Origin: Spirochaetales bacterium
Lineage (GTDB): Bacteria; Spirochaetota; Spirochaetia; SZUA-6
Direction of reading: 5' to 3'
Assembly: GCA_027021365.1 (NCBI GenBank)
Contig: JALUUM010000008.1
Coordinates: forward strand, 2,804-66,803
DNA length: 64,000 nucleotides
Translations under genes and position numbers: made by a program
Notes under the pieces: model-generated
Told to the model about the DNA's origin: nothing
The model's database searches: none
Seen by the model: only the letters and a program-made list of their open reading frames with translations
Shown: in pieces, positions 1-64,000 of the stretch
Layout of the letters: the number at the start of each line of letters is the position of its first letter
Numbering within the stretch: the first letter of the stretch is position 1

Positions 1-1580
1 TGTGGATCCAGTCTTGATAAGAGAAAAACTAACTTATGTAATACCCCCATAGGGAAAGCACCAGAACCCACAGCAGGGTCCAATACCTTTAAATTATTAA
101 TGGATTCAATAACTAAATCAGTTTCCTCATCGGTAAAAGGATTAAGCTCGCTATTAGATGAAAATAAATCCTCTAACTTCTCATTGAAATTAACTATCTT
201 ATTATCAAGCTTTGCTCTAAAATATTCTTTCAAAGATTGTTCAACCATATAATTTACAATAGGCCGAGGTGTGTAATAACTCCCTGTCGTCTTTCTCGCT
301 GTAGTTGCTGTTTCAGGGTTATAACTGGCTAGTAGGTTTTCAAAAACTCTCCCTAACAGTTCAGGATCTAGTGCAACCTCTTCGTCATCCGGTGTATTTT
401 CATCAATTGTAAAATTATAAGAGCTTAAAATTGTTATTAATCCCCTTACGCGATATTTTTTCTCCTTTGTACCGTAATCGGAATTTAGATCTTCCTTTCT
501 CTCATCTGAAAAAAACAAATAATTAGGCACATTCGGTTGTTTAGAAGGGACATCAGAAAATCCATCAATCCTAATTTCTCTTCCTGTCTCATTTGATGGA
601 TCCTTTTTCGCTTTATCCAAACATTCGAATAAACCACCATTCAAGAAAGGGATATCCTTAAAAAGCAAAACCATGTCATCCGGATTTTTAAAAAGAGAAG
701 AGTATCTGTAATAGCTATGATTCATATAATCATCATTATAAAAATTATTTTTCCGTTCTTCAGTTCTAAACTTTCTCTCTTTTATGGGTATATTCAAAGT
801 AGCAAAGAAAAGATTCTGCAGTATAGCTTTATAGTAATTATTATCTTCATCAGAGAAGGATTTTAAATATTTAGAAATTTTACTTTTATTAAAAAGCTCA
901 TCTCCAATTAATCCCTTTTGCTTCATAAACCAAACAAATATCAGTCTTGTAATCAATCTTATAACTGCTATATTTCTGCCATTCTGTTCTTTTTCTGCAT
1001 CCCTGGGAAACTTTACTTTTTTTAATGCCCAAAAATACCAGTTAGCTATCTCTCTATAAAACGCTTCTGTTACTTTTTCTACACTAAAAGCTTCTTTTAA
1101 ACTATCCAGACTGGAAAAATCAGCTTCTTCAATCTGATGAATAAATGTTTTATTTGTCTCATTCCTACTAACATAATAAGTATACCTTTTAAAATTGCTC
1201 CAATCTCTTTTGCCGCCCTCTTTGGGAATATCATAAATTAATGAAAAACGAAAACTTCCTTCATCATCATAAAAAATAAATATTCCACCGGAATATTCAA
1301 TTTTATCTTTAAGTATACTTTTACCAATTTTGTATTGCTTCTTTTTACCAGAGCGCTCAGTAAGTTTTCTATTAACTTTAAAGGCATATATGCAAATCTT
1401 TTCATCAATCGATAAATCTATTTCACCTACATTTAGTCCATTACCAAAATCCTCATCTTCACCAATCTGAATCTCTTCGTTAATTGGTCGGAACCTGCGA
1501 CTTTTAATTCTAAAAAGATTGCTTAACTTTTCAGTTTCAAAATCTTGTATTAAATCCTCAATCACCTCTCGCACAGACAT
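1..1580 (-). CDS. N6-adenine DNA methyltransferase, PglX / type IIG (Eco57I-like) family; N-terminal ~526 aa only, 3' end lies beyond the window start
   Basis: Minus-strand ATG at 1578-1580 overlaps the TAA stop of the upstream helicase gene (TAATG). My translation of the reverse complement is open to position 1. It contains RLITRLIFVWFMKQKGLI (the RLIFxxFxExGLL-type helix of type IIG/PglX enzymes), TGSYYTPRPIV (motif X, YTP) and, about 65 aa later, LDPAVGSGAFPMG (motif I, DPAxGSG). Order X then I fits a gamma-class N6A methyltransferase. Not in the ORF track because it is incomplete. Confidence 0.6.
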   Translation of the reverse strand, partial: MSVREVIEDLIQDFETEKLSNLFRIKSRRFRPINEEIQIGEDEDFGNGLNVGEIDLSIDEKICIYAFKVNRKLTERSGKKKQYKIGKSILKDKIEYSGGIFIFYDDEGSFRFSLIYDIPKEGGKRDWSNFKRYTYYVSRNETNKTFIHQIEEADFSSLDSLKEAFSVEKVTEAFYREIANWYFWALKKVKFPRDAEKEQNGRNIAVIRLITRLIFVWFMKQKGLIGDELFNKSKISKYLKSFSDEDNNYYKAILQNLFFATLNIPIKERKFRTEERKNNFYNDDYMNHSYYRYSSLFKNPDDMVLLFKDIPFLNGGLFECLDKAKKDPSNETGREIRIDGFSDVPSKQPNVPNYLFFSDERKEDLNSDYGTKEKKYRVRGLITILSSYNFTIDENTPDDEEVALDPELLGRVFENLLASYNPETATTARKTTGSYYTPRPIVNYMVEQSLKEYFRAKLDNKIVNFNEKLEDLFSSNSELNPFTDEETDLVIESINNLKVLDPAVGSGAFPMGVLHKLVFLLSRLDP

Positions 1581-4500
1581 TACAATTCTCCTGCTTCATT
1601 TTTATTTCTATTCTCAATAGCAATTATTATTTCTTTTTTAAGCTCTTTGATCCTTGATTTTTCTTTCTCAAGATAATTTTCTCCAAGCTCATCCATTAAA
1701 CTTTTAAGTTCGTTTACAACTTTTTCCAAATTATCAGTTTTGATGTTTGCAATCCTTCGGAGAGTATAATCTGAGAGGGTTCCATATTCGACAATATCCT
1801 CTCTAAGACTTCTTAAAAATCTTTTAAACCTAAGCAACTCGTTATCGTTGTTTACTCTTATTAGATACTGGAGATTATTTAATGCTTTTCTCTCTAAGCT
1901 TTGTTCACTGATAGCTATTGAGACATTTTCTTTATAATCCTTAATCAATTTATAGTTTTTCCAGAAATAACTGCTAAGCGGAATTGCTTTTTCCTCTGGT
2001 CCACATTCTATATTTTCAATTACATCTTCAAGTGTTACATCTTTAGGTTTTTTATCCTTCTCTCCCAGTTCCACTATATACATACGACTTTTCCTAAAAA
2101 ATACCAGCAATTTATTTTTATCAAAATATTTTGCTACTTTTATACGTGGCGGAAAACTGTTAAGGCCTTTAATCAAATTAGGATATTCTTTCTTTATATT
2201 TTCAAATATATTCAGAATTTTTGTATACAAACTTTCCATCTCAAGATTATCTGGATTTTCCTGCAGCCGTTGATATAAACCGGATGGAGTTGGTTCCTCA
2301 TCTATATCAAATATCTTAGAATCCTCACCAAGAGCATTATGAATGAGGAACATTTTGTTCTGAGCAATTTCCCTCGACTTAACTATTTCAGCCCCCTCTT
2401 CAGTGGGAAAGAAATTAACAATATAAAGTTCGTCGAATATTTTCTTACTTATCCTGTTAATGCGGCCAAGCCTTTGAATAACTCGTACAGGATTCCACGG
2501 TATATCGTAGTTTACTATTATTCCTGCCCTATTAAGATTAAAACCTTCAGAAATCTTATCAGTACATAAGAGAATATCATGATCATTTTCCTGCTCTGGA
2601 TAAGAAGCATCAAAGTTTTTATATATCTTTTCCGCTTTTGAAGTACTTAAATCTGAGCTTATAACAAGTAATCTATCACCAAAAGCTTTTCTAAGCTTAT
2701 TTTCTAAATATTTTACTGTATCTAAATATTCAGAAAAAATAATTACTTTTCTATCTGGTTCTTCTCTTCGCAATTTGTTTAATTTTTCTATTAAACATTT
2801 GCTTTTCGGATCATTATTTACAAGAGCTAAACTGGAAAGTTTCTTTAAAATTTTTTCAAATAATTCTATATCGGATTTTATATCCTGGACAAATTTTTCT
2901 TTATATCTAAATTTCTCAATTTTATAACGCTTATGCTTCTTTGGATAAACACCATTCCTTATCTGTTCCTCATAATCTAAAAGATATTTTTCTATTTCAT
3001 CCGTATCCAATTGGTATATTTTCTCTAGCAGTGTACGATCTAAAATATATTCACCTTTATACGGGTTACCATCTCCTGTCTTTATTATAAAATCCAAAGC
3101 ATCTTCATATATTTTTTTAAAATTTCTTATGCTCTGCTCAAAGGCACCAAAGGAACTTTCAAATCTCTTGACAATCAGTCTCCTCATGAAATCAAAAAGG
3201 TTTCTTTGCTGATAGAACTCACGATTTTTTTCTAATTTGGAAATTCCTTTGTTATTATTTATTACATCATCATTATAATTCTGCGCCCCCTCTTCATATT
3301 CAAAGGGTCTATAAATTGCTCCCTTGAATTTTCCTCCATTATCAGGATCCCCAAAATATTCCTTAATAATATCATCGTAAAAATAAGATTGTTCTCTTGT
3401 TAATTCAAAAAACCATTCCTTAGGATCTGCAACTTTTGACAGATTATCAACTTCATCCTTGTAATATGGATTGTATAGTAAATCAAGGCGATTTCTTCTA
3501 ATCGTAATTGGCTCTATTACATCTCTTATTTGCTTAGCAAGATAGTGTGTTCTAGCCTTTACTTTTTTTAAATCAATTTTCTTTTCACCAAATAAGGCAA
3601 AATAATATGATTCAGCTTTTTTTCTTTTCTTTAGGTCTTTAGAATTCCAATTCTTATAAATATAACCTAATTTATAGAATATAGTCTTAAATATTCTAAA
3701 TTTATTTACAATATCATCAGTTAGAGAAATCGAAGACTTTTTAGGAACTATAAAAAGTGAAATTAACGAGAGGATATCTGCTGGGCGATTATTGAAAGGA
3801 GTAGCTGTTAGGAGAATAACTATTCTACCTCGGCAAATATTTTTTAAGATTTCATAACTTTGTGTGTCCTGGTTTCTAAATCTATGTGCCTCATCTATAA
3901 TTATGACTTCTATTTCATCGTGAGCTTTTACAAATTCAAGAGTACTTTCTAAATCACCTAAAGATCTTACCTCCCAATCATGCAGACCAAATTCTTCCAT
4001 ATATTTCATCCACCCGGTTTTCTTATTTTTATCCCCAATAATACCAGGAGGACAGATTACAATTCCTCGTTTTCTTAATTGTTTTGCAATAGCACTGGCA
4101 ATTACAGATTTTCCTAACCCAACAACATCAGCAATAACAACACCATTATGGTTATCTATAACTGCTAATGCTTGTTGAACAGCATCAAGTTGATACCTAT
4201 ATGGTTTATAACCATTCTTCTCTAATAAATTTATTAATGTTTCACCAATTTCTTTTTGCTGAAAAGAATCTAAATAGCTTTTTAACACTAAACAGTAAGC
4301 TTCAAAGGGGGTAATCTCTTTTATTATGGTTTCATTTTCAATTAGTTTTATTAATCTTTTTTTTACTTCATTATCTTCTGTTATTTGGACTCCTTTTTCC
4401 CAAAGATCATCAAAATAATCCTCTGCATCTTCAAACCCATAATCAGAAATCTCAACATTAAATTCATCCTGTATTGTCAAACCTAATTTTGTTAAATTAC

Positions 4501-4969
4501 TGCTACCTGTAATGAAAAGGTTTCTTCTTCCAATCTGCTGAGATTCCAGTTTAAATAAATACAATTTAGCATGATTAGGATTATATGTTTTCCTTATTAT
4601 TAATCTATCTTCTTTGATAAGGTTTATAAAATATTTTATCTGTTCATAAAATTCTTCATTGTCAACATCATCAGAATTCAGTGTTTTTTTAACTGAGTTA
4701 AAAAAGAATTCTAACCTCTCCTCATCTGATAAATTATTTGTTTTCTCCCCATACTCTATTAATCCCAGATTAGTATTATCAACATTAAGACCAACCAATA
4801 CTTTTAAAATAACATTAGGATTATTTCTTAAACCTCTGTATAACTCCCGAATTCCAGAAAAGTAGAAAAAACCTACAAGAAATTTAAGTTCTTCACTTCC
4901 TCCAATTAATTCTAAAAGGCGTTTTTTTAGGTTCTTATTTGTACTATTATTTGTAATAAAATTTGGCAT
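1580..4969 (-). CDS. PLD-family nuclease fused to an SNF2-family helicase (1129 aa)
   Basis: N-terminus has NPNHAKLYLF...ITGSSNLT (HxK...GSxN PLD/HKD motif). Helicase motifs DVVGLGKSV (I), IIIDEAHRFRN (II, DEAH), LLTATPFNN (SNF2 motif III) and QRLGRINRIS (VI). Start ATG lies 3 nt after the stop of the upstream gene; stop overlaps the start of the methyltransferase gene. Confidence 0.85.
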   Translation of the reverse strand: MPNFITNNSTNKNLKKRLLELIGGSEELKFLVGFFYFSGIRELYRGLRNNPNVILKVLVGLNVDNTNLGLIEYGEKTNNLSDEERLEFFFNSVKKTLNSDDVDNEEFYEQIKYFINLIKEDRLIIRKTYNPNHAKLYLFKLESQQIGRRNLFITGSSNLTKLGLTIQDEFNVEISDYGFEDAEDYFDDLWEKGVQITEDNEVKKRLIKLIENETIIKEITPFEAYCLVLKSYLDSFQQKEIGETLINLLEKNGYKPYRYQLDAVQQALAVIDNHNGVVIADVVGLGKSVIASAIAKQLRKRGIVICPPGIIGDKNKKTGWMKYMEEFGLHDWEVRSLGDLESTLEFVKAHDEIEVIIIDEAHRFRNQDTQSYEILKNICRGRIVILLTATPFNNRPADILSLISLFIVPKKSSISLTDDIVNKFRIFKTIFYKLGYIYKNWNSKDLKKRKKAESYYFALFGEKKIDLKKVKARTHYLAKQIRDVIEPITIRRNRLDLLYNPYYKDEVDNLSKVADPKEWFFELTREQSYFYDDIIKEYFGDPDNGGKFKGAIYRPFEYEEGAQNYNDDVINNNKGISKLEKNREFYQQRNLFDFMRRLIVKRFESSFGAFEQSIRNFKKIYEDALDFIIKTGDGNPYKGEYILDRTLLEKIYQLDTDEIEKYLLDYEEQIRNGVYPKKHKRYKIEKFRYKEKFVQDIKSDIELFEKILKKLSSLALVNNDPKSKCLIEKLNKLRREEPDRKVIIFSEYLDTVKYLENKLRKAFGDRLLVISSDLSTSKAEKIYKNFDASYPEQENDHDILLCTDKISEGFNLNRAGIIVNYDIPWNPVRVIQRLGRINRISKKIFDELYIVNFFPTEEGAEIVKSREIAQNKMFLIHNALGEDSKIFDIDEEPTPSGLYQRLQENPDNLEMESLYTKILNIFENIKKEYPNLIKGLNSFPPRIKVAKYFDKNKLLVFFRKSRMYIVELGEKDKKPKDVTLEDVIENIECGPEEKAIPLSSYFWKNYKLIKDYKENVSIAISEQSLERKALNNLQYLIRVNNDNELLRFKRFLRSLREDIVEYGTLSDYTLRRIANIKTDNLEKVVNELKSLMDELGENYLEKEKSRIKELKKEIIIAIENRNKNEAGEL

Positions 4970-4971
4970 AT

Positions 4972-5766
4972 TTATTTCCTCTTAATAAAATCTATATCCG
5001 TTTCTTTGCACTTTCTCTTTGTCTGGTCAAAGGTTACAGGGGAATAGTAGGTGCCCGGGTCCTGATATATATCCAGGCCACGGCCAGGAATAATCCTCCA
5101 GCCTTTATCAGTTTCTATCGAACGGTCATGAAGCTTGTCATCGAACTCATATTTAAAATTTATGTTGAGCTCATCCAGGGCCTTTTTTAGCTCTTCAAGC
5201 TTGTGTATCTGTTTCTCTTTTTCTTCTTCTGTAGATTCGTGCCCTGTAACCAGAGTAACCTCTATTCTTTCTTCACCAGGTTTCTTATCCGGTAAGATAC
5301 TACAGAAGGCAACAAGATTTTTTATCTGGTACTCTTTTCTAATGTAGGCATCTCTTATAATAATTCTACACGCATCCTTAATGTATGGATAAAAGAGGTT
5401 CTTATAGGAGTATCCTGTTTCATTCTCACTAATTCTAATTGTCATCTCCTCCGGCTCCCTGTAAGGATCAAGTTTTCCCTCCAATGGTTTTTCAGGTTGG
5501 CTTTTAGGTCTTTCGCCGCTTTCTTCTAAGGTTTTCCCTTTTTCTGTTAAGTTGTCACCTGCTTTCCCTACTATCTCTTTTACCCTGCCTATTTTCCCAT
5601 CTTCAAGTTTAACCATTATCCCATACGGATGAAATTGAGCTTTTGTAAGTATCTCGCTAACCACTCCTTCGAAGGTATTGCCGCTTCTATAGTCTCCCTT
5701 TAAAGCAATTCTAACTTTAAGCCCAGGCGAGATGTTGTCTCTGTAATTGCCCCGATCGTCAGGCAT
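4972..5766 (-). CDS. YwbE/DUF2196-like N-terminal domain fused to an uncharacterised C-terminal domain (264 aa); first gene of the defence-like operon
   Basis: Residues ~15-65, KVRIALKGDYRSGNTFEGVVSEILTKAQFHPYGIMVKLEDGKIGRVKEI, match the small YwbE (TIGR03833-like) fold as I remember it. The C-terminal half contains HDRSIETDKGWRIIPGRGLDIY, reminiscent of an MIT_C / degenerate PLD-like fold; uncertain. Followed by an AT-rich promoter-like region at 5767-5876. Confidence 0.45.
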   Translation of the reverse strand: MPDDRGNYRDNISPGLKVRIALKGDYRSGNTFEGVVSEILTKAQFHPYGIMVKLEDGKIGRVKEIVGKAGDNLTEKGKTLEESGERPKSQPEKPLEGKLDPYREPEEMTIRISENETGYSYKNLFYPYIKDACRIIIRDAYIRKEYQIKNLVAFCSILPDKKPGEERIEVTLVTGHESTEEEKEKQIHKLEELKKALDELNINFKYEFDDKLHDRSIETDKGWRIIPGRGLDIYQDPGTYYSPVTFDQTKRKCKETDIDFIKRK

Positions 5767-5876
5767 AGTTATACATTCTCTCCAACATCTCTAATAATAC
5801 TTATTAAGAGAGAATTATCAATTAAGTTTTATATATAGTCTTCATATGGAGCTTCATCTTTCCCTCACTTCCGCCC

Positions 5877-6497
5877 TTACTTCCACACAAGGTCGAGAAA
5901 GAGCGATGTGGCTGCTACAGATTCACCTTCTATAAACATATAATTGGCAGCGATGCCGATATCCAGGCCAAAGCCGGTGTATTTGTTCAAAAGGTCGTAA
6001 GCTGCAAAGAGCTTTACCCCGTAACCGAAAGAACTTACTGTAGATGTTCCGACATTGGAGACCGCGACTATTCTTGAAAGCCCTGCACAACTTCCCAGGG
6101 AAAGGCCTCTGCCAAAGGGATAGTACTTTATACCGGGGGCAAAGAGATAAGTATTTAACTGCATGTAATAACCGTAAACGTCTTCTAAACGATCACCGAT
6201 TCCAGTTGCAGACAGTAAAAAATAGGCGTTACCAGTAATGTACCAGCCTAAATTGACATTCAGCATAAGAGAGCCCCTTTGAAGGCCATAAGAGGCTATG
6301 TAAGCAAGGTATGCATCTGTATCCGATCCATAACTTAGCCCCACCATGCCTCCGCCAATCTCAAAGAGGAAACCCCGCTTTTTCTCGATTGACTCTGGTG
6401 AGTCCAATGGGTCTGACAATTGGTCGGAACTAACGTATTCGCTCCCGCCCACCAGTAACAGCGAGAGAACAATCACCACTAAATTAAACCTCTTCAT
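5877..6497 (-). CDS. putative outer-membrane beta-barrel protein with signal peptide (206 aa)
   Basis: N-terminal hydrophobic signal (MKRFNLVVIVLSLLLVGGS). Gly/Tyr/aromatic-rich alternating pattern typical of small OM barrels. No specific family recognised. Confidence 0.4.
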   Translation of the reverse strand: MKRFNLVVIVLSLLLVGGSEYVSSDQLSDPLDSPESIEKKRGFLFEIGGGMVGLSYGSDTDAYLAYIASYGLQRGSLMLNVNLGWYITGNAYFLLSATGIGDRLEDVYGYYMQLNTYLFAPGIKYYPFGRGLSLGSCAGLSRIVAVSNVGTSTVSSFGYGVKLFAAYDLLNKYTGFGLDIGIAANYMFIEGESVAATSLFLDLVWK

Positions 6498-6955
6498 TAT
6501 AAAACCTCCTATTCTAACAAATCCGAAATACGTAAACTGAACTGCAAAATCTGTACCAGGGCATTAAGGATGGCTCAAACCGGTGTTATCGAGGATAAGA
6601 GATATTTTGCTTATAAAAAAATGAAACTTTAGTTTCTCCGGAAGTAACTGAAGTTATTTTAAATAGTTGAAAAAGGTTGTAACTTTAAAAGAATAAAGAT
6701 TGGTTGTATTAATCCCAGGATTCTAAGCTCACCTTTTCCCACTCATCATTTATAATTTTATCTTCATTAGAAGTGTATTTGTAGCCTTCAATGAGAATCT
6801 TATCTAATTTCCGAAGATCTTCATTAGTCATAATTTAATATACATACTCTGCTCATAAGATACCATCGGTTTCTTGATCAACCCAACAATTATTGTTAAT
6901 ATTTCAATCCCTACAAATTATAGTTCACTCTAAAATATTTAAGAGGAGTTTTCTT

Positions 6956-7363
6956 ATGTCACAGGAAAAGGTAAGAGAGATAATTAGCGATTCCCAGTTT
7001 GCAGTTCTTGCAACCTCAGTAGATGGGCAGCCCAGGGTAAGGCCCATGAAGTTTGTTGTAACCGATGACTTTAAGTTCTGGTGTTCAACAGTCAACATAA
7101 GCGGGAAGGTTAAAGAGTTAAAACAGAACAACAGGGTGGAAATATGCTGGGTGGACAGTAAAAAGAATCAAGTTAGAGTAGAGGGAATAGTCGATATAAG
7201 CGGCGGTGCAGATAAAAAGAGAAAGCTCTTCGAACTGCATCCCGGGATGCGGAGGCTGTTCAAGGACGAGTACGATCCCAAGCTTGTTCACGTGGAGGTC
7301 GTTCCTACCAATGTAAGATGGAAGGAACCGGGCTTCTGCGAATATCACAAGGTTGATATTTAG
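6956..7363 (+). CDS. pyridoxamine 5'-phosphate oxidase-like FMN-binding protein (general stress protein 26 type)
   Basis: MSQEKVREIISDSQFAVLATSVDGQPRVRPMKF... matches the PNPOx-like split-barrel pattern. AGGAG RBS 8 nt upstream of the ATG at 6956; the ORF-track start at 6893 lacks an RBS. Confidence 0.6.
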   Translation: MSQEKVREIISDSQFAVLATSVDGQPRVRPMKFVVTDDFKFWCSTVNISGKVKELKQNNRVEICWVDSKKNQVRVEGIVDISGGADKKRKLFELHPGMRRLFKDEYDPKLVHVEVVPTNVRWKEPGFCEYHKVDI

Positions 7364-7415
7364 AACGGCAAAAGCTGTAACCCGATAAGCAACCATCTCA
7401 ATAAACAATAATAGA

Positions 7416-7850
7416 TTGCAAAAGCCACTTCTTTATCTTAAAGTAATTAAAGTGAAGGATACAATCGACATAGTAAAGGAAATAATCAACTCGAAAAGAG
7501 GGATAACTTTAGCCATTCTCTATGGCTCGTTTGCCACAGGAAGAATCACTCCCGGCAGTGATATCGATATTGCAGTAGCGGCCAAAAACCCTATGTCTCC
7601 GGAAGAACTTGCAGAGATCAACCTGGAAATATCTGAAAAAACAGGAAGAAATACCGATGTAGTGGATTTAAACAGGGCAGAAGGAATTCTACTGAAAGAG
7701 ATTCTAACCAAGGGTAAACTTTTAAAAAAAGAAGACAGTAATCAGTATGCCAAGTTTATCATAAAGATGTTGGATTATCAGGAAGACATGGCTCCAAATG
7801 TAAGGCACATACTCAATACGAAAGTAAAAAGGTTTCTAAAAAATGGATGA
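7416..7850 (+). CDS. minimal nucleotidyltransferase (MNT, MntA-like antitoxin of HEPN/MNT modules)
   Basis: GSFATGRITPGSDIDIAV is the Pol-beta-type GS...DxD NTase signature. The gene overlaps the downstream HEPN gene by 8 nt. Confidence 0.75.
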   Translation: MQKPLLYLKVIKVKDTIDIVKEIINSKRGITLAILYGSFATGRITPGSDIDIAVAAKNPMSPEELAEINLEISEKTGRNTDVVDLNRAEGILLKEILTKGKLLKKEDSNQYAKFIIKMLDYQEDMAPNVRHILNTKVKRFLKNG

Positions 7851-8085
7851 TGTAGTTTTAAATAAACTGGAATCTCTTACACGTTGTATAGGGAGGATAG
7901 AATCAAAACAACCTTTTTCCGTAGAACAATTAAAAAATAATTATGACTTGCAAGATATCATTTCCATAAACTTAGAAAGAGCAATTCAACTGTGTGTGGA
8001 TATTGGTTCTCACATTCTGGCTATAAAAAACTTGCCTGCTCCAAATTCCTTAAGAACCACCTTTAAAACCCACGTGGAAACATAA
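7843..8085 (+). CDS. HEPN (HepT/DUF86-like) protein, apparently C-terminally truncated (80 aa)
   Basis: NLERAIQLCVDIGSHILA aligns with the central helix of HepT. The protein stops before the expected RNxxxHxY (Rx4-6H) catalytic motif, and no frame downstream restores it. Confidence 0.55.
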   Translation: MDDVVLNKLESLTRCIGRIESKQPFSVEQLKNNYDLQDIISINLERAIQLCVDIGSHILAIKNLPAPNSLRTTFKTHVET

Positions 8086-8171
8086 GTAACTTCGGTTACT
8101 TTTCTCGTAACCGGAGTTATGAAGAAAACGGCAATAGATATGTAATCAGGCATTACAAGGGCATTTCAAGT

Positions 8172-10034
8172 ATGCTTTCGCTGTGGCACGTATCATGCTT
8201 ACAGATTTGTGTCATGACATCCACCGGAATCACAGAAAAGCCAGTATCAATGGGAAACCAAATTTCAAAGCTCACAGAAAAGCTAAAGCAAATCCCAAGG
8301 GAGGAGCTCCTGGCTTCGCCGGGCTTATGGATAAGAATTGGGAGTTTTTATATCCTCAACTATGAAGATTCCAAAGGGAATCGATCGAAGAGGCTTGTAA
8401 AGGCATACGGTGTAAGCAACAACTGGAAGGGTATCGGGTCCGGAGGCTCTTATTACGGGAAAACCAGTTATTACGGCGGCAAGAATCAACTTTATTTGAA
8501 GACCTACTGTTACCTGAAAGAGGATAACAGAACCTTCAGGTTGGACAGAATTGTCTCTATATACAAGGCAGACTCGCTTTTGGCCTCCGGGTACCAGGCC
8601 TGGGAAGTCCAGGCGGCTTTGAACTTGAACAGGGGAGCGACCGCAGAGGCCGGGTATGCGCCGGCCAGTAAGAGGCATCCGCCTGTACAGCAGGATACGC
8701 CTGCCAGCGAGAAGGTATCGGCAGGCAAGGACTACCTGCCGGCACAGCAGGTAACGGCACAGCAGGATACGTTGGCCCGAAAGAGATACCTGCCGGCACA
8801 TCGGGGTAAATTCGTCTGCAAGCGCTATATACCCAAAATGGCTGACACGGTGAAGGCGGTTTCTGCCTACCTGGATGAGAGTGACCCGGACATACCAAAT
8901 ATAAAGGAACAAAAACGTAGAGAGAAGGCTGCCAAAAGGGCCGAGAGAAGAAACAAGATTTTCAACTTTATTATTGGCCTTTCTGCCTTTCTGCTGTTCA
9001 TGAACTGGGGATACTTCCAGGAACTCTTTACAGGTATCGTGGAGTTAGTAATCGACGAAGTCACGCCACCCTACAACCATAGCGTAAAACCACCGGTCGA
9101 TAGCACGAATCAAAATCAAATCTCCTACGAGAAGATAGAAAAAATCATAGAGGAGCTGGAGAAGGAGAGGCAGAAAAGCCTGAACAATAACAATAAAAAG
9201 GTAAAACCATTCAGTTTGGAAGATATTCCCGATATAGACCCGGAAACCATAGCATCGTACAGAGAGGTGGTGGCAAGTATCAACAAGTCTGTCGGGAAAA
9301 TCCAGCACCAGGAAAATAAGAAAAATCAACAAAATCGGAAGGGGAAGCAGAAGAGGCCAAGGGCATTAAGGGTGGTAAGAGAAATCGAGTACAGGGGTAT
9401 TACCATACAGGAGGTCGATACCGAATATGGAAAAAGATATTTGGCACCGGAACTGTCGATGGAGAACTTTTCACTCGATTACATGAAAGAAGAAATAAAC
9501 GATTACCTCTTTAGGGAAAAAACCGGAATAGACGATTTAAGTGTTCTTATCCTCTACAAGAGTGCCGATGAGAACGGGGACTTCCGATTATCGTGGGACG
9601 AAATACAGGATTTTCAAAATGAACTTTACCGAAACTACAAGTACAAGTCGAATCCAATTGCACTGCGGCCGGACCAGTTTATAGAACAGGATGGCGGCGA
9701 CTGTGAAGATTGGGCATTAATGACCGCCGGGCTTCTTAGATACTGGGGTTACACACCGTATATCGGAACACTTGCATATTATCAAAGGGCGAATCCTGGC
9801 CATGCCCTCTGTCTCTTATACTCTACGACTCCGCCCCCTTCAGGCATGGACTACCTGCATATAAGGGAGAATGATCCCCTGCGCACTTTTAATTCTGATG
9901 TAAAGCCAGGTTACTATGTGCCAATTGATTACACTGTGGTAGGTGGATACTCAAGGGTAATAACAGCTTCAGGTTACAAATGGTACTATGACATGATATA
10001 CGTACCGGAAAAAATCTATGGAATGGTGATGTAA
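8172..10034 (+). CDS. multidomain membrane protein: N-terminal WYL-like domain, one TM helix, coiled-coil, EF-hand-like loop, C-terminal transglutaminase-like cysteine-protease core
   Basis: LYLKTYCYLKEDNRTFRLDRIVSI matches the WYL...R.FRLDRI signature. A single hydrophobic helix IFNFIIGLSAFLLFMNWGYF is preceded by a K/R-rich stretch (N-in). DENGDFRLSWDE is an imperfect EF-hand loop. GGDCEDWAL...LLRYWGYTPYIG...GHALCLL matches the GxCxxFA...R..G.P.R...H transglutaminase-like triad. The true start may be the Met at 8250. Confidence 0.6.
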   Translation: MLSLWHVSCLQICVMTSTGITEKPVSMGNQISKLTEKLKQIPREELLASPGLWIRIGSFYILNYEDSKGNRSKRLVKAYGVSNNWKGIGSGGSYYGKTSYYGGKNQLYLKTYCYLKEDNRTFRLDRIVSIYKADSLLASGYQAWEVQAALNLNRGATAEAGYAPASKRHPPVQQDTPASEKVSAGKDYLPAQQVTAQQDTLARKRYLPAHRGKFVCKRYIPKMADTVKAVSAYLDESDPDIPNIKEQKRREKAAKRAERRNKIFNFIIGLSAFLLFMNWGYFQELFTGIVELVIDEVTPPYNHSVKPPVDSTNQNQISYEKIEKIIEELEKERQKSLNNNNKKVKPFSLEDIPDIDPETIASYREVVASINKSVGKIQHQENKKNQQNRKGKQKRPRALRVVREIEYRGITIQEVDTEYGKRYLAPELSMENFSLDYMKEEINDYLFREKTGIDDLSVLILYKSADENGDFRLSWDEIQDFQNELYRNYKYKSNPIALRPDQFIEQDGGDCEDWALMTAGLLRYWGYTPYIGTLAYYQRANPGHALCLLYSTTPPPSGMDYLHIRENDPLRTFNSDVKPGYYVPIDYTVVGGYSRVITASGYKWYYDMIYVPEKIYGMVM

Positions 10035-10090
10035 GCCATTAATCCAATTCGAAAACGCTCTTTGCCAATCGGCTACGACTGGCAGTTTAC

Positions 10091-10249
10091 CTATTCCTCA
10101 TCCTGCTTGTTCAGGTATTTTTCCGGCTCCTTTTCAAAGGCCTTCATGCAGCCGGGAGCGCAGAAATAGTAGGTTACGCCGTTGTACTCGGTTTTGAACT
10201 TAGCCGTTTTTTCATCCACTTCCATCAGGCATACCGGATCTATCGCCAT
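10091..10249 (-). CDS. YHS-domain metal-binding protein (52 aa)
   Basis: MAIDPVCLMEVDE...YYFCAPGCMKAFEKEP is the YHS/TRASH motif. AGGAGG RBS upstream of the ATG. The ORF-track start at 10351 is probably too long. Confidence 0.65.
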   Translation of the reverse strand: MAIDPVCLMEVDEKTAKFKTEYNGVTYYFCAPGCMKAFEKEPEKYLNKQDEE

Positions 10250-10380
10250 CTTAAAACCTCCTAAGAATATTATATCATTTATTATAATAATAAAACATTT
10301 ATAGTCAACCATAACTTTTGCTGATGTAATAATATTGACTATTATTATCATATTTATTAAATTGCCCTTGAGGTTTGATT

Positions 10381-10491
10381 ATGAAGGATTTCTGCAAGCC
10401 AGGATCATCGGAACCAGGACCATCAATGACAGAATCATCAGCGCAAGACTCTTCAAGGCCAGGATCCCCAGAGCCAGGGGTTGAACTATGA
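10381..10491 (+). CDS. possible 36-aa leader ORF overlapping the FTR1 start (ATGA overlap)
   Basis: ATG...TGA frame ends at 10489-10491 and overlaps the ATG at 10488. Encodes MKDFCKPGSSEPGPSMTESSAQDSSRPGSPEPGVEL with internal KPGSSEPG/RPGSPEPG repeats. Too short to verify. Confidence 0.2.
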   Translation: MKDFCKPGSSEPGPSMTESSAQDSSRPGSPEPGVEL

Positions 10492-11333
10492 TAGAAGGTT
10501 TCATAATACTTTTCCGGGAAACACTGGAAGCTTCTCTTGTAATAGGAATAGTCATAGCAACTTTCAAACGCCAGGGGATAAAGGACTTTCACGGCACGGT
10601 CTATTCAGCCATTCTTCTTGCCATCCTTTCAAGCATAGCGGGAGCTTTCCTCTTTGACAGGCTGGCAGGCGGCTTTACAGGTAAGGGCGAACAGATATTC
10701 GAAGGCCTGGTAATGATAGTTAGCGCCGTGCTTTTGACAACGATGATAATCTGGATGCTGAAGAATAGCAATCAAGGTAGGGAACTCCGGAGAAAGCTCA
10801 ATGAAAGGATATCCTCCACCTACAAGCTCGGCGTGTTCTTTCTTGTTTTTACGGCTATCTTGAGAGAGGGAATCGAGGCAGTACTCTTTCTTTCCGCTGC
10901 AAATTTCGCAACCGGAAATAACAACCTCACGGGTGCCCTCCTTGGCATGGCTGCTGCAGTCGCCTTTTCCATACTGTTCCTAGCAGGAACATGGCGTCTC
11001 AATATAAGAGTATTCTTTACCGTTATCAATATTACCCTGATACTCTTTGCATCGGGCCTTTTCTCCAGCGGGATACACGAGCTCCAGGAAGCGGGCTGGA
11101 TTCCCGTACTCCGCGAAGATGTTTTCAATATAAATCCGCCCGTCCTGCCAGACGGAAGCTATCCACTCCTCCACGAGAAGGGATACATAGGCAGTATCGC
11201 CAAGGGCCTCTTTGGATACAACGGTAACCCCAGCCTGCTCGAACTTGCCGGGTACGCCTTCTACATAGTCTCAGCTTCATTTGCATGGCTAAAGATATCA
11301 AGAATCGAGAAAAAGAGACTTTCCGGTTCCTGA
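10488..11333 (+). CDS. FTR1/EfeU-family high-affinity iron permease
   Basis: Two RExxE motifs (FRETLEAS and LREGIEAV) in a 7-TM protein of 281 aa. Confidence 0.75.
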   Translation: MIEGFIILFRETLEASLVIGIVIATFKRQGIKDFHGTVYSAILLAILSSIAGAFLFDRLAGGFTGKGEQIFEGLVMIVSAVLLTTMIIWMLKNSNQGRELRRKLNERISSTYKLGVFFLVFTAILREGIEAVLFLSAANFATGNNNLTGALLGMAAAVAFSILFLAGTWRLNIRVFFTVINITLILFASGLFSSGIHELQEAGWIPVLREDVFNINPPVLPDGSYPLLHEKGYIGSIAKGLFGYNGNPSLLELAGYAFYIVSASFAWLKISRIEKKRLSGS

Positions 11334-11457
11334 TTCGAATGGCAGGATGGGAAGGCTCTCCCACATCCTATGTGAGTTACACGGGCGGCAAGTATCAACT
11401 TTTATGGAGACCGGATGGCGAGAATATCGAGATAGCAATCATGGTTGAATCCGGAGG

Positions 11458-11823
11458 ATGGGCTGCAATAGGGTCCAGGCGAAGGATTCAGCTTCGGTTT
11501 TTGCCGAGTACAACAGGGACCTTGTAAGGCAGGTAATGAGAAACAATGCAATGCTGCCCGGAAAAATCAAGACTGCGGCAAAGAACAAGGATTTCTACGG
11601 TGCTGCTTTCGCACTAATAGACATGGCCCACGGTATGTACAAGATAAAAGATTTCACACCGCGTAAGGGTTATCCTTCCCGGTGGACAGATGCTATCGAA
11701 AGGTTCATCGATACCGCCCTCATGGGAATCGGTGCATGCGGTGAAAAAGACATCGATGGATTGAACAAGGCAATAGCCGGGCTCGTTGCCCTGAACAGGG
11801 AAGGCCACAGGACATTCAGATAA
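11458..11823 (+). CDS. hypothetical protein; possibly the 3' part of a frameshifted gene beginning at 11339
   Basis: ORF of 121 aa. An upstream frame starting at ATG 11339 (MAGWEGSPTSYVSYTGGKYQLLWRPDGENIEIAIMVESGG...) terminates inside it in another frame around 11480-11527. Confidence 0.35.
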   Translation: MGCNRVQAKDSASVFAEYNRDLVRQVMRNNAMLPGKIKTAAKNKDFYGAAFALIDMAHGMYKIKDFTPRKGYPSRWTDAIERFIDTALMGIGACGEKDIDGLNKAIAGLVALNREGHRTFR

Positions 11824-11977
11824 ACCCGGAAATAGACTTAAAAAGACTTAAAGATAGAGGGACCGATCATGGCACATCTTACACGCCGGTGTCATAAATT
11901 GATTCCCTTTTTTGATAATTTTTTTTGTAATTTTTTTTGAAATTCCATATTTTTTATCTTGACTTAGCGCTATATTT

Positions 11978-12721
11978 TTGAACATACAGCATATCATGGA
12001 AAACAAGAAAAAGGATGGCATGATAACCTCAGCCCCCCTGGGATTCTTCACGGGCCACGTTCAGGGTATAGCCTTAACAGAATCCTACCTCTTCCTGACC
12101 GCTGTCGAGGAAGAGGAAAAAACCGGTTACCTATTCAAAGCGGACAAGAACACCTACCAGTTACTGGCACAGGTAAAGTTCAGGGTTGGAAATATCTACC
12201 ATCCGGGCGGCATATCTTACCACAACGGATACATCCTCCTCCCCCTCGCAGCATACAAGGCCCAGACGGTATCAATTATTTTCAAGATCGACCCCGAGAA
12301 CCTTCAGCCGGCGCAGGCCTTTATTGCCACTGACCACATTGGTGCGGTAACTTCCAACGGGGACTACATCTTTGGCATGAACTGGGATGCAAAGGATATC
12401 TATATCTGGGATTCCCGGGGAAAACTCCTTAAGAAGATAAGGAACAGAAGGCATACCGCCTACCAGGACATAGAGTACCACAACGGGAAACTGTACTGTT
12501 CCGGAATAAGGAGGGGAACTTCCAAGCATGGCAAGATCGATGTTTACAGGTTCCACAAGGAGAACCTGGAACTGTCGCTGGAAAAGAGCATCGCCATGCC
12601 GGAAATAAACGATAAGCACAGTATCGCCAAGGAGGGAATGACACTTCAGAATGGTTACCTCTACTTCGTTCCGGAGGATTTCCCGAGCACACGCCTTTAC
12701 AGGGTCAAGATAGAGGAGTAG
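11978..12721 (+). CDS. hypothetical protein (beta-propeller-like; 247 aa)
   Basis: ORF with repeated hydrophobic/Gly/Asp blade-like segments. Weak resemblance to plant-type glutaminyl cyclase propellers; not confirmed. Confidence 0.35.
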   Translation: MNIQHIMENKKKDGMITSAPLGFFTGHVQGIALTESYLFLTAVEEEEKTGYLFKADKNTYQLLAQVKFRVGNIYHPGGISYHNGYILLPLAAYKAQTVSIIFKIDPENLQPAQAFIATDHIGAVTSNGDYIFGMNWDAKDIYIWDSRGKLLKKIRNRRHTAYQDIEYHNGKLYCSGIRRGTSKHGKIDVYRFHKENLELSLEKSIAMPEINDKHSIAKEGMTLQNGYLYFVPEDFPSTRLYRVKIEE

Positions 12722-12764
12722 TGTTTTTAAGGGATTCAAGAGAGTATAGGCGAGCCCGGAGATT

Positions 12765-12798
12765 TAACAAAGTATCTAAAATAACAAAGTATCTAAAA
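12765..12798. promoter_or_regulatory. perfect 17-bp tandem direct repeat (TAACAAAGTATCTAAAA x2) immediately upstream of the Gfo/Idh gene
   Basis: Read directly: copies at 12765-12781 and 12782-12798, followed by GGGGG and a GTG start at 12812. Confidence 0.4.
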
Positions 12799-12811
12799 GG
12801 GGGCAAAAATC

Positions 12812-13960
12812 GTGAACAGAAAACTAAGGATGGGTATGGTAGGCGGCGGGCCCGGCGGCTTTATAGGCGAAATTCACAGGAAGGCTGCAAACTTAACAGG
12901 TGAAATCGAGCTTGTCTGCGGGGCATTTTCTTCCAGTCCCCAAAAATCGCAGGAAATGGGGAAACTCCTTTTCCTCGACCCGAAGAGGGTTTACGCTTCA
13001 TACGAGGAAATGATAAAAACGGAATCCACCCTCCCCCGGGGGGAAAGAATGGATTTCGTAAGCATCGTCACCCCAAACTACCTGCACTACCCCGTTGCAA
13101 AGCTTGCCCTGGAGCATGGTTTTCCCGTTGTAAGCGATAAACCGCTTACAATTAAATACAACGAGGCAAAGGAACTAAAGGAACTTGCAGAGGCCAAAGC
13201 CCTTCCCTTTGCCGTGACCTATGTCTATTCGGGCTACCCCATGGCAAGAGAGGCAAGAAAAAGGATCCTCCGTGGTGATCTTGGAAAGATTAAAAGGATT
13301 ATTGTTTCATACGTTCAGGGTGGCCTTGCAAGACCGCGCAAGAGAAAAATCTGGCGTCTGGAACCGGAGAAGGGTGGCATTGCAGGTTCAATCGGTGACA
13401 TCGGAACACATGCAGAGCATATCGCAAGGTACTTTACCGGCCTCAAGATAGGGGAGCTCTATGCCGACCTCCGGATTTCGGCAAAGGGCAGAAAGATATA
13501 TGACGACGGCGACATACTCGTCCACTTCGAAAACGGGGTAATGGGTGTTATTACATTAAGCCAGATAGCAAGCGGCGAAGAGAACAACCTTACAATTTCC
13601 GTCTACGGCGAGAAGGGCGGACTGATATGGAAGCAACAGGAACCAAATAGCCTGATAGTTAAGTGGAACAATGCCCCCACACAAATCATAAGAACGGGTA
13701 GAAACGCCCCCGAGCTCGAAAGGGAGGCTCTTAAGGCAGCATTCCTCCCGATGGGACACCCAGAGGGTTTCATAGAGGCATTTACAAATATATACAGGGG
13801 TTTTGCATGCAGGCTCAAAAAGATAATCTTTAAAGAGAATATCGATTGCAATGAACTCGATTATCCCGACATCCAAGATGGCGTCCTCGGTATGGCCTTT
13901 GTGGAAGCTGCACTAAAAAGCTCGGAGGAACATAGGTGGGTATCGCCGGGGGAGTTATAA
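12812..13960 (+). CDS. Gfo/Idh/MocA-family NAD(P)-dependent oxidoreductase
   Basis: N-terminal Rossmann motif MGMVGGGPGGFIGEIH, 382 aa, GTG start. Confidence 0.8.
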   Translation: MNRKLRMGMVGGGPGGFIGEIHRKAANLTGEIELVCGAFSSSPQKSQEMGKLLFLDPKRVYASYEEMIKTESTLPRGERMDFVSIVTPNYLHYPVAKLALEHGFPVVSDKPLTIKYNEAKELKELAEAKALPFAVTYVYSGYPMAREARKRILRGDLGKIKRIIVSYVQGGLARPRKRKIWRLEPEKGGIAGSIGDIGTHAEHIARYFTGLKIGELYADLRISAKGRKIYDDGDILVHFENGVMGVITLSQIASGEENNLTISVYGEKGGLIWKQQEPNSLIVKWNNAPTQIIRTGRNAPELEREALKAAFLPMGHPEGFIEAFTNIYRGFACRLKKIIFKENIDCNELDYPDIQDGVLGMAFVEAALKSSEEHRWVSPGEL

Positions 13961-14031
13961 AGCAGGAAGTTATAAAGCTCAAATTCAAGGCCCAATTCTA
14001 AGACCCCACAGGCCCCTTAAACAGGTTTTTC

Positions 14032-16368
14032 TTAAGCCTTAAAGTCCACTGCCGGCGGTGGGAGCATCGTTACCCCTCCCCTCCCTTTGAATGCCTTAAG
14101 CACCTCGTCCTTTGCAGACAGGTAAAGTATCTGCCAGCCAGAGCCTGCCAGGTCGAAGAGCATACCCATCTGCCTTTCAAACCTCTTCCTGTCGGACTTC
14201 AAAAAAGGATCATCCAGTATGAAGAATCCCTTCTCCTCCCCGAAAAGGCTCTCTGCAAATGCCAGGCGTATCGCAAAGTAAAGCTGATCGTAGGCACCAC
14301 CCGAAAGCTGCCCTGGCTCGAGCTTCACCCCGTCCCGCCTCCAGACACGTATCTTCTGATCCTCCCTTCCCGCATCGTAATCGACTTCCCTGTAAAGCCC
14401 GCCCGAGATGCCGGCAAAAAACCTGCTAACGGCACTCTCCCTTCCGAATAGCTTCCTTATCTTGTCCTCGTCCTCCCTCGCAATATCTTCCAACAGGTTG
14501 ATACTTTCCACCGCCGCCTTCCTCCTCCTGATGGCAGCAGAGCGGAAGTCTGCAACCGCTTCCCTTGCATGAACCAGATCTTCAAGTGCCTCAACCGCAA
14601 ATTGCTTACTGTCGAGCAGAATTTCATTAGCCCTCCTGTCGAAATAATTCAACCTGCCACTGTAACCTTTAAGCTCTCTCTCCGTCTCCTCTATCTCTCT
14701 CTCTGTCTCCGAAAGCTTCCTCTTGGCTTCCTCGAAGGTCGACTCGGAAAACCTTATGCCGGTTTCACTTTCATCCTCCCCTTCGGTTTCTTTCTCTATG
14801 GCCTTTCTAATTGCAGTAAGCCTTTCCTCCCAGGTTGAAAGGGCTTCATCCGTGGTGGCCCCGCCGGTACCAAGCTCCGTTTCCAGGGTGCGGCGATAGC
14901 TCCTCACCTCAGCCTCCAGGCCTCTCTTTTCTTTAAGCCTCTCTTCGTAGTCCTCTATGCTCCCAACCCCTCTCTCCTTAAGGACTGCCTCTATCATCCT
15001 CATATCCCTCCGGATACTCTCCTCGAGCCCGGATATCTCCTCCTCCATATTTTTAAGCCGGTAACTTTCACCTGTTATCCTTTTTTCAAGGCCATCCCTG
15101 AACTCACCCTGTTTCTTCACTTCACTTTCGAAGCTATCTATAACAGACTGAAGCTTGTTCACATCACTCACTATAAAACCAAGCTCGGCTGCGGCATTCA
15201 AAAGAGCTGCCTCAGATTTCTTTAACCGGGAACGGGGAAAGGCTACCCAAAACAAATACACCAGTAACGAGGCAACGGCAAGGACAGCAAAGCCCACCGC
15301 CAGAAGCGTAAGTGCCGACACAAACTGGAACAGGGCTCCGAGGCCGGTAAATATCAATATGGAGATCATTAGAATCCCGGAGAGTGTCTCACCGACGCTC
15401 TTTCTCTCTACCAGTCCGTGGTACTTTCTTACAGGCTCTTTCAGGTTATCCTCGACCTTTTTGAGTTTATCCTCCGATACCTTCAGTTCGACATTCCTGC
15501 TTTCAAGGTCAGAGCGGTATTTCTCTATCCGTTCCGACTGCATGGCCTTCGTGGACTTTAGGCTTGCTATTCGAGCCTTCGACTCATCTATCCTTTCAAC
15601 CGCCCTTTTAAGCTTGTTCAACTCGTCGTCATTGTAAGATTTAAGTTCCTCCAACCTTGAACTATCAGATTTCAGTTTCAGCAGGGCATCCATGTTTTTC
15701 CGGTAGTGTTCCCTCTTTCTTGCCTCCTCCAAAAGTATTATCTGCCGGGAGAAGTTGTCCCTTTCCTCCCTTAAGGCGACGAGTTTTTCTTCGAGCCTGT
15801 CATAACCCTTGCTTCTCGCTTCACCTATGAAATCCTCCGCTTCTTTCAGAAACTCTTCGGCCTTCTCGAACCTCTTCCTTAAGTATGCGGTATCCTCGGT
15901 ATTCTGGAAATCACCTTTCGGGGTAATCTTTCCTATTACCCTGATATTCTTGACTATCTCGTCTATCCTCTGCCTGTTCAGCCCGGTAAGCCTCTCGCTT
16001 ATGCTCCTGTAGAACATGGCCTCCTCGGGAATCACCAGGTCACTGTTGGTTATTACGAAGAGGTCCCTGAACATCTCAGGGCTCACATCGATATGGTCGG
16101 TAATGCTTCCCGAAGAGGGGAAAACGAGCAGTTCTCCGTTCCTCTCCACCGTTATCCTACCAACGGGATTCTCCTCCACCCTCTGCAGTTCTCTCCAGTT
16201 CTTCAGCCTCTTGAACTTCTTTCCCAGAAGCAGTTTCAGTATAGCCTCTATTGTAAGAGTCTTTCCGTCCTCATTCTCTCCCCACAGGAGGGATATGTTT
16301 CCCGGCTTCAAGGGCTCCCCGTAGGAGATCGGGCCGTAGCTGTTTATCAGTATTTCCCTAAGCTTCAT
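14032..16368 (-). CDS. SbcC/Rad50-like SMC-type ATPase with a central two-helix transmembrane hairpin (YhaN/SbcE-like)
   Basis: Walker A GENEDGKT at the N-terminus. Long coiled-coil regions. Two consecutive hydrophobic helices mid-protein (ILMISILIFTGLGALFQFV / LTLLAVGFAVLAVASLLVYLFWV). C-terminal signature QLSGGAYDQL and Walker B FFILDDPF. Confidence 0.8.
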   Translation of the reverse strand: MKLREILINSYGPISYGEPLKPGNISLLWGENEDGKTLTIEAILKLLLGKKFKRLKNWRELQRVEENPVGRITVERNGELLVFPSSGSITDHIDVSPEMFRDLFVITNSDLVIPEEAMFYRSISERLTGLNRQRIDEIVKNIRVIGKITPKGDFQNTEDTAYLRKRFEKAEEFLKEAEDFIGEARSKGYDRLEEKLVALREERDNFSRQIILLEEARKREHYRKNMDALLKLKSDSSRLEELKSYNDDELNKLKRAVERIDESKARIASLKSTKAMQSERIEKYRSDLESRNVELKVSEDKLKKVEDNLKEPVRKYHGLVERKSVGETLSGILMISILIFTGLGALFQFVSALTLLAVGFAVLAVASLLVYLFWVAFPRSRLKKSEAALLNAAAELGFIVSDVNKLQSVIDSFESEVKKQGEFRDGLEKRITGESYRLKNMEEEISGLEESIRRDMRMIEAVLKERGVGSIEDYEERLKEKRGLEAEVRSYRRTLETELGTGGATTDEALSTWEERLTAIRKAIEKETEGEDESETGIRFSESTFEEAKRKLSETEREIEETERELKGYSGRLNYFDRRANEILLDSKQFAVEALEDLVHAREAVADFRSAAIRRRKAAVESINLLEDIAREDEDKIRKLFGRESAVSRFFAGISGGLYREVDYDAGREDQKIRVWRRDGVKLEPGQLSGGAYDQLYFAIRLAFAESLFGEEKGFFILDDPFLKSDRKRFERQMGMLFDLAGSGWQILYLSAKDEVLKAFKGRGGVTMLPPPAVDFKA

Positions 16369-17543
16369 CTTGTCACCCTCATAATTGCCCTCATAAGGAT
16401 ACGCTGCATAAGGAACCTTGTATCATCATCGACCTGCATCGCTTTCAACTTTTTCATAAAGCGGACATAGATTTCATCGGAGAGGATCTTTCCAACATCG
16501 TGAAACTCGAGAGCGGGAACCTCCATTTCAGGAATTTCAAGGGCCCTGCCCAGCTTCTCTATCTCTTTTGCAAGCCTCTCCTCGGAGACCTTCCACCTCT
16601 CCCCGTCGAAATAGCCTCCTACTCGTAGAAGCAGAGAGGCGCCTTTCGGTGCCGCTTTCAGTGCCGCTTCAACCCTGGCTACCGGCGACTGCCTGTCGAA
16701 GGGTGAAAGCTCCACATCTACCTCCTCGTAGTGGAAAGTATCAAGTTCAAGTTCTTTGGGCTCCCCACCCGGCTCCAGGACATTCACCTTGCGTATTCCT
16801 GTCTCCTTGCTGGTAATCGATACAGGGGAACCCGGGTAAACGAAAAAGCCTGTGCTGGTTTTCCCGGCTTCAGTGCTTTTGCGGCTCTCCCCACCGGCAC
16901 CGGAGCCTCCGCTCTGGCGAACCTGTTTGCCCCCTCTTTTTTCCCACCCGAAGGTGCTCACTGAAAAATTCGTATGGAAGTGGCCTGCAAGTATGTAGCG
17001 CCAGGGAAGTTTCTCGAAGTAGGAGAGTTTCACGGGGTGGTACCTCTTCTGACCTTCGTCCCCGTAACTTGTCCAGTCACCGGAAACATCTAACAGCTCC
17101 CCGTGAAAGAGGAGAATAGAGTTTTCACCCATCCCGACTCCCTGCGAAAGGGATTTCAGCGTCGCAAGGGTATCTTCCTTCTGCATCCCGGAAAAGGGAA
17201 GGCCCCAAACTTCGGGAAAGCCTTCGGCCTTAAAGGGTTCACCCGGGTTCCTTATTACATGCACATTGGCTCCGAAATAGGCCCCCTTAGGGAAAGCTTC
17301 CGCATCGTGGTTACCGGGAATAATTACCACCCTCCCTTTGAATCTCTCGAAGAGAGCCCTTATCTCGTTACGAAGTTCCTCCGCTGCCCTAAGAGAATCA
17401 AAGAGGTCACCGCTTATCGTAATCATCCCGGCCCCGGTTTCATTGGCCTTTTCTATAACCCTTTCCAGGGCCTTCCACCTGTATGAGTGAAACCTATTCT
17501 TCTTTTCGGTTAAGTGGATATCTGCCGTATGGATTATTTTCAT
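16365..17543 (-). CDS. SbcD/Mre11-like calcineurin-type phosphoesterase nuclease (YhaO/SbcF-like)
   Basis: MKIIHTADIHL, GDLFD and GNHD metallophosphatase motifs. Start overlaps the SbcC-like gene by 4 nt. Confidence 0.85.
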   Translation of the reverse strand: MKIIHTADIHLTEKKNRFHSYRWKALERVIEKANETGAGMITISGDLFDSLRAAEELRNEIRALFERFKGRVVIIPGNHDAEAFPKGAYFGANVHVIRNPGEPFKAEGFPEVWGLPFSGMQKEDTLATLKSLSQGVGMGENSILLFHGELLDVSGDWTSYGDEGQKRYHPVKLSYFEKLPWRYILAGHFHTNFSVSTFGWEKRGGKQVRQSGGSGAGGESRKSTEAGKTSTGFFVYPGSPVSITSKETGIRKVNVLEPGGEPKELELDTFHYEEVDVELSPFDRQSPVARVEAALKAAPKGASLLLRVGGYFDGERWKVSEERLAKEIEKLGRALEIPEMEVPALEFHDVGKILSDEIYVRFMKKLKAMQVDDDTRFLMQRILMRAIMRVTR

Positions 17544-17685
17544 GCCAGTATTCTACAGTAGATCAATTGTAAAAAAAAGTATATCAAAGTCAATAAATTA
17601 CAACGGCACTAGATTATCATTAATGGTTTATTCACCTATCATTAAGTAACCATTCAAATAGTACACCTGAATATCATTGCTTCTT

Positions 17686-19800
17686 CTATCGTTCCACAAG
17701 AACCTTTAATGATCGCCTTTTGACTGTGAGACTGCCAGAACATATCTTAACAGAATCGTTCTCTATATCATACATATCAAAATTATGAATGCCATTATCG
17801 AGCAAGAGTCTTACATCTAAATCATTTTCGTGATCCTGATTTGCAATCACAACGGCCCGTTTATTATTTTTTCTGTTTTCGAATACAGAATAGAGGCAGG
17901 CGGAATTTTTACCATCGTACGATAACTCTACACCAATGGTATCCTTAAAGATACCATCCCATATATAATCCCAAAGCCTTCTCCTGAGTCTTTGTGCTTT
18001 CATACCATAAGCAACAGTATCAGGAAAATCGGAAAGCTTGCCTTTAAAGTTATAGGGTTCATAGTTTATTATGTAGCCGTTAACCAAGCATTGGTTTATC
18101 ATTTCACGGTCATCCCATCCCGTTATACAAGTAGCAAATCTCATTTGGGGATTCAGGTACTTCCAGGCTGCTATATAATTCTCTTCATTCAGACCACCCC
18201 ATTCTCCGTTCCACGTACGAACATAACTAACAAGATAATACTGGGATAAATGATCATTAGGTCCTTCGCCGGCCAGTAAGAAATCTTTTCGTGTATCCAG
18301 AGCTGTCTCGTAAAATTCCTTCGCCAGCATTAAAGAACCCTTAAAATTACTTTCCCCCCATTTGTGGTCATGAGAAGTATCAAAACATAGAAGCATGTTG
18401 CTTGCAAGTTCATCATACAGAATACCACTGGAACCAAGTTCTAGAATCTTTTTAAACTCTCTTAGAGCAATTTTTCTGTATTCTTCGGAGAGATGGCACA
18501 ACCCGGCACCGGTTCTTCTACTTCCACCTGTCAATTGTTGTGTCATTGTTTCATATGCATAACCTTCGAATTGAACATAATTCCCATACATATCTCTTAA
18601 AGTACATGAAAGCAGTTCTTCTTTGAATTCCGGGATAGATATATCTGCCCATTTAAATTTACACATCAAGAGAATCCTTACGCCCATGGATTCTGCTTTC
18701 CTTATTGCTTCTTTTAATTCTTCTCGTGTTCCGAGTCTCGGATCGATATCCTGATACGGTTCTGCACCGTCCTGTCCGTCACGAGCCCATCCTATGAGCT
18801 GAATTGCACCCACACCTTTGTCTCTTGCTTCTCCTGCTATTTCTACAAGATCGGTGTATCGGTACCTACAATCTCCTTCAGGGGTATTCATTTGTAAGGT
18901 AAACCAGCAGTCTATCTCCTTAAGCCACTCAGGTTCTGGCTTAGAGAAGAACCATGTCTTCCGCCATTTTTTATACTGCTCGACACCATTATGCCATGTT
19001 CCCTTAAACAGATTAATTACAATAGGTGCCAGTTTAATAGTTTTTCCCGGCTCTATAAAGGGAAGTCTCACGGCACTTACAACATAACCTATCGGCTTAC
19101 CGCCAATTGTATCGGCTGATGGCACGCGTTTATTCTTGCTATCGAGGTAGCCAGGCTTAAGCTCATGTACAAAGTTTACAATATTTAACTCTTTATCATG
19201 CATGCCCAGATATAGGCCTTGAGTATTGTTGGCTAACAGAATAAAAGAAGTTTGTGCTTCTACATCCGGGAATGTTTTTATAAAGGTTGGGTGTATTGTT
19301 CCATAGTAACCACTCTTCTGGGGAAAACCATCCCCGAGGATTTCTTTGCTCAAGCCGCCACACATATTCACGGACAACGATTCCAGGCATTTTTCTTCTG
19401 CGGGTTCCCGAATTCCGCCGAGGCATGGATTCCATACTTCCTCTATAATGTAAGGCGACCTGTTATCTATGGTCATAATAAAACTTATAGATATTCCGTC
19501 TAACTCGACTAACAGAAAAACAGAAATATCCAGATCCCCGGAATGATTAGCAGTAATCTTATCCCAATAGAGGCCGGCCATAGTTTCTGTTTTTTTATCA
19601 AATGCAGAAAGCTTCTGTATTTTGCTACTCGCCCTGTTATTTCTGTGATCCTTGATCGGCACAAGGAGCTGAATACCCATTGCCAGTCCTGGTTGCCTTA
19701 TTACCTGCCACCCTGTCTCTTTATTTAACAACCCGATAATAGCACCATTCTCTCTATTAAAGGTTATCTTGATTCTTTTATTCTCAAGAAAAAGGTTCAC
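17686..19800 (-). CDS. putative glycoside hydrolase-like protein of unassigned family (704 aa)
   Basis: Large ORF in an operon with GH84, ROK and the GlmU-like gene. Central region looks like a TIM-barrel GH (alternating beta-alpha, conserved acidic and aromatic residues), but I do not recognise a family. Confidence 0.3.
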   Translation of the reverse strand: MNLFLENKRIKITFNRENGAIIGLLNKETGWQVIRQPGLAMGIQLLVPIKDHRNNRASSKIQKLSAFDKKTETMAGLYWDKITANHSGDLDISVFLLVELDGISISFIMTIDNRSPYIIEEVWNPCLGGIREPAEEKCLESLSVNMCGGLSKEILGDGFPQKSGYYGTIHPTFIKTFPDVEAQTSFILLANNTQGLYLGMHDKELNIVNFVHELKPGYLDSKNKRVPSADTIGGKPIGYVVSAVRLPFIEPGKTIKLAPIVINLFKGTWHNGVEQYKKWRKTWFFSKPEPEWLKEIDCWFTLQMNTPEGDCRYRYTDLVEIAGEARDKGVGAIQLIGWARDGQDGAEPYQDIDPRLGTREELKEAIRKAESMGVRILLMCKFKWADISIPEFKEELLSCTLRDMYGNYVQFEGYAYETMTQQLTGGSRRTGAGLCHLSEEYRKIALREFKKILELGSSGILYDELASNMLLCFDTSHDHKWGESNFKGSLMLAKEFYETALDTRKDFLLAGEGPNDHLSQYYLVSYVRTWNGEWGGLNEENYIAAWKYLNPQMRFATCITGWDDREMINQCLVNGYIINYEPYNFKGKLSDFPDTVAYGMKAQRLRRRLWDYIWDGIFKDTIGVELSYDGKNSACLYSVFENRKNNKRAVVIANQDHENDLDVRLLLDNGIHNFDMYDIENDSVKICSGSLTVKRRSLKVLVER

Positions 19801-19801
19801 C

Positions 19802-21169
19802 TTACCATCCGTAACGGTTGGGCCCCCATTCCCTTTTTACAGTTTTCTGCTCTGCCATGACAATTGTGTTATCTGGAACATCCTCGGTTAGAATCACTCC
19901 GGGACCTACTATACTGTACACTCCAATTTTACACCCCGGCATAATTATTGTATTTACACCGGTTCTTGAAAAATCACCCAGGAAAGTAGCATTTGAAAAA
20001 TATTTAGGGTGTTCTTTTCGACCTTTAACCCTGTGGGAAGTCTCTCCGTCATCGAATCTTAAAGTACCGCAAACAGTAGCAGCTCCGAGGTCCGTACTCT
20101 GTCCTATGATGCCGTAAAACTCCATATAATGATACAGATAAACATTTTCCATAATTATACCTTCGAATTCTGCACAGTGATTAATAACACACCTATTACC
20201 AATAGCAGAGTTATTATTTATATAGCAATAATTGCCTATATAGCAGTCACTTCCAATAACCGCATTACCGTTTATTATTGCACCATTTTCTATAATCGTA
20301 TTTTTACCGACTATAATATTGCCTTTAATCTTAACATTCTTTCCTATGTGGCTGTTTTCTCCGAGTCGAACAAAGCCTCGAAGATCAGCAGTACCATCAA
20401 TCGATGCGCCTTTCTCCAAATGATTCTCGGTTAACTCCCCACATCTAAGGTCCACAACATAATAATTAGCCATTAGTATATGCCATGGTTTGTCAATATC
20501 AAAGAATTTCCTCTCCGCTTCTGCAGAGTAGACCACACCGCCATCCTCTATATAATCTTGTAATGACATTTCAATATAACTTTCTTCAGGTGGCATCATC
20601 CCCACCTGAACACTGGTGAAGATTCCTGAATTAACATCAATATATTCTAAAAACCTTTTATTAAAAGCAAAGGCACAGAATCTATGAGTTGCATCGTCCC
20701 TGGGATGTCCCAAGATGTTTTCCACTGTATTTTCGTGTAAGTTACAGCAGATCCAGTCTCTGCTCGGCTCATTCTTTAATGGCTCAACAAGTACCGATAT
20801 TCCTTTTTCTCTATACAGCCTAATTAGCTTTGCTATATCTTCCTTTTCAATATAGGTATCGCCATACAAAACCAAAAAGTCATCATCTTCGATAAACTCT
20901 GAAATCCTTGATAGGGTATCTGCCGTTCCCGATGTACTCCCTGTTTTTATGATCTGTAAAGAACTTTCTAACCGGAAATAATTCTCTATCTGCTCACCAA
21001 GGTTTCCGGCCGCAATTATGATATTTTCAAATCCCATCTCTTTAAGGGTAATTATCAGGTATTCTATTATCGGCTTGTTGGCCAAGGGTATCATAACTTT
21101 GGGTCTTATAACAGAATATGGCCATATCTTCGAGCCTATACCTGCGGCAAGAATAACAGCTGTTTTCAT
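19802..21169 (-). CDS. sugar-1-phosphate nucleotidyltransferase fused to a left-handed beta-helix acyltransferase domain (GlmU-like architecture)
   Basis: N-terminus AILAAGIGSKIWPYSVIRPKVMIPLANKPII carries the GxGxR...K NTP-transferase motif. C-terminus has tandem hexapeptide repeats (IGKNVKIKGNIIVGKNTIIENGAIINGNAVIGSDCYIG...). Confidence 0.7.
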   Translation of the reverse strand: MKTAVILAAGIGSKIWPYSVIRPKVMIPLANKPIIEYLIITLKEMGFENIIIAAGNLGEQIENYFRLESSLQIIKTGSTSGTADTLSRISEFIEDDDFLVLYGDTYIEKEDIAKLIRLYREKGISVLVEPLKNEPSRDWICCNLHENTVENILGHPRDDATHRFCAFAFNKRFLEYIDVNSGIFTSVQVGMMPPEESYIEMSLQDYIEDGGVVYSAEAERKFFDIDKPWHILMANYYVVDLRCGELTENHLEKGASIDGTADLRGFVRLGENSHIGKNVKIKGNIIVGKNTIIENGAIINGNAVIGSDCYIGNYCYINNNSAIGNRCVINHCAEFEGIIMENVYLYHYMEFYGIIGQSTDLGAATVCGTLRFDDGETSHRVKGRKEHPKYFSNATFLGDFSRTGVNTIIMPGCKIGVYSIVGPGVILTEDVPDNTIVMAEQKTVKREWGPNRYGW

Positions 21170-21236
21170 TTCTAATCTCCCGTAAAAATATCATTAAAAT
21201 CCATTTATCTACACCACTTCATCCAAAGGACAGGAT

Positions 21237-22373
21237 CTAGGGATTATCCAGCCAGTAATCTCTCACTATGCTTCCTGCACCAAGGAGAGGTCCGCTTTCA
21301 AGGTGATTGGACAAACGAAAATGTAGGTTTTTCTTAAGATCCTCGATTAGGTATTTTTTCGTTTCTGATTCTAGTGCTTCGATAAATCTTTTACCGAATA
21401 TTTTGTATTTACCTCCTAAAATTACATAATGCGGATTTAAAACACATATTATATTGGCTATCGTTTTACCTGCTATTCTTATAATATTATCAAGCTCACC
21501 CATTAAACGAGGTTCCTTATCATTAAACCTGGATTTAAGTGCATCAGGTTTTATAAGTTCATCGTTATCTTCCTTTACAAGATCAAGACGTGCTAATAAT
21601 GTTTTCCATGATACTAGATTTTCAAATTTCTCATTTCCGATAACCATCTGCCCAATTTCACCTGCAAATTCATCTGCCCCTGAATAAATACCGCCGTTTA
21701 TCGATATTGCACTTCCCACGCCTTCATCAAGGTAAAGATAGAGAATCACCTTATGATTAAAACCGGGTATAAGCTTAACTTCTGATGTTGCTGCTAATTT
21801 AACATCATGATCCAGAAGTATTGGCCCTTTGTAATATTCAGAAATAATTCTACGTGGGTTTATCTTTGTAATTTCAGGGATAAGCTTGCAGGATATCCTA
21901 TCATCTTTTGCGGAATACGGACCCGGCACAGAAACTCCGATTCCAATAGTATTCCGAAGATTTTCATTTGAAAGCACCTTCGCCTTCATAGTTTCCAAAA
22001 ATATTCTAAAATTAGTTTCATAGTTTTTTGTTTTATCAAAATGATATCGGTATGAAAATTCACTACGTAATGAAAGGTCTTTCAAGGAAAAAGAGAAATG
22101 CCGTGTTGCCATATCTATACATATTATTCTTTTGGCTTTTGGCACAAAATTGATTATATTCGGTTTCCTGCCAACGCTGGTCTGGGTATCTTTTTCTTCT
22201 TTAACTACACCTCTATTAATCAATTCCTCTACAACGGTTGTTACTGTTCCCAGACTAAGATGAAGATTTTGTGATATTGAAAGCCTGCTTATAGGAGCGT
22301 TCGTTATAATTTCATAAAAAATATTTCTCCTGTTTTGTTTTTTTATCATGTTTACATTTAATTTTTGCTTCAT
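21237..22373 (-). CDS. ROK-family transcriptional regulator (NagC/Mlc-like)
   Basis: N-terminal HTH (RLSISQNLHLSLGTVTTVVEELINRGVV) plus a ROK sugar-kinase-like domain (GSAISINGGIYSGADEFAGEIGQMVI). Confidence 0.8.
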   Translation of the reverse strand: MKQKLNVNMIKKQNRRNIFYEIITNAPISRLSISQNLHLSLGTVTTVVEELINRGVVKEEKDTQTSVGRKPNIINFVPKAKRIICIDMATRHFSFSLKDLSLRSEFSYRYHFDKTKNYETNFRIFLETMKAKVLSNENLRNTIGIGVSVPGPYSAKDDRISCKLIPEITKINPRRIISEYYKGPILLDHDVKLAATSEVKLIPGFNHKVILYLYLDEGVGSAISINGGIYSGADEFAGEIGQMVIGNEKFENLVSWKTLLARLDLVKEDNDELIKPDALKSRFNDKEPRLMGELDNIIRIAGKTIANIICVLNPHYVILGGKYKIFGKRFIEALESETKKYLIEDLKKNLHFRLSNHLESGPLLGAGSIVRDYWLDNP

Positions 22374-24103
22374 AGATAATTCTCTTGATCCTTGATATGG
22401 AAATCCCCTTCTAATACAGATTCAACAAACGGATAAAGCACATCCGCAAAAACTTTTGTTTTATCTGCCTGATAATTCTTATACAGTTCTTTTAAATTAT
22501 CAATCTTATTTTTATCGTAATCTTTAAGACAATCCACTGTTTTAACAAATAACTCTATTCCCTTTGAAAATTTATTAAGCCATGGTTCTAACTCTTTTGC
22601 AAGTTTGCCATTCTTTATCCCTTTTAGAAGCTTTTCTGAAGCCTTTAAATATTGCGAAATTGCTCTGTCAAATTCATAAAAACCTCTCTCTCTATTGCCA
22701 TAGTAATATTCAAAGATCAGATTTGTAATAATATTTTCAAGTTTAGGTGAATTAGAGGGATATATGGCTGAGTATCTTACATTATCCGCAAAAACAAGAA
22801 AATCTTCACTATCTTCCTCTCCAACGATAGATTTTATGGCATGTTCCCAGCAATTTTGTGGCTTATACTTTTCTGGATTCCATAGATAACACGCAATAGT
22901 AATAAAAGGTATTTTTGACGCTTCGGCATATTGCATACCATTGGAAATAATTCCTCTTGAACATCTGTAAAGATGCATGTCCCGGTTAAGATATGGTCCA
23001 ATATGCATTTCTTCACTCATTTCAAGGTCGTTCACCGGATAATTGTCCCAATAGAGTGGTTTATGATACGTCGATGTTCTAAAAACAGATGCATCATAAA
23101 GATTAAGTTCCCGTGAGCATATTTCAGGACCTGTCCAGAAAATATCGATTAAGGGATCCAAATTCCTGCCAAGTTTGGAGATATAGTATTCATTGCCTTT
23201 ACCGTAATACTGAGTTGGGCATACAACCAGCCTAATCTCAGAATCCATAGTTTTTAGATAGCTAAAAAGCCTGGAAATAATGTCAATGTGGGCAGAAACA
23301 AGATCTTCATATACTTTTTTATCTACTCCATGCTGTAGAATCGGTGGGATATCATCTAGGAAAAAACCAAAATTCTTTATTCCAATACTGTGAATTTGCT
23401 TTATTTTTTCGAGAAGAAGTTCAAAATCCCTTTTATCTGAATACCGGATGGACAAACCGGGACCAATACTATAAAAAAAATCAATCTCCAATACCTGTGC
23501 CCGGTTGAATAATTTTTTTAGTTTTGAAAGCGACTCAGTTGGGTACAGCACTCGCCAGAGCTTTCTGTGGTAAGGATCATCCTTTGGCCCATAAAAATAT
23601 GTGTTCATTTTGTATTGTAAGAGCAGAGAAAAAATGGCTTTTCTATCTTCATCTTTCCATGGTGGACCATAGTAGCCCTCTATTATTCCACGGATATTAA
23701 ATTTCGGATAATCCTCTAAATAGCAGTTGTACAGCTTATCTGCATTTATCATCTGCTGAAGAGTGAATAATGCATACATCAATCCCCGTTTGTGACTGAA
23801 TCTAATGTTAACAAGAGGCTCTCTATTAACAAAACTAACTTCTATTGTATATTTTTCATTTGTAAGTGAATTATTTTCTTCTATATAAGTTATATTTTCA
23901 TCATTTGTCTGATTAAGTATTAATTCTACATCACCATTACTTTCTAGCAGTTGATACCTATTAAACTTACACCATGTTCTAATAATTTTATTATATGTAT
24001 ACTCACGGGATTGATACCTAATTCTGGGTGTCTTATTAAAACGGTATGGTTTTCCCTTTATTTCTATTTTTTGGACTTCCGGATAGACTAATAATTCTTT
24101 CAT
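22370..24103 (-). CDS. GH84-family beta-N-acetylglucosaminidase (O-GlcNAcase/NagJ-like)
   Basis: GIIEGYYGPPWKDEDR and YKMNTYFYGPKDDPYHR match the GH84 signatures (GFYGxPWS, KMNTYxYAPKDD). The catalytic DD pair is present in NFGFFLDDI. Confidence 0.7.
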   Translation of the reverse strand: MKELLVYPEVQKIEIKGKPYRFNKTPRIRYQSREYTYNKIIRTWCKFNRYQLLESNGDVELILNQTNDENITYIEENNSLTNEKYTIEVSFVNREPLVNIRFSHKRGLMYALFTLQQMINADKLYNCYLEDYPKFNIRGIIEGYYGPPWKDEDRKAIFSLLLQYKMNTYFYGPKDDPYHRKLWRVLYPTESLSKLKKLFNRAQVLEIDFFYSIGPGLSIRYSDKRDFELLLEKIKQIHSIGIKNFGFFLDDIPPILQHGVDKKVYEDLVSAHIDIISRLFSYLKTMDSEIRLVVCPTQYYGKGNEYYISKLGRNLDPLIDIFWTGPEICSRELNLYDASVFRTSTYHKPLYWDNYPVNDLEMSEEMHIGPYLNRDMHLYRCSRGIISNGMQYAEASKIPFITIACYLWNPEKYKPQNCWEHAIKSIVGEEDSEDFLVFADNVRYSAIYPSNSPKLENIITNLIFEYYYGNRERGFYEFDRAISQYLKASEKLLKGIKNGKLAKELEPWLNKFSKGIELFVKTVDCLKDYDKNKIDNLKELYKNYQADKTKVFADVLYPFVESVLEGDFHIKDQENYL

Positions 24104-24112
24104 GTAAAAAGC

Positions 24113-25318
24113 CTACAACTCATTACAGTTATTCTGTATTTTTAACACTGCTTTAGCTATTATCTCAATATCCTTTTCCTCACCTAACAAGACATTTTGA
24201 GGTATCCATACTGTTTCACGGCATGCTCTTTCTGTTTCGGGCAATTTTAGAGAGTAATAATTAATATCTTGTGTGAGAATTTGCTTAATCTTGGTATTTT
24301 TAAATATGGGTTGTTTATTAAGCTCTATATATCCGTAACCACAGGGAATACCCTCCGCATTAAGAGCTTCGATGAACCTTTTTTTTGAGATGTTTTTAAA
24401 AAATTTATTCTTAAACCTAAACATGTAAAGATGGCGAGTATGACGGGTTACACGACTATCCATTTTGAAGGTTTCTATTCCATCAATTAGATTCAATAAT
24501 TTATCCAATTTTTCAGCATTTTTCTCACGCTTTTCTATCTGCGAGTTAAGACGCTCAAGTTGAACAAGTAAAATTGCTGCCTGCCACTCTGTCATCCTGG
24601 CATTGGTAGATAATCTGTAATGTCTATACCATTCGTCATCTCGTCTTCGTCCAACATGATGAATAGACCAACAGGCATCTGCTAACTCCTTATTATTGGT
24701 GGTAATTATTCCACCCTCACCACTGGTCATGTTTTTACTTAGCTGGAAACTGAAAGTTCCTACCGTTCCTATACTACCTAATTTTTTACCTTCCCATTCT
24801 GATCCATGCGCCTGTGAAGCATCTTCTATTACATATAGATCATATGCTTCTGCGATTTTCATTATTCTGTCCATATTTGAAGGAGTTCCCGATATATGCA
24901 CAGGAATTATTGCCTTTGTTCTGGGTGTAATCGCTGCTTCTATTTTTTCAGCGTCTATGCAGTTGGTATTCGGATCTATATCTACAAAGATAGGAGTAGC
25001 ATTTACTATTAATACGGCAGTGATTGTTGCCATGAAAGTGTAGGGAGGAACAATTACTTCATCCCCATATCCAATGTTCAAAGCCCTTAACACTATTTCC
25101 AAAGCAGTCGTACCATTGGAAACAGTCTGTGCATGGCTTACATTAATGAATGTTGAAAATTTCTCTTCAAATTCAAGGACCTTTGGTCCAAGGGTCCCCC
25201 AATTTCTGCTATTAAGAACTTCAATTAGCTTCTGCTTCTCTCTATCATCATAGATTGGCCATTCCGGCCAGGGGCTTTTTTTTTCCTTCGGGCCACCATT
25301 TATTGCAAGTTTCGCCAT
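24113..25318 (-). CDS. DegT/DnrJ/EryC1/StrS-family PLP-dependent sugar aminotransferase
   Basis: Family-typical N-terminus and PLP-fold motifs; 401 aa; paralogous to 28644..29903. Confidence 0.85.
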   Translation of the reverse strand: MAKLAINGGPKEKKSPWPEWPIYDDREKQKLIEVLNSRNWGTLGPKVLEFEEKFSTFINVSHAQTVSNGTTALEIVLRALNIGYGDEVIVPPYTFMATITAVLIVNATPIFVDIDPNTNCIDAEKIEAAITPRTKAIIPVHISGTPSNMDRIMKIAEAYDLYVIEDASQAHGSEWEGKKLGSIGTVGTFSFQLSKNMTSGEGGIITTNNKELADACWSIHHVGRRRDDEWYRHYRLSTNARMTEWQAAILLVQLERLNSQIEKREKNAEKLDKLLNLIDGIETFKMDSRVTRHTRHLYMFRFKNKFFKNISKKRFIEALNAEGIPCGYGYIELNKQPIFKNTKIKQILTQDINYYSLKLPETERACRETVWIPQNVLLGEEKDIEIIAKAVLKIQNNCNEL

Positions 25319-25409
25319 TTTAACTCCATAAAAAATTGATAAAATTCCTCATGACTTTACTCCTAAAACAAAATAATGTCAATATATTTAATAAATATTA
25401 ATATAATAC

Positions 25410-25437
25410 TTGACAAAATTACTTTAAAGTTTATAAT
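25410..25437 (+). promoter_or_regulatory. near-consensus sigma70-type promoter TTGACA-16-TATAAT for the ABC importer operon
   Basis: TTGACA at 25410-25415 and TATAAT at 25432-25437. AAGGAGG RBS about 9 nt upstream of the ATG at 25478. Confidence 0.5.
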
Positions 25438-25477
25438 CTCTTTAGTTTAACAAACAAGCTCTTTAAGGAGGTCATTA

Positions 25478-26758
25478 ATGAAAAGAGTATTTCCACTATT
25501 ACTTAGCATACTCCTGGTGTTCTTTGCCGTAGGAAATATTTTTGCAAAAGGTGCACAGGAAAATGCTAAAATTACATTAAGGATAGCATCACCCTCTGAA
25601 GGTCCTGATTCAATAAAAATATACGATGCTATGATGGCTGATTTTGAAAAGAGTCATCCTGGGGTTACAGTTACATGGGATAGATCTTCCGGTGATGACT
25701 ATCAATTTCAGGGTTTGCCCTCCCTCCTCGCAAGCGATACACCACCAGATATATATTTTGAGTGGGGTGGCAATAGGGTAAAGAATCATGCAGAGGATGG
25801 TGAAGCACTAGATATTAGCACATTGGCAAATGAAGTACGTCCTAATCTGGTTTCTTCGGCATGGAGTGGTGCAGTATTTAACAATAAGACATATATGCTA
25901 CCAACAAACCAGGATGTTACAATAATGATGTGGTACAATAAAGATATTTTTTCAAAACTTAGTCTCTCCATACCGAAAACATGGGACCAATTTTTAAGCA
26001 TTTGTGCCAAGATAAAAGGTGCAGGAATTACTCCTATTCTTATGGGGAATTCAGATGCTTGGGTTGCAGGCAACTTTGTTGGGGTTTTTCTTTACCGCAT
26101 AGCAGGAGATGATATTGCGGATGAAGTTTTAAGTCTAAAGAAAGGAACAAGATTCAACAACCCGGGTTTTATTAAGGCTATGGAATACGCTTCGGAATTA
26201 GGAAAAAAAGGTTACATAAACAGGGATTTAAACACCCTTGGTTACGATCCCAGCTTTGCCCGTTTATTTGATAACTCATCTGCAATGTATCCATTAGGAA
26301 CTTGGTTTAAAACAGAAGTCATTCCCGAAAACGCGCCTGATCCTTCAAAAGCAAATTTTGACTTTTTCAATCTCCCTGCATTTCCGGATGGCAAAGGTGA
26401 CCAGACATCATATATGGGTTTAAACAACGGTTTTGTTGCTAATGCAAAAACAAAGTACAAAGAACTAGCTATAGAGTTCTTAAAACTTATGATTGATAAG
26501 AAATACCAAGTTCAATTTGCTAAAATCGGAACTTTCTCTACCGTAAAAGGAACACTGGACAAGTCGGATCCCTATATTAGCAAAGTTCTGGATCTTATGA
26601 ATAGCACCCAAACGCTGGTATCACCTCCGGATACAGGGTATAATCTGGAAATGGCAGAGTCTCTCTATGCAGCGATTGCACAGGTACTGGTGAATGCCAA
26701 GACCCCGGAGGCAGCTCTAAGTGCTGTTGACCAGAAAATAAATCATCTAAGAAAATAA
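25478..26758 (+). CDS. ABC transporter extracellular solute-binding protein (carbohydrate/oligosaccharide family)
   Basis: Signal peptide followed by an SBP family-1-like sequence, 426 aa, upstream of two permease genes. Confidence 0.85.
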   Translation: MKRVFPLLLSILLVFFAVGNIFAKGAQENAKITLRIASPSEGPDSIKIYDAMMADFEKSHPGVTVTWDRSSGDDYQFQGLPSLLASDTPPDIYFEWGGNRVKNHAEDGEALDISTLANEVRPNLVSSAWSGAVFNNKTYMLPTNQDVTIMMWYNKDIFSKLSLSIPKTWDQFLSICAKIKGAGITPILMGNSDAWVAGNFVGVFLYRIAGDDIADEVLSLKKGTRFNNPGFIKAMEYASELGKKGYINRDLNTLGYDPSFARLFDNSSAMYPLGTWFKTEVIPENAPDPSKANFDFFNLPAFPDGKGDQTSYMGLNNGFVANAKTKYKELAIEFLKLMIDKKYQVQFAKIGTFSTVKGTLDKSDPYISKVLDLMNSTQTLVSPPDTGYNLEMAESLYAAIAQVLVNAKTPEAALSAVDQKINHLRK

Positions 26759-26779
26759 ATAACCAAAACTAATTTACGG

Positions 26780-26815
26780 CAGCTCTTTCGATCTGTTAAA
26801 GTTTAGAAAGAGCTG
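26780..26815 (+). other. 10-bp perfect-stem hairpin between the binding-protein gene and the permease genes
   Basis: CAGCTCTTTC (26780-26789) and GAAAGAGCTG (26806-26815) are reverse complements, with a 16-nt loop and no U-tract. Looks like an intra-operon attenuator or RNA-stability element. Confidence 0.4.
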
Positions 26816-26848
26816 TCCAATTTAGTCTGATAGCAAGAGTGGTAATAA

Positions 26849-27718
26849 ATGATAGCTAAAAAGAATAGCTATATCCTATTTGCACTTCCAGCAGTGCTCC
26901 TGTTTTTGATAATCGTCGTTATTCCGTTACTTTTTACTGTACTGTTTAGTTTTACCGAATGGAGGAGATTTAACATTATAAATTTCGGCACCATGGAACA
27001 TTACATCCGCTCTACAAAAGACCCGGTATTGAGAAAAGCTTTTATCCACAATCTTATATATATTCTATTTACAATATTTTTAGAATCCGGGGTTGGCCTT
27101 ATACTTGCGGGAATAGTTATCCACTTACGTCGTTCTATCATATACAGGAGTCTCTTTTTCTCACCTATAATTCTTCCATCTATTGTTGTAGGTGTCTTGT
27201 GGCGGCAGATATATGCATACCATTCTGGGCTCTTAAATAGCATAATTGGTTTATTCGGTGGTAAGGAAATTGATTGGCTAAGCTATCCTTTTACAATGCT
27301 TTCAGTTTCTATTGTATCCGGGTGGTTATTTTCCGGTTTTTTCATGACTATTTTTTATGCCGGACTTGCAAGAATACCAGATTCTATTATTGAGTCTGCC
27401 AAACTCGACGGGGCCTCTTCTTCTAAAATATTTTTAAAAATAGAACTTCCTCTAATTAAAAACCTAATTATGCTTGCTTTGCTCATTGTTACAACCGGAG
27501 GATTTAAAGGATTTGACCTTTTCCAGATCTTGTTACGGAGAGATCCCATGGAGTCAGGTATTGTCATGCCAGTTTTTCTGGTTCGTGTATTTTTTGAAAA
27601 CCAGGATATTGGTTACGGTTCGGCAGTTTCTGTGCTTTTAACGTTTGTGGTAATTGCCATCATTATTATTATTAACTTTATCAATAAAACTTTTGTAGGA
27701 AAGGTGGAAGAATTTTGA
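26849..27718 (+). CDS. ABC transporter permease (MalF/UgpA-like)
   Basis: 6-TM permease with an EAA-like loop region, 289 aa. Confidence 0.85.
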   Translation: MIAKKNSYILFALPAVLLFLIIVVIPLLFTVLFSFTEWRRFNIINFGTMEHYIRSTKDPVLRKAFIHNLIYILFTIFLESGVGLILAGIVIHLRRSIIYRSLFFSPIILPSIVVGVLWRQIYAYHSGLLNSIIGLFGGKEIDWLSYPFTMLSVSIVSGWLFSGFFMTIFYAGLARIPDSIIESAKLDGASSSKIFLKIELPLIKNLIMLALLIVTTGGFKGFDLFQILLRRDPMESGIVMPVFLVRVFFENQDIGYGSAVSVLLTFVVIAIIIIINFINKTFVGKVEEF

Positions 27719-27725
27719 TAGCGCC

Positions 27726-28580
27726 ATGAAGAGAAAGCATTATTTTTATAACAGGGAATTCTCAGGTTTTTACGGAAAGATTTTAAGCATTTTTCTGATA
27801 CTCGCCTTAATTATATATCTATTGCCTATTGTATGGATGTATATTTCTTCTGCTCGAACAAACGCGGATTTTATTAATGCTCCTTTGAAGATTCCTTCGC
27901 ATCTTTACTTTGGCAACTATGTAAAAGCATTTAAAATGGCGAAAATCGGTTACCATTTTATTATATCATCAATTATTACAACAGTTTCTGTATTCATAAT
28001 TATTGCCTTTTCTTCTCTAGCAGCCTTTTCTTTTTCTCGCTTGCAATATAAGGGGCGAGATCTTCTTTATTCATTATTTTTTCTGGGATTAATTCTTCCT
28101 ACTCAGAGTTTTTTAGTTGGTATGTTTGTTATGTTCAGGGTAACTCATATTCTTAATACCCTTTTTTCTGTTATTCTGCCTATCTCTGCTATAGGTCTTC
28201 CGATTGCTATACTTTTAATAAAGGCATTTTTTGATTCCCTACCCTCTTCTCTAGAGGAAAGTGCCCTCATAGAAGGAGCGAATGTTATCCAGATATTCTG
28301 GTATATAAGTCTGCCTATTGCAAACGCAATTATAGCCACTGTAATTGTTTTTAATACAATAAATGCCTGGAACGAATTTATGCTTCCCTTCGTAATGATA
28401 CAAACTGAAAGACTCAAACCCCTTACAACAAGTCTCTATGTTTTCTCCACAAAACACTCTGCAAAATTAACCCTTAAGCTTGCGGCACTTACAATAATTG
28501 CAACTCCCATGTTCATTGTTTATTTCGTTTTCCAAAATCAAATTCAGAAAGGAATAACTGCCGGAGCCATTAAAGATTAA
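27726..28580 (+). CDS. ABC transporter permease (MalG/UgpE-like)
   Basis: 6-TM permease, 284 aa. No ATPase gene is present in the window. Confidence 0.85.
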   Translation: MKRKHYFYNREFSGFYGKILSIFLILALIIYLLPIVWMYISSARTNADFINAPLKIPSHLYFGNYVKAFKMAKIGYHFIISSIITTVSVFIIIAFSSLAAFSFSRLQYKGRDLLYSLFFLGLILPTQSFLVGMFVMFRVTHILNTLFSVILPISAIGLPIAILLIKAFFDSLPSSLEESALIEGANVIQIFWYISLPIANAIIATVIVFNTINAWNEFMLPFVMIQTERLKPLTTSLYVFSTKHSAKLTLKLAALTIIATPMFIVYFVFQNQIQKGITAGAIKD

Positions 28581-28643
28581 TGTTAATACGGAACACAGTA
28601 GGGTCGTAAAGAATGATACCCTATATAGAGAGGAGAGAATTGA

Positions 28644-29903
28644 ATGGCACACCTTGCACTGAAAGGTGGTAAACCTCTGTATAAGGGCCCCTGGCCCACC
28701 TGGCCGATTGCTAGTGAACCTGAAAAGAATATTTTAAGCAGGGTAATCGACTCCAATAAATGGTCATATAACGGAGATATGGAAAAGACCTTTAATAAAG
28801 AATGGTCGGATTTTACGGGTGCAAATTATTCTTTTTTAGTGTCAAACGGCACAGTAGCGCTTCAACTTGCGCTGGAAGCTCTTGGTATCGGATTCGGAGA
28901 TGAAGTTATTGTTCCGGGTTTAACATGGCAAGCAGATGCCGAAGTTGTCATAAATGTGAATGCAGTACCGATCCTTGTTGATATTGAAGAAGATTCCTGG
29001 TGTATAGACCCGAAAAAAGTAGAGAATGCCTTAACACCCAGGACAAAGGCGATTATTGCTGTACATCTCTTCGGAACTATCTGTGATATTGAAAAACTAA
29101 AAAGAATAGCAAACAGTAAAGGTTTATTTTTAATAGAGGATTGCTCACATCAGCATGGATCTGTTTTTAAAGACAGACACGTAGGCACCTTCGGAGATAT
29201 TGGTACATTTTCGCTTCAGAATACAAAGGTTTTAACCTGCGGGGAGGGTGGCATTATCGTTACAAATAACAGTGAAACGGCTGTTAAGCTCGATGCCTTA
29301 AGAAACTGCGGCCGCAAACCAGAGTCCATATCTTCCGACAAGAATGAAGGGTATTCAAATGAAGGAGATTTAATACAATCCGGCAACTACAGGATTACAG
29401 AGTTTCAGGCGGCTATACTATTGGAGCAGTTTAAACGATTTACTGAACAGGTCAGGATAAGGGACCGTAACGCTGCATACCTTAACAGAGAACTTACTTT
29501 AATTGAAGGGATAAAACCAATGTTAAGGCGTACAGGAACAACAGTGCAGTCCTATTATCAGTTTGCATTCAGGTATGATAGAAAGTATTTCCGTAATGTC
29601 AGTGCAGCTCTTTTTAGAAAAGCTTTAGCAAGTGAGATTGCTTTTGAATTTGATAGCCCGTACAAGCCGCTTAATGACTGGGGGCTTTACAGGCCTTTAA
29701 CTAAAAAGCGACATTATTTAAACAAAGAGTATATGAAATTAATAGACCCTTCCCGCTTTAGGCTTCCGGTATGTTCAAAGGTTTACTACGAAAGCGGTAT
29801 AACAGCCCATCATAGTTTATTGTTAGGGACCAAAGAACAGTGCAGCCTTGTTATCGAGGCAGTTAAAAAGATTAAGAAAAATAGCAATGAGCTCTTAGAA
29901 TAA
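28644..29903 (+). CDS. DegT/DnrJ/EryC1/StrS-family PLP-dependent sugar aminotransferase (second copy)
   Basis: N-terminus MAHLALKGGKPLYKGPWPTWPI parallels that of 24113..25318; 419 aa. Confidence 0.85.
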   Translation: MAHLALKGGKPLYKGPWPTWPIASEPEKNILSRVIDSNKWSYNGDMEKTFNKEWSDFTGANYSFLVSNGTVALQLALEALGIGFGDEVIVPGLTWQADAEVVINVNAVPILVDIEEDSWCIDPKKVENALTPRTKAIIAVHLFGTICDIEKLKRIANSKGLFLIEDCSHQHGSVFKDRHVGTFGDIGTFSLQNTKVLTCGEGGIIVTNNSETAVKLDALRNCGRKPESISSDKNEGYSNEGDLIQSGNYRITEFQAAILLEQFKRFTEQVRIRDRNAAYLNRELTLIEGIKPMLRRTGTTVQSYYQFAFRYDRKYFRNVSAALFRKALASEIAFEFDSPYKPLNDWGLYRPLTKKRHYLNKEYMKLIDPSRFRLPVCSKVYYESGITAHHSLLLGTKEQCSLVIEAVKKIKKNSNELLE

Positions 29904-29920
29904 AAAAGAGAGATGTAAGA

Positions 29921-30679
29921 ATGCAGATAAACGAATTAATTCCGATTCCGGTAATAGATAAATGTAAAAAACTTCTATGTATTCAGCCACACCCTGATGA
30001 TATGGATATAAGCGCAGGAGGTATTATTGCTTATCTTGCAGAAAAAGGTACGGAAATAACATATTTAACAATTACAGACGATTCATCCGGCTTTATCACT
30101 TTAAGAATACCCCATAGAAAACGAAAAAATATTAGAAAGCAAGAACAGGTAAGTGCAGGCAGAATACTGGGGGTAAAAACCTATTACTGGCTGGACTATT
30201 GTGATGCACGTGACTGGAGTCTATATAAAGTACGAAACAGAATTATAGAATATATAAGGCTTATTAAACCGGACTTTGTTCTAACTGTAGATCCCTGGCT
30301 TAGCTATGAGGCGCATAGGGATCATGTTAAATGCGGATTAGCAGTTAGTGAAGCAGTAATACTCCAGAGCCTTCCCTATATAAAAACCCACAGGAGGATA
30401 GACAAAAACTATAGCCCCTATGAGATAAAAGGGATTGCATTTTCTTTTACTGCACATCCCAATACTGTAATTAATACCAAGAAATTCAGAGAGAAAAAGT
30501 TCAAAGCTATTGCAGAACATAAATCTCAGTTTAGCAAGAATGACATTGAGTTGTTGTCTAAGTACGATGAAATACACAACAGTAAACTTGCCGAAAATTA
30601 TGACTTTGATTACGGAGAAGGTTTAAAGGTTCTAAATCCTTCCATGCTCCACTGTTTTGCAGAGGCGGAGTTGGTATAA
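29921..30679 (+). CDS. PIG-L/LmbE-family N-acetylglucosaminyl deacetylase
   Basis: HPDDMDISAGG is the PIG-L HPDDE motif; 252 aa. Confidence 0.75.
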   Translation: MQINELIPIPVIDKCKKLLCIQPHPDDMDISAGGIIAYLAEKGTEITYLTITDDSSGFITLRIPHRKRKNIRKQEQVSAGRILGVKTYYWLDYCDARDWSLYKVRNRIIEYIRLIKPDFVLTVDPWLSYEAHRDHVKCGLAVSEAVILQSLPYIKTHRRIDKNYSPYEIKGIAFSFTAHPNTVINTKKFREKKFKAIAEHKSQFSKNDIELLSKYDEIHNSKLAENYDFDYGEGLKVLNPSMLHCFAEAELV

Positions 30680-30717
30680 GCTAAATTTCTTCTCTTTGAA
30701 ATAATATGGAGGTTTAA

Positions 30718-31737
30718 ATGGTCAAAGTAGCTATTGTTGGTTTAGGGTTTATGGGAAAAATGCATCTGGGAATTTATCTTAATAAACTTCAGGATGTCAA
30801 AGTTACTGCAATATGTGATGAAAATATAAATTCTCTAAATATTAAGAACCTTGCCTCAAAAGGAAATATTAAAATAAGTGAAGGAGTTGTCGATCTTTCG
30901 GGAATAGAAAAATATAAAAATTACGAGTTGATGCTTAAAAATGGTGGGTTTGATTTCGTAGATATATGTCTCCCGACATTTCTTCACAAGAATGCGATAA
31001 TCAAGGCACTAGAGGCAAATTATCATGTATTCTGTGAAAAACCTCTTGCACTTACACTCGAAGAGGGAAATAAGATAATGGAAAAAGTAAAAGAAACAGG
31101 AAAGCTTTTTGCAGTAGGACAGTGTTTAAGATATTGGCCGGCTTATTCTGCAATAAAAAAACTTATAGATAAAGGAAAATATGGAAAAGTCAGTTATGCT
31201 GAATTCGCAAGGTTTTCAGCTACCCCAGAATGGGCTTGGAAAAGCTGGCTTTTGGACAATAATAAATCTGGCAATGCGGCCCTAGATCTTCACATACATG
31301 ATGTGGATATGGTTCTCTATCTCTTTGGCAGACCAAAAAGTGTAAGATCAGCAGGAGTTTTCTGGCAAAATGAGAGTATTGCACATATAACAACAATATA
31401 CAGATACAATGATAAATTAGTAAGTTCCACAGGGGGCTGGATATGTACTAAAAGTTATGGATTCAATATGAGAGCATTTTACATATTAAAAGAAGCTACT
31501 ATAGAACTAGATTTCTCAAAAAGTCCCATTGTCAATATATTTCCCAATAAAGGCAAACCATATGCTTTGACTCTTGCGGAAGATGATGGATACTACTATG
31601 AACTTAAAGATTTTGTTAAGAGCATAGCAAAAGGAAGACTATCCGGAATTGTAAACGTGGAAACTGCATTTGAATCCCTTGAGGTTTGTCTATCTGAAAT
31701 AGATTCTGCAAAAACGAAAAAAGAAATATTTTTATAA
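30718..31737 (+). CDS. Gfo/Idh/MocA-family oxidoreductase
   Basis: MVKVAIVGLGFMGKMH Rossmann N-terminus; 339 aa. Confidence 0.8.
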   Translation: MVKVAIVGLGFMGKMHLGIYLNKLQDVKVTAICDENINSLNIKNLASKGNIKISEGVVDLSGIEKYKNYELMLKNGGFDFVDICLPTFLHKNAIIKALEANYHVFCEKPLALTLEEGNKIMEKVKETGKLFAVGQCLRYWPAYSAIKKLIDKGKYGKVSYAEFARFSATPEWAWKSWLLDNNKSGNAALDLHIHDVDMVLYLFGRPKSVRSAGVFWQNESIAHITTIYRYNDKLVSSTGGWICTKSYGFNMRAFYILKEATIELDFSKSPIVNIFPNKGKPYALTLAEDDGYYYELKDFVKSIAKGRLSGIVNVETAFESLEVCLSEIDSAKTKKEIFL

Positions 31738-31952
31738 GTTAAGTATTTACAACTTTAAAATTCTTTTTATAGAATTCCGGAATATCTGTAACGGTATAAA
31801 AGCAACATGGCTTTGAGAATAAAATTGTGATAAATTTTTATCAATAATTTGTAATATAAAAAGCAATTAAAATAATTGTATTTTCCCCCATTCTGTGGTA
31901 ATATCTAATAATAAAACACTAATATTCAATAAAAGTTATCCAAAGGGAAGAA

Positions 31953-33824
31953 ATGTCCATCCTGTTTTTCATTTCATTGGCAATCACTGACTCTCTGTTA
32001 ATCTATCTCAACTTTAACTCAAATACAATTCTATTAGTCTCTGCAATAATTGTAACTAATGTTTCGTATCTTGCAGGAATCTTACTGTATCGTAAGTTGT
32101 CAAAAAAAGCCAACTCACTCGATGATGAACTAAGAACAACGAGAGAAGAATTATCGAAGACTCTCAAAGAAATATATGAATATACCCAAACGTTGGAAGA
32201 GAACAATAGGAAGATAGACGAACTCGAAGCTGGAAATATCAGTGATCAGGAGCAGATAAACGAGATTCTTTCCGAACTTTCTCTTTATACAAATCAACTT
32301 GAAAGTATAGTAAATACCATAGATTCGGGAATATGTACCATCGATAAGAACTACATCATACAGGCTGATTTCAACAGAAGCTTTAAAAAGATATTCGGTG
32401 AGAGGGAATACTGGGAATCCTCGATTTTCGATACTATCTTCTATAACCTCGATCCGGAGAAAAAAAGGGAGTTAAGAGAATTCCTGGAAATTTCTTTTTC
32501 TAACTCTGCAACTTCCGACAGTATGATTAATGCAGCAAACCCAGTTTCTGAGTTCATCTACATATACAATGAAAAAGGCAAAGTAGAAGAAAAACACATA
32601 TCCATGAAGGTCTCAAGAATATTCAACGAAAAAAAACAAGTAGAAAAACTGATGTTCATCTTTACAGATGTGACACTTCAGAAACTAATGGAAGAAAATA
32701 TTAGAGTAAAAGAGAGAAAATATCAAAACGAATTAGAACTCCTTACCAACATATTTCAATATGAAAAAGAGTTCATCGTATCATTTGTCAATGACCTGAA
32801 TGAACGTCTGCATTTGATTAAGGATAAGATAGATTCTCTGAAAGTTGATGAAATAAACGAAGAAACACTCAAAGAAATTCAGCGTGCAATACATTCAATA
32901 AAAGGAGAAGCCTTTTCACTCGGTTTCAAACAGCTGGCTGAAACATCTGCTGAAATGGAAGAATACATAAAAACCAATTTCAAGAAACCGATCTCCACAG
33001 AGCAAAACCTGGTAATATTAACACATTACACGAAAATAAAAGAAAAAGCCGACCAACTGAATGAAGTAGCCAGAAAAATATTCAGCTACAGTAAAGGTGA
33101 AAAATTAGAAAGCAACAAGCTGTATATTTACCGGGACACCTACAATGAGTTCAAATCCGATTTCAAAAATATAATAAGGTTGAGTGAAGGTGGGAAATTG
33201 GATAGAAAAATCCTGGAGGATTATTACAAGAAAATATTGAAGCTCGACTGGGTTAGTCTGGAGAAACTGAAAGAGGAATTGAAAATTGTAACAGAAAAGA
33301 CCGCAACCACTTACGGGAAGGATGTTGAATTCAATTTCATATATGATTTTGACGGGCTTCCTATAACAACATATAAACTGTTAAAAGAAGTTTTTTTACA
33401 CCTAATAAGGAACAGTATTTCACATGGCATAGAAGAGCCGGAAGAACGGGTTGAGAAAGGAAAATCTCGTACCGGAAAGATTAATATACACCTCTACGAA
33501 GAAGACAATGCCTTTATAGCAAGATACTCTGATGATGGGAAAGGCCTCGATACAGACAATATATTAAAACAAGCCATAAAGAAAGGTCTTATATCAGAAG
33601 ATGAAGCCAGGAAAATGGATGAAAAATCGGTAATGAACCTGATATTTGCAGACGGATTTTCAGTTAAGGAAAACAGCGATATGGTTTCGGGAACGGGAGT
33701 GGGAATGTCCATTGTAAAAAACAACGTATTGTATCTTCTTCATGGAAAACTTACATTGAAAAACACCCCATCTCGCGGTGTATCATTTACAATAAAATTT
33801 CCAAAAGGAGAACAGAATGAGTGA
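31953..33824 (+). CDS. membrane-anchored CheA-like histidine kinase (HPt + HATPase) lacking a CheW-like P5 domain
   Basis: N-terminal TM helices. HPt motif RAIHSIKGEAFSLGF, as in the CheA P1 HSIKG box. HATPase N-box HLIRNSISHGIE, G1 box DDGKGLD and G2 box SGTGVGMSIV. The protein ends right after the HATPase domain. Confidence 0.7.
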   Translation: MSILFFISLAITDSLLIYLNFNSNTILLVSAIIVTNVSYLAGILLYRKLSKKANSLDDELRTTREELSKTLKEIYEYTQTLEENNRKIDELEAGNISDQEQINEILSELSLYTNQLESIVNTIDSGICTIDKNYIIQADFNRSFKKIFGEREYWESSIFDTIFYNLDPEKKRELREFLEISFSNSATSDSMINAANPVSEFIYIYNEKGKVEEKHISMKVSRIFNEKKQVEKLMFIFTDVTLQKLMEENIRVKERKYQNELELLTNIFQYEKEFIVSFVNDLNERLHLIKDKIDSLKVDEINEETLKEIQRAIHSIKGEAFSLGFKQLAETSAEMEEYIKTNFKKPISTEQNLVILTHYTKIKEKADQLNEVARKIFSYSKGEKLESNKLYIYRDTYNEFKSDFKNIIRLSEGGKLDRKILEDYYKKILKLDWVSLEKLKEELKIVTEKTATTYGKDVEFNFIYDFDGLPITTYKLLKEVFLHLIRNSISHGIEEPEERVEKGKSRTGKINIHLYEEDNAFIARYSDDGKGLDTDNILKQAIKKGLISEDEARKMDEKSVMNLIFADGFSVKENSDMVSGTGVGMSIVKNNVLYLLHGKLTLKNTPSRGVSFTIKFPKGEQNE

Positions 33825-34539
33825 GAAATATAAAAAGCCGGAAAAATTAGCGGAAGGTAATTACTGGGTTGGATATACTAACACAGACTCCGCCTTTCGT
33901 ACCAATGCTTACATAATTCAATCCGGAGATGAAATCGCTCTTATAGATGCAGGTTCAGCTTGGTTTTTCAAGAACATGTCAGCTCAAATTGAAACCATAG
34001 TAGATGTAAACAAGATAAAGTATTTTATTCAGCACCATCAGGACCCGGATCTCTGTTCAAGCCTCCCTTTCTGGGAAAAGAAAATTGGTCCAAGAAAAAT
34101 TCTTGCTCATTCCAAGGCTAATATTCTTATCTACCATTACGGAGTCAAATCCGAATTGGTTAACGTGGATTTTATTAATTGGGAACTACAGATGCCGGAC
34201 AGACTAATTAAGTTCATATTCATGCCTTATATGCATTCCCCCGGAGAAATAATGACCTATGATACAAAGACAAAGGTCTTATTCAGCGGAGACATTTTTG
34301 GAGGGCTTTCATTCGACTGGCATCTTTATGCAAATGAAGACTATTTTGAGGCCATGGACGCTTTTATGGAACATTATATGCCCTCGAAAGAGATAGTAAA
34401 TATTAATATGAAAAAAATCGAAAACCTTGAAATATCTATGATATGTCCCCAGCACGGCTCAATAATACCGGGTGACAGGGTAAAAGATGCTATTGAAAAT
34501 ATGAAGAATCTCGAGTGCGGCAGCTATCTTTATGAGTAA
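33817..34539 (+). CDS. metallo-beta-lactamase-fold protein resembling the flavodiiron-core / ODP-type di-iron O2/Fe sensor
   Basis: MBL-fold motifs (ALIDAGS; HHQDPD; FMPYMHSPGE; MICPQHGSII). Size of about 240 aa with no flavodoxin domain. Sits in a chemotaxis-like operon as described for spirochaete ODP (established knowledge, from memory). Confidence 0.55.
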   Translation: MSEKYKKPEKLAEGNYWVGYTNTDSAFRTNAYIIQSGDEIALIDAGSAWFFKNMSAQIETIVDVNKIKYFIQHHQDPDLCSSLPFWEKKIGPRKILAHSKANILIYHYGVKSELVNVDFINWELQMPDRLIKFIFMPYMHSPGEIMTYDTKTKVLFSGDIFGGLSFDWHLYANEDYFEAMDAFMEHYMPSKEIVNINMKKIENLEISMICPQHGSIIPGDRVKDAIENMKNLECGSYLYE

Positions 34540-34556
34540 GAAAAAGGAGATTTAGT

Positions 34557-34832
34557 ATGAATGTGTATAAAAACATGATGGATGTTATTGTAAGAAGAGA
34601 GTTTGCTCTGCTCGGCAGATATCAGACCAGGGAAATATTTAAAAACGCCGGTATTAATATAGACGAAAAAGGCAATATAAGAAATCCGGATGATATTGAA
34701 CCGGAAGATATAGATAAAATATTAAATGAATTAAAAAAGCAAATAGGTTTTATTAGCATCCTTGTAGTTAAGCTCCCTTTGCGGAGATTGGCCATACAGA
34801 ACAATGTTAAGCTACCGAAAACAATTTTGTAA
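34557..34832 (+). CDS. hypothetical protein (91 aa)
   Basis: ORF with GGAG RBS in operon context; no recognisable domain. Confidence 0.3.
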   Translation: MNVYKNMMDVIVRREFALLGRYQTREIFKNAGINIDEKGNIRNPDDIEPEDIDKILNELKKQIGFISILVVKLPLRRLAIQNNVKLPKTIL

Positions 34833-34847
34833 TAACAGGTAATCAAA

Positions 34848-35219
34848 ATGAAAATACTGGTAGTCGATGATTCCAGAATAATGCGAAATGTCCTGAAAAA
34901 TATTTTAAAAGAGAAGCAGATAGATGAAAATGCAATACTCGAAGCCGGCAACGGGGTCGAGGCTCTGGAGATGCTTAAAAACAATGAGGTTGATCTCATA
35001 CTTCTTGACTGGAATATGCCTAAATTAAATGGAATAGAACTAGTCAAAATAGTGAGGAACCATGAGAGACTTAAAGAGATTCCCATAATTATGGTAACTT
35101 CTGAAGCAGCCAGATACAATGTAATGGAGGCAATAAAAGCAGGAGTTACCGATTACATCATAAAGCCTATTAGAGGGGAAATAGTACATAAAAAACTCGA
35201 AGAATTACTGGGACAATAG
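34848..35219 (+). CDS. CheY-like single-domain response regulator
   Basis: MKILVVDDSRIMRNVL...DLILLDWNMPKLNG...MVTSE carries the canonical receiver DD/D/T/K residues. Confidence 0.9.
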   Translation: MKILVVDDSRIMRNVLKNILKEKQIDENAILEAGNGVEALEMLKNNEVDLILLDWNMPKLNGIELVKIVRNHERLKEIPIIMVTSEAARYNVMEAIKAGVTDYIIKPIRGEIVHKKLEELLGQ

Positions 35220-35230
35220 AAGGACAGCCA

Positions 35231-35698
35231 ATGAATGTAAAATACATAAATCCTTTTATAAGTGCAACAATTAATACTTTCAAAGGTTTTTTGGGTGCCG
35301 ATTTGAAAACAGAGAAACCATCTCTTTTCGATAGCAATAAAAGTGAAATCAGATACGACATATCAGGTATAATCGGGCTAGCCGGGGAAGTCAGAGGAGC
35401 CGTCGTTATCAGCTTTCCAAAGCTTGTTGCCCTGAAAATCGTATCGGATTTTTTAAAAGAAGATATCAAGATATTCGGTGAAGACGTGATTGATACTGTT
35501 GGCGAATTGGTAAACATTATAGCCGGAAATGCCAAGAGAGATATGGAAGAATTCAGAATCGTCATTTCGCTTCCTTCGGTAGTCAAAGGCCCAAACCACC
35601 AGATAAGTTGGATGCAGGGTGTTCCGGTAATTCTTATACCTTTTAAAAGCAATTATGGACCGGTGTATCTCTTTGTGAGTTTGAAAGATATAATTTAG
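35231..35698 (+). CDS. CheX/CheC-family CheY-P phosphatase
   Basis: 155 aa. ELVNIIAGNA then P about 21 aa downstream matches the E-x2-N-x22-P motif of the CheC/CheX/FliY family. Confidence 0.75.
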   Translation: MNVKYINPFISATINTFKGFLGADLKTEKPSLFDSNKSEIRYDISGIIGLAGEVRGAVVISFPKLVALKIVSDFLKEDIKIFGEDVIDTVGELVNIIAGNAKRDMEEFRIVISLPSVVKGPNHQISWMQGVPVILIPFKSNYGPVYLFVSLKDII

Positions 35699-35744
35699 GA
35701 CAATATAGATGGGTCAATGAATCAACATTTGCTACAACCATCAA

Positions 35745-36326
35745 TTGAATTCAAAACATACTGAGCGGGACTATCGGAAGTTGAGTATCGGTAAGAATGT
35801 ATACAAACAAAAAATAGTGATGCTTGGCGATTTTGCAGTAGGTAAAACCAGCCTTGTAAACAGGTATGTTTACAATATCTTCAGTGAAAAGTATATAGCC
35901 ACTTTGGGAGTCAGAGTTTCGAAAAAAGACGTTACATTGACTTTAAACAATAAAACAATAAATGTAACCATTCTGCTTTGGGATATAAACAGTGAAGACA
36001 GGTTCCAGCGTGTCCTGCCCCAGTACATCATGGGGGCAAATGGCGCTGTTATTGTAGCCGATGTGACAAGACCTGAAACGATAGAGAATCTGAAACATCA
36101 CATTGAATATTTCCGTACATATGCCGGAGGTAAGGGGATCGTATTGAGCCTGAACAAGACAGACTTGATTAATTATGATCAATTTGGATTCCTTAAACAA
36201 AAAATGGAAAGAGATGCGATTTTTTCAAAAATGCAAACTTTTTTTACAAGTGCCAAAGAGAATCAAAACATAGAAGATCTTTTTATCAACCTTGCCCGCT
36301 TATCGATTGTTTCTAAGGAAGGGTGA
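35745..36326 (+). CDS. Ras-like small GTPase with a non-canonical G3 motif
   Basis: G1 GDFAVGKTSL, G2 Thr in YIATLG, G4 NKTD and G5 TSAKE are all present. G3 is WDINSED instead of WDTAGQE, so the DxxG glycine and catalytic Gln are absent. Confidence 0.7.
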   Translation: MNSKHTERDYRKLSIGKNVYKQKIVMLGDFAVGKTSLVNRYVYNIFSEKYIATLGVRVSKKDVTLTLNNKTINVTILLWDINSEDRFQRVLPQYIMGANGAVIVADVTRPETIENLKHHIEYFRTYAGGKGIVLSLNKTDLINYDQFGFLKQKMERDAIFSKMQTFFTSAKENQNIEDLFINLARLSIVSKEG

Positions 36327-36330
36327 ATCG

Positions 36331-37434
36331 ATGTCTGATATTGTTTACAATGCAATAAGAAAGAGAGTTAAAGTTTTTTTTGAATTCATAGATTCTGAGT
36401 TAATGATTCATCCAACGCAGAATGATTTCTGGGAATATCTTAATATTCGAATACCAGAAAATCCGGTTCCGTTAACAGACATAATTTTCGAATTGGTTGG
36501 AAAAGAAATAGAAATAACCCTGTTACTGAAGGGAGAAAAAAAATCTATAAACATACCGGCAATACAGAGGGAAACAGAAAAAGATAGGAATACTTATTTT
36601 GATCTTGAATTAATCACATGTGACAGGAGTGACTATCCGTTAATCGTTATAATAGAAGACAGGACTCGTATTTTTTCCTACCAACAAAAGCTGGTCCAGA
36701 GTCGCAATGAGACCAAACTTTTACAAAAACAATTAGCAGAAAAAAACAAGGCACTGGAAAAGCTAAATACAATAATTCAGAGACAGAACCTCGACCTTGA
36801 AAAACGGGTGAGAGAACGCACACAGGAACTCCAGAGTGCACGAATAGAGATAATAAGGCGCCTTGCTCAGGCGGCTGAATATCGGGATCCGGAAACAGGA
36901 AGTCACATTGTAAGAATGAGTAAAACATGTGTACTCCTTGCACGGGAAATAGGCCTCAGTGAAAAAGATTGTGACCTGATTTATCACGGTGGTTCGATGC
37001 ATGATCTGGGGAAAATTGCAATTCCCGATGCAATTCTATTGAAACCCGGACCTCTTTCTTCGAAAGAGTGGCAAATAATGAAACAACATACTATCAGAGG
37101 AGCTCGATTACTTTCCGATAATGATACGGATCTAATGATAACCGGCAGAATAATAGCCAGGTCTCACCATGAAAGATGGGATGGCAATGGATATCCGGAT
37201 GGAATATCCGGGGAAAACATACATATTTTTGCGAGAATATGTGCTCTTGCCGATGTTTTTGACGCCCTTGTGTCTGACAGGCCGTATAAGAAAGCCTGGC
37301 CATTTGAAAGAGCAATCTCTACAATCGAAGAAGGAAGCGGGACACAGTTTGATCCTGAAATCGTTAAAGCCTTCCTCGATATATCAGACAAGGCCATTAA
37401 ACTTCAGCAAGATTTTAAAGATAAATCAACTTAA
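36331..37434 (+). CDS. HD-GYP domain protein (putative c-di-GMP phosphodiesterase) with an N-terminal domain of unknown function
   Basis: C-terminal HD...HHERWDGNGYPDG matches the HD-GYP signature. ATG at 36331 has a GAAGGG RBS. The ORF-track start at 36292 overlaps the GTPase gene. Confidence 0.85.
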   Translation: MSDIVYNAIRKRVKVFFEFIDSELMIHPTQNDFWEYLNIRIPENPVPLTDIIFELVGKEIEITLLLKGEKKSINIPAIQRETEKDRNTYFDLELITCDRSDYPLIVIIEDRTRIFSYQQKLVQSRNETKLLQKQLAEKNKALEKLNTIIQRQNLDLEKRVRERTQELQSARIEIIRRLAQAAEYRDPETGSHIVRMSKTCVLLAREIGLSEKDCDLIYHGGSMHDLGKIAIPDAILLKPGPLSSKEWQIMKQHTIRGARLLSDNDTDLMITGRIIARSHHERWDGNGYPDGISGENIHIFARICALADVFDALVSDRPYKKAWPFERAISTIEEGSGTQFDPEIVKAFLDISDKAIKLQQDFKDKST

Positions 37435-37436
37435 AA

Positions 37437-38390
37437 ATGATGAGGACTTTATCATTCAAAGATAAAAAAACCATGCTCTCAATTCTTTCTCAACATCAAT
37501 TTCTTTTTGGTTTAGGAGCAATTACATACGACAGTAACACCAGAGAGCAAACAAGTGATTTACTAAGAGCAGTTGAAAATTCACAACTAAATTCCGGAAA
37601 TATATATTCTATAGTTTCCATAATCCGGCAGCATAGTCTAATATTCGGAGAAGGCCTTATTTCTTCGGATCAAAATGTAATATCGGAAGACAAAAAATTG
37701 ATTCAAAAATTATACAAGTTACTTCACAGCGAGGAGAAATATATTCCAACAATTATTCCCAGAGTTAACTACTTGAATTACAAAAGAAATCTTTCTAAAG
37801 AGATAGAAAAAAGAAAATTGATAAAAGAAAAACCAGATCCCGGAGGCTATCCTCTTTTCGGGAAAAAACGTATCGCCCTTAGAAAAATCAGCAAAGGATA
37901 CTTGATTCTTTTTAACCTTCCCAAAAACTACGAAAAACCCTCTATGATTTTTGTTCATATAATTTCAATCAAGCATAGCGAGAGCATTCATTATGAAAAT
38001 GAAAAAGTTGTCATTCTCACCAAGAACTATATTCATACTATCCTAATTTCAAATAAAGATATAAACGAAGAGTGTAAATACAAAAAAATATCTAGAACTG
38101 CATTCAATGTTCCTTTAAGCTCTAACAACCTTCTTGCTATAAGTACAAAAACCAATTTTAATATCTGCATTTCAGGCACGCCACACGATCCTGCTGCAAA
38201 TATACGATTGAAAAGCAATCCCTCTAACAATGAATATTCATACTTCTTTCCTGCTTCAAACAGCTCATTCCCCAAGATTGATCCTTTCTTAACCAATCTT
38301 ATAAAATATATTACAAAGATTTCTCAAAGAGAAGCTGACAATATCTCATATTTTATAACAAGAAAAATATTCCGGGAAAATCAGCTGTAA
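37437..38390 (+). CDS. hypothetical protein (317 aa), last gene of the chemosensory-like operon
   Basis: Starts 3 nt after the HD-GYP stop. AT-rich, with no recognisable motif. Confidence 0.4.
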   Translation: MMRTLSFKDKKTMLSILSQHQFLFGLGAITYDSNTREQTSDLLRAVENSQLNSGNIYSIVSIIRQHSLIFGEGLISSDQNVISEDKKLIQKLYKLLHSEEKYIPTIIPRVNYLNYKRNLSKEIEKRKLIKEKPDPGGYPLFGKKRIALRKISKGYLILFNLPKNYEKPSMIFVHIISIKHSESIHYENEKVVILTKNYIHTILISNKDINEECKYKKISRTAFNVPLSSNNLLAISTKTNFNICISGTPHDPAANIRLKSNPSNNEYSYFFPASNSSFPKIDPFLTNLIKYITKISQREADNISYFITRKIFRENQL

Positions 38391-38424
38391 ATTGATAGAA
38401 CTTACACAATCTTGATTAATAAAC

Positions 38425-40182
38425 TTACTTCAGTTCAATCACAGAAAAAGAAACTCTCCTGTTCTTTCGCATGTCATCTTTAGTTTTTTCAATAACAATA
38501 GGTTCATCCGAACCAACACCTCTGACAATTAATACATTATTGGGAATTCCCAATTCAACCAGTTTTTCCACCACTCTCTTAGCACGATCAATGCTCAAGG
38601 CCAGACTTTGTGCATCGGTGATCTGCCCCGTAGTATGGCCGGTTACCGTGAAGACAAGACTTCCTTTATACATGGCAATAAGCTTTTTTATTATATTTGC
38701 CGCTCTGACAATAGTCTCTTCTTCGCCTTGCATAGCATTTGCAGAACCAGGGGTGAAATATACATTCAATCGCTCGAGTTCCTTGACGGCAGAGTAATAC
38801 TCATTGCTTAACCCTGATATATTAAATTTAAATACCCCTGGTATGGCCCCACTTATTAACCTGCTTCTGTCAATCCATTCCTCCGTAACATTTCCCGTTG
38901 CATATAAGATTCCATCTTTAAAGGAAAGTTCTACGTCATCAGGGGGTTTAAGAATCATTTTAGCCCTTTTTAGTACAAGTTGCGGTTCTAGAGAAACGTA
39001 GGGTTTCATTTCAAAGCTAAATAATTCTAAAGGCAGTCCTGCTTTTATAATGATAGCCAATGGTTTTTCACTCAGCGGGTCTCTCAAACCATTAATATGT
39101 ATTTTCCCTTTCGACTTGTATGTTTCCGTTATAACTATCCCGGGTTGCATAGACAACAAGTCAAGAGCCTTTTTACCATTCATCCCTTCCAGAGCTGAAC
39201 GAGTGACAAAAAAACCTGCAATACCCAAAAAAAGTACAAGAATAGCAACCAGAGCTTTTGGAAACTTCTTTGCCGATCCCTTAAGTTCAACTTCCAAACA
39301 GTCTGTAAGAATGGACTCTGTTCCCTTAAACTTTCCGATCTCCCCATCAAAATTTTCCAGGTAATGGCCAAATTTTAAATGTATGGTTTCCAATACATCC
39401 TGCATTTTCCACCTAAGTTCAGGGGTTGGGGTTCCCTGAATAACCAGTGCCAGTACGGCAAAGGGACTCTGTTCAATCCATATAACAAAATCACCAACTT
39501 CAAAAGAATCAACGGTTTCTCTCTTACTCAGATTGAGGGAATCTTTTATAAAATCCTGGACTGCATTGAGCATGGCGGCAACCATGTCACCATCACTTAC
39601 TGCCGAGTTTTCAGTAACAACGCGGTTCAATAAAATTCCCGATTTCCGATGTATCAGGAATACTTCCTCGACCCTGAAAACAATCGATTCTTTCAAGGCT
39701 ATTTCTGCAAAACTTTTTCCGGTCTTTATCGATTCGATTCTCCACTTGATTGACTTGAAAGACAAGCTTTTTTCGAGGGAACGATTCATCGATTGTATCG
39801 TTTCCCTCATGAATTTGGCCAATGCTTTGCGTATTGCCGGTCCTATTACAGGAAACAGAGCTTCTGCGAGAACATTACTGTCCCTTTCAGTCGATTGCTT
39901 AACAGCTTTCTCTGTAGGTTCCACAAGGGCTTTTGAAAGCTGAGTACCTTCTTTGTCTTTCAGGATGATTGCTTCCGGAAGAACGTCTTTCACTGTTTCC
40001 GGTGTAATCGAGCCTCTGTCAAGGATCTTCAAAAGATCCCCTAACTGCTTCTGTTCTTCTTCCCGAAGGAGAGAACCTGCGTCTTTTAAATTATTCTTAC
40101 TACCTGTTCTGTTCGACTTTCTCATAGAAATAGGATTATAAAAGAAAATCGTAAAAGAATCTAACCGTTTTTTCGGTTGCAT
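38425..40182 (-). CDS. OmpA/MotB-family peptidoglycan-binding protein with a ~300-aa cytoplasmic N-terminal domain and a single TM
   Basis: C-terminus TVTGHTTGQITDAQSLALSIDRAKRVVEKLVELGIPNNVLIVRGVGSDEPI is an OmpA_C-like domain. TM helix ALVAILVLFLGIAGFFV lies around residue 310. Confidence 0.75.
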   Translation of the reverse strand: MQPKKRLDSFTIFFYNPISMRKSNRTGSKNNLKDAGSLLREEEQKQLGDLLKILDRGSITPETVKDVLPEAIILKDKEGTQLSKALVEPTEKAVKQSTERDSNVLAEALFPVIGPAIRKALAKFMRETIQSMNRSLEKSLSFKSIKWRIESIKTGKSFAEIALKESIVFRVEEVFLIHRKSGILLNRVVTENSAVSDGDMVAAMLNAVQDFIKDSLNLSKRETVDSFEVGDFVIWIEQSPFAVLALVIQGTPTPELRWKMQDVLETIHLKFGHYLENFDGEIGKFKGTESILTDCLEVELKGSAKKFPKALVAILVLFLGIAGFFVTRSALEGMNGKKALDLLSMQPGIVITETYKSKGKIHINGLRDPLSEKPLAIIIKAGLPLELFSFEMKPYVSLEPQLVLKRAKMILKPPDDVELSFKDGILYATGNVTEEWIDRSRLISGAIPGVFKFNISGLSNEYYSAVKELERLNVYFTPGSANAMQGEEETIVRAANIIKKLIAMYKGSLVFTVTGHTTGQITDAQSLALSIDRAKRVVEKLVELGIPNNVLIVRGVGSDEPIVIEKTKDDMRKNRRVSFSVIELK

Positions 40183-40555
40183 CAGATGAGGACAGTAAGA
40201 CCCTGTAGGTCTACCTCCCGATGGTGAGTGATAAAATATCCGAAGGAGGTTGTATCTGTCGGGAGGGCAGGAATGAATACTTCCTATAGGGTTCCGGGAA
40301 TCAATAATAGATCATATTACTATAGCCAAAGTCCTAATTAATGGTTAAGAGTGAGGTATTGTAAGCTAAAAGGGTTGATATTCAAAGCTACAAGGTATTA
40401 TAATAGCAGCTAATATCATTTTAGTTTGGGTTATATGATACCGTTAGAGTTTTAAAACGCAAAATTATCTCACCTTGTTTGTCATATAAGCTCATTTCCT
40501 AACGGAATTTTTAACACCAGGCTGACTAATAATATTTAGAAAGGAGGTTATAAAA

Positions 40556-40714
40556 TTGAGTAAGAAAACAGCAAAAAAGAATGTAATAATCTTTGCTATT
40601 CTATTTTTTATTATTGGATTTTTTGTAGGTCAATTTTTGCATATGCCAGCTTTTGATAGATATAATTTGTTAGATGCAATGCGCAGACCAAGATCACATC
40701 ATATTAGGAGATAG
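40556..40714 (+). CDS. possible small single-TM protein (52 aa, TTG start)
   Basis: AGGAGG RBS 7 nt upstream of TTG. Encodes ...NVIIFAILFFIIGFFVGQFL..., ending 3 nt before the next gene. Confidence 0.25.
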   Translation: MSKKTAKKNVIIFAILFFIIGFFVGQFLHMPAFDRYNLLDAMRRPRSHHIRR

Positions 40715-40716
40715 CT

Positions 40717-41172
40717 ATGTATCGTCTTATTCTTTTATTTCTTGCAGGCATTCTTTTATTTGGATGTACCAACAACTATATCAGTAAAACAAAGAACTAC
40801 CTTATTGTGGACCAACCCTCCAATAAAGTAATAAGCGAATATGAGTATAACGAATCAGATAATACATTAAGAAGAACAATAAGCTATGGCAAAGATGGAA
40901 AAGTTAAAAAGATAATCAATTATGAATATGATAGAAGGGGTTATCTAATCAAAACGGTAGAGTCTGTTCCTCTCCAGGAGTCAAAAGAAATTACCTATTA
41001 TACTGAAGAGCATAAGGATAAAAGTGGGAGACTTGTAAAAACAATTCAAATTTCATCAGAAGGAAAAAAAATTGAAACCTATTACGGATACGATGAAGAG
41101 GGTAATTTAAGAGGAGTTGTGGAACAGGTAAATAACAAATCTGTGATTATGAAAGATTATCCGCATGAATAA
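40717..41172 (+). CDS. small lipoprotein with YD/RHS-like repeats
   Basis: Lipobox LLFGC. Repeats YEYDRRGYLIKT, YYTEEHKDKSGRLVKT and YYGYDEEGNLRGV match the YxYDxxGRL pattern. Confidence 0.55.
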   Translation: MYRLILLFLAGILLFGCTNNYISKTKNYLIVDQPSNKVISEYEYNESDNTLRRTISYGKDGKVKKIINYEYDRRGYLIKTVESVPLQESKEITYYTEEHKDKSGRLVKTIQISSEGKKIETYYGYDEEGNLRGVVEQVNNKSVIMKDYPHE

Positions 41173-42601
41173 AAAATATTTATTTCCAGCAATATTTCTT
41201 TTTGTCTTAGGGGTTACTCAGGGTTTATATGCCGATTCTCGTATTCCCTATTCTGAAGTAATACTGAATAAAAATGTAATAGACTTGCGTGCAAACATGC
41301 AGTTGAAGTCGTCGATTAATAACCGACCGGTAAGGTATTCAACCCCGGAAGATCTTAGAATAGGGTCGATCTTTTTAACTGCGGACAATGAGGCGAGAAA
41401 AGTTGTAAATATCTATGAAAGAAATGGTAAAACAGTCATAGAAACAGTTAAACCAAGACCAGAAGAGGTTTTTATAGATGCTTATGTCCCGGATTTTAAC
41501 GTTAAGCTCGACCGATCCGATATTGATTTGTCCTCTCTCGGGAAGGGAGTTACATTACTACCACCTGGAACCCCAGAAAAGGATATGCTTTTTTCAGGTT
41601 TTAATCAAACATCTACAACATTTAAAACCGAAAGTGTAAACTGGCTGGAAACAGACCCTGATAATGCGGGGCTCGATATAATAGCGCTTAATATAGATAC
41701 GCCTCTATTTAAGAGCTCTCTCTCCACAGATGATATGGAATTATTAGAGAAGATAAAAACCTCAGGGAAAAAGGCAAAGAAAAAAAAGGGAAAAACTACA
41801 GAAACAAGTGTAGGTGGCACACCCGAAGTTTCTTTCGGTACTTCCGGGGAGATTCATCTCCTTGGCACGTTACGTTTAAGAAAACCAACAATATCGGGCG
41901 GACTTAAAATGCCGAGTATCACTGTTACATGGGTTCATGACTGGTGGATAGTCTATCACCCTGAATTCCGTCATAACAAAGGCTATCTAAAAGCAAATTT
42001 CACGGCTGCTCAGCAATTTGATTTTCGGTTAACAGGAACTGTTAAACTGGAATCCGAAATAATAATTCCAATCTTTGAAATAATTGTAGAGGATCCTGAT
42101 ACTACTCTTTTCATGAAAGTGGGTTTTTACGCTAAAATAGGTCTTACGGGAACTATTTCGATTATAATCGAAGCATCTGAGTACACAAAACTTTCAGCCG
42201 GTGTAACATGCGACCTTGCATGGCCCTTTATTCCTTATAAGTATAGCGGGCATCAGAACAACTATGGAAACTTTGCTTTTCGACCAATTCTTGCAGCACA
42301 GGCAAGGCTCCAGGCCGGTCTTTATTTGGGTGGTAGTTTTGGTATGGCTTCTATTGACTTTGCAGGGGTGGAAGCCGGAGGAGGAGGTTATATACAGGCT
42401 GAGGGCTACATGGAACCTATGGGTATTATGGGCTACGATACAGAGCTTGGTGGCTACGGCAATTTTGACAATTGGATACTCGATCTCACTGCAGAGGCAG
42501 GTGCATATGTGGAGGTAGGAGCAAGTATTCTTACCATAGGAATACCAATATATTCACATGACTGGCCCTTCTGGGAATGGAACCAGAGCTGGGAGTTATA
42601 G
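41165..42601 (+). CDS. secreted protein with a Gly/aromatic-rich C-terminal region (possible beta-barrel)
   Basis: Signal peptide MNKKYLFPAIFLFVLGVTQGLYA; 478 aa; no family recognised. Confidence 0.45.
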   Translation: MNKKYLFPAIFLFVLGVTQGLYADSRIPYSEVILNKNVIDLRANMQLKSSINNRPVRYSTPEDLRIGSIFLTADNEARKVVNIYERNGKTVIETVKPRPEEVFIDAYVPDFNVKLDRSDIDLSSLGKGVTLLPPGTPEKDMLFSGFNQTSTTFKTESVNWLETDPDNAGLDIIALNIDTPLFKSSLSTDDMELLEKIKTSGKKAKKKKGKTTETSVGGTPEVSFGTSGEIHLLGTLRLRKPTISGGLKMPSITVTWVHDWWIVYHPEFRHNKGYLKANFTAAQQFDFRLTGTVKLESEIIIPIFEIIVEDPDTTLFMKVGFYAKIGLTGTISIIIEASEYTKLSAGVTCDLAWPFIPYKYSGHQNNYGNFAFRPILAAQARLQAGLYLGGSFGMASIDFAGVEAGGGGYIQAEGYMEPMGIMGYDTELGGYGNFDNWILDLTAEAGAYVEVGASILTIGIPIYSHDWPFWEWNQSWEL

Positions 42602-42604
42602 CAA

Positions 42605-43888
42605 ATGAAATTGATTAAATGTTTATTAATAAGCATTACTGCTTTTCCATTTCTGCTATTAGCAAACTGCAATCTTTTGAACTTATCCGGCAACAATATG
42701 GAAACAGAAAAAATCAATTACTATTCAAAAGAAGTTGAAGTAAGCAGATATGTAGATCCGGGTGAATCTGACCTGGAACCTGTAGAGAGCTATATCTACG
42801 ATGATACCGGTAAACTGAGTGCTGTATTTATTAACCTCTATGAGGATGTTAATGGAGATGGATATTACTTAAACACCAGAACCAATATCTATCAGGTAGA
42901 TGAAAACGGCAATAAAACTCTTATTCAATACTATAAATATACATATAGGAAGGATATCTATGAATATTTAGACGATGAAGGTATTACACAATCCGATTTT
43001 GTTTATGAGCTTCTTACAGGAGAAGTCTGGAGTACCAATAATACTCCGGATGATGAAACGGATGATATAAAAGAACACTATTATATTGTTACATATACGA
43101 CGAATGATGACACGATCTATGAAGATTATCTATCAATAATAGATTATGATAAAGATAATAATATTACCAATCGGCAAGATGATACTTATCAAGTAGATGG
43201 GGATGGCAATCGAAGATATAGAACGGAAAAATTCTATAGCTTAAGTGATCCGGCTGATCCTAATACGCTTTCCCTCTCATCTGAATATGCCGCATGGTTA
43301 GATACTTCTGCTCCCTATGACATACTCTATGAACTCTACCATTCTGTGCGAAGCAGTAATGGCACTGACGAATTTTATTTCTATACGAAATATGAAAGAA
43401 ACGACTCAGGAGATATTTACCAGCAAACAGATTATGTATACGACGATCCCTCTATGCCAAAATTGAATAATGGTGATTACCAAGACGGATCATTGGATGA
43501 CAGTGGACCTTATACCATCAGTTTTGACGCTATCGGTAAAATGGCCACAGTATTACAATCGGAATATGACAGTAAAGGAAATGTAATAAAAGATGAGCGA
43601 TTCTTAGATGGACAGCTAAAAGAATACACAATTTATAGGTACAATGAATCTTCCGAATTAATAGATAAAATTAGATATACAAATGGTGGGAGCTTTATCC
43701 ACGACCGTACTTCCATAAGGTATCATGATGAAATCCGTGACGGAGTTTATAATCGTATAAAAGAAACATTCATTTATAAGTACTATGATTATGAAAGTAC
43801 CGGAGAAGGTCAAAAGGTTATTAGGGAACTTAATAATAACGATTCAAACTGCCGCTTAAAAAAACCAGAAAATAACCATATTCATTAA
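42605..43888 (+). CDS. lipoprotein with YD/RHS-like repeats (427 aa)
   Basis: Lipobox LLANC. Repeats YIYDDTGKLSAV, YVYDDPSMPK and EYDSKGNVIKDERF. Confidence 0.5.
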   Translation: MKLIKCLLISITAFPFLLLANCNLLNLSGNNMETEKINYYSKEVEVSRYVDPGESDLEPVESYIYDDTGKLSAVFINLYEDVNGDGYYLNTRTNIYQVDENGNKTLIQYYKYTYRKDIYEYLDDEGITQSDFVYELLTGEVWSTNNTPDDETDDIKEHYYIVTYTTNDDTIYEDYLSIIDYDKDNNITNRQDDTYQVDGDGNRRYRTEKFYSLSDPADPNTLSLSSEYAAWLDTSAPYDILYELYHSVRSSNGTDEFYFYTKYERNDSGDIYQQTDYVYDDPSMPKLNNGDYQDGSLDDSGPYTISFDAIGKMATVLQSEYDSKGNVIKDERFLDGQLKEYTIYRYNESSELIDKIRYTNGGSFIHDRTSIRYHDEIRDGVYNRIKETFIYKYYDYESTGEGQKVIRELNNNDSNCRLKKPENNHIH

Positions 43889-43900
43889 GGTTGACAGCAT

Positions 43901-45595
43901 ATGAAAGGGGAAAAAAGTATGAAGAGGGTAATTATAACTTTAAGCATTTTATTTTTTTTAAGTATATCTGTTTATTCAAAAGGAAATACAGAATCCGGAA
44001 GAAATTTTCTATTTAAGGATATAAAGAATGCTTATCTATACCCGGAAATTTCCTATTCAAATAATCCGGTAGTTTTGAATAGATTAAACAAAGCTTTAAT
44101 TTACAATAATACAAATTTTGCTTTAAATATAGATACAGTTCAGAACACACGTACAGATGATTCCATTGGTTCCAAAGGGGGAACGGGTACTGTTACTGGT
44201 ATAGATTTAAAACCCGTGGCCGATCTCATCTCTTTTTTCCCATTCAAAAAATCTGTTGTTGGTTTTGGTGCCAACTATAGTATGGATTATAGCAGAAATG
44301 ACATTTTGTTCAGCAATTATAATGCACCAACGGAAAATAAAACGGAAATTACTGAAAACGATAAAATCGAAACAGGGGGTGATTTATACCTTGCTCTTAA
44401 AAACACGGGCAGTTTTAACCTTGGCTTTTCTGCCGGTTATAGCTTCATGGAGATTCCAAAAAGCTTTAGCTGGATAACAGATAGTTCGGTGAATCCTGCA
44501 CTTCATTATGTGGATCCTGCGGCTTATCCCAATCCTATTGATAGCATTACTCATACGGCAAAAGCTTCCATAGGAATCGAATTCCCTCTTTTGGAAACAG
44601 ACATTCTATTAAGTGTAAACTATGTTGGAGATTTCACCAAACGTTCGGATGATTTTATTGCAGTTGATACAGATGGAGACGGATATAAAGAGACATTGAT
44701 GTCTTATAAGGATTATATGTCGCGAACGGGAGAGGGAGGGCCTCCTGAAACTGCAACTAGCTATAATCATGAAGATAATACGATCTCAACAAGGATAGAT
44801 ATTTATCCTGTAATAAAAAAAGAACTTGGTGAAAATGTAACTTTCATTCTTAGTGGGAAATACAGAGCAGTAGATTACAGAGTAAACAACTATAAAAAAC
44901 AGATTACAACAGCATCAATTTTAAAAGATGAAAGCTGGACAAAGAAAATATATGATTCCGGCCTGACAACTTTCGATGCTTTAGCAGCTCTTTCTTTTAA
45001 AAACCCGAAAAACAAAAATGAATTTAGGTTTGGAATAGGCTATTCAAGAGTGAATGAAATCTATTCTCAGGACGGTGACTCTGCAGAAGGAAACAGCCTG
45101 TATAGCAGCTTAAATACCAATAATTATACAGAGCTTAGTCTTGGAGACAATCCTGAAAATGACAGCATTGTTAATAATGATGTTTATCCTTCAAATACCT
45201 TAACTCAGAAACTGCTCCTGATAGCCGGATATCAATGGTCTCTGCTAAAGCAGGTTTCTTTATATATAAATATGGATATTACAGGTTCGATTGTGACAAA
45301 AACATACGATGCCTTTAACCTGGATACACGTACCGTATGGGAAGAAAGCCATACATCTTCTACTTTAATATGGGATATGGATCCTCTTATCGGGATTGCT
45401 TTTCCTATTGGTAAGAAGGTTATGTGCATTATAAATATGCACAGGCTTAATACAAAAGGTGATATTTCAATAAGCGATGAAACTGCACCATACGATATCA
45501 TCTTGGGAAGGGCTTCCAGTAACAGTAATAGCGATCTGTTTTCCGACAGCGGATATAGTTTTGAAATTAATCTAGGATTTATTATCACATGGTGA
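43901..45595 (+). CDS. putative outer-membrane beta-barrel protein
   Basis: Signal peptide. C-terminus ...SFEINLGFIITW has the alternating-hydrophobic, terminal-aromatic OMP signature. Confidence 0.55.
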   Translation: MKGEKSMKRVIITLSILFFLSISVYSKGNTESGRNFLFKDIKNAYLYPEISYSNNPVVLNRLNKALIYNNTNFALNIDTVQNTRTDDSIGSKGGTGTVTGIDLKPVADLISFFPFKKSVVGFGANYSMDYSRNDILFSNYNAPTENKTEITENDKIETGGDLYLALKNTGSFNLGFSAGYSFMEIPKSFSWITDSSVNPALHYVDPAAYPNPIDSITHTAKASIGIEFPLLETDILLSVNYVGDFTKRSDDFIAVDTDGDGYKETLMSYKDYMSRTGEGGPPETATSYNHEDNTISTRIDIYPVIKKELGENVTFILSGKYRAVDYRVNNYKKQITTASILKDESWTKKIYDSGLTTFDALAALSFKNPKNKNEFRFGIGYSRVNEIYSQDGDSAEGNSLYSSLNTNNYTELSLGDNPENDSIVNNDVYPSNTLTQKLLLIAGYQWSLLKQVSLYINMDITGSIVTKTYDAFNLDTRTVWEESHTSSTLIWDMDPLIGIAFPIGKKVMCIINMHRLNTKGDISISDETAPYDIILGRASSNSNSDLFSDSGYSFEINLGFIITW

Positions 45596-46347
45596 AAATA
45601 GTAAAAGAGAAAAAAACCGCATTACAAATTCTTATAATGATTACAGCAATTATCTATTCTATTTGGGTACTTCTCTATCTAGCAAGTTTCTTTTTATATT
45701 CTGATTTTTTTAACAAATTGCATGCTAGTCTTTATGTTTCAATCGGATTTACTGTAATTGGTGTAGTATCTGTGTCAATTACAGCAACCATGATAGTTAA
45801 GCTCAAGCGAGATCCCTTTGCAATTTTTTCTGTTTTTATAATAGGTGGAAGACTTATCAATTTTATTGCAGCTTACCTTTTCTCTAAATTAACAAAGAAT
45901 TCATTTTTTATGCTTCCCTTCGGCAACCCTGATTTTTTTATCTTCTATTTTCTTTTAATAGGTTCTTATACCTTTATACGTAAGTCTGTTCTCCCAGAAA
46001 AAAAGTATGGTTTTCAAGCTCTATCCCTCTTTTCCTTGTTGTTTCTCGCATCCCCTATATTTTTCCATGTAATAGGAAAAGAAATAACTGTTATTTCAGT
46101 TTATTCCATTTTTTATACTCTCATTCCTATAGCGGCTATACTGGTAGCACCTTATAATACAAATCTTAGGAGCTTAAGGTTAATAATAATTTCTGTAATT
46201 ACTGCTGCATTCTTTGATATGCTTATTTATCTTAAGTTTACAGAATGGGATATTCCTCCTGATCTAAATTACCTTCTGCTTCCCTATTCCTTGCTAATTC
46301 TGACTGCCAGTGTAATACGTAGAGAAGAGGAGATTGCTAATGGTTGA
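45589..46347 (+). CDS. polytopic membrane protein (about 7 TM), hypothetical
   Basis: Hydrophobic helices throughout; overlaps both neighbouring genes. Confidence 0.5.
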   Translation: MVKIVKEKKTALQILIMITAIIYSIWVLLYLASFFLYSDFFNKLHASLYVSIGFTVIGVVSVSITATMIVKLKRDPFAIFSVFIIGGRLINFIAAYLFSKLTKNSFFMLPFGNPDFFIFYFLLIGSYTFIRKSVLPEKKYGFQALSLFSLLFLASPIFFHVIGKEITVISVYSIFYTLIPIAAILVAPYNTNLRSLRLIIISVITAAFFDMLIYLKFTEWDIPPDLNYLLLPYSLLILTASVIRREEEIANG

Positions 46348-47032
46348 GGCCGTGTATTTTGGAACATTAATCCCCCTTCTTTTTCTCGTTGTAGTGATAC
46401 ACGGGGAATATCGTAAGCTGATACTGTTCTTTGTATGGGGTTTAACTTCTGCAATTATTATTTATCTAATCAATACTCTGATAGACATATACATTGTACC
46501 GGATGAAACACTTCTTTTAACACAGATAATACCACTAATGGAAGAATTTTTAAAAATATTCCCGATCTTTTTCTTGATAAGGAAGAAAGGAAAGGTATAT
46601 CGGTACAATATCATACGTTTTGCAATGGCATCGGGAATAGGCTTTTCTATATTGGAAAACTATCTTTATCTTTCTATCTCTGCTTTTCCAGGAGTGAGAG
46701 GAAGCATTGTTTTTATAATCACCAGAAGTTTAACAGCCAGTCTACTTCATGGTTCAACTACAGCTTTAATCGGTTATGCAGTTCAGATAATGCATAATTA
46801 CAATTTCTTCTCATTTTTTCTTTTACTAGGTATATATCTTTTGGCAGTCTCAATACATTCAACCTATAATCTATTAGGATTAACAAAAGGATTGCAAGTT
46901 GCGGCAATTCTAATTCCAATTGTCCTTTTTATGTTAGAATATTATCTGTTCAATTTTTTTGGTCGGAAAGGTGTTCGACAAAACAGTTTGAGTATTCCTG
47001 TAAAGTCGGAAATTAAAGGCGGTATTAAATGA
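46334..47032 (+). CDS. PrsW-family intramembrane protease-like protein
   Basis: EEFLK (EExxK), GIGFSILENYLY (GFxxxEN) and LLHGSTTALIG motifs within a polytopic membrane protein. Confidence 0.55.
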   Translation: MLMVEAVYFGTLIPLLFLVVVIHGEYRKLILFFVWGLTSAIIIYLINTLIDIYIVPDETLLLTQIIPLMEEFLKIFPIFFLIRKKGKVYRYNIIRFAMASGIGFSILENYLYLSISAFPGVRGSIVFIITRSLTASLLHGSTTALIGYAVQIMHNYNFFSFFLLLGIYLLAVSIHSTYNLLGLTKGLQVAAILIPIVLFMLEYYLFNFFGRKGVRQNSLSIPVKSEIKGGIK

Positions 47033-48864
47033 GCGAGGATTATTATTTTAAAAAAATATTTTATTTGCTCACGGTAGTAATGGGAGCCGTATTATCACTA
47101 TCACTTTCCGGGTGTAAAGAATTGAGTATTGGCATAGAAAAGGTAGAACAGGGTAATATTGTTTTTGTAGATTTTATTAATGCAACGAAAATACGAGGCG
47201 GAAATGAAGGTTTGATAGATTTCGGAGGAAAAACTATCGGAATGGGTGAGAAAGACGTGCAGATTTTAAGAATAAAGAATTCAGGTGCCGGGAATCTTGC
47301 AATTAATAATATGTTTTTTAGAGGGGAAATGTTTAATTTTGTGGAAGGTATCAATCCTGATTTTCCAATTACTATTCCCCCCGGTAAAACTATTGATATT
47401 TATTTAGAGTTCAATCCCCAAAAAGGGGGGGAGGAAAAAGGCCAGTTTTTTATTGACACAGGATCTGCTATCCATGACTTTGATCTTGTCGGCATCGGGC
47501 TGTGGGTGCTTACAATATCGATCCCGAATACCGGAGCTGATAGTAATTGTACAATTGAATCTCCAGGTACAATCAATCCCGGTGAAACAAAAGTTTTTAC
47601 ATCCGAGACAGGTGTTTTTACGCTTAAATGTGTTCCGGACATGCTTTACGAGTTCGTTCAGTGGACAATAGATGGCACTCCGGATGCTTCGCCTGTATTT
47701 GAAAATGTAAATGCAAAAGAAACCACAGTTGTTTTATACAGTCATACTTCGATACACGCTACGATAAACAGTCCTTTCGTTAGGGTGCCGGATGACGAGG
47801 CAAATATCAATACCGCAATATCGACTGCAAGCAGTGCAGGACAATCAGTAGTAATAAGAGCCGGTACTTATGATGTTAACTATGACATAAACCTGCTTCC
47901 CGGAGTACCTGTTTATGGGGGATACAATACCACAGGTACACCCTGGACAGAGAGAAACTACAAAACAGCAGCAGACAGAACAGATTCAACCTACGCAACA
48001 ATTATAAACTTTACTGATACCACATCAAACATAAAATCCGGTGCAGGAATTAACAATGACGTAGTATTCGAAGGGTTTACTGTTCAGCGAAGTTCTGGAA
48101 GCAGCACCCCTCTTATCTCTTTAACTTCTGATACAAAAACTGTTGTCCGATACAATACACTTTTAGGAAATGGCGCCGGTGCCGCTGTAGAATTCAATGG
48201 AGCTTCCGCTTTAATCTCGGATAATGTGATAACAGGCGGAACAGGAGCTGCAGTTTATATTACCAACTATTCTTCTCCCCGTGTTGAAAACAATACCATA
48301 ACAGGCGGAACTAATTCCACCGATTATGAGCTTACTTATGGAATTAAAATATCAGAAAACAGCAACCCTGTAATCTATAAGAATACTGTCTCCGGAGGGA
48401 CTTCCTCCGGGACAGGGGGTCAGGCATACGGGATATCTGCAGATTTTGAATGCGAGCCAGAAATAATTGGCAATACAATAAGTGGCGGTTCAGCAACGGG
48501 GAATGACAGCAAAACGTATGGGATTTATTTGATCAACAATGGGAATGGGACAATCGGATACAACGATATCAACGGAAGCAATGGAAAATCTATGGCCTTC
48601 GCTGTATACGTTGCCTACGGCGGAAATCTCTATCTTGACTACAACAATATTTACACGACAGGCGGTTCTGACAGATACGGTATTTATATTGCTCAGGGGG
48701 GAAGAGTAAGGAGATTACTAAATAATGGGATGTACGATGCTTCTACAGCTCTGGTATTCGATTTTTTTAACGGGTCTTTTGATACGATAGATGATGTAAA
48801 TAACTATTTTCGTACCGACACAAATCTGGGTTATAGAATTGATATAACAATCCCTGTTTATTAA
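47029..48864 (+). CDS. lipoprotein with right-handed parallel beta-helix (pectate-lyase-like PbH1) repeats
   Basis: Lipobox LSLSGC. Many repeats of the type NNxITGGTxxA / VSGGTSSG / ISGGSATG. Confidence 0.6.
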   Translation: MSEDYYFKKIFYLLTVVMGAVLSLSLSGCKELSIGIEKVEQGNIVFVDFINATKIRGGNEGLIDFGGKTIGMGEKDVQILRIKNSGAGNLAINNMFFRGEMFNFVEGINPDFPITIPPGKTIDIYLEFNPQKGGEEKGQFFIDTGSAIHDFDLVGIGLWVLTISIPNTGADSNCTIESPGTINPGETKVFTSETGVFTLKCVPDMLYEFVQWTIDGTPDASPVFENVNAKETTVVLYSHTSIHATINSPFVRVPDDEANINTAISTASSAGQSVVIRAGTYDVNYDINLLPGVPVYGGYNTTGTPWTERNYKTAADRTDSTYATIINFTDTTSNIKSGAGINNDVVFEGFTVQRSSGSSTPLISLTSDTKTVVRYNTLLGNGAGAAVEFNGASALISDNVITGGTGAAVYITNYSSPRVENNTITGGTNSTDYELTYGIKISENSNPVIYKNTVSGGTSSGTGGQAYGISADFECEPEIIGNTISGGSATGNDSKTYGIYLINNGNGTIGYNDINGSNGKSMAFAVYVAYGGNLYLDYNNIYTTGGSDRYGIYIAQGGRVRRLLNNGMYDASTALVFDFFNGSFDTIDDVNNYFRTDTNLGYRIDITIPVY

Positions 48865-48895
48865 TGTGTATTAAGAAAATTATGAAGGTAAATAG

Positions 48896-49903
48896 ATGAA
48901 GAATAAAAAAAATAAAAAACTCCTTTATATATCTTTATTTTCAGCAATTATCATTCTTATCTTAAGTGGATGCCCGAATACTTCTTTCAACGGCCCAATC
49001 CTGGATGGGCCGAGAAATATAATAATTGATGTCGATAACAGGGTTTTTAATTCCCAGGATGCAGCAAATGAGTGGGAAAAAGGCCTTGGGCTGGATAAGA
49101 TTACTTTTACAGTAAATCTTGAAGGTGGGAGTGGGAATGTGGAACAGGAGATGCTGCCTACAGATATAGATTCAACTTATAATTTTACCCAAGTTTCCAT
49201 ACCTATTGAGGGTAAACTCTTAAGCATAAATGCAGTGGGATCTCATGGTACAGATACATTTACTGCCATGATTAATGATGAAAGCATATTTGATGATTAT
49301 GCCGGGTGGGAAGTTTTTGCAAATGTTCTTAAATTTAAGCTCGGTTTTCAGATCAGCGATGATATAGCAAATTCATATTTAGCGTTTTCTATTTGTCCAC
49401 GTGGCGGAAATTCTGTTGTACTTAAATACGACTCGGGTGTTACGGCACCTGCAGATCAACAAACAGATTGGGGAGGCACAGCCCTGTCAAGTAAGCAGAT
49501 TGCCATTGAACCGGTTTTTAATGAGAATCCAACAGGGTTAACATTTGACGTTTATACGCTTGTTGTGGATAAAAACTTGCGTGATCTCTATTTCGGACCA
49601 TTAAACCCGGATAAAGACGGCGGCTACTACCAACACCACCCGTGGAAAGAGATTTGGGAGTACAATGAAATCACCAAGACAGGATTGCAGATTGGTAATA
49701 AAATTTATAGGTTAAAGAAGTACAATACAGATCCGTTATCTGCTGTAGAACCTATGGGGGATGGAGTTGGATATAACTCTTATCTCATCGATCTGACAGC
49801 AGAAACGACAGACCCTGTGGGTAAGTATCTATTAATTGCACTTATCCTAACTTATGAAGGACTTTCTATACCAACAAAGACTGATATTATAGAAATAAAA
49901 TAA
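48896..49903 (+). CDS. lipoprotein, hypothetical (335 aa)
   Basis: Lipobox ILILSGC; no recognised domain. Confidence 0.5.
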   Translation: MKNKKNKKLLYISLFSAIIILILSGCPNTSFNGPILDGPRNIIIDVDNRVFNSQDAANEWEKGLGLDKITFTVNLEGGSGNVEQEMLPTDIDSTYNFTQVSIPIEGKLLSINAVGSHGTDTFTAMINDESIFDDYAGWEVFANVLKFKLGFQISDDIANSYLAFSICPRGGNSVVLKYDSGVTAPADQQTDWGGTALSSKQIAIEPVFNENPTGLTFDVYTLVVDKNLRDLYFGPLNPDKDGGYYQHHPWKEIWEYNEITKTGLQIGNKIYRLKKYNTDPLSAVEPMGDGVGYNSYLIDLTAETTDPVGKYLLIALILTYEGLSIPTKTDIIEIK

Positions 49904-50389
49904 ATAAACTTGTCTGATTCATTGTTACTTGCCAGCTATAGATTCTAATTCTTTGCAAATTAGCCAAAGTTTATTACAATAATCCGCCCAAGAATGTTTC
50001 CTGATACCCTTCCATTCCTGCCAAACACCGTAAGTATGGTGTCTCTTTTATTTGCTCTACCACTTCCTCGTCACTTAATCCTAATTTCTCCTTTATGATC
50101 AATGCTCCCAATGCCATCCGAAATGGCTTGGCAGGTGTCCCCGTAAGATTCTTTTCTGTACATTCTCCTCTACCTGGTGCAAGGTTTTTTTACCATTTTT
50201 CCCCATTTTCCTTGCACTTCAGGGTTAATATTTGTCATATATCTCTTTATCTTGTAAAGCATTGTTGCTTTTTCAGGAAACCCTAGTTAGATTTGAAATG
50301 ACACATCTCTTCTTCGGATCAGATTTCCGATGATTCAACGATAACTCTTTCCTTTAAAGATTGTTTAAATTATCATATAGAAAGCAATC

Positions 50390-51382
50390 ATGAAACGTAG
50401 CATTATCCTGCCAGCTTTCATACTGTCTTACGTCCTCTTCTTAACAATAAACTTCCAGTTAAACGGAGAAGTCCTCGCACCACCCCCCGTTTCAACCTTT
50501 CCCGAAGTACCGGGAACCGGGTTTTTCCCATCGGTAGCAGCCTGGACATATGTAAACCATTACTTTCCAGAATACAGCGACCCGTATCACAACTGGAAAT
50601 ACGAGATTGGAAGCTTTTTCACCTTCTACAGCATGGACTTTGGTAAAAGCCCACCTTCACCTGCAGACGGGAAAAATACTCCAATGACACTGGGAATAGG
50701 CGGTACAGGCAGAGCCATCATAAGGACCCGACTTGCAGAGGATAAGGGACAGTGGTTCTTCTGGCCATATATAATTGTAAACGACCTTAAACTTGTAAGC
50801 TTTTTAAAAGCAGATTTTGCCACATTCAGTCTCTACTTCAGGCACGACTGTAAGCATGACCTGGACACTTCCAGGGTAAGACTGATAATTCATGACATCT
50901 TAGGGGCAGAAATCCGAACATCAACGGCAAGGCTATTCTGGGGAAACTCGCCCGGCAGGATAAGGGCAAAACCCATCCAAGACAAAAGACTTTCCAGCGG
51001 TATTTCAGGCAATCTCATGGCAGAATACACTGTAAGACCGGTCTTCCAGGAGTATCCCAGAGAGATAGACGACTTCACCCTTGCAGGCTCCATGGAACTG
51101 GAGCTCCTTAGAATCCCCAATACGGTTACTATCTTTGCAGAGGGAAGAATTGCAGGAATACTTCGCGAGAGGAACGTGTCCACAGGGGAAAGAGGCTGGG
51201 ATACGGACTGGCTTTTGAGGCTCGGTGTAAGACTACCGACCGCTATAAAAGGCTTTACAATTTACCTGGAAAGGGAACATTTAACCGACGACTGGGTATC
51301 ACAGGGAAGGCAGCCCGTAGACCTCTTTTCCTTCGGACTTGCTGCCAAAATAGAAGCATTTAGCAAAAAAACAGGCCAATAA
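50390..51382 (+). CDS. secreted hypothetical protein (330 aa)
   Basis: Signal-peptide-like N-terminus; aromatic-rich. Confidence 0.45.
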   Translation: MKRSIILPAFILSYVLFLTINFQLNGEVLAPPPVSTFPEVPGTGFFPSVAAWTYVNHYFPEYSDPYHNWKYEIGSFFTFYSMDFGKSPPSPADGKNTPMTLGIGGTGRAIIRTRLAEDKGQWFFWPYIIVNDLKLVSFLKADFATFSLYFRHDCKHDLDTSRVRLIIHDILGAEIRTSTARLFWGNSPGRIRAKPIQDKRLSSGISGNLMAEYTVRPVFQEYPREIDDFTLAGSMELELLRIPNTVTIFAEGRIAGILRERNVSTGERGWDTDWLLRLGVRLPTAIKGFTIYLEREHLTDDWVSQGRQPVDLFSFGLAAKIEAFSKKTGQ

Positions 51383-51391
51383 AATAAATCC

Positions 51392-52567
51392 CTATTTATC
51401 CATGTGAACATCGAGCTGGGGAAAGGGTATCACCACGCCGTTTTCCTTGAAACTTCTCCATATCTCCATATTAATGGCAGACAGTGCATCGAGTTTCTTT
51501 ACAGAATCCGGAATCCAGCTCCACAGTTCAACAAGTATGCCTGAATCCTGAAACTCGGCAATCCTTACACCCGGTTCCGGCCGTTTAAGTACATAATCTG
51601 ATTTCTCTGCAATTTCCAGAAGAAGCTTCTCCACCAGCTCCAGGTCAGCACCGTATGAAACCTGAACCTTATTTACAATTATTATGCGTCTGTCCTTGTA
51701 TGAATAGTTATGTATATTGTTACCCACGAGTTTGCTGTTGGGGACGACTATCGTTTCATTCGTAAGGGTATTTATGATCGTGGATCGCAACCTTATCTGA
51801 ACGACATCCCCCTCCAAACCCGCAACCAGGACCCTGTCTCCCTCCTTAAGGGGGCGCTCGAATATTATCACGAGGCCGGCAAAGAAATTGGCAACGGTAT
51901 CCTGCAGGCCGAAACCGACACCTATACCGAGCACACCGAAAATCACGGCAAGAGAGGAGAGGTTGATCCCTATCAGGGAAAGCCCCACTATCACAACGAT
52001 GGCGAGAACGGTGTAACGCACAAGGGTTGAAATGGAAAACTTCGTCGATTCATCTATCGTTATCCTGTTCAGGAGGGATGAATCGACGAAGTTCTTCGTG
52101 GCACGGGCCATCCATGATGCAATGTAGAATACGGGGACGGCAAGAATCAATGTTACTATGGATATGCTTGTTCCGCCGGAGGAGAAAAAGGGCTGTTTCA
52201 GTACGTTCCATATGCCAAGGAGGTACTTCTGTATCTCCGTTTCGAAGAAGTTTCCTATAAGTATTGCAAGCACGAGCAGCAGGACGAGCCTGAAGAAGAG
52301 CCGGGTATAATGATATATGATACCCTTCGTTTCTTCCTTCAGTTTCTCCGGTTTGTAGATGAGTTTCTTTGAAAAAAACAGTATCAGCTTGTAAGCGAAA
52401 AGTATCCCTACGAGCGGCAGAATAAAGCGCAGGAGAGCCTGAAGCGGTGAAAAGGAAAGTTCTATGTTTCCTACCCTTAGAGGGAGGGTTATCCAGTTCA
52501 TTATACTATCTACCACACTCCTCTTTTCGGCATAATATGGGATAAACTTGTTATTGATATCATGCAT
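51392..52567 (-). CDS. MscS-family small-conductance mechanosensitive channel
   Basis: LGIGVGFGLQDTVANFFAGLVIIFERPLKEGDRV is the MscS TM3/beta-domain signature. Confidence 0.85.
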   Translation of the reverse strand: MHDINNKFIPYYAEKRSVVDSIMNWITLPLRVGNIELSFSPLQALLRFILPLVGILFAYKLILFFSKKLIYKPEKLKEETKGIIYHYTRLFFRLVLLLVLAILIGNFFETEIQKYLLGIWNVLKQPFFSSGGTSISIVTLILAVPVFYIASWMARATKNFVDSSLLNRITIDESTKFSISTLVRYTVLAIVVIVGLSLIGINLSSLAVIFGVLGIGVGFGLQDTVANFFAGLVIIFERPLKEGDRVLVAGLEGDVVQIRLRSTIINTLTNETIVVPNSKLVGNNIHNYSYKDRRIIIVNKVQVSYGADLELVEKLLLEIAEKSDYVLKRPEPGVRIAEFQDSGILVELWSWIPDSVKKLDALSAINMEIWRSFKENGVVIPFPQLDVHMDK

Positions 52568-52714
52568 GTATATCGTGTTATATCACGTTATATCAACGCT
52601 GAGCTTCTCTTTCGGTAACTCCTGTGAAAAATCACCGGGAAAAGATTTTTTAACTTGTTATTCCAAGCAAGAATTGATTATATTTAACTAACCAAAAAAC
52701 AGGAGAGAGACCAG

Positions 52715-53167
52715 ATGGCTATAAACTTGATCGATTATATGAGCCCCAGCAGAGTCATTTTTCCCAAAGCAAAAACAAAAGAGGGCGTTATAGAAGAGCT
52801 CATAGAAGTGGCGGAAAAGGACGGGAAGGTAGAAGACGCTTCGAAAATGAAGAAATACCTCCTCCAGAGGGAAGAAATAGTAAGCACCGGAATCGGATTT
52901 GGTGTAGCCATTCCCCACGTGAAAGTACCGGAGGTGAATGACTTTTTCATAACAATCGGTATCCACAAGGAGGGCGTGGACTGGGGCTCGCTGGACAACA
53001 AGCCGGCTTATATCATCTTCATGATAATAGGCCCCGACAACCAGCAGGAAAAGTACCTGAGGATACTTGCCAAGCTCACCCTTGTAATAAGAAACCCGAA
53101 CAGGCGGGAAAAATTGCAAAAAAGCAATTCACCTGAAGAGGTTCTGGCAATATTCAAAGACCTTTAA
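52715..53167 (+). CDS. PTS EIIA type-2 domain protein (PtsN / EIIA-Ntr-like)
   Basis: 150 aa with GIGFGVAIPHVKV; the His is in the position of the phospho-acceptor. Confidence 0.75.
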   Translation: MAINLIDYMSPSRVIFPKAKTKEGVIEELIEVAEKDGKVEDASKMKKYLLQREEIVSTGIGFGVAIPHVKVPEVNDFFITIGIHKEGVDWGSLDNKPAYIIFMIIGPDNQQEKYLRILAKLTLVIRNPNRREKLQKSNSPEEVLAIFKDL

Positions 53168-53295
53168 TATGATTACGGTATAATTAAGGGATATAATTCG
53201 GACAATTACGGAGCTGATATCGATTCCCGGTAAGAGAGAGACGGGAACAGCCCCGACCAACTATCAATAAAGAAAGAACTCGTGAGGGTATCGTT

Positions 53296-54513
53296 ATGGA
53301 AATAGGGACCCTTGGTTACCTCGCACTTTCCTTAATAGTGATATACGCCACAAAGAAGTTCGTCGACAGGGCATACCTCCCTGCCGTTACAGGCTACGTA
53401 ATAGTGGGAGTCCTTGCCGGAGCTTCGGTTCTCAATTTCATTTCCAAGGACGTGATAGATGATTTCAGCATAGTTTCAGATATAGCTCTTGGCATAATAG
53501 CATTCAGCATAGGAATAGAGCTGAACAGGGAAACACTCTCCAAGCTGGGTAAATCAATAATGTTCATTGCCTTCTTCGAGGGCTTCGGAGCCTTCGTTGT
53601 GGTTACAACGGTTACATACCTCATAGATCCTACAGCCCTATATAGGGCGTTTATCTTCGGCTCCATAGCCTCTGCAACGGCACCGGCGGCAACAGTTTAC
53701 GTAATCCAGCAGTACAAGGCCAGGGGCCCCCTTACCTCCACCATCCTTGCCGTAGTCGGTATAGACGACGCCATAGCCCTTACAATTTACGTCTTTGCAT
53801 CGCTATTCGCATCCAGCATGCTATCCAACGCCGAGCTCTCCGTGGCGAAGCTTATCCTTACGCCGGTAATCAAGATCTCTCTCTCGCTCCTCCTCGGCGG
53901 AGTCGTGGGGTTCTTATACTACGCCATCTTTCGAAAGATCAGGCATACAGACGAACTCTCCATAGGCATTGCGGCTTCCATTCTCCTGGTAATGGCAGTA
54001 GCCGAGCGCTTCGACTTATCCGAGCTCCTCTCCGTTATGACATTGGGAGCATTTCTCGCAAACACCAATCCGATGCTTGCAAACAGGTCACACAAAACGG
54101 TGGAGAATTTCTCGCCAATCTTCCTTCCCCTATTCTTCATGCTTGCCGGTGCAAGGCTCGATGTCACATTGATAGGTAAGATAGGAATCTTAGGATTGAT
54201 ATATACCGCGGCGAGGTTTGCCGGAAAAATCGGAGGGGCCTCACTCGGTGCCATGCTGGGCGGCGCCCCGAGGGTTGTAAAGAAATATGTGGGCTTTTCT
54301 CTTCTTCCGCAGGTGGGGGTTGCAATCGCCCTCTCCCTCGCTGTACAGAAGAAGTTCGGCTCAGGCAAGTACGGACAGGCAGGGATCGAGATGGCAGGTA
54401 TCGTCATAAACCTTCTACTGTTCACCACCATCATCACAGAAATAGTAGGCCCCATTCTAACGAGGATAAGCCTAAGCAGGGCGGGAGAAATAAACCAAGG
54501 AGAGAAAAGATAA
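53296..54513 (+). CDS. cation:proton antiporter (CPA/Kef-type membrane domain)
   Basis: About 12 TM, Gly/Ala-rich helices, 405 aa, no KTN domain. Confidence 0.7.
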   Translation: MEIGTLGYLALSLIVIYATKKFVDRAYLPAVTGYVIVGVLAGASVLNFISKDVIDDFSIVSDIALGIIAFSIGIELNRETLSKLGKSIMFIAFFEGFGAFVVVTTVTYLIDPTALYRAFIFGSIASATAPAATVYVIQQYKARGPLTSTILAVVGIDDAIALTIYVFASLFASSMLSNAELSVAKLILTPVIKISLSLLLGGVVGFLYYAIFRKIRHTDELSIGIAASILLVMAVAERFDLSELLSVMTLGAFLANTNPMLANRSHKTVENFSPIFLPLFFMLAGARLDVTLIGKIGILGLIYTAARFAGKIGGASLGAMLGGAPRVVKKYVGFSLLPQVGVAIALSLAVQKKFGSGKYGQAGIEMAGIVINLLLFTTIITEIVGPILTRISLSRAGEINQGEKR

Positions 54514-54529
54514 GTCAGAGGAGGAAATT

Positions 54530-54874
54530 ATGTATCTGCTTATAATTCAACTGTTCAAGAGCGAGTACAAGGATGATATTTTCCTCGCATTCACAAGTTG
54601 CGGAATCAAGAGAGCCTCCTTCTTCGAGGGTTTCAACCTGGACAAGGTTCTTCAACAGGAATTTTCCCTATTCAGCGGAATAATAAGGACGAAGGAGCAG
54701 AAGGAACGGTACTCCATGCTCATTACCGGGGTTGTCGACAAGAAAGAGAGAGTGGAAGATTTTATAAACGTTCTCAAAGAGGCTGACATCGATATAAAGA
54801 AGGAAGACATCCTGAGAATCGTGCTCATTCCTGCAGCAGTAGTCATAGACAGTGAGCTCTCATACGAGGAATAA
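54530..54874 (+). CDS. hypothetical small protein, possibly PII-like fold (114 aa)
   Basis: Length and beta-alpha-beta pattern (LLIIQLFK...DDIFLAFTSCGIK.ASFFEGF) resemble PII/DUF190-type proteins. Weak. Confidence 0.3.
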   Translation: MYLLIIQLFKSEYKDDIFLAFTSCGIKRASFFEGFNLDKVLQQEFSLFSGIIRTKEQKERYSMLITGVVDKKERVEDFINVLKEADIDIKKEDILRIVLIPAAVVIDSELSYEE

Positions 54875-54875
54875 C

Positions 54876-55688
54876 ATGAAAGCTTCAGATTCCACAGGCT
54901 CTGCAGACTTACAAGCCCGTATTGCCGAGGCGGCAAGTATCATTCTGAAATCTTCACATTTAACGGCATTCACAGGGGCGGGAATATCCGTAGAGAGCGG
55001 TATTCCGCCTTTTCGTGGAGAGAATGGCCTGTGGAGCAAGTACAACCCACAAATACTTGAGATAAATTACTTTCTAAGGCATCCCGAAGAATCCTGGAAG
55101 GTGATACGCAAGATATTCTACGATCACTTCGAGAGGGCAGAACCCAATCCGGCACACAGGATACTTGCGAAGTGGGAACACTCCGGATTATTGAAGGCCA
55201 CGATAACCCAGAACATCGATAACCTTCACTTTCGGGCGGGAAGCAGAAATGTAATCGAGTATCACGGAAACTCGAGGGAACTGACCTGCCTTGAATGTGG
55301 TAAGATTTTCAACGTAGAGGAGGAAGAGCCTGGCACAATATTTAAGACCATGCCGCCCAGGTGCAGTTGCGGCGGTATTCTAAAGCCGCGCTTTGTCTTC
55401 TTCGGAGAAGGGATACCCCCGGAAGCAGCGGTAGGTGCAGAGAGGGAGTCAAAGAAGAGCGATGTAATGCTTGTAATCGGAAGCACGGGGGAGGTTTACC
55501 CTGCAAGCCTCATACCCGCCATGGCAAAAGAGAGTGGCGCATCCATAGTAGAGATAAACACAGAAGCCTCAAACTATACCAATTCTGTAACCGATATTTT
55601 CATAAGGGCAAGGGCTACGAAGGCAATGCTTGCACTGGACGGAATGATAGCGCACGAAATGAAGCCGGGTAATAAAGAAAGTGAGTAA
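54876..55688 (+). CDS. cobB: Sir2-family NAD-dependent protein deacylase (CobB-like)
   Basis: GAGISVESGIPPFRG, TQNIDNLH and Zn-ribbon cysteines CLECG...CSCGG. ATG at 54876 with RBS; the ORF-track start at 54852 overlaps the upstream gene. Confidence 0.8.
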   Translation: MKASDSTGSADLQARIAEAASIILKSSHLTAFTGAGISVESGIPPFRGENGLWSKYNPQILEINYFLRHPEESWKVIRKIFYDHFERAEPNPAHRILAKWEHSGLLKATITQNIDNLHFRAGSRNVIEYHGNSRELTCLECGKIFNVEEEEPGTIFKTMPPRCSCGGILKPRFVFFGEGIPPEAAVGAERESKKSDVMLVIGSTGEVYPASLIPAMAKESGASIVEINTEASNYTNSVTDIFIRARATKAMLALDGMIAHEMKPGNKESE

Positions 55689-55739
55689 TAAAGAAGGCGA
55701 GGGCCCTGGAAAACGAGTCAGAGGAGCAGAGGAGTTAAA

Positions 55740-56759
55740 ATGAAGATATATGACTTAAGAAGCGATACGATAACAAAACCCGATGAGGGAATGCGAAAAG
55801 CCATGTACACAGCCGAAGTAGGAGACGATGTTTACCACGAGGATCCTACCGTGAACAGGTTGGAAGAAATGGCTGCCGAAATAACAGGCAAGGAGAAGGC
55901 CATTTTCGTCACATCGGGCTCCATGGGAAACCTCATCCCTGCAATAATAAACTGCGGAAGAGGAAACGAACTGCTCATCGACTACAGGGGACACATGATT
56001 CACTACGAACTCGCCTCTGTTTCCTCCATTGCAGGAGCTCTTCCGGTGAGCATCGTTACGGATGACGGTATCCTTACCCCCGAACTCCTCAAGGGAAAAG
56101 TTCAGCCCGACATCTATTACATGGCACGTACAAGAATGATAGTTGTGGAGAACACTCACAACCTGGCCGGGGGCACCTTTTATGAGAGGCAAAACCTTGC
56201 ACAAATAGCCTCCTTTGCAGAGGAACATTCCCTTAAAGTTCACATGGATGGCGCCAGGCTCTTCAATGCAGTTGTAGCCTCAGACATGAAGGCATCGGAG
56301 ATTGCAAGTTACGTGGATACCGTTACCTTCTGCCTTTCCAAGGGGCTTGGAGCTCCCGTTGGTGCAGTCCTCTGCGGTGAATCAGCCTTCATAGACGAGG
56401 CAAGGAGGGTTAGAAAGATGCTCGGAGGCGGAATGCGGCAGGCGGGAGTTCTTGCCGCTGCCGGCATTTACGCACTGGAAAACAACATCGATAGGATAAA
56501 GGAAGATCATGAAAAGGCATCGATGATAGCGGCTTCTCTTTCCCAAACAGAATGGGCAGAGATAGATACCAAAGCGGTAAAGACAAACATCGTATATTTC
56601 AAGACAGAAAATCCTGACAACATAGTGAATCTTTTAAGAGAAAATGGTATACTCTGTGGCAAGGCAGGAGACGATTCGATTCGAATGGTAACACATTTGA
56701 ATATTTCCATTGAAGATACCAAAGAGGTTTGCGGGATAATAGAAAATATCAGAGTCTAA
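55740..56759 (+). CDS. ltaE: low-specificity L-threonine aldolase (PLP-dependent)
   Basis: MKIYDLRSDTITKPDEGMRKAMYTAEVGDDVYHEDPTVNRLEE matches the LtaE N-terminus closely. Confidence 0.8.
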   Translation: MKIYDLRSDTITKPDEGMRKAMYTAEVGDDVYHEDPTVNRLEEMAAEITGKEKAIFVTSGSMGNLIPAIINCGRGNELLIDYRGHMIHYELASVSSIAGALPVSIVTDDGILTPELLKGKVQPDIYYMARTRMIVVENTHNLAGGTFYERQNLAQIASFAEEHSLKVHMDGARLFNAVVASDMKASEIASYVDTVTFCLSKGLGAPVGAVLCGESAFIDEARRVRKMLGGGMRQAGVLAAAGIYALENNIDRIKEDHEKASMIAASLSQTEWAEIDTKAVKTNIVYFKTENPDNIVNLLRENGILCGKAGDDSIRMVTHLNISIEDTKEVCGIIENIRV

Positions 56760-56776
56760 ATTTATAATTTTATAAC

Positions 56777-56804
56777 TTGAAAATTCAATATTTTATTCTA
56801 TAAT
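56777..56804 (+). promoter_or_regulatory. sigma70-like promoter TTGAAA-16-TATAAT upstream of the GntR gene
   Basis: TTGAAA at 56777-56782 and TATAAT at 56799-56804, in an AT-rich spacer region. Confidence 0.45.
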
Positions 56805-56832
56805 TATAGATAAAGTATCTGAAAGAATTTTA

Positions 56833-57543
56833 ATGGAGATCGACATGAATGACGACTTTTTGACTCCTCTATTCGAGAAAACAAGCAGGGCAGAAAATGT
56901 ATATGAAGCAATAAAGGAGGGCATAATCTCCGGGTACTGGAAGGCCGGCGAAAGAATAAACGACCAGGAACTGGCAGAGAAGTACCAGGTAAGCAGGTTG
57001 TCCGTACGAGAAGCCCTCTCAAAGCTTGTAGAGGCCAGAATACTGGAAAAGGTTCACTGGAAGGGCTACTACGTAAGAAAGATTACCTGGCAGGAGCTCG
57101 AATCAATTTTCGAGATAAGGGAAGCCCTTGAAGAACTTGCCATAAAACATGTCATGGAAAAGTTAAATGATGATATCCTCAAAGAACTCAAAAAGGCCAT
57201 AGACACATCGGAGAAGGATCTCAAGGCAAAGGACTTCGATTCGTTTCTGAAAACCGATTTTTACTTTCATGAAATCCTCTACAAGGAATCGGGCAACCCA
57301 TGGATCCCCTACATTCTCTCCGTTGCAAAGATTCTTATCGATATTCTCAGAAAGATAGAGAAGGGCCAGGATTGGGTCGATGTCGGCAGGGCAAGCATTT
57401 CAGAGCACAGGGAACTTCTGGAAGCAATGGCCGGCAGAAACAAGACGGAAGCTTTAAAAGTCCTTAAGAAACACCTTCAGCACCACAGGAAGAGGGTGAT
57501 GGATGAGTATAGGAGAATAGAAAAAGAGTCGGTTACCGGATAA
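56833..57543 (+). CDS. GntR-family transcriptional regulator (FadR/FCD subfamily)
   Basis: HTH RLSVREALSKL plus a C-terminal all-helical FCD-like domain. Confidence 0.8.
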   Translation: MEIDMNDDFLTPLFEKTSRAENVYEAIKEGIISGYWKAGERINDQELAEKYQVSRLSVREALSKLVEARILEKVHWKGYYVRKITWQELESIFEIREALEELAIKHVMEKLNDDILKELKKAIDTSEKDLKAKDFDSFLKTDFYFHEILYKESGNPWIPYILSVAKILIDILRKIEKGQDWVDVGRASISEHRELLEAMAGRNKTEALKVLKKHLQHHRKRVMDEYRRIEKESVTG

Positions 57544-57594
57544 AAGGCAACCGACTCCTTCATTTACTCGTTATTTATTAGAATCTTGTAAAAA

Positions 57595-58995
57595 CTAGAA
57601 TCCCGTAAAGGGAGCACGTTTTACGAATTTTCCCCACCCGGGCTCACCTACGAATTCTACGTGATCATTCCTCCACTCGGCAACCTTCTTTCCTCTGGAG
57701 AAGACGACGGAAGGCATACCTCTCATCTCCATTCCCTCATAGGGAGTATAGTCCACATTCATGTGGAGCTTCGACTGGGTAATGGTAAACTTCTGCTCCG
57801 GATCGAAGACAACGATATCGGCATCCTTACCCGGGGCAATCTCCCCCTTATCCTTAAGGCCAAACATCCTGGCGGTGCTGGTGGAAAGTACATCCACCAT
57901 CCTTTCAAGGCTTATTCGACCCTTTACGACTCCCTCTGTATGGAGAAGCATAAGGAGTGTCTCTATTCCGGGAGCGCCATTGGGAATCTTCTTGTAGTCG
58001 TCCTTTCCGAACATGTCCTTTCCGCCCTTGAAGTCGAAGGGGCAGTGGTCTGTGGATACGACCTGGAGATCCCCCATCTTCAATCCAACCCAGAGCTCAT
58101 CGAGGTTCTCCTTGGACCTTATGGGAGGAGACATAACATACTTGGCTCCTCCGAAATCGGGCTCCTTGTACCTCTCCTCATCCAGAAGGAGGTACTGTGG
58201 GCATGTCTCTGCGAATACGTCGAGACCCTGGTCCCGCGCCTCTTTTACCCTGTACAATCCCCTTCCCGACGAAAGGTGAACTATGTAGATTCTAGAATCT
58301 GTCAGTTCAACCATCTTCACCGCACGGGCAATTGCCTCTTCTTCTGCCAGAACAGGCCTGCTCACAGCATGGTAATACGGCTCGAGTTTACCCTCCTTCT
58401 CCAGAATCTCGTTCATATACTGGATGACATAGAAATTCTCCGCATGAACCTGAACGAGGCCACCATACTTCTTGGTCTCCTTTAACAACTTTATCATCGT
58501 GGCATCGTCTACTCTGAAATCGTAAACCATGAATATCTTGAAACTCGGTGTCCCGTACTCCAGTACGGCATCCTTTACCTCTTCTATTATCTCAGGCCTC
58601 GGGTCAGTTATTCCCGGGTGAAGGGAGAAATCTACTGCTACCTTCCCGCTGGCCCATTCCTTCTTTCTCTCTATGCAGTCATGTATTGATTCTCCCTTCT
58701 TCTGAAGATCGAAATCGACGACTGTTGTCACACCTCCGCAAGCAGCAGCAATGGTGCCTGTCTTGTAATCGTCCTTGGCCGTTGTTCCCATGAATGGCAT
58801 TTCGAGGTGAGTGTGGGGATCGATTACACCGGGAAGTACATACTTTCCGGAAGCATCTACGACTTCATCGGCCTTGAAATCGAGATCGCGGCCTATGGCC
58901 TTGATCTTCTCACCTTCTACATATACGTCTCCCACCGTTCTGCCGGTAGAAGATACGATAAGACCATTTTTGATAAGCAGACTCATTCTATACAC
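57595..58995 (-). CDS. dihydropyrimidinase / D-hydantoinase (cyclic amidohydrolase)
   Basis: GVIDPHTHLEMPFMGT metal-binding motif; 466 aa. Confidence 0.85.
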   Translation of the reverse strand: MYRMSLLIKNGLIVSSTGRTVGDVYVEGEKIKAIGRDLDFKADEVVDASGKYVLPGVIDPHTHLEMPFMGTTAKDDYKTGTIAAACGGVTTVVDFDLQKKGESIHDCIERKKEWASGKVAVDFSLHPGITDPRPEIIEEVKDAVLEYGTPSFKIFMVYDFRVDDATMIKLLKETKKYGGLVQVHAENFYVIQYMNEILEKEGKLEPYYHAVSRPVLAEEEAIARAVKMVELTDSRIYIVHLSSGRGLYRVKEARDQGLDVFAETCPQYLLLDEERYKEPDFGGAKYVMSPPIRSKENLDELWVGLKMGDLQVVSTDHCPFDFKGGKDMFGKDDYKKIPNGAPGIETLLMLLHTEGVVKGRISLERMVDVLSTSTARMFGLKDKGEIAPGKDADIVVFDPEQKFTITQSKLHMNVDYTPYEGMEMRGMPSVVFSRGKKVAEWRNDHVEFVGEPGWGKFVKRAPFTGF

Positions 58996-59024
58996 CTCCT
59001 ATTAAAATCCTATATCTAAAGATA

Positions 59025-60314
59025 CTAGAGCTTCAACTGGCTCTCAAGTTCCTTCCCAAGGGTAACCGTCTCCTGTCTCTTCCATCCCTTAGGCATCGGC
59101 TTGTAGGTGATGAGTCCTTCAACGGGACACACGAAACTACATACCATGCAGCTCAGGCACTTGTCTTCGATAAGCCTGGGCCGCCTGTTCTCCTCATCCC
59201 ATTCGAGGGCCTGTCCCGCCGAATCATTACACACGATGTAACACTGCCCACAACCTACACACCTGTCGAGATCGTAATTGGTAATTCCCTGGCTTTCCAA
59301 ATCGAACTCATCCGTCTCTACCAAATGGGGAAGTGCCTTCCCTACGAGTTCCTCTACCCTGCTGATTCCCCTGGATACCATGTAATCAGAGAGTCCTTCA
59401 ATCATGTCCTCCACTATCCTGTAACCATAGTGGATAATTCCCGTTGTAACCTGGATTGTCGTTGCCCCTACGAGAAAATATTCCAGTGCATCTATCCATG
59501 TCTCTATACCACCGATACCGGAGAGGGGAAGCCCCAGCTCTTCATTCAACGCCATCTCTGCAATAAATCGAAGCCCGATAGGCTTTACGGCAGGCCCCGA
59601 ATACCCGCTAATGGCACCCTTGCCATAGACATTTGGCCTCGGAACCCAGTCGTCCAGGCCTATCTCCGAGATTCCCCTTACCGTGTTAATGGCAGATATT
59701 CCGTCTGCACCACCCATTTTTGCATACATTGCAGGTTCATTCATGTCGGTGATATTTGGTGTCATCTTCGCAACAAGGGGAAGGTTACTTGCCTTCCTTG
59801 CCGTTTCCGTGAATTTCTGAACGAGCTCCTGCACCTGGCCTACCTTTGCACCGGAGCCCTCTACCGTCATGTGCGGGCAGGAGAAATTGAGCTCTATCAT
59901 ATCGGCACCTGCATCGGTCACGGCTTTTGCAAGGTCGTACCACTCCTGGTTAGAAAATCCCATAATACTGGCCATTACCACATGCTTGGGGTAATGTTTT
60001 TTAAGATACATTATATCCAGAAGGTTTGCCTTTAATCCTCTGTCCGATGTCTGTTCGACATTCTGAAGCCCTACGAGCCTCTTGTCACCGTAATGATAGC
60101 CATGCATTCTCGGAGAAGGGTGAATAATGGGAATCCTGTCCGTTACGATGGTCTTGTAAGCAACACCACCCCAGCCTGCTTCAAAGGCCCTGGCCACCAT
60201 TTCAGCACTGTTTGAAACAGGTGATGAGGAGAGCATAAAGGGATTAATGAATTTCACACCACAAAAATCTACTGATAAATCTACCTTACCTGACATCTTA
60301 CTATTCCTCCTCAT
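59025..60314 (-). CDS. preA: dihydropyrimidine dehydrogenase PreA-like subunit (DHOD-like domain plus 2x[4Fe-4S] ferredoxin)
   Basis: DHOD-family TIM-barrel motifs plus C-terminal CVGCGQCYIVC...CLSCMVCSFVCP. Confidence 0.75.
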   Translation of the reverse strand: MRRNSKMSGKVDLSVDFCGVKFINPFMLSSSPVSNSAEMVARAFEAGWGGVAYKTIVTDRIPIIHPSPRMHGYHYGDKRLVGLQNVEQTSDRGLKANLLDIMYLKKHYPKHVVMASIMGFSNQEWYDLAKAVTDAGADMIELNFSCPHMTVEGSGAKVGQVQELVQKFTETARKASNLPLVAKMTPNITDMNEPAMYAKMGGADGISAINTVRGISEIGLDDWVPRPNVYGKGAISGYSGPAVKPIGLRFIAEMALNEELGLPLSGIGGIETWIDALEYFLVGATTIQVTTGIIHYGYRIVEDMIEGLSDYMVSRGISRVEELVGKALPHLVETDEFDLESQGITNYDLDRCVGCGQCYIVCNDSAGQALEWDEENRRPRLIEDKCLSCMVCSFVCPVEGLITYKPMPKGWKRQETVTLGKELESQLKL

Positions 60315-60315
60315 T

Positions 60316-61653
60316 CTACTTGCTTAAGTATTCTTTTATAGCCCTGGCTGCAAGTTTTCCGTCCTGTACAGCCTCCACAACCAGAGCCGGTCCTCTAACG
60401 ATATCGCCGCCGGCAAAGATTCCATCTACATTTGTTTTCCTCGTTTCCTCGTCAGCAACAATCAGGCCCTTCTCGTTGGTTTTCACCGAAGGATACCATT
60501 CCTTCGAATCGGATGCAGGCTTCGAACCTATCGCTTCTATTACCACTCCGACATCCAAAACCCATTCCGAACCCGGTATCTCAACGGGGCGTCGTCTTCC
60601 CGAGGCATCCTCTTCACCAAGCTTCGTCCTCACAAGTTTTAGCCCCTTTAAGGAGCCATCGGACTCAACGTAATCCACAGGCTGGTTCAACAGGAGAAAG
60701 TGGATCCCCGTCTGTAAGGCCTCGATCCGCTCTCTCTCCTCCGCTGGCATCTGGGCAAAGGATCGTCTGTAAACGAGATATACATCACTTGCTCCGAGCC
60801 TCTTTGCCGCCTCGACACAGTCGATTGCAACGGAACCTCCTCCGATCACGGCAACAGCCCTGCCATCTATCTCTTTCCCAAGCTCATCATGCTTTCCCTC
60901 TCTAAGTGACGCTAGAAAATCCGTGGCTGTGAAGAGCCCCTTTAATTCTTTGCCCTCTCTCTTCAGCCGCATGGGCTCCCAGAGGCCGGGAGCAACGAAA
61001 ATAGCACTGTAACCCTCCTTCAGAAGTTTTTCGGCACCTTCCCTGCCTGAAATGGGATGGTTACACTGTATTTCCACTCCGAGAGACTTCACATCCTCAA
61101 TCTCCCTGTCGAGGAATTCCTCGGAAAACCGGTAAGAGGGCACACCGTACCTCAGAACTCCGCCGGGTTTCGGCTTTGCCTCGAATATGGTAACCTGGTA
61201 CCCATCCTTGGCCAATTCTGCCGCGCAACTCAAGCCGGCTGGTCCAGAACCTACGACGGCGACCTTCTCCTTCTTCTTTTCCCCTGCCCTTTCAAGTGGT
61301 TGGAAACCCAGCTCCCATGAGTGCTCAATGAGAAATCTCTGAATTCTCCCTATCTGTATTGGCCTGTCTATCTCCGTGGCGCTGCATTCTTTCTCGCAGA
61401 GTAACGGAGTAGGACATAGTACTCCGCATGCTCCACCCAGTATGTTGTTTGTCTTTACCGTGCGAATCGCGCCGGTAACATTCCTTAACCGCAGTTTACG
61501 GATAAACGTTCCCGGGTCAGTTTCTGCAGGGCAACCCTTCGAACATGGTGGATCGTAACAGAGAAGACAACGGTTTGCTTCGGCTACCGCCTGCCCGATA
61601 TCGAAACCCTTGTCTTCCATCTCTTTGAAGCTATCAGCATATTTCACTGCCAT
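60316..61653 (-). CDS. preT: dihydropyrimidine dehydrogenase PreT-like subunit (GltD-like NAD(P)H-dependent oxidoreductase)
   Basis: N-terminal Cys cluster CLLCYDPPCSKGCP and dinucleotide-binding VAVVGSGPAGLSCAAELAKDGYQVTIFE. Confidence 0.75.
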   Translation of the reverse strand: MAVKYADSFKEMEDKGFDIGQAVAEANRCLLCYDPPCSKGCPAETDPGTFIRKLRLRNVTGAIRTVKTNNILGGACGVLCPTPLLCEKECSATEIDRPIQIGRIQRFLIEHSWELGFQPLERAGEKKKEKVAVVGSGPAGLSCAAELAKDGYQVTIFEAKPKPGGVLRYGVPSYRFSEEFLDREIEDVKSLGVEIQCNHPISGREGAEKLLKEGYSAIFVAPGLWEPMRLKREGKELKGLFTATDFLASLREGKHDELGKEIDGRAVAVIGGGSVAIDCVEAAKRLGASDVYLVYRRSFAQMPAEERERIEALQTGIHFLLLNQPVDYVESDGSLKGLKLVRTKLGEEDASGRRRPVEIPGSEWVLDVGVVIEAIGSKPASDSKEWYPSVKTNEKGLIVADEETRKTNVDGIFAGGDIVRGPALVVEAVQDGKLAARAIKEYLSK

Positions 61654-61677
61654 CCTCCTTGAAATTATTATATGCTC

Positions 61678-62709
61678 TCATATTGTATGCTTTAGAGTAT
61701 GCTTTATGGTTTCCTCACTTATATTTCTTACCTCTACGCTTTCCTGAATCTCCTCTCCGGAGGCCTTCGAAACCTTACCCTTTAAAGTTTCCCTCCCCCC
61801 TTTCACAACTGGTGGCTTCTGTATAAAGTATATGGAAGCTATAACTATTACGGCACCTGTAACGTAGTAGATATCAGGCTTCTCTCCCAGCATCAAAATC
61901 GAAAACAACACTCCGAAGAGAGGTATCATCAACTTGAAACCGGTGGAGCGCACCACACCGACCGCACCAAGTGCCCTGTTGAAGATCAGGTAAACGATGG
62001 CCGTACCAATTATTCCAACGTACAGAAGCGCAAGCCAGTTTAGAGGCGCTATTCGTGTGAGACCACTGAAATCGCCGTGAAATATCAATATTGAAATTAC
62101 AAGGAAAAAGGAACCGGAAAGCATAGTAATGAATGTCGGAATCAAACCTCCGTACTTCCTGACAAAACCTTTGAGAAAAATCGAGTATATGCTTATGGAA
62201 ATTGCAGAACCTACGAGGAGAAGGTTTCCCAGAAAATGGGCACTGGAAAAGGTAAGGAATTGTGCCAGATTACCGTCCGTAACAATAACAGCTATGCCAA
62301 CCACACCTGCAAAGGCACCGATGATCCTTGATACGGAGAATTTTTCACTTATAAGAAGAGGGGCAAAGAGCGTGGTGAATATCGGTTGGGTATTGGCAAG
62401 AAGTGAACCATTGGATGCCGTTGAAAATTTGATACCGTAAAACAGGAAGAGTGCAAAGAAGGTTACCCCAAGAATTCCAAGAAAGGACATCTTTAACATG
62501 TCTCCCGGCCCTGGCGAAGCATCTCTCTTTCTGATCTCTACGATGAAGAAGGGTACCATGGGAACTACGCCTATCACATACCTCAGCAATGATATTATTA
62601 GCGGGTCCACGTCTCTTACCACTATTTTGGTAACAGGATAAACGGTAGCCCATACTACCATGACAAAGGTGAGTCCGAGATACCAGTAAGAGATTCGTTT
62701 CATCAACAT
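61678..62709 (-). CDS. EamA/DMT-superfamily transporter
   Basis: 10-TM protein with two EamA-like halves and a hydrophilic C-terminal tail. Confidence 0.7.
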   Translation of the reverse strand: MLMKRISYWYLGLTFVMVVWATVYPVTKIVVRDVDPLIISLLRYVIGVVPMVPFFIVEIRKRDASPGPGDMLKMSFLGILGVTFFALFLFYGIKFSTASNGSLLANTQPIFTTLFAPLLISEKFSVSRIIGAFAGVVGIAVIVTDGNLAQFLTFSSAHFLGNLLLVGSAISISIYSIFLKGFVRKYGGLIPTFITMLSGSFFLVISILIFHGDFSGLTRIAPLNWLALLYVGIIGTAIVYLIFNRALGAVGVVRSTGFKLMIPLFGVLFSILMLGEKPDIYYVTGAVIVIASIYFIQKPPVVKGGRETLKGKVSKASGEEIQESVEVRNISEETIKHTLKHTI

Positions 62710-62861
62710 GCATATTATTACGGTAGGTGAAAAAAATCAAGATGAATTTCAATCAAATTTGAAATTCAATTTTAAAGCAGTTTTTATTCCAAGAAATTCT
62801 GCTTATATCAGAAAGAGATATCACTTGATTTATGCTGAAACTGTGGTAATATTGTAACTGG

Positions 62862-64000
62862 ATGAAAAAAACACTTTTTTTCCTCATAGCAACTTCCGTA
62901 ATAATCCTGATATCCTCGTGCAGTGATACCTCTCTGCTCTCACCAACGAATAGTACAGGAGTCAGTGTAGATATACAATCTGTAAAGGACGGTGATTTCC
63001 TTAAGCCGGGCAATTCCGTTACTTTCAAGGTACTCTACCCCCCTTCGGAGGAACAGGCAGACGGCACTGTAAGTCTTTCCATAAGTCTGGAGAACCTGGA
63101 AACGGGCGAGGTGAATAACAAAACGGTAGAATCACCTCTCTTCAATGAACCGATGGAACTCGATCTCGGAGAACTGGAGAGCGGACAGTACAGGCTCACC
63201 ATCGATGTACTTAGAGACGGGGCCACGATAAGTGAATCGTCCACCACCTTCTTCTATGTATCGGGAAACTACAAAGTTACCGATATCCAGTCCTTCCCTC
63301 CTGTAATCTTTCCTGAGGCCGAGGTACACCTCGAGGCATTGCTCGATATCCCGGAGGGATCAGATCCGTACCTGAGGTGGACAAGGGACGGTTCTCTTAT
63401 TGCAAAGGGAAGCTTGAGCGAGGGCTTGAACAGTATTACAATTGACGCTCCAAAGAAGCCGGGCGTTTATTCCATAAAGGTAGAGCTCTTTCCCTACAAA
63501 CCTGTGGAAGGAGAGGATTTCAACTTTGCATCTCCAGTTTACTTGACTTCAGAGATGTACGTGTCTCAGAGGGAACATGAAACGAGTTATTACAGCAGGA
63601 TATTCTTTACCTCGGAACCGGTAGATTACGGTAGCGCTGCGAAACTTTCCGGCACATCTTCTCCCGCCTCCGACACTGCCAACTCAGGAGGCGAAGAAGG
63701 GGACGCTGCAACCGTCAGTGAGGGAGGTGGCGGAATCACCAAGATCGGAAACCCGTTACCACCGGAGGAGGGAAGGCAAACAGGCTACACCCTCGAAAAG
63801 GGTTCGGGATTCAAGCTCAACTATGGCATAATTCCGGTATCCGGTGGAAAATATCAACCTTTTACCATTACTTTTGACCTCTCCGGTGTAAGGCAAGAGA
63901 AAAATGCAAGCCTTGTAACGGTCTATGAGAATGATCCCGATTCCCAGTCGTCCAAGAGCATTATCAGAGTCTTTTTCGGCGAAGACGGAACACCTTCTGT
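62862..64000 (+). CDS. lipoprotein, hypothetical; 5' partial, continues beyond the window end
   Basis: ATG at 62862. MKKTLFFLIATSVIILISSC lipobox. I translated the frame to position 64000 without a stop. Not in the ORF track because it is incomplete. Confidence 0.5.
   Translation, partial: MKKTLFFLIATSVIILISSCSDTSLLSPTNSTGVSVDIQSVKDGDFLKPGNSVTFKVLYPPSEEQADGTVSLSISLENLETGEVNNKTVESPLFNEPMELDLGELESGQYRLTIDVLRDGATISESSTTFFYVSGNYKVTDIQSFPPVIFPEAEVHLEALLDIPEGSDPYLRWTRDGSLIAKGSLSEGLNSITIDAPKKPGVYSIKVELFPYKPVEGEDFNFASPVYLTSEMYVSQREHETSYYSRIFFTSEPVDYGSAAKLSGTSSPASDTANSGGEEGDAATVSEGGGGITKIGNPLPPEEGRQTGYTLEKGSGFKLNYGIIPVSGGKYQPFTITFDLSGVRQEKNASLVTVYENDPDSQSSKSIIRVFFGEDGTPS

Follow-up and report, generated by a model that had tools for sequence, protein, structure and literature searches.

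The window analysed here is a 64,000-nucleotide stretch of contig JALUUM010000008.1 from a Spirochaetales bacterium (GCA_027021365.1). At its left end, three genes follow one another on the minus strand, with a promoter-like site ahead of them:

4972–5766, minus strand: gene 1, YwbE+MIT_C protein, 264 aa
1580–4969, minus strand: gene 2, HKD/PLD-SNF2 helicase, 1129 aa
1–1580, minus strand: start of gene 3, N6-adenine methylase, 526 of 1170 aa, the gene being cut by the window edge
5794–5821, minus strand: candidate operon promoter, sigma-70-like TTGATA-16-TATTAT, matching the consensus at 10/12 positions, 28 nt upstream of the gene 1 start codon

The coupling of the three genes, described in an earlier note on this DNA, was confirmed from the ORF coordinates. 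The gene 2 stop codon and the gene 3 start codon share 1 nt (TAATG), and the gap between the gene 1 stop and the gene 2 start is 2 nt (TAA-AT-ATG), a trivial difference from the 3 nt first reported. Since this gap is so short, the ribosome-binding site of gene 2 lies within gene 1. Shine-Dalgarno-like sequences (GAGG/AGGAG) were found 8–12 nt 5′ of all three starts. The site at 5794–5821 as the operon promoter is suggestive only, since the total number of sigma-70-like matches found in the region by consensus scan was not above the shuffled expectation. No terminator-like sites were found on the minus strand at positions 1–7000, and gene 1 would be co-transcribed with genes 2 and 3.

Base composition divides the three genes. 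Genes 2 and 3 have a GC content of 0.30–0.31 and a GC3 of 0.22–0.23, whereas both values are 0.40 for gene 1, so that the AT-rich block ends at the gene 1/gene 2 junction; GC3 of the genes around genes 2 and 3 in the window is 0.40–0.6. The whole operon had been considered AT-rich compared with the 8–17 kb region (GC 0.44–0.53), which holds for genes 2 and 3 but not for gene 1. In addition, the 20–50 kb region has a GC content of 0.32–0.41, the window being a compositional mosaic. The difference in GC suggests that gene 1 did not arrive together with genes 2 and 3. The module lies between an IS3 OrfA and an MNT/HepT pair.

Gene 2 joins a nuclease-like N-terminal domain to a helicase core:

4496–4573, minus strand: HKD catalytic motif region of gene 2 (H133-x-K135 ... 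G155-S-S-N158)
2330–4207, minus strand: SF2/SNF2 helicase core of gene 2, about aa 255–880, with motif I GLGKS, motif II DEAH, TATP and QRxGRxxR

In an alignment of 20 gene 2 homologues, H133, K135, G155, S156, S157 and N158 were invariant, as were the helicase motifs. The Pfam profile PLDc_2 (PF13091) scored 26.2 bits at aa 123–190, just below its cut-off of 27, and many of the homologues match both PF13091 and RE_NgoFVII (PF09565). With HxK ... GSxN in a PLD-like domain, the N-terminus is assigned by its motifs to the PLD/HKD superfamily. The helicase core matched SNF2-rel_dom (39.6 bits, cut-off 24.9), Helicase_C (69.4 bits, cut-off 23.5) and ResIII, and its sequence matches in the PDB were ISWI, Sth1, Chd1 and RapA. 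Having SNF2-rel_dom and Helicase_C with motifs I, II and VI intact, it belongs to the SNF2 family. PLD nucleases need two HKD motifs per active site, and gene 2 has one such half-site fused to a SNF2-type dsDNA translocase. The protein is predicted to be a restriction/translocase subunit.

The part of gene 3 inside the window carries YYTP, DPAVGSG and RLITRLIFVWFMKQKGLI, as the earlier note had claimed. When the contig was extended leftwards, the gene proved to be intact rather than degraded: on the source contig it encodes 1170 aa with NPPY (VIGNPPYIQ) and a TaqI_C specificity domain, the remainder that holds these two features lying outside the window (contig L001, 14968–16902). The order of its parts is a REase-like N-terminal domain, a helical domain, a gamma-class MTase (motif X YYTP, motif I DPAVGSG) and TaqI_C, with Pfam matches to Eco57I, TaqI_C and N6_Mtase. 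The PADLOC model REase_MTase_IIG matched the full protein at 6e-125, and the PADLOC PglX model at 4e-21. Since a gamma-class N6A MTase and a TaqI_C-type specificity domain stand in one chain, gene 3 would be classed as type IIG/IIL. The domain calls made for all three proteins proved correct by Pfam, TIGR03833 and motifs, and the Pfam and PADLOC profiles supported PLD (PLDc_2 just under its cut-off), SNF2, Helicase_C, Eco57I/N6_Mtase and DUF2196.

Among 46 full-length methylases, the catalytic N-P-P-Y is fully conserved, and YYTP and DPAVGSG are present in at least 95%. Median identity falls to 20% in the C-terminal 370 aa, compared with 46–53% elsewhere in the protein, and the specificity domain is hypervariable.

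The conservation of the locus was studied in a sample of 80 related loci that span more than 15 phyla, in which the helicase is 59–65% identical to gene 2. A homologous methylase follows the helicase on the same strand in 73 of them, and in 6 of the other 7 the contig ends too early to show one. The two genes are directly coupled in 34 of the 73 loci, mostly by a 4-nt overlap, and the TAATG coupling in the window is of the same kind. Variable genes are embedded between helicase and methylase in 35 of the 73 loci, among them RhuM-Fic, DUF1016, PDDEXK_3, Bro-N, SLFN/AlbA_2, ORF6N, NTase+HEPN, AAA_14-DUF4143, DUF3800, AbiEi, GIY-YIG and NYN. Type I RM and Hma loci also carry variable embedded genes, as about half of the related loci do. 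No further gene family recurs in more than 6 of the 80 loci, and PglZ, BrxC, DrmA, DrmB (DUF1998) or a DUF499-size ATPase do not recur as families among them. OLD/Gabija-like, SIR2 and AAA_13 proteins are found among the neighbours. The large ORFs scanned downstream in the related loci were mostly OLD-family, AAA_13 and SIR2, with two (1147 and 1244 aa) lacking a Pfam match and none matching DUF499. DUF3780 was absent among the recurrent neighbour families scanned, singleton ORFs having been scanned only in part. The window operon has one gene besides the pair, YwbE+MIT_C, and no stand-alone DUF3780.

Since only the helicase–methylase pair recurs in the 80 loci and gene 1 in none, the conserved unit is two genes, not the three that had been taken as one system. 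Nor is the arrangement an unseen one, as had been thought. The gene 2 family comprises more than 6000 protein clusters, hundreds of them 63–70% identical over the full length, with homologues in 419 species genomes, and the PADLOC model C3a139 'HKD+Snf2' matches gene 2 at 1e-31 (aa 109–891). The pair is also listed in a table of PMC9881135 (2023), where it is mentioned in passing. The predicted two-gene defence module is very widespread, its distribution being patchy over phyla at about 60–65% identity.

Whether the methylase needs the helicase has to be considered, because it could be a self-sufficient type IIG/IIL RM enzyme with an active N-terminal nuclease, the HKD-SNF2 protein then being an auxiliary or independent effector. 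As examples of the latter, a type IV-like or an anti-evasion helicase-nuclease can be mentioned. The methylase matches the REBASE-derived PADLOC type IIG models strongly, its overall layout is like that of MmeI, DrdV and BpuSI, and its N-terminal 420 aa match MmeI best in structure. Conservation of the N-terminal domain is high (46% median identity) and extends to the charged residues E53, E75, R76, K79 and K80, and PLD-helicase fusions act alone elsewhere, as in SauUSI-type enzymes. However, the 46 full-length sequences share no conserved canonical D...(D/E)xK in this domain, whose third beta-strand in the model reads LxxCxFxV as a consensus, and the pairing of the helicase with this methylase clade (73/80), often through overlapping codons, fits subunits of one enzyme better. 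Self-sufficiency of the methylase is thus considered unlikely. If genes 2 and 3 form one enzyme instead, cleavage would be delegated to gene 2, since the REase-like domain of gene 3 lacks the canonical D...ExK.

Beyond gene 3, the source contig holds an IS3 fragment and then ends. The two contigs that carry the full gene (L001 and L002) both stop 220–470 nt past the methylase in an IS3-like element. No PglZ, BrxC or DrmA/B genes were found on them, the window contig ending in the IS about 470 nt past the methylase; the canonical BREX/DISARM set that the earlier note had proposed to look for there does not appear before the contig end. These contig ends would also be expected if a larger known system had been truncated here, with its other genes beyond the IS: a DUF499 ATPase and DUF3780 for a Type-2 BR/Hma-like system, PglZ/BrxC for BREX type 3, or DrmA/B for class 1 DISARM. 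Type-2 BR systems do use an HKD-Swi2/Snf2 helicase with an N6-MTase (PMC12839542), and partial PADLOC matches to DrmD, BrxH and HmaA were obtained. Those matches of gene 2 nevertheless cover just the generic helicase C-terminal lobe (for the HmaA model, the C-lobe only) and are far under curated cut-offs, while no DUF499-size ATPase, PglZ, BrxC or DrmA/B family recurs in the 73 loci with flanking sequence. A truncated larger system is therefore highly improbable.

The proposal of a new BREX/DISARM-like variant did not hold on the same grounds, PglZ, BrxC, DrmA and DrmB being absent here and not recurrent in relatives, together with profile scores far under the cut-offs. Partial model matches to DrmD and DrmMI were obtained for the module proteins. 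With gene 2, NCBIfam DrmD (NF038317) reached 140 bits against a cut-off of 610, covering aa 585–865 only, and class 1 DISARM was rejected on this score and on the lack of DrmA/DrmB. With the 526 residues of gene 3 in the window, BREX-1 PglX (NF033452) reached 22 bits against a cut-off of 500, and BREX types 1–6 were rejected on this score and on the lack of PglZ and BrxC/PglY on the contigs. The alternative offered in the same note, a helicase-coupled restriction system, does fit the evidence.

Gene 1 consists of a YwbE/DUF2196 beta-barrel, a variable linker and an MIT_C PLD-like domain with an 'HDR' motif:

5572–5751, minus strand: YwbE/DUF2196 domain of gene 1, aa 6–65, a small SH3-like beta-barrel
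4981–5415, minus strand: MIT_C PLD-like domain of gene 1, aa 118–262, PF16565 145.5 bits against a cut-off of 25

The first domain passed both DUF2196 (PF09962, 79 bits, cut-off 25) and TIGR03833 (YwbE, 83.1 bits, cut-off 63.4), and its AF2 model has four strands with a pLDDT of 85.5. The description of gene 1 as a YwbE fusion was correct in this respect, while MIT_C had gone unrecognised. The MIT_C domain matches human MITD1 (2ymb, 4a5z) at E = 2e-21, and aa 76–263 match positions 508–695 of 698 in the PADLOC BrxL model PDLC02508 at E = 2e-42. All 16 gene 1 homologues compared have H213 and R215, and D214 and D139 are kept in at least 90%. The domain of human MITD1 is a membrane-binding one without demonstrated catalysis (PMC12065111), and the domain is described in both PMC12839542 and PMC12065111. 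Gene 1 had been regarded as not part of any described system, which needs qualifying, since many BrxL proteins, the variants with a C-terminal HKD/'HRD' domain among them, end in the domain that also forms the C-terminus of gene 1. Unlike BrxL, gene 1 has no AAA+/Lon-like body, and it stands alone beside SF2 helicases rather than in BREX loci; unlike MITD1, it has no MIT domain but an N-terminal YwbE barrel instead.

Full-length YwbE-MIT_C fusions are rare, with about 6–8 clusters at 50% identity among 1.84 billion representatives, and none of the 80 related helicase loci has a gene 1 homologue. In every context examined (about 10), an SF2 helicase is adjacent to the homologue or within two genes of it on the same strand, frequently with a stop/start overlap. 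The helicases belong to three families: HmaA (loci L083–85, L087 and L088), a 31%-identical HKD-SNF2 protein with a IIG methylase and the homologue upstream (L089), and a PbeA-like helicase that is accompanied by a GHKL ATPase and PLDc_2 and lies beside Dnd/Ssp genes (L086 and L090–L094). From this distribution, gene 1 appears to be a rare accessory outside the conserved core.

The tight coupling in the window (a gap of 2 nt, an overlap of 1 nt), together with the one promoter-like site ahead of gene 1 and the lack of an internal terminator, could also mean that all three genes form one obligate, new BREX/DISARM-like system with YwbE-MIT_C as a core component. The divergent HKD-SNF2 and IIG pair of L089, which likewise has the homologue upstream, and the MIT_C domain common to gene 1 and BREX BrxL variants would agree with it. 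Yet the pair is complete without gene 1 in the closest loci (0/80), accessories of the gene 1 type are also attached to unrelated helicase modules, the base composition of gene 1 differs, and no BREX/DISARM signature genes were found on the contigs or in related loci. An obligate three-gene system is thus very unlikely.

At the other extreme, gene 1 could be functionally unrelated to the module, as a resident or separately acquired gene whose coupling is incidental. The GC boundary (0.40 against 0.30) coincides with the junction of genes 1 and 2, gene 1 is missing from the 80 related loci, and defence islands place unrelated genes side by side. What makes such independence doubtful, even if it has an appreciable chance of being correct, is the constant presence of same-strand SF2 helicases of three families near the homologues, with frequent codon overlap, as well as the 2-nt gap that puts the ribosome-binding site of gene 2 inside gene 1. 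By association, gene 1 may be a partner of the helicase, serving it as an adaptor or supplying an auxiliary or back-up nuclease. A more specific possibility can be put forward only tentatively: YwbE-MIT_C would be a portable, helicase-dedicated accessory, in which a Tudor/SH3-like barrel is joined to an active 'HDR' PLD-fold nuclease, serving as a second nuclease with the translocase in at least three unrelated defence modules that are built on helicases and depend on DNA modification. The modules meant are HKD-SNF2/IIG methylase, Hma/BR and the GHKL-helicase-PLD modules beside Dnd/Ssp. If true, it would lend support to the idea that eukaryotic MITD1 has its PLD-like domain from a prokaryotic immune nuclease and that the C-terminal domain of BrxL is enzymatic.

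Taking these data together, genes 2 and 3 probably constitute an ATP-dependent, split type ISP/type III-like RM module, with gene 1 as a helicase-associated accessory, and not a BREX or DISARM system. The pair would be a self-contained, horizontally mobile unit in which gene 3 would recognise a short asymmetric site and methylate the DNA of the host. The conserved adjacency suggests that helicase and methylase interact physically. At unmethylated sites, methylase–helicase complexes would translocate DNA with ATP and cut when two HKD domains meet; collision-type cutting is proposed because PLD nucleases need two HKD motifs per active site and gene 2 has one. The mechanism would resemble either the collision of type ISP/type I enzymes or CglI/NgoAVII, where a helicase-like ATPase drives a PLD nuclease.

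A non-defence role in epigenetic regulation or in DNA repair/remodelling is conceivable in that SNF2 proteins such as RapA have housekeeping roles and phase-variable type IIG methylases can act as regulators, according to the Cj0031 literature cited in PMC9881135. The intact nuclease motif, the hypervariable specificity domain, the patchy distribution across phyla at about 60–65% identity, and the embedded toxin/abortive-infection genes with defence-island neighbours all argue against it, and such a role is extremely improbable.

Compared with known systems, the gene pair is related to the Type-2 BR systems described in 2026, which form the HKD-helicase branch within the DUF499-centred/Hma group (Rakesh & Krishnan, NAR 2026, PMC12839542). 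As here, these combine an N-terminal HKD endoDNase-Swi2/Snf2 helicase with an N6-adenine methylase, have a predicted RM-like logic and frequently carry embedded or auxiliary nuclease genes. However, BR systems are defined by the DUF499 AAA+ ATPase, and Type-2 also has a DUF3780 gene in 98% (PMC12839542), whereas neither was found here or in the scanned related loci. The methylase, of 1100–1250 aa and type IIG/IIL architecture, is also unlike that of Type-2 BR.

Class 1 DISARM (DrmD, DrmMI, DrmA, DrmB and DrmC) shares with this locus a SNF2 helicase, a large Eco57I-type N6A methylase and a PLD nuclease, but its signature DrmA + DrmB (DUF1998) is absent here, no such family recurs in relatives, and the PLD domain here is fused to the helicase. 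Type IIG/IIL enzymes (MmeI, DrdV, BpuSI, Eco57I and Cj0031) have the same domain order as gene 3, with Eco57I and TaqI_C. Their nuclease has a canonical D...ExK that is not conserved in the gene 3 clade, and classical members need no helicase, while the methylase here is paired with an HKD-SNF2 one. CglI/NgoAVII, ATP-dependent type II systems composed of a PLD-family R protein, a helicase-like N/H protein and a methylase, resemble genes 2 and 3 in having an NgoFVII-type PLD nuclease, an SF2 ATPase and a separate methylase, which is a small stand-alone enzyme. Their nuclease is a protein separate from the ATPase with its own B3-like DNA-binding domain, in contrast to the nuclease-helicase fusion found here, where specificity presumably comes from the recognition domain of the methylase.

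Type ISP enzymes (LlaGI, LlaBIII) have the same set of activities: a nuclease, an SF2 dsDNA translocase, a gamma-class N6A methylase and a IIG-related specificity domain. The LlaGI and LlaBIII chains gave no sequence-level match in the PDB search at E ≤ 0.001, and in type ISP all activities reside in one polypeptide, whose nuclease is of the Mrr/PD-(D/E)XK type, whereas two genes and an HKD/PLD nuclease are found here. Type ISP enzymes are driven by ATP to translocate from an asymmetric site and cleave on collision, and by analogy the shared activities point to the same mode of action here. If this is true, HKD-SNF2 and methylase would represent a minimal class of restriction enzymes like type ISP but split over two genes, as predicted from sequence.

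The three-gene minus-strand operon reported at window positions 1-5766 was confirmed, with the following components:

4972-5766, minus strand: gene 1, YwbE+MIT_C protein, 264 aa
1580-4969, minus strand: gene 2, HKD/PLD-SNF2 helicase, 1129 aa
from a start at 1580 off the window edge, minus strand: gene 3, N6-adenine methylase, 526 codons inside the window
5821-5794, just upstream of gene 1: sigma-70-like match TTGATA-16-TATTAT

The genes had been described as coupled end to end. This holds for the TAATG in which the gene 2 stop and the gene 3 start overlap, while 2 nt, not 3, separate the stop of gene 1 from the ATG of gene 2 (TAA-AT-ATG). Ribosome-binding sites of the GAGG/AGGAG type lie 8-12 nt 5' of the start of all three genes, those of genes 2 and 3 falling within the gene upstream of each. 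The sigma-70-like match was the best of its region in a consensus scan whose total matches were not above the shuffled expectation, and no minus-strand terminator-like site was found in the region scanned.

The AT-richness attributed to the whole operon applies to genes 2 and 3 (GC 0.30-0.31, GC3 0.22-0.23) and not to gene 1, whose GC and GC3 (both 0.40) equal the window mean, so that the AT-rich block stops at the gene 1/gene 2 junction. This difference fits a separate history for gene 1. Base composition is strongly mosaic over the window (1-64000): GC is around 0.50 in the 14-17 kb and 53-62 kb stretches and 0.32-0.41 between 20 and 50 kb. In this genome, low GC by itself is therefore weak evidence that a gene was recently acquired.

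About 1.6 kb away from the operon, overlapping plus-strand genes at 7416-8085 encode, by Pfam, a nucleotidyltransferase (Polbeta/NTP_transf_2, 144 aa) and a HepT-like HEPN protein (80 aa), forming an MNT/HepT-type toxin-antitoxin module. A 620-aa plus-strand ORF at 8172-10034 (GC 0.46) gave weak WYL and transglutaminase-like Pfam matches, all below cut-off; WYL domains are frequent regulators of defence loci. A module swap at a fixed locus, considered for the window and L088, a locus with a gene 1 homologue, was not supported: upstream of gene 1, the signal-peptide ORF at 5877-6497 and the OMP_b-brl gene showed no similarity (BLASTP E = 1.8).

Gene 2 had been read as a PLD-nuclease/SNF2-helicase fusion, and its domains bear this out. 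Its N-terminus is a PLD/HKD domain, with H133-x-K135 and G155-S-S-N158 invariant among 20 homologues, fused to a complete SNF2-type helicase (GLGKS, DEAH, TATP and QRxGRxxR motifs) and a conserved stretch of about 250 aa at the C-terminus. PLDc_2 scored 26.2 bits on gene 2, slightly below cut-off; homologues pass PLDc_2 and often also RE_NgoFVII. The best whole-length PADLOC model was C3a139, 'HKD+Snf2' (1e-31), whereas matches to the PADLOC DrmD, BrxH, HmaA, DpdE and ZorD models were restricted to the helicase C-lobe, and NCBIfam DrmD reached 140 bits against a cut-off of 610. The family comprises more than 6000 clusters at E < 1e-10, hundreds of them 63-70% identical over the full length, and a scan of one genome per species gave relatives in 419 genomes.

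The signatures claimed for the methylase, YYTP (motif X), DPAVGSG (motif I) and the RLITRLIFVWFMKQKGLI helix, are all present in the translation of its in-window part. The operon was recovered on ENA contig k141_446998 (165.5 kb; the window begins at base 2402) and on a second contig (exact-match helicase look-up). This leftward extension supplied the rest of gene 3, which is intact and not degraded: 1170 aa, with VIGNPPYIQ as motif IV and Pfam Eco57I, N6_Mtase and TaqI_C matches. On the full protein, PADLOC type IIG RE-MTase models gave 6e-125, DrmMI 1e-27 and PglX 4e-21, and the methylase belongs structurally among type IIG/IIL enzymes. The only feature 3' of it is an IS3-family OrfA (HTH_Tnp_1) fragment outside the window, at 16928-17370 of the operon contig L001. 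A degenerate 177-nt tandem duplicate of the OrfA 5' end precedes it; both operon contigs end there, and the window holds no further copies of this IS 5' end.

The median identity of methylases from related loci to the window protein, followed along its length, was 46-53% across the N-terminal, helical and MTase domains and 20% across the last 370 aa (TaqI_C specificity region), a drop that would be expected of diversifying target recognition. Programmed inversions have been reported in methylases of this kind (PMC9881135); the methylase gene of this genome gave no convincing cassette of inverted repeats by which its specificity domain could be inverted. Split methylase genes or extra downstream methylase-fragment ORFs were seen at L005 19085-21233, L013 15126-17379, L017 16705-17043, L031 16127-16888, L032 16594-18357 and L035 7102-8469, and may reflect alternative cassettes for the specificity domain, phase variation or decay.

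In an AF2 model of gene 3 aa 1-420 (pLDDT 84), roughly the first 140 aa form an alpha/beta domain, after which comes a helical domain; Foldseek against the PDB with this model returned nothing under E = 0.03. The D...(D/E)xK motif is not conserved in the N-terminus, where the strand at the ExK position reads LxxCxFxV in the consensus, while E53 and an ERxGKK loop are conserved. The N-terminus is tentatively read as a probably inactivated REase-like domain kept for another role, e.g. helicase docking. Some homologues of this N-terminus (P0177, P0180 and P0254) carry a Y1 transposase domain (PF01797, RayT-like), which suggests REP-associated transposase insertions or fusions.

Conservation of the operon was studied in the best 80 loci (helicase identity 59-65%) out of the relatives in 419 species genomes. 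ORFs were called in all of them and searched with the window proteins, and neighbours were clustered. The hosts span more than 15 phyla, with Omnitrophota, Elusimicrobiota, Nitrospirota, Planctomycetota, many CPR/Patescibacteria, Bacteroidota/Ignavibacteria, Smithella/Syntrophales, Gammaproteobacteria, Actinomycetota, Clostridia, Fusobacteriales, Spirochaetia and others. The helicase is followed by a same-strand gene 3 homologue in 73 of the 80 loci; six of the remaining seven lie on contigs too short downstream, and L045 has 1.7 kb downstream with no methylase. The two genes are directly coupled in 34 loci, mostly by a 4-nt overlap. No other gene family recurs in more than six of the 80 loci, and gene 1 homologues occur in none. 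Since the pair recurs with no third family, it is the conserved functional unit, located in defence islands. The earlier view of the three genes as one unit therefore does not hold. The arrangement is not rare, the pair being present in at least 419 species genomes and more than 15 phyla.

At least one gene is inserted between helicase and methylase in 35 of the 73 loci; the junction is an insertion hotspot that takes up accessory or defence genes. Inserts comprise RhuM-Fic/DOC, DUF1016/YhcG, PDDEXK_3, Bro-N, DUF4062-HATPase_c_4, SLFN AlbA_2, ORF6N, an NTase with a small unannotated partner, AAA_14-DUF4143, DUF3800, AbiEi_3, GIY-YIG and NYN, a set also familiar from loci of type I RM, BREX and Hma; for Hma, insertions have been reported in 66.5% of loci (PMC11232893). 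The slot directly 5' of the helicase is variable (RNase_T, HEPN, Mrr_N or LigT genes), with a tightly linked upstream ORF in 14 of 66 loci. On the downstream side lie, among others, OLD/Gabija-like pairs as well as AAA_13 and SIR2_2 proteins; DUF499, PglZ, BrxC and DrmA/B were not found among the neighbours in the related loci. In two unrelated genomes (L018 13276-15898 and L027 10665-13433), a Gabija-like pair (OLD-family ATPase-TOPRIM and UvrD-like helicase) lies directly 3' of the methylase. At L065 10001-13381, from the isolate genome of Melioribacter sp. OK-6-Me, the helicase is broken up into two ORFs (612 and 433 aa) and so is probably a pseudogene in this genome, which represents one of the few carriers in culture; the methylase downstream of it (1212 aa) is intact.

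The YwbE-domain fusion proposed for gene 1 was borne out, aa 6-65 being YwbE/DUF2196 (PF09962, 79 bits; TIGR03833, 83 bits, cut-off 63). A variable linker separates it from an MIT_C domain at aa 118-262 (PF16565, 145 bits), which the earlier note had missed. In human MITD1, MIT_C forms the PLD-fold domain; the MITD1 PDB chains 2ymb and 4a5z match gene 1 at E = 2e-21, HDR(E/S)I motif included, and a PADLOC BrxL model aligns over its final 190 positions with residues 76-263 (2e-42). This 'HDR/HRD' PLD-like domain is present in many BrxL proteins (1030 of 2913 type-1 BREX taxa; PMC12839542) and was also noted in PMC12065111, according to which its enzymatic activity is undemonstrated. Across 16 gene 1 homologues, H213 and R215 never vary, and at least 90% of the sequences keep D139 and D214. 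The YwbE+MIT_C fusion was found in 12 clusters by a word-indexed search of 5.8 billion proteins, and when 1.84 billion representatives were scanned exhaustively with HMMER, 1879 MIT_C-type matches came up but only about 6-8 full-length fusions.

In every gene 1 homologue context retrieved, a same-strand SF2 helicase adjoins the homologue or lies within two genes of it; the homologue is usually directly 5' of the helicase, often with overlapping stop/start codons. Three helicase families are involved:

L083-85, L087, L088: HmaA (PADLOC HmaA model 1.7e-197; SNF2 + NOV_C) beside the gene 1 homologue
L089: divergent HKD-SNF2 helicase and type IIG methylase, 31% and 28% identical to the window proteins
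L086 7052-12189, L090 935-6077, L091 1727-7641 (L091/92), L093 484-4969, L094 2646-8170: four-gene module of PLDc_2 protein (318-322 aa), YwbE-MIT_C, SF2 (PbeA-like) helicase and GHKL (HATPase_c_3) ATPase, beside Ssp/Dnd phosphorothioation genes

The four-gene module, in whose L094 copy YwbE is fused to SLFN AlbA_2 and not to MIT_C, resembles MORC-type RM operons (PMC2292703); its assignment as SspFGH was ruled out, since SspFGH consists of a Walker-A protein and an FtsK-like protein. Given that SF2 helicases of three families stand beside its homologues, gene 1 looks like a portable helicase-associated accessory and not a core component of the window system. Its repeated attachment to helicases of three unrelated defence modules is the most novel element.

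In the proposed mechanism, the methylase would bind a short asymmetric site via its specificity domain and methylate adenine. At an unmethylated site, it would recruit or license the HKD-SNF2 partner for ATP-driven dsDNA translocation and, with one HKD half-site per helicase, cleavage should need the meeting of two copies. Type ISP and type I enzymes cut in a collision-dependent manner, and the PLD-type CglI/NgoAVII cut in an ATP-dependent one; the predicted mechanism would resemble both. Gene 1 may be a second PLD-fold nuclease or an adaptor riding on the helicase, a role that would match the 'auxiliary/backup effector' idea for BREX-related loci (PMC12839542).

The pair is among the more widespread helicase-coupled RM-like modules (at least 419 species genomes, CPR included). 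If it works as a split type ISP/type III-like enzyme, it would represent a new restriction-enzyme architecture, a source of new methylation and cleavage specificities and another locus type hosting embedded defence genes. Through the rare YwbE-MIT_C accessory, the function of the MIT_C/'HDR' domain, common to BrxL variants and human MITD1, becomes accessible to testing.

The gene pair has been noticed before, in Table 3 of PMC9881135, where Cj0031-like type II RM genes have an adjacent 'phospholipase D (cd09178) + SNF helicase' CDS, and as the PADLOC 'HKD+Snf2' HMM. Among searchable papers, it receives only passing mention, in that table entry and in the BR-system paper; no name or experimental characterisation of the two-gene system was found in this literature, REBASE and subscription journals lying outside it. 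PADLOC labels the methylase 'type IIG', and its sole helicase-matching model is the uncharacterised 'HKD+Snf2' (C3a139).

The earlier interpretation is partly supported: of the BREX/DISARM-like variant and the helicase-coupled restriction system first considered, the evidence fits the latter. Class 1 DISARM was rejected for want of DrmA and DrmB on the extended contig and in the related loci, with DrmD scoring far under its cut-off, and BREX for want of PglZ and BrxC there. The Type-2 BR/Hma system, as defined in PMC12839542, was likewise discarded, DUF499 ATPase and DUF3780 being absent, although the window pair has in common with it the logic of an HKD-Swi2/Snf2 helicase and an N6-MTase. Compared with type ISP enzymes, the same set of activities is split over two genes and an HKD nuclease replaces Mrr. 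The system is classed as a minimal RM module of two genes, of HKD-SNF2/type IIG-like kind, to which a rare YwbE-MIT_C accessory is attached.

Follow-up and report, generated by a model that had tools for sequence, protein, structure and literature searches.

A predicted WYL–transmembrane–EF-hand–LapG-like protein family of Spirochaetota and its candidate sigma-54 control region

What might a WYL domain do when it is joined through a single membrane helix to a protease-like domain, and does such a protein belong with the defence genes that lie beside it? These questions are raised by a gene in the 64,000-nucleotide stretch of Spirochaetales DNA analysed here (contig JALUUM010000008.1; hereafter the window), which adjoins an MntA/HepT pair and lies about 2.4 kb from a BREX/DISARM-like island. 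The usual ligand of WYL domains is single-stranded nucleic acid, and nearly all that are known work in the cytoplasm alongside DNA-binding or nuclease domains. A sequence-only reading of the locus had described three ORFs, encoding MntA, a stump of HepT and a protein of 620 residues, and all three are present where it placed them. It had also taken the architecture of the third to be undescribed. This appears to be so, as all homologues are unnamed or annotated as 'hypothetical protein', and literature searches for the architecture found nothing.

Architecture of the protein and its family

The features of the protein, numbered along the 620-residue ORF, are as follows.

8250..10034, + strand: gene for the WYL–TM–EF-hand–LapG-like protease, with the start taken at M27
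8328..8576, + strand: predicted cytoplasmic WYL domain, residues 53-135, an SH3/Sm-like beta-barrel with RTFRLDRI (from profile, fold and conservation)
8904..9014, + strand: K/R-rich juxtamembrane stretch (residues 245-262) and then a single TM helix (263-281) (from hydropathy, family counts and model)
9369..10031, + strand: predicted extracytoplasmic folded domain, residues 400-620, with a small beta subdomain, one EF-hand and a transglutaminase/papain-like core
9567..9602, + strand: predicted EF-hand calcium loop DENGDFRLSWDE, residues 466-477 (from the family profile and a helix-loop-helix in the model)
9690..9929, + strand: predicted catalytic core, DGGDCEDWA with Cys511 (9702-9704), His544 (9801-9803) and Asp586 (9927-9929) (from conservation and model)

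The longest ORF in the ORF list runs from 8172 to 10034 on the forward strand. A start at 8172 overlaps a sigma-54-type promoter-like site, and the true start is probably M27 at 8250, because this site (8184-8199) falls within the 5' extension, the N-termini of homologues align from M27 and residues 1-31 have a pLDDT below 50. The annotated start should probably be shifted to 8250. Residues 1-52 and 155-223 are of low confidence or disordered in the model, and the linkers flanking the membrane on both sides are long, variable and predicted to be disordered.

An exhaustive homologue search gave 217 cluster representatives, of which 98 reach E<1e-30; none is named, and almost all come from Spirochaetota MAGs. 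The family was also recovered by searching with a trimmed alignment of the C-terminal domain; word-indexed searches with the whole protein or a full-length alignment returned only the protein itself, the low-complexity linkers probably swamping them. Among the best 150 of the 217, 74 combine the WYL motif, a TM segment and GGDC[ED]D, and these 74 sequences are the set to which the counts below refer. Judged by sequence, the family is conserved, unnamed and mainly from Spirochaetota, and common to it are an N-terminal WYL barrel, one TM helix, a canonical EF-hand loop and a transglutaminase-fold domain with GGDCED…H…D. Each feature that the sequence-only reading had named (the WYL domain, the single TM helix, the EF-hand loop and the transglutaminase-like Cys-His core) is present in the ORF, and profile matches at the level of the family bear these domain calls out. 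The family-level evidence for the WYL domain, the EF-hand and the likeness to LapG, as predicted from the profiles, is far beyond chance.

For the window protein alone, the Pfam scores are borderline: WYL (PF13280) reaches 21.5 bits where the cut-off is 21.8, with a match that covers the last 26 residues only. However it is scored there, the PADLOC WYL-YodC model matches residues 53-131 at 1.3e-10. Within the family 73/74 members match Pfam WYL at E<0.01 (best 3.5e-15), and the family profile matches the WYL domain of PafBC at 7.8e-14 and 8bnv at 1.2e-9. The barrel, which carries the RxFRxDR motif (RTFRLDRI, 120-127) and a G/Y/S-rich loop insertion at residues 86-103, is modelled with a pLDDT >90, and Foldseek relates it to PafBC, CapW, BrxR and DriD. 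Tyr64, Cys113, Arg120, Phe122, Arg123, Asp125 and Arg126 are invariant in the 74 sequences, and such invariance of the ligand-site motif argues for a binding function under selection. The barrel and R-x-F-R-x-D-R-I are shared with PafBC, DriD, CapW, BrxR and Pif1-type ATPases (8BNV), and in several of these proteins the ligand is ssDNA (PDB titles 9c5g, 7tzv). Unlike HTH-WYL-WCX regulators, neither the window protein nor the family gave any match to HTH or WCX flanking the WYL domain; the domain is followed instead by a disordered linker and the TM helix, and the output would be an extracytoplasmic enzyme, not transcription.

No other member of the family has a TM helix as weakly hydrophobic as that of the window protein (Kyte-Doolittle 19-residue maximum 1.53); AlphaFold places a helix at 244-278. 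Exactly one hydrophobic segment is found in 71/74 members, and K+R are more numerous before the helix than after it in 56/74, with the reverse in 9/74. Homologues that lack the WYL domain begin with signal peptides. From the positive-inside rule and these signal peptides the protease domain is predicted to lie outside the membrane, which upholds the N-in/C-out topology that had been proposed. The nearest structural relative is periplasmic (PMC4359373).

The C-terminal domain is modelled with a pLDDT of 94. In the EF loop, position 1 is Asp in 73 of the 74 sequences, position 3 Asp or Asn in all, position 5 Asp, Asn or Ser in all, position 6 Gly in 48, position 8 Leu or Ile in 73 and position 12 Glu in 73; the window copy has Phe in place of Gly at position 6. 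In the model the loop is enclosed by helices at 456-463 and 475-488, so that both the loop ligands and the flanking helices of an EF-hand are found, and the family profile matches EF-hand proteins at 7e-6 to 1e-6. One loop was found per protein, and no paired EF-hands.

In the predicted core, Cys511, Asp510, Asp513 and Asp586 are invariant in the 74 sequences, His544 is present in 73/74 and position 512 is Glu or Asp in 74/74. The model places the cysteine at the N-terminus of a helix, the histidine (within GHALCLL, 543-549) at the start of a strand and the aspartate at the end of one, as would fit a transglutaminase-like fold with a Cys-His-Asp triad. In LapG the acidic residues flanking the nucleophile are said, in work of Boyd et al. 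and of Chatterjee et al. from 2012, to have a role in calcium binding. The same D-C-E-D flanks are present here, where DGGDCEDWA (507-515) aligns with GGGDCEDFA of LapG (4fgo). LapG is the top match for the C-terminal domain by three methods; the family profile matches it at 7e-4 to 1e-3, with the match to LapG in the PDB spanning only the ~19-residue GGDCED segment, and Pfam Transglut_core matches the window protein alone at E 4e-3. The family differs from LapG/BTLCP (4FGO; PF06035) in that the identity is only 17-20% and the calcium site is a canonical EF-hand ~34 residues upstream of Cys511. PF06035 (BTLCP / Peptidase_C93) is matched by 2/74 members (best 3e-4) and gave no match with the window protein.

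The C-terminal domain might instead be a transglutaminase acting as a cross-linker, or a cell-wall endo-isopeptidase or amidase acting on peptidoglycan or lipoprotein, with the WYL domain serving only to anchor or localise it. We consider this unlikely, as the agreement of the three methods on LapG and the GGDCED around the nucleophile point to a protease, and the invariant WYL motif to more than an anchor. TgpA of Pseudomonas aeruginosa is polytopic and is not known to carry a WYL domain or an EF-hand. Compared with the family by description, TgpA (PDB 6G4H) is an inner-membrane protein with a periplasmic transglutaminase domain. In the explanation we favour on balance, this would be a bitopic inner-membrane protein: WYL in the cytoplasm, a single TM helix, then a linker that is flexible and in part helical, and in the periplasm one EF-hand packed on the LapG-like domain.

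Control regions and neighbouring genes

Upstream of the gene for the 620-residue protein the window contains the following.

5877..6497, - strand: predicted secreted beta-rich partner, 206 aa, with a conserved C-terminal FLDLVWK (42-47% identity to the divergent neighbour in relatives)
6543..6558, - strand: sigma-54-type promoter-like site TGGTACAGATTTTGCA, before gene 5877-6497 (10/12 positions)
6623..6657, no strand: second dyad pair, GAAACTTTAGTTTC + GTAACTGAAGTTAT, 21 bp apart
6956..7363, + strand: PNPOx-like gene (Pfam PNPOx_N 3.9e-17)
7416..7850, + strand: MntA-type nucleotidyltransferase antitoxin (NCBIfam MntA_antitoxin 88 bits, cut-off 60)
7843..8085, + strand: HepT toxin remnant, 80 aa, without the C-terminal catalytic half (HepT_toxin model positions 1-69 of 120)
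8086..8120, no strand: pair of 14-bp dyads, GTAACTTCGGTTAC + GTAACCGGAGTTAT, 21 bp apart, a predicted enhancer (UAS) (from pair statistics and relatives)
8184..8199, + strand: sigma-54-type promoter-like site TGGCACGTATCATGCT (GG-N10-GC), before the gene for the 620-residue protein (11/12 positions)

The site TGGCACGTATCATGCT, 50 nt upstream of M27, is the best sigma-54-like site on both strands of the window. The dyads at 8086-8120 begin 98 and 77 bp upstream of it, and the -24 GG / -12 GC spacing together with an upstream dyad pair suggests a sigma-54-dependent gene. A scan of 7903-9254 gave no sigma-70-like site. On the other side, TGGTACAGATTTTGCA ends 45 nt upstream of the ATG of gene 5877-6497, and at both genes the promoter-like site lies 66-99 bp downstream of a dyad pair of the GTAAC-N4-GTTAC type. 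The window has only two such pairs, one at each promoter (shuffle mean 0.003). Sigma-54-like sites of at least 9/12 precede family genes in seven further GTDB loci, and of 10-11/12 in 4/4 closest relatives; a dyad pair lies in or next to the upstream region of the family gene in nine other loci; in L022 the only pair detected is inside the called ORF. The layout of promoter and dyads is repeated in L035, L037, L039 and L041, where the promoter-like site ahead of the counterpart of gene 5877-6497 also recurs, and partly in L003, L005, L008 and L014.

A recent duplication made by insertion was considered as the origin of the two dyad pairs; the dyads align in register and the flanks are unrelated. 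The inverted repeat at 8087-8119 was rejected as a terminator of a toxin-antitoxin operon, since no T-run follows it and dyad pairs are also found in relatives without MNT/HepT. A dyad at 47584 with a sigma-54-like site at 47673, inside the CDS of a beta-helix protein, was judged to be chance.

Neither a sigma-54 activator nor rpoN is present in the window, so control of this kind must be exerted in trans here, if it has not been lost. In relatives the recurrent partners of the family gene are an RtcR-like CARF/sigma-54 activator, a small secreted beta-rich protein, a PrsW-type protease and a lipoprotein, a module that the earlier reading of the neighbourhood had missed. The activator lies near the family gene in 9/22 GTDB loci and in 3/4 closest relatives. 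It has the CARF-like RtcR N-domain, sigma-54 AAA+ and HTH_8 of RtcR / RtcR_PspF and matches PADLOC RtcR_PspF2 at 1.8e-132. It differs from RtcR in scoring 345 bits against the NCBIfam RtcR equivalog, below the cut-off of 650, in having envelope proteins as its likely targets and in being absent from the window. Neither the annotated gene tables nor the neighbouring genes compared with Pfam showed rtcA or rtcB, and this does not look like an Rtc RNA-repair regulon.

In the closest relatives the family gene directly adjoins, divergently, the homologue of gene 5877-6497 (in L035, L037 and L041). The explanation that we favour on balance includes co-regulation of this gene with the family gene through the same control elements. 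Its 206-residue product, for which no match was found in Pfam, NCBIfam, PADLOC or the PDB, may be a small outer-membrane barrel. The relatives' lipoprotein has no family or PDB match either. Linkage to the PrsW-TPR protease gene is seen in L035, L037, L041 and L036, and no homologue of that gene or of the lipoprotein is present in the window. No LapD, LapA-type adhesin or type 1 secretion genes (ABC/MFP/OMF) were seen in the annotated gene tables or among the recurrent neighbours, where most neighbour ORFs of the GTDB loci are unannotated; in this the family differs from LapD–LapG.

MntA, which lies between the two control regions, matches Pfam Polbeta at 3e-21 and its GSx10DxD motif is intact. 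The HepT remnant matches HepT_toxin with 62 bits (cut-off 60), and as the match stops at position 69 it is indeed truncated before its catalytic motif, lacking the C-terminal Rx4HxY helix of type VII MntA/HepT. A frameshift, whose correction would restore the C-terminus, had been raised as a possible cause; no HepT-like C-terminal sequence was found downstream in any of the three frames, so the half was lost by deletion. An R71-x5-H77 in the tail of the remnant was rejected as a catalytic motif, the tail being non-homologous and the reading a chance one. A Logan contig starting at window position 8036 was likewise rejected as a strain-variable junction at the HepT breakpoint, since a second contig of the same sample ends at ~7812, leaving an assembly gap inside MntA/HepT′. 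To judge from its missing half, HepT is dead and the pair is no functional toxin-antitoxin system. The PNPOx–MntA–HepT′ segment sits between the control regions at 6543-6657 and 8086-8199, as an insertion would, and the explanation favoured here on balance takes these genes as bystanders unrelated to the 620-residue protein.

The sequence-only reading had taken the position of the gene to suggest a defence or signalling role; on such a view the protein would be a defence effector or sensor acting with the MNT/HEPN pair or the BREX-like operon. Besides its position, this could draw on the frequency of WYL and CARF domains in defence regulation (PMC4012209) and on the defence genes that border some relatives (AbiE and BrxA in L037, an MNT fragment in L041). 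However, HepT is truncated, and neither MNT nor HEPN accompanies the family gene in the 22 clustered loci or in the gene tables of the four closest relatives, save for one 79-aa MNT fragment ~4 kb off in L041. The close relatives' gene lies in a core-genome context next to parAB, lspA and gyrA, and within the relatives' module PADLOC matches, activator aside, only the WYL domain of the family protein and, marginally, PrsW (E 0.007). This functional context is therefore very improbable, and annotation should regard the adjacent MNT/HEPN genes as a decayed insertion. The protein may still act in stress or defence, but the grounds for this would be the CARF and WYL sensor domains rather than MNT/HEPN.

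Proposed mechanism and its meaning

Taking these observations together, we lean, with slightly better than even confidence, towards a sigma-54-controlled, WYL-controlled, Ca2+-dependent periplasmic LapG-like protease. Its function, as we infer from sequence, would be stress-induced, WYL-controlled periplasmic proteolysis. The promoter at 8184-8199 would read the gene, with the dyads at 8086-8120 serving it as enhancer, and the same kind of elements would drive the divergent gene 5877-6497. In relatives the enhancer would be served by the adjacent RtcR-like activator (CARF, AAA+, HTH), so that a cytoplasmic nucleic-acid or nucleotide stress signal, sensed by this CARF enhancer-binding protein, would induce the module. 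The WYL domain would then bind a cytoplasmic ligand, and its oligomerisation would tune the Ca2+-dependent protease across the membrane, leading to cleavage of an envelope protein. The disordered and variable linkers argue against a rigid conformational coupling.

The signal could also run in the opposite direction. DdvA (PMC11506125), an anti-sigma factor that crosses the membrane once and carries a TPR-CHAT cysteine protease in the periplasm, resembles the family in layout: a regulatory domain in the cytoplasm, a single TM helix, and a long flexible linker in the periplasm that leads to a distal Cys protease. Both appear tied to nucleic-acid or defence signalling. The two differ in fold (caspase/CHAT in DdvA, transglutaminase-like here), in the cytoplasmic domain (anti-sigma versus WYL) and in the sigma system (ECF versus sigma-54 with an enhancer-binding protein). 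By analogy, the periplasmic Cys protease would sense an envelope or Ca2+ cue and cut the linker in cis or in trans, a PrsW-type protease would complete the release, and the freed WYL domain would have a cytoplasmic target, such as the CARF enhancer-binding protein or nucleic acid. The match in layout, the linked PrsW-TPR gene and the module's own transcription activator would suit such a scheme. It seems unlikely nonetheless, as neither an HTH nor any other output domain accompanies WYL in this protein, the secreted homologues without WYL show that the enzyme domain works alone, and the PrsW linkage is confined to four genomes and absent from the window.

Returning to the WYL-controlled protease, we would offer only tentatively, as a doubtful extension, that it is a self-contained inside-out device at the core of a hitherto unrecognised spirochaete envelope response. 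The CARF activator would sense damaged or foreign nucleic acid and induce the response; the WYL domain, detecting single-stranded nucleic acid on the cytoplasmic side of the inner membrane, would turn on the LapG-like protease, and this would cleave a co-induced envelope protein. If so, cells might detach, remodel their envelope or undergo abortive infection. The sigma-54 promoter, dyad enhancer and CARF activator would together make up a compact regulon. With sensor and protease on one polypeptide, and WYL in place of the GGDEF/EAL of LapD, the protein would be a single-chain counterpart of LapD–LapG in Spirochaetota, where envelope regulation is poorly understood, and by linking a WYL domain across the membrane to an enzyme on the far side it would bring the envelope under the control of nucleic-acid or nucleotide sensing.

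The family of the 620-aa protein

In Pfam the 620-aa protein on its own (8172-10034, plus strand) gives 21.5 bits for the WYL tail against a cut-off of 21.8 and an E-value of 4e-3 for Transglut_core; the PADLOC WYL model spans residues 53-131 (1.3e-10), and a word-indexed homologue search returned the self-match only. Run exhaustively against 1.84 billion cluster representatives, phmmer gave 217 relatives, of which 190 have E<1e-10 and 98 have E<1e-30. Homologues in the databases are all unnamed or 'hypothetical protein'. Most members are 350-550 aa long and their alignment to the 620-aa protein falls in two stretches. In 74 of the best 150 relatives GGDC[ED]D comes after a hydrophobic segment, which itself comes after a WYL motif; the remainder are mainly fragments or forms without the WYL domain.

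Conserved residues in the alignment of 74 sequences
WYL domain, invariant: Y64, C113, R120, F122, R123, D125, R126
Enzyme core, invariant: G508, G509, D510, C511, D513, D586
Enzyme core, nearly invariant: H544 (73/74)
EF-type loop: position 1 D (73/74), position 3 D/N (74/74), position 5 D/N/S (74/74)
EF-type loop, continued: position 6 G (48/74), position 8 L/I (73/74), position 12 E (73/74)

Judged by its residues the loop is a canonical EF-hand loop, and the copy in the window, DENGDFRLSWDE, keeps all ligand positions. The family profile matches the WYL domains of PafBC (7.8e-14), the WYL-carrying AAA ATPase 8bnv (1.2e-9) and PafC, as well as EF-hand calcium-binding proteins (7e-6) and LapG (4fgo, 1e-3). 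When the 74 members were compared with Pfam one by one, WYL was found in 73, Transglut_core in 43 and EF-hand models in about 12. The 620-aa protein belongs to a real, conserved family. A scan of GTDB species representatives located 22 confident family loci, nearly all in Spirochaetota MAGs (Spirochaetales, Spirochaetia, Treponemataceae, Sediminispirochaeta and Alkalispirochaeta), which makes a spirochaete the probable source of the window.

Some homologues have no WYL domain and are made up of a signal peptide, an EF-hand and a Cys-protease domain. They are found at L016 (7761-8642), from a Spirochaetia chromosome, and at L019 (7860-8453) and L023 (149-802), from Bacteroidales and Rikenellaceae MAGs. 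These show that the enzyme module occurs also as a free secreted protein.

For residues 395-620, AlphaFold2 with a 50-sequence alignment gave a pLDDT of 94.3 and a pTM of 0.91. In Foldseek searches LapG ranked first for the full-length model, while the N-terminal barrel retrieved PafBC, CapW, BrxR and DriD.

Features of the structure model
About residues 55-135: WYL barrel, confident
Residues 86-103 (window 8427-8480): G/Y/S-rich loop inserted in the barrel, low model confidence
Residues 155-223: disordered
Residues 244-278: single long helix over the K/R-rich stretch and TM segment
Residues 293-315: disordered
Residues 319-338 and 357-387: two long helices
After the two helices: folded C-terminal domain

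In the model Cys511 sits at the N-terminus of a helix, His544 opens a strand and Asp586 closes the core strand after it, a predicted placement that is the arrangement expected for a transglutaminase-like fold. The same fold could serve other chemistry, such as that of an isopeptidase or a transglutaminase, in place of proteolysis. The WYL, EF-hand and transglutaminase-like Cys-His domains called by the sequence-only reading are borne out by the family profiles, the conservation and the structure model.

The N-in/C-out topology of that reading is likewise supported. Exactly one hydrophobic segment is present in 71 of the 74 members, and the number of lysines and arginines in the 15 residues before it exceeds that in the 15 after it in 56 members, with 9 showing the reverse and 9 no difference. 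Since this agrees with the signal peptides at the start of the homologues without WYL and with LapG being a periplasmic protein (PMC4359373), the WYL domain is most readily placed inside and the enzyme outside the membrane. The cytoplasmic linker (window 8730-8837) holds three short YLPA/YIPK-like repeats and is locally GC-rich (0.54-0.59). This composition probably also gives rise to long antisense ORFs, 8325-8912 for one.

The MntA/HepT′ pair and the conserved neighbourhood

The three ORFs picked out from the sequence were all found at the coordinates given for them.

Genes around the 620-aa gene
5877-6497, minus strand: divergent partner, 206 aa
6956-7363, plus strand: PNPOx-like gene
7416-7850, plus strand: MntA-type nucleotidyltransferase
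7843-8085, plus strand: HepT′, a HepT remnant
8172-10034, plus strand: 620-aa protein

MntA scores 88 bits with NCBIfam NF047752 (cut-off 60) and 3e-21 with Pfam Polbeta, and its GSx10DxD motif is intact. HepT′, which overlaps it by 8 nt, is truncated as had been claimed, aligning to positions 1-69 only of the 120 in the HepT model (62 bits), and its final dozen residues (…NSLRTTFKTHVET) are without HepT homology. A frameshift hiding the C-terminus, which had been raised, finds no backing: nothing HepT-like is encoded 3' of HepT′ in any of the three downstream frames, so the catalytic half has been deleted and not frameshifted. The tail (8053-8085) reads RTTFKTH, a fortuitous R-x5-H. Its fit to the regular expression Rx4-6H is accidental, and annotation that relies on motifs could be misled by it. 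In the Logan assembly of run SRR8439019 the same locus lies on two contigs, broken between about 7812 and 8036, their ends falling within the 3' end of MntA and the 5' part of HepT′. This is probably a repeat-induced assembly gap, from paralogous MNT/HEPN copies, and not a variant. The contig that begins at 8036 matches the window throughout the part that was read and encodes an identical 620-aa protein.

A defence or signalling role had been proposed from the adjacency of this pair and from the defence operon a few kb away. The neighbourhood data do not support defence linked to MNT/HEPN: when neighbouring ORFs of the 22 loci were clustered, neither MNT nor HEPN nor any further defence family was recurrent. 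The pair is a bystander beside the 620-aa gene; the domains and topology of the earlier interpretation hold, and its MNT/HEPN context is not relevant. One neighbour alone is recurrent, in 9 of the 22 loci and often divergent and adjacent: a sigma-54 activator whose N-domain is a CARF domain of the RtcR type (Pfam RtcR, Sigma54_activat and HTH_8). It matches PADLOC RtcR_PspF2 at 1.8e-132 and scores 345 bits with NCBIfam RtcR, under the cut-off of 650.

In P0002-P0005, the four relatives closest to the protein (identity 40-53%), the conserved block is fuller.

Gene order in the closest relatives
PrsW-TPR protease ← RtcR-like activator ← 213-253-aa secreted protein ←→ family gene → ~245-aa lipoprotein

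The window keeps the divergent partner, since the product of 5877-6497 is 42-47% identical to the secreted protein of the relatives. This secreted, beta-rich protein has an invariant C-terminal FLDLVWK and is unmatched in Pfam, NCBIfam, PADLOC and the PDB. Partner and family gene are 1.75 kb apart in the window, against 0.4-0.5 kb in the relatives, and the gap holds a 40-aa ORF, PNPOx, MntA and HepT′. No homologues of the activator, the PrsW-TPR protease or the lipoprotein were found within the window. Where the relatives carry the activator and PrsW protease, the window has a low-GC (0.30-0.34) BREX/DISARM-like island (1-5766).

Genes of the BREX/DISARM-like island
Running off the window start: Eco57I/TaqI_C-type methyltransferase
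1580-4969, minus strand: 1129-aa SNF2 helicase, BrxH/DrmD-like
4972-5766, minus strand: 264-aa DUF2196+MIT_C protein, matching the C-terminal third of BrxL

Defence or toxin-antitoxin genes also border the far side of the module in relatives: L037 has AbiEi/AbiEii and BrxA with a transposase (1-2211), and L041 has DUF2283 and an MNT fragment (1303-2037). Integration may have occurred repeatedly at this flank.

In L035, L037, L039 and L041 the lipoprotein gene comes directly after the family gene; it is absent from the window, where its position is taken by a YHS-domain protein (minus strand) and an FTR1 iron permease (plus strand) at 10091-11333, both unrelated to the module. The lipoprotein belongs to no known family and has two internal repeats (…GFFQLF…FRTDNIS…). 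Its C-terminal ~185-190 residues are 84-92% identical between genomes, the WYL-protease proteins there being far more divergent. It is a candidate substrate or partner of the WYL-protease protein.

Sigma-54 promoters and paired dyads

The single best sigma-54-like site on both strands of the whole window, TGGCACGTATCATGCT at 8184-8199, agrees with the consensus TGGCACG-N4-TTGCW at 11 of its 12 specified positions and has the correct GG-N10-GC spacing; no sigma-70-like site was found between 7903 and 9254. The sigma-54-like site falls within the annotated 5' end of the 620-aa ORF. Together with where the N-termini of homologues align and the low confidence with which residues 1-31 are modelled, this makes M27 at 8250 the probable true start. 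A second site, TGGTACAGATTTTGCA (6558-6543, minus strand), ends 45 nt before the ATG of 5877-6497. Sites of at least 9/12 lie just 5' of the family gene at L003, L004, L005, L008, L013, L014 and L022, and all four close relatives have sites scoring 10-11 of 12.

Each window promoter is preceded by two 14-bp dyads, GTAAC-N4-GTTAC in form and set 21 bp apart, whose starts lie 66-99 bp away (6623/6644 and 8086/8107). There are no such pairs elsewhere in the window (shuffle mean 0.003). The close relatives have one central pair between two divergent sigma-54 promoters, and similar dyads lie upstream in L003, L005, L008 and L014. Among the other fetched loci a pair lies in or beside the upstream region of the family gene in nine and inside the called ORF in L022, with none in the remainder. 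These patterns point to both window genes being in one sigma-54 regulon, served by a dyad-binding RtcR-like CARF activator, which in the source genome must be encoded elsewhere or lost. A further stretch (46334-48864) encodes a 232-aa PrsW-family intramembrane protease and then a 611-aa right-handed beta-helix protein; a dyad at 47584 and a sigma-54-like site at 47673 both lie within the coding sequence of the latter and are probably due to chance.

A possible route from cytoplasm to envelope

Computation shows the domain order, the conservation of catalytic and calcium-loop residues, a fold like that of LapG, the signature of promoter and enhancer, and the gene linkage. The CARF domain of the activator would sense a nucleotide or a sign of RNA damage, in the manner of RtcR (PMC9650030, PMC10159003), and induce the module. 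The WYL domain would then bind a ligand in the cytoplasm; by the example of DriD and CapW (titles of PDB entries 7tzv and 9c5g) this would most likely be single-stranded nucleic acid. Because the linkers are long and disordered, sensor and enzyme would more likely be coupled by ligand-driven oligomerisation than by a rigid conformational relay. The Ca2+-loaded periplasmic Cys protease would cleave an envelope protein, the obvious candidates being the co-induced secreted protein or the lipoprotein. Signalling would run inside-out as it does in LapD–LapG (PMC4359373), but within one chain. A rival reading runs outside-in, as for DdvA, with auto-cleavage in the linker and PrsW freeing the WYL domain (PMC11506125).

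The kinds of component, namely WYL, EF-hand, the BTLCP/LapG-like fold and CARF-bEBP, are all known. The 620-aa protein has neither the HTH nor the WCX domain of WYL regulators, and by profile it is not a member of PF06035. Full-text literature searches found no paper on a fusion of WYL with a transglutaminase-like, LapG or periplasmic cysteine protease domain, and none describing a module of RtcR with PrsW. Makarova et al. 2014 (PMC4012209) note that CARF activators like RtcR occur outside Rtc operons, in many cases close to R-M systems; neither a membrane-anchored WYL protein nor a protease fusion is in their list. The WYL–TM–EF-hand–protease architecture and its gene module are conserved and appear to be new. 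A WYL domain joined across the membrane to a protease, under CARF/sigma-54 control, is unexpected and directly testable, its function being inferred.

Follow-up and report, generated by a model that had tools for sequence, protein, structure and literature searches.

The analysed window is a 64,000-nt stretch of contig JALUUM010000008.1 (assembly GCA_027021365.1) from Spirochaetales bacterium, and the organisms are known as uncultured MAGs. Eight open reading frames on the + strand occupy positions 31953–38390, and the public annotation of this contig agrees with them. They encode, in this order, a CheA-type kinase, an oxygen-binding di-iron protein (ODP), a 91-residue protein (p91), CheY, CheX, a small GTPase, an HD-GYP phosphodiesterase and a 317-residue protein (p317). 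A Pfam search gave the same domains as the original prediction (Hpt, HATPase_c, ODP, Response_reg, CheX, Ras and HD-GYP), all of which proved correct. The spacings of 3–13 nt proposed at that time did not hold, as the genes are separated by −8, 17, 15, 11, 46, 4 and 2 nt, respectively.

In the 215-nt gap that precedes the kinase gene, a weak sigma-70-like element, TTGTAT-17-(TG)n-TAATAT, can be read on the + strand. It had been placed at about 31883–31911; the element exists, but its position is 31876–31904, with TTGTAT at 31876–31881, a spacer of 17 nt and TAATAT at 31899–31904 preceded by TG. Its −35 hexamer shares 3 of 6 positions with the consensus and falls below the −35 threshold of the consensus scan, in which 32 promoter-like sites were found in the region compared with 30.2 expected from shuffled sequences. 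There is no excess of such sites. It is a possible operon promoter, plausible by its position, which is not evidence in itself.

A membrane-anchored CheA-type kinase without P5

The first gene (31953–33824, + strand) encodes a 623-residue protein, which was analysed by Pfam, NCBIfam and PDB searches, homologue alignments and hydropathy. Two N-terminal hydrophobic helices (residues 1–46), connected by a loop of about 5 residues, form the predicted membrane anchor, in agreement with the transmembrane helices claimed earlier. They are followed by a coiled coil (approximately residues 50–113) and a PAS-like domain (residues 114–241), in which Cys128 is invariant among 13 spirochaete homologues (alignment A1). 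The HPt domain (residues 274–341; Pfam Hpt, E = 2.2e-9) carries the phospho-accepting His314 (nt 32892–32894), present in 44 of 44 homologues. The CheA-type P4 ATPase domain (approximately residues 455–618; HATPase_c, E = 7.2e-14) possesses the N, G1, F and G2 boxes. In the PDB, the kinase matches P3–P4 of Thermotoga maritima CheA (E = 3e-32).

The protein ends 5 residues beyond P4. A P5 domain was sought in 44 distinct homologues and found in none, all of them stopping within 35 residues past P4. Since every relative examined ends in this way, the absence of P5 is a trait of the kinase family, and the kinase does lack a CheW-binding domain, as had been proposed. Across all reading frames of the 64 kb window, a CheW/P5 HMM found no CheW-like domain, while its 54 matches all lie in loci with a canonical P5-bearing CheA.

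The ODP–p91 pair, CheY and CheX

The second gene (33817–34539, + strand) encodes a 240-residue ODP (PF19583, E = 3e-57), and its first 8 nt overlap the end of the kinase gene, stop codon included. In the PDB, the best matches of the protein are the two ODPs of solved structure (E = 4e-27 and 1e-22), and the motifs HQDPD, HS.G, FSGD and PQHG are conserved. The next gene (34557–34832, + strand) encodes p91, which has no sequence match in Pfam, NCBIfam or the PDB and belongs to a rare standalone family of 14 clusters among 1.84 billion representatives. To our knowledge, this protein has not been described. Its AF2 model (pLDDT of 89.5) predicts four helices, and the modelled fold resembles the distal half of H-NOX at non-significant scores only. 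ODP lies directly upstream of p91 in all three distant homologues examined, and the pair recurs on unrelated contigs. The p91 gene is an obligate neighbour of the ODP gene, and its product is a candidate for linking ODP to the kinase as an adaptor.

Insertion of the pair between kinase and CheY is limited to the clade of the window and a 55%-identical relative. In a 43%-identical relative, the same place is taken by hemerythrin genes and a hemerythrin-kinase fusion. ODP and p91 are an optional input cassette, and the use of hemerythrins instead of ODP in a related kinase operon reinforces the earlier idea of an O2/iron input.

The fourth gene (34848–35219, + strand) encodes a single-domain response regulator of the CheY type (123 residues; Response_reg, E = 4.7e-29) with DD7-8, D54 within DWNMP, T84, Y102 and K106, and its best PDB match is Helicobacter pylori CheY1 (E = 4e-32). 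The fifth (35231–35698, + strand) encodes a 155-residue CheY-P phosphatase of the CheX type (PF13690, E = 3.3e-25), with the E..N motif in GELVNIIAGN and PDB matches to CheX and CheC-like proteins (E = 1.7e-23).

A Rup-type GTPase and its partners

The sixth gene (35745–36326, + strand), starting at TTG 35745 or TTG 35781, encodes a Rab/Ras-like GTPase of the Rup type (Ras, E = 1.2e-27; Roc, E = 3.9e-24), with Rab21, Rab6 and Ypt6 as best PDB matches. It had been called degenerate, which is true of G3 (nt 35982–35996), where D-I-N-S-E replaces the D-T-A-G-Q of Ras (WDTAGQ to WDINSE), while G1, G2, G4 and G5 are intact. A comparison of 74 relatives showed WDxxGED as the G3 of the family, which lacks the glutamine throughout. 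WDINSED occurs in the window clade alone, where the glycine is lost too, so that this GTPase may not cycle at all.

The seventh gene (36331–37434, + strand) encodes a c-di-GMP phosphodiesterase of 367 residues counted from ATG 36331 (HD_5, E = 2.4e-32; HHERWDGNGYP present). A Rup-associated N-domain (residues 1–128) is joined by a coiled coil to the HD-GYP domain (residues 163–365), and the protein carries no receiver. Compared with PmGH (PDB ID: 4mcw; E = 1e-58), all 8 metal ligands, the GYP motif, R314 and K317 are kept. The N-domain, when searched among 6043 ORFs, retrieved only outputs adjoining Rup genes; its invariant Gln123 (nt 36697–36699) and the Q..NE..L motif are found in 42 rows. 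The eighth gene (37437–38390, + strand) encodes p317, for which Pfam, NCBIfam and the PDB gave no sequence match. This protein is fast-evolving and lineage-restricted, its identity being 43–44% where ODP keeps 94%. The homologue search returned only four sequences, and a remote homologue ends an operon with a Rup, a cyclase and a hybrid histidine kinase. Its AF2 model is poor (pLDDT of 59), which makes a fold search from it meaningless.

Beyond the eight genes, a convergent gene on the − strand (38425–40182; the public call starts at 40125) encodes an envelope partner of the Rup system. It combines a conserved cytoplasmic N-domain of about 300 residues, a predicted transmembrane helix (residues 306–332) and a periplasmic OmpA-like peptidoglycan-binding domain (E = 8e-12). 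The protein is 62–65% identical within the clade, and in 41 of 45 long metagenome loci, genes next to a Rup GTPase encode an N-domain with 33–43% identity to it. Rup systems canonically have a fourth component, a coiled-coil protein of around 170 residues, which occurs in 32 of these 45 loci but was not found in the whole window.

Two modules with separate distributions

The eight genes and the convergent OmpA-domain gene recur in the same order in five further loci of related spirochaete genomes, whose flanks, where flanking genes were listed, differ from those of the window. Such recurrence is far beyond chance, and the arrangement is thus conserved in relatives. Outside this clade, two parts occur separately. 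The first comprises the kinase, ODP, p91, CheY and CheX (31953–35698), and the second the GTPase, HD-GYP, p317 and the OmpA-domain gene (35745–40182), which extends beyond the eight genes originally considered. Of 44 loci, 29 have the kinase flanked by CheY and CheX, and this triad is found in Spirochaetota, Cyclobacteriaceae, Gammaproteobacteria and Verrucomicrobiota. The whole first module stands without the GTPase block in the 55%-identical relative, as does its kinase-CheY-CheX core in more distant ones, and among the long metagenome loci with related GTPases that were examined, Che-like genes appear only in the locus of the window's own clade. The row therefore consists of two modules, adjacent only in one Spirochaetales clade, and not of one bespoke eight-gene pathway. 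The second matches the neighbourhood of Group 1 Rup GTPases, which has already been described bioinformatically (PMC4316618). The self-contained pathway of the original prediction was not borne out, since genes six to eight form, with the OmpA-domain gene, a module of their own. Each half occurs elsewhere; only the join of an O2/iron kinase circuit with a Rup module is particular to one small lineage.

Proposed mechanism and alternative explanations

The explanation that we favour, with reasonable though limited confidence, is that two signalling modules are transcribed together. The first would be a phosphorelay without receptor or CheW, in which the membrane-tethered PAS-HPt-P4 kinase autophosphorylates at His314 and serves as phosphodonor for CheY, which CheX would quickly reset. 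The input would be cytoplasmic and reach the kinase through its PAS-like domain; in this lineage, it would also come from ODP as a reporter of O2 and Fe(II). Probably, ODP acts on the kinase directly or via p91 and so replaces the sensor-less chemoreceptor of Treponema denticola. CheY-P would most likely act on the flagellar switch, because CheY closely resembles motor CheYs. Cyclobacteriaceae and related Bacteroidota are known as gliding, non-flagellated bacteria, and the presence of distant relatives of the triad there means that the motor is not a universal CheY target. In the second module, the Rab-like GTPase, lacking its catalytic glutamine, would bind the N-terminal domain of HD-GYP, whose invariant glutamine may act in trans to complete the GTPase site, and this binding would gate the tri-iron phosphodiesterase. 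The GTPase thereby probably controls HD-GYP and hence c-di-GMP, while the OmpA-domain protein would link the module to the inner membrane and peptidoglycan.

Cross-talk between the modules is conceivable but somewhat doubtful. In its full form, a single linear pathway would run from O2/Fe(II) sensing by ODP through the kinase to CheY; CheY-P would bind the GTPase, the N-domain of HD-GYP or p317 and so set c-di-GMP or polarity, with CheX as reset. We consider this rather unlikely. The row is tight and runs in one direction, and at the cheX–GTPase junction neither a terminator-like site nor a stable hairpin was present; this gap shrinks to 15 nt in two related loci (L006 and L007). The nine-gene block is retained as a unit with another upstream flank in L005–L007; this, like the junction, also speaks for joint transcription of the two modules. 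An HD-GYP protein without a receiver fits the linear pathway. Rup neighbourhoods elsewhere often hold histidine kinases and single receiver genes, suggesting that Rup systems commonly interface with phosphorelays, and Frz acts on the GTPase MglA via response regulators (PMC3441718, PMC4316618). However, the junction is confined to one clade and represents a single evolutionary event, so that the adjacency may be an accident of insertion; both modules occur apart elsewhere, and the closest resemblance of CheY is to motor-binding CheYs. Any route from CheY to the GTPase or HD-GYP is thus inferred from adjacency in a single clade.

It is also unlikely that the protein is a pseudo-GTPase, a nucleotide-locked or nucleotide-free adaptor whose task would simply be to scaffold HD-GYP at the envelope, on the OmpA-domain protein. 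In Ras, the GTP-driven transition of switch II depends on the DxxG glycine, and here this glycine, kept outside the window clade, has become serine, besides the family-wide change of glutamine to glutamate. On the other hand, G1, G2 (Thr), G4 (NKxD) and G5 (SAK) are conserved in the clade, which argues that nucleotide binding is under selection, and the putative trans-acting Gln123 is kept.

Very improbable is a metabolic or detoxifying role of ODP, as an enzyme that reduces O2 or NO and is merely co-expressed with the kinase. NCBIfam and PDB matches do reveal its kinship with flavodiiron NO/O2 reductases. However, the ODP-family score (194 bits) far exceeds that of the general Lactamase_B model, and the protein (240 residues versus about 400) is without the flavodoxin domain that flavodiiron proteins possess. 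Its gene, the start of which overlaps the kinase gene, lies between those of kinase and CheY. Hemerythrin, in one case fused to the kinase, substitutes for it in a relative, and ODP is an established O2/Fe sensor acting on CheA via a receptor (PMC7666581, PMC6978683). Finally, a truncated or mis-assembled canonical CheA with P5 encoded elsewhere, which only the unusual architecture would favour, is effectively refuted by the 44 homologues (13 of them close) from independent assemblies, the same kinase protein on independent assemblies, the ODP gene overlapping the kinase stop codon and the lack of CheW-like sequence in the window.

Comparison with known systems

In T. denticola, ODP (TDE2498), the sensor-less receptor TDE2496 and CheA constitute the chemotaxis input for O2/Fe(II) (Muok et al. 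2019, after the summaries in PMC7666581 and PMC6978683). Both systems combine a spirochaete ODP bearing the same metal-site motifs with a genetic tie to a CheA-type kinase, CheY and CheX. In contrast, the window locus has no chemoreceptor, CheW or P5, and its ODP directly follows a membrane-anchored, PAS-containing kinase, with the 91-residue protein always next. A CheW-like P5 is found in 100% of 13,673 surveyed CheAs and defines that family (PMC10542144). While the window kinase shares the HPt site, the CheA-type ATP boxes, a cognate CheY and a CheC/CheX-class phosphatase with canonical CheA of Escherichia coli and T. maritima, it lacks P5 and possesses a membrane anchor and a PAS-like domain, both of which are missing in CheA.

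Group 1 Rup systems, known from genome analysis only (Wuichet and Søgaard-Andersen 2014, PMC4316618), share with the window a Rab/Ras-like GTPase that lacks the G3 glutamine, a partner composed of an unknown domain, a transmembrane helix and an OmpA domain, and a signalling output with an invariant glutamine in its N-terminal region. However, their reported outputs are GGDEF/EAL proteins or histidine kinases, whereas that of the window is an HD-GYP phosphodiesterase. Furthermore, p317 stands in place of the coiled-coil component, the OmpA gene runs convergently, the glycine of G3 is lost as well, and the Rup list of that study does not include the host phylum, Spirochaetota. In Myxococcus xanthus, Frz, RomR and MglA/MglB unite a phosphorelay of the Che type and a GTPase of the Ras superfamily in one behavioural circuit (PMC3441718), a precedent for CheY-like proteins signalling to small GTPases. 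Nevertheless, MglA represents another family of GTPases, which has a Roadblock GAP, those genes lie apart from frz, and the window locus has no MglB-like gene. PmGH of Persephonella marina is a tri-iron HD-GYP c-di-GMP phosphodiesterase (PMC4159591), and the window protein shares its eight metal ligands, E-T-G signature, GYP and substrate-binding residues, while the N-terminal GAF domain of PmGH is replaced by the Rup-associated N-domain and a coiled coil.

Gene organization of the locus

The eight plus-strand ORFs that the original prediction had placed at 31953-38390 agree with the public gene annotation of this 165.5 kb metagenome contig, and Pfam assigned all of the expected domains to their products (Hpt with HATPase_c, ODP, Response_reg, CheX, Ras and HD_5). 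The genes fall into two modules. Module 1 (31953-35698) encodes a CheA-type kinase lacking the CheW-like P5 domain of CheA, an oxygen-binding di-iron protein (ODP), a 91-aa protein (p91), CheY and CheX, while module 2 (35745-40182) encodes a Rup-type GTPase, an HD-GYP enzyme, a 317-aa protein (p317) and, from a convergent gene, an OmpA-domain protein. As claimed, the eight genes share one strand with one overlap, but their spacing does not keep to the proposed 3-13 nt or overlaps, the measured values being -8, 17, 15, 11, 46, 4 and 2 nt. The promoter-like element upstream of the kinase gene is likewise present, as TTGTAT (31876), a 17-nt spacer and TAATAT (31904) with TG upstream, but it is a weak candidate, and consensus scans found such matches at the level of shuffled sequence (32 versus 30.2). 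No RNA genes were found in the 64 kb window.

The region upstream of the operon (21237-31737) holds an amino-sugar cluster with a ROK regulator, an NAGidase, two DegT-type aminotransferases, an ABC sugar transporter, a PIG-L deacetylase and a GFO/IDH/MocA oxidoreductase, which is not kept beside the operon in relatives. Downstream (40717-49903) follows a run of plus-strand genes, with products of 151, 478, 427 and 564 aa at its head; for the first three, the precomputed table gives no confident Pfam family. Two stretches, 8000-18000 and 50000-62000, have a GC content of 45-50% compared with about 35% in the rest of the window. They gave no rRNA, tRNA or Rfam match and encode ordinary enzymes (a GFO/IDH/MocA oxidoreductase, a metallophosphoesterase, DUF6259, a Na/H exchanger, a beta-eliminating lyase, an amidohydrolase and a dihydropyrimidine-dehydrogenase-like pair); these stretches may be acquired islands.

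A CheA-type kinase without P5

The 623-aa kinase matches Pfam Hpt (2.2e-9) and HATPase_c (7.2e-14), with a weak PAS match. Its C-terminal 200 residues align with P3-P4 of Thermotoga maritima CheA (PDB, E 3e-32), and NCBIfam CheA models match across residues 419-617 (E 1.9e-41). The ATP-binding N, G1, F and G2 boxes read HLIRNSxxHGIE, DDGxG, GFS and SGxGxGM, and the phospho-accepting His314 of the HPt domain (HxIKGE) is found in all 44 relatives. H-kinase_dim (P3) gave no Pfam match and the T. maritima alignment begins at residue 409, covering part of P3 only, a domain that is often missed by HMMER (PMC10542144). At the N-terminus, two hydrophobic helices (residues 1-46) lead into a coiled coil, after which come a PAS-like domain, HPt and P4, the CheA-type HATPase_c domain. 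This layout agrees with the transmembrane helices attributed to the kinase and, since only about five residues separate them, there is no periplasmic domain.

The kinase ends 5 aa past P4, with its stop codon overlapping the start of the ODP gene. The distance from P4 to the end is 35 residues or fewer in 13/13 close and 44/44 distinct genome-derived homologues, none of which carries P5. An HMM built from the P5 domains of 20 canonical CheAs had no match in any frame of the 64 kb window, while each of its 54 matches lay in a locus with a canonical P5-bearing CheA, serving as positive controls. Furthermore, no CheW-like domain was found in the window or in the ~20 kb neighbourhoods of 13 spirochaete loci. 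The predicted lack of a CheW-binding domain thus holds, and a CheA truncated or split by an assembly error, the alternative raised in the original prediction, is ruled out by homologues that all stop near P4, by the overlapping ODP start and by the absence of P5 from the window.

The close relatives of the kinase all come from uncultured Spirochaetota, in MAGs that bear the labels Spirochaetales, Leptospiraceae and, in one case, Brevinema. Relatives that share 22-29% identity across PAS-HPt-P4 were recovered from Cyclobacteriaceae, Reichenbachiella, Calditrichota, Gammaproteobacteria, Verrucomicrobiota and others. The order kinase, CheY, CheX is seen in 25 of the 44 loci, including more distant spirochaete members (37-39% identity) that have no ODP-p91 pair; CheY-CheX lies just upstream of the kinase in four, CheY alone stands beside it in five and CheX alone in two. 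The remaining eight loci have neither, some of them at contig ends. One 1021-aa relative (P0052) joins a CheX domain to a CheA-type ATPase as a kinase-phosphatase fusion; CheC/CheX fusions in Leptospirae were recorded separately by the CheA survey (PMC10542144).

The window CheY (Response_reg 4.7e-29) has a complete acid pocket with T84, Y102 and K106, and its closest solved structure is Helicobacter pylori CheY1 (E 4e-32). Its score against the NCBIfam CheY equivalog (102.9) lies below the cut-off of 189, and it is therefore not an orthologue of the E. coli-type CheY. The CheX (Pfam 3.3e-25) retains the E..N phosphatase motif. A search of the accessible literature found no description of a P5-less CheA-type kinase class, and the triad of this kinase with CheY and CheX, as a widespread class, appears to be undescribed.

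ODP and p91 as a probable input cassette

The metallo-beta-lactamase-like protein of the original prediction proved to be an ODP match (PF19583, 3e-57), scoring 194.1 bits where 27.2 is required. The two solved ODPs, 6qrq and 6qnm, are its best PDB matches, and the HQDPD, HS.G, FSGD and PQHG metal-site motifs are identical in pairwise alignments with them. ODP elsewhere is described as an O2/Fe sensor that acts via a sensor-less receptor on CheA (PMC7666581, PMC6978683). No chemoreceptor was found by Pfam among the nine cluster products, and the precomputed Pfam assignments of the remaining called genes in the locus show none either.

Among the kinase loci, placement of ODP and p91 between kinase and CheY is limited to the window, the four relatives closest to it and a 55%-identical relative. 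A more distant operon with a 43%-identical kinase (L003, 9583-13673; also L004) lacks both. Its genes encode a stand-alone hemerythrin, a kinase whose N-terminus is fused to a hemerythrin domain, CheY, CheX and a second stand-alone hemerythrin. The use of two unrelated di-iron O2 binders in one slot gives independent support for an O2/iron input. Judged from these gene neighbourhoods, ODP and p91 are a predicted optional input cassette.

For p91, searches of Pfam, NCBIfam and PDB sequences were empty. The family comprises 14 clusters among 1.84 billion representatives, all of 90-95 aa, and an ODP gene lies immediately upstream of p91 in 3/3 distant members that could be placed on contigs. The pairing of ODP with p91 appears to be undescribed. 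The predicted model has four helices with confident scores (pLDDT 89.5). Its modelled fold resembles the distal helical half of H-NOX (TM 0.52-0.56) at a non-significant E of at least 0.4, a likeness that could serve as a lead only.

Several related loci deserve mention. ODP-then-p91 pairs stand on short unrelated metagenome contigs (L173-L177; p91 24-31%, ODP 42-56% identical), and many distant p91 relatives carry a conserved Cys in the sequence GC[KR]I, at the place of VVKL in the window clade. In Calditrichaceae, one locus with a P5-less kinase (L061) encodes an ODP homologue of 31% identity at 76-795, about 8 kb from the kinase and on the other strand. In the 55% relative (L002), the gene following cheX (14047-14964) is listed as PF28239 (Npun_R2479) in the precomputed table; our own Pfam scan gave nothing.

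A Rup-type GTPase and its OmpA-domain partner

Rup GTPases are Rab/Ras-like proteins without the G3 glutamine, described by Wuichet and Søgaard-Andersen (PMC4316618). Their conserved neighbourhood consists of a protein combining an unknown domain, a TM helix and OmpA, a coiled-coil protein and a signalling output, the last with an N-terminal invariant glutamine proposed to act in trans (PMC4316618). The window GTPase matches Pfam Ras and Roc (1e-27), and its nearest PDB proteins are Rab21, Rab6 and Ypt6. It had been called degenerate, which is apt only for G3, where WDINSE replaces the WDTAGQ of Rab and places Glu at the Gln position; G1, G2, G4 and G5 are intact. A metagenome scan with this GTPase recovered 80 loci, from which 45 long loci were examined and 74 relatives aligned. 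The commonest G3 forms among these relatives are WD..GED, and the change from Gln to Glu is therefore a family trait, while the G3 glycine is also replaced in the window clade only.

The convergent gene (38425-40182, minus strand) encodes a 585-aa protein with a TM helix at aa 306-332 and an OmpA domain (8e-12). A homologue of its N-domain adjoins the GTPase in 41 of the 45 long loci (E down to 1e-73), and the gene that follows the GTPase in the scanned Rup loci encodes a histidine kinase, a class III cyclase or an HD-GYP protein. The canonical coiled-coil component (IRDILFG plus coiled coil) is present in 32/45 long loci but is absent among all window ORFs of at least 50 aa (best match E 0.39). 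Genes 6-8 and the convergent gene are a putative Group-1-Rup-type module, assigned by motifs and neighbourhood. An MglA/MglB polarity module was rejected, given that the closest proteins are of the Rab type, the G3 aspartate is kept and no Roadblock family was found by Pfam among the nine cluster products. Our literature search found no relevant experimental work on Rup systems.

Extra single-domain receiver genes are frequent in Rup neighbourhoods (L141, L172, L123, L160), with products whose identity to the window CheY reaches 43%, which suggests that Rup systems commonly interface with phosphorelays.

The HD-GYP output and p317

The HD-GYP enzyme matches HD_5 (2.4e-32) and contains HHERWDGNGYP. 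Its catalytic domain aligns with the tri-iron enzyme PmGH (4mcw) with an E of 1e-58; all eight PmGH metal ligands are kept (E185, H189, H221, D222, H250, H276, H277 and D305), together with the PETG signature and the substrate residues. It is a predicted c-di-GMP phosphodiesterase of the trinuclear subgroup. A jackhmmer search with the N-terminal 150 aa against 6043 ORFs matched only Rup-adjacent outputs. Within the motif D.T...Q..NE..L, the Gln123 column reached or exceeded the 80% identity cut-off, with Gln in 42 of the 42 rows listed. A profile from four close HD-GYP N-domains alone did not reach the cyclase and kinase N-domains of another spirochaete operon (L091); these were reached by searching iteratively against a more diverse set of Rup-adjacent outputs.

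No match to p317 was found in Pfam, NCBIfam or PDB sequences, and its AF2 model is poor (pLDDT 59), which makes its fold matches meaningless. It has no homology to the canonical Rup coiled-coil protein and was rejected as that component. The protein is confined to the window clade, save one remote homologue in the L091-type operon. That operon (L091, 4845-8807; also L161 and L163) runs from a Rup GTPase through a class III nucleotide cyclase and a hybrid histidine kinase to the p317-like protein, with no OmpA partner found within 8 kb.

Junction of the modules and proposed mechanism

Adjacency of the two modules is confined to the window and to L005, L006/L007 and L011/L093, relatives with 69-75% identical kinases, so that the operon arrangement is kept beyond the window. 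The upstream flanks differ, with an amino-acid permease and Fe-S-related genes upstream in L005-L007 and sugar-metabolism genes in the window. Neither a terminator-like site nor a stable hairpin (z = 0.18) was found between cheX and the GTPase gene, and this gap is only 15 nt in L006; together these make co-transcription likely. Module 1 is found alone in the 55% relative, and outside the window's own clade none of the long metagenome loci examined combines module 2 with Che genes. The junction of the modules is one evolutionary event.

We consider it fairly probable that the modules work independently, an ODP/PAS-regulated kinase signalling through CheY, reset by CheX, to the flagellar switch, and a Rup GTPase separately gating the HD-GYP enzyme. 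The kinase would then be a cytoplasm-facing, membrane-tethered sensor, whose autophosphorylation would be set by the Fe(II) or peroxo state of ODP alongside the PAS-like domain, probably with p91 as a partner. Phosphate would pass from His314 to CheY, CheX would reset CheY, and the target of CheY-P would most probably be the flagellar switch. In module 2, the Rup GTPase would bind the HD-GYP N-domain and gate c-di-GMP hydrolysis, and the OmpA-domain protein would define the envelope site at which the enzyme acts.

The original prediction instead drew one linear pathway from ODP through the kinase and CheY-P to the GTPase and HD-GYP enzyme. For cross-talk from CheY-P to module 2, Frz-RomR-MglA offers a precedent (PMC3441718, PMC4316618), and kinases and receiver genes are frequent in Rup neighbourhoods, but in this locus adjacency is what speaks for it, and we regard it as rather unlikely. 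Its full form, in which CheY-P from an array-free, ODP/p91-regulated kinase directly controls a Rab-like GTPase and a tri-iron HD-GYP enzyme at the envelope, we hold to be rather unlikely as well. A further alternative, raised because the G3 glycine is lost in the window clade, is that the GTPase is a locked adaptor.

If CheY-P does control the GTPase and HD-GYP enzyme directly, the locus would provide the first case of an operon connecting a Che-type phosphorelay to c-di-GMP by way of a eukaryote-like small GTPase. The Group 1 Rup systems, so far uncharacterised, would also gain their first function that can be assayed.

Comparison with known systems

Every component of this locus is of a known kind. 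A CheW-like domain was present in 100% of 13,673 surveyed CheAs and defines the family (PMC10542144). In contrast to canonical CheA, the window kinase has no P5 and falls outside this definition; by its predicted domain content it is CheA-type yet not a CheA, and it would therefore be missed by surveys built on that definition. The P5-less kinase with CheY and CheX is thus a design found in several phyla and invisible to such surveys, and it suggests that a CheA-type kinase can be a self-contained membrane sensor without coupling domain, receptor or CheW.

In the literature, ODP is coupled to a sensor-less cytoplasmic chemoreceptor, whereas the window ODP neighbours the kinase and p91 with no receptor. 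ODP wired to a P5-less kinase in this manner appears to be undescribed. With its conserved 91-aa partner, it would form an O2/iron input cassette that is portable and can be exchanged for hemerythrin, and the ODP-p91-kinase system is far simpler than receptor arrays for studying the effect of ODP on kinase phosphorylation.

A Rup system with HD-GYP output in Spirochaetota, in one operon with a Che-type relay, also appears to be undescribed. It offers a case of Group 1 Rup, bacterial relatives of Rab and Ras, with a simple assayable enzyme output, which opens the proposed "glutamine in trans" GAP idea to a direct test. Compared with the Group 1 Rup systems described before (PMC4316618), the window module is without the usual coiled-coil protein, while it shares the GTPase without the G3 Gln, the DUF-TM-OmpA neighbour and the output with an invariant Gln.
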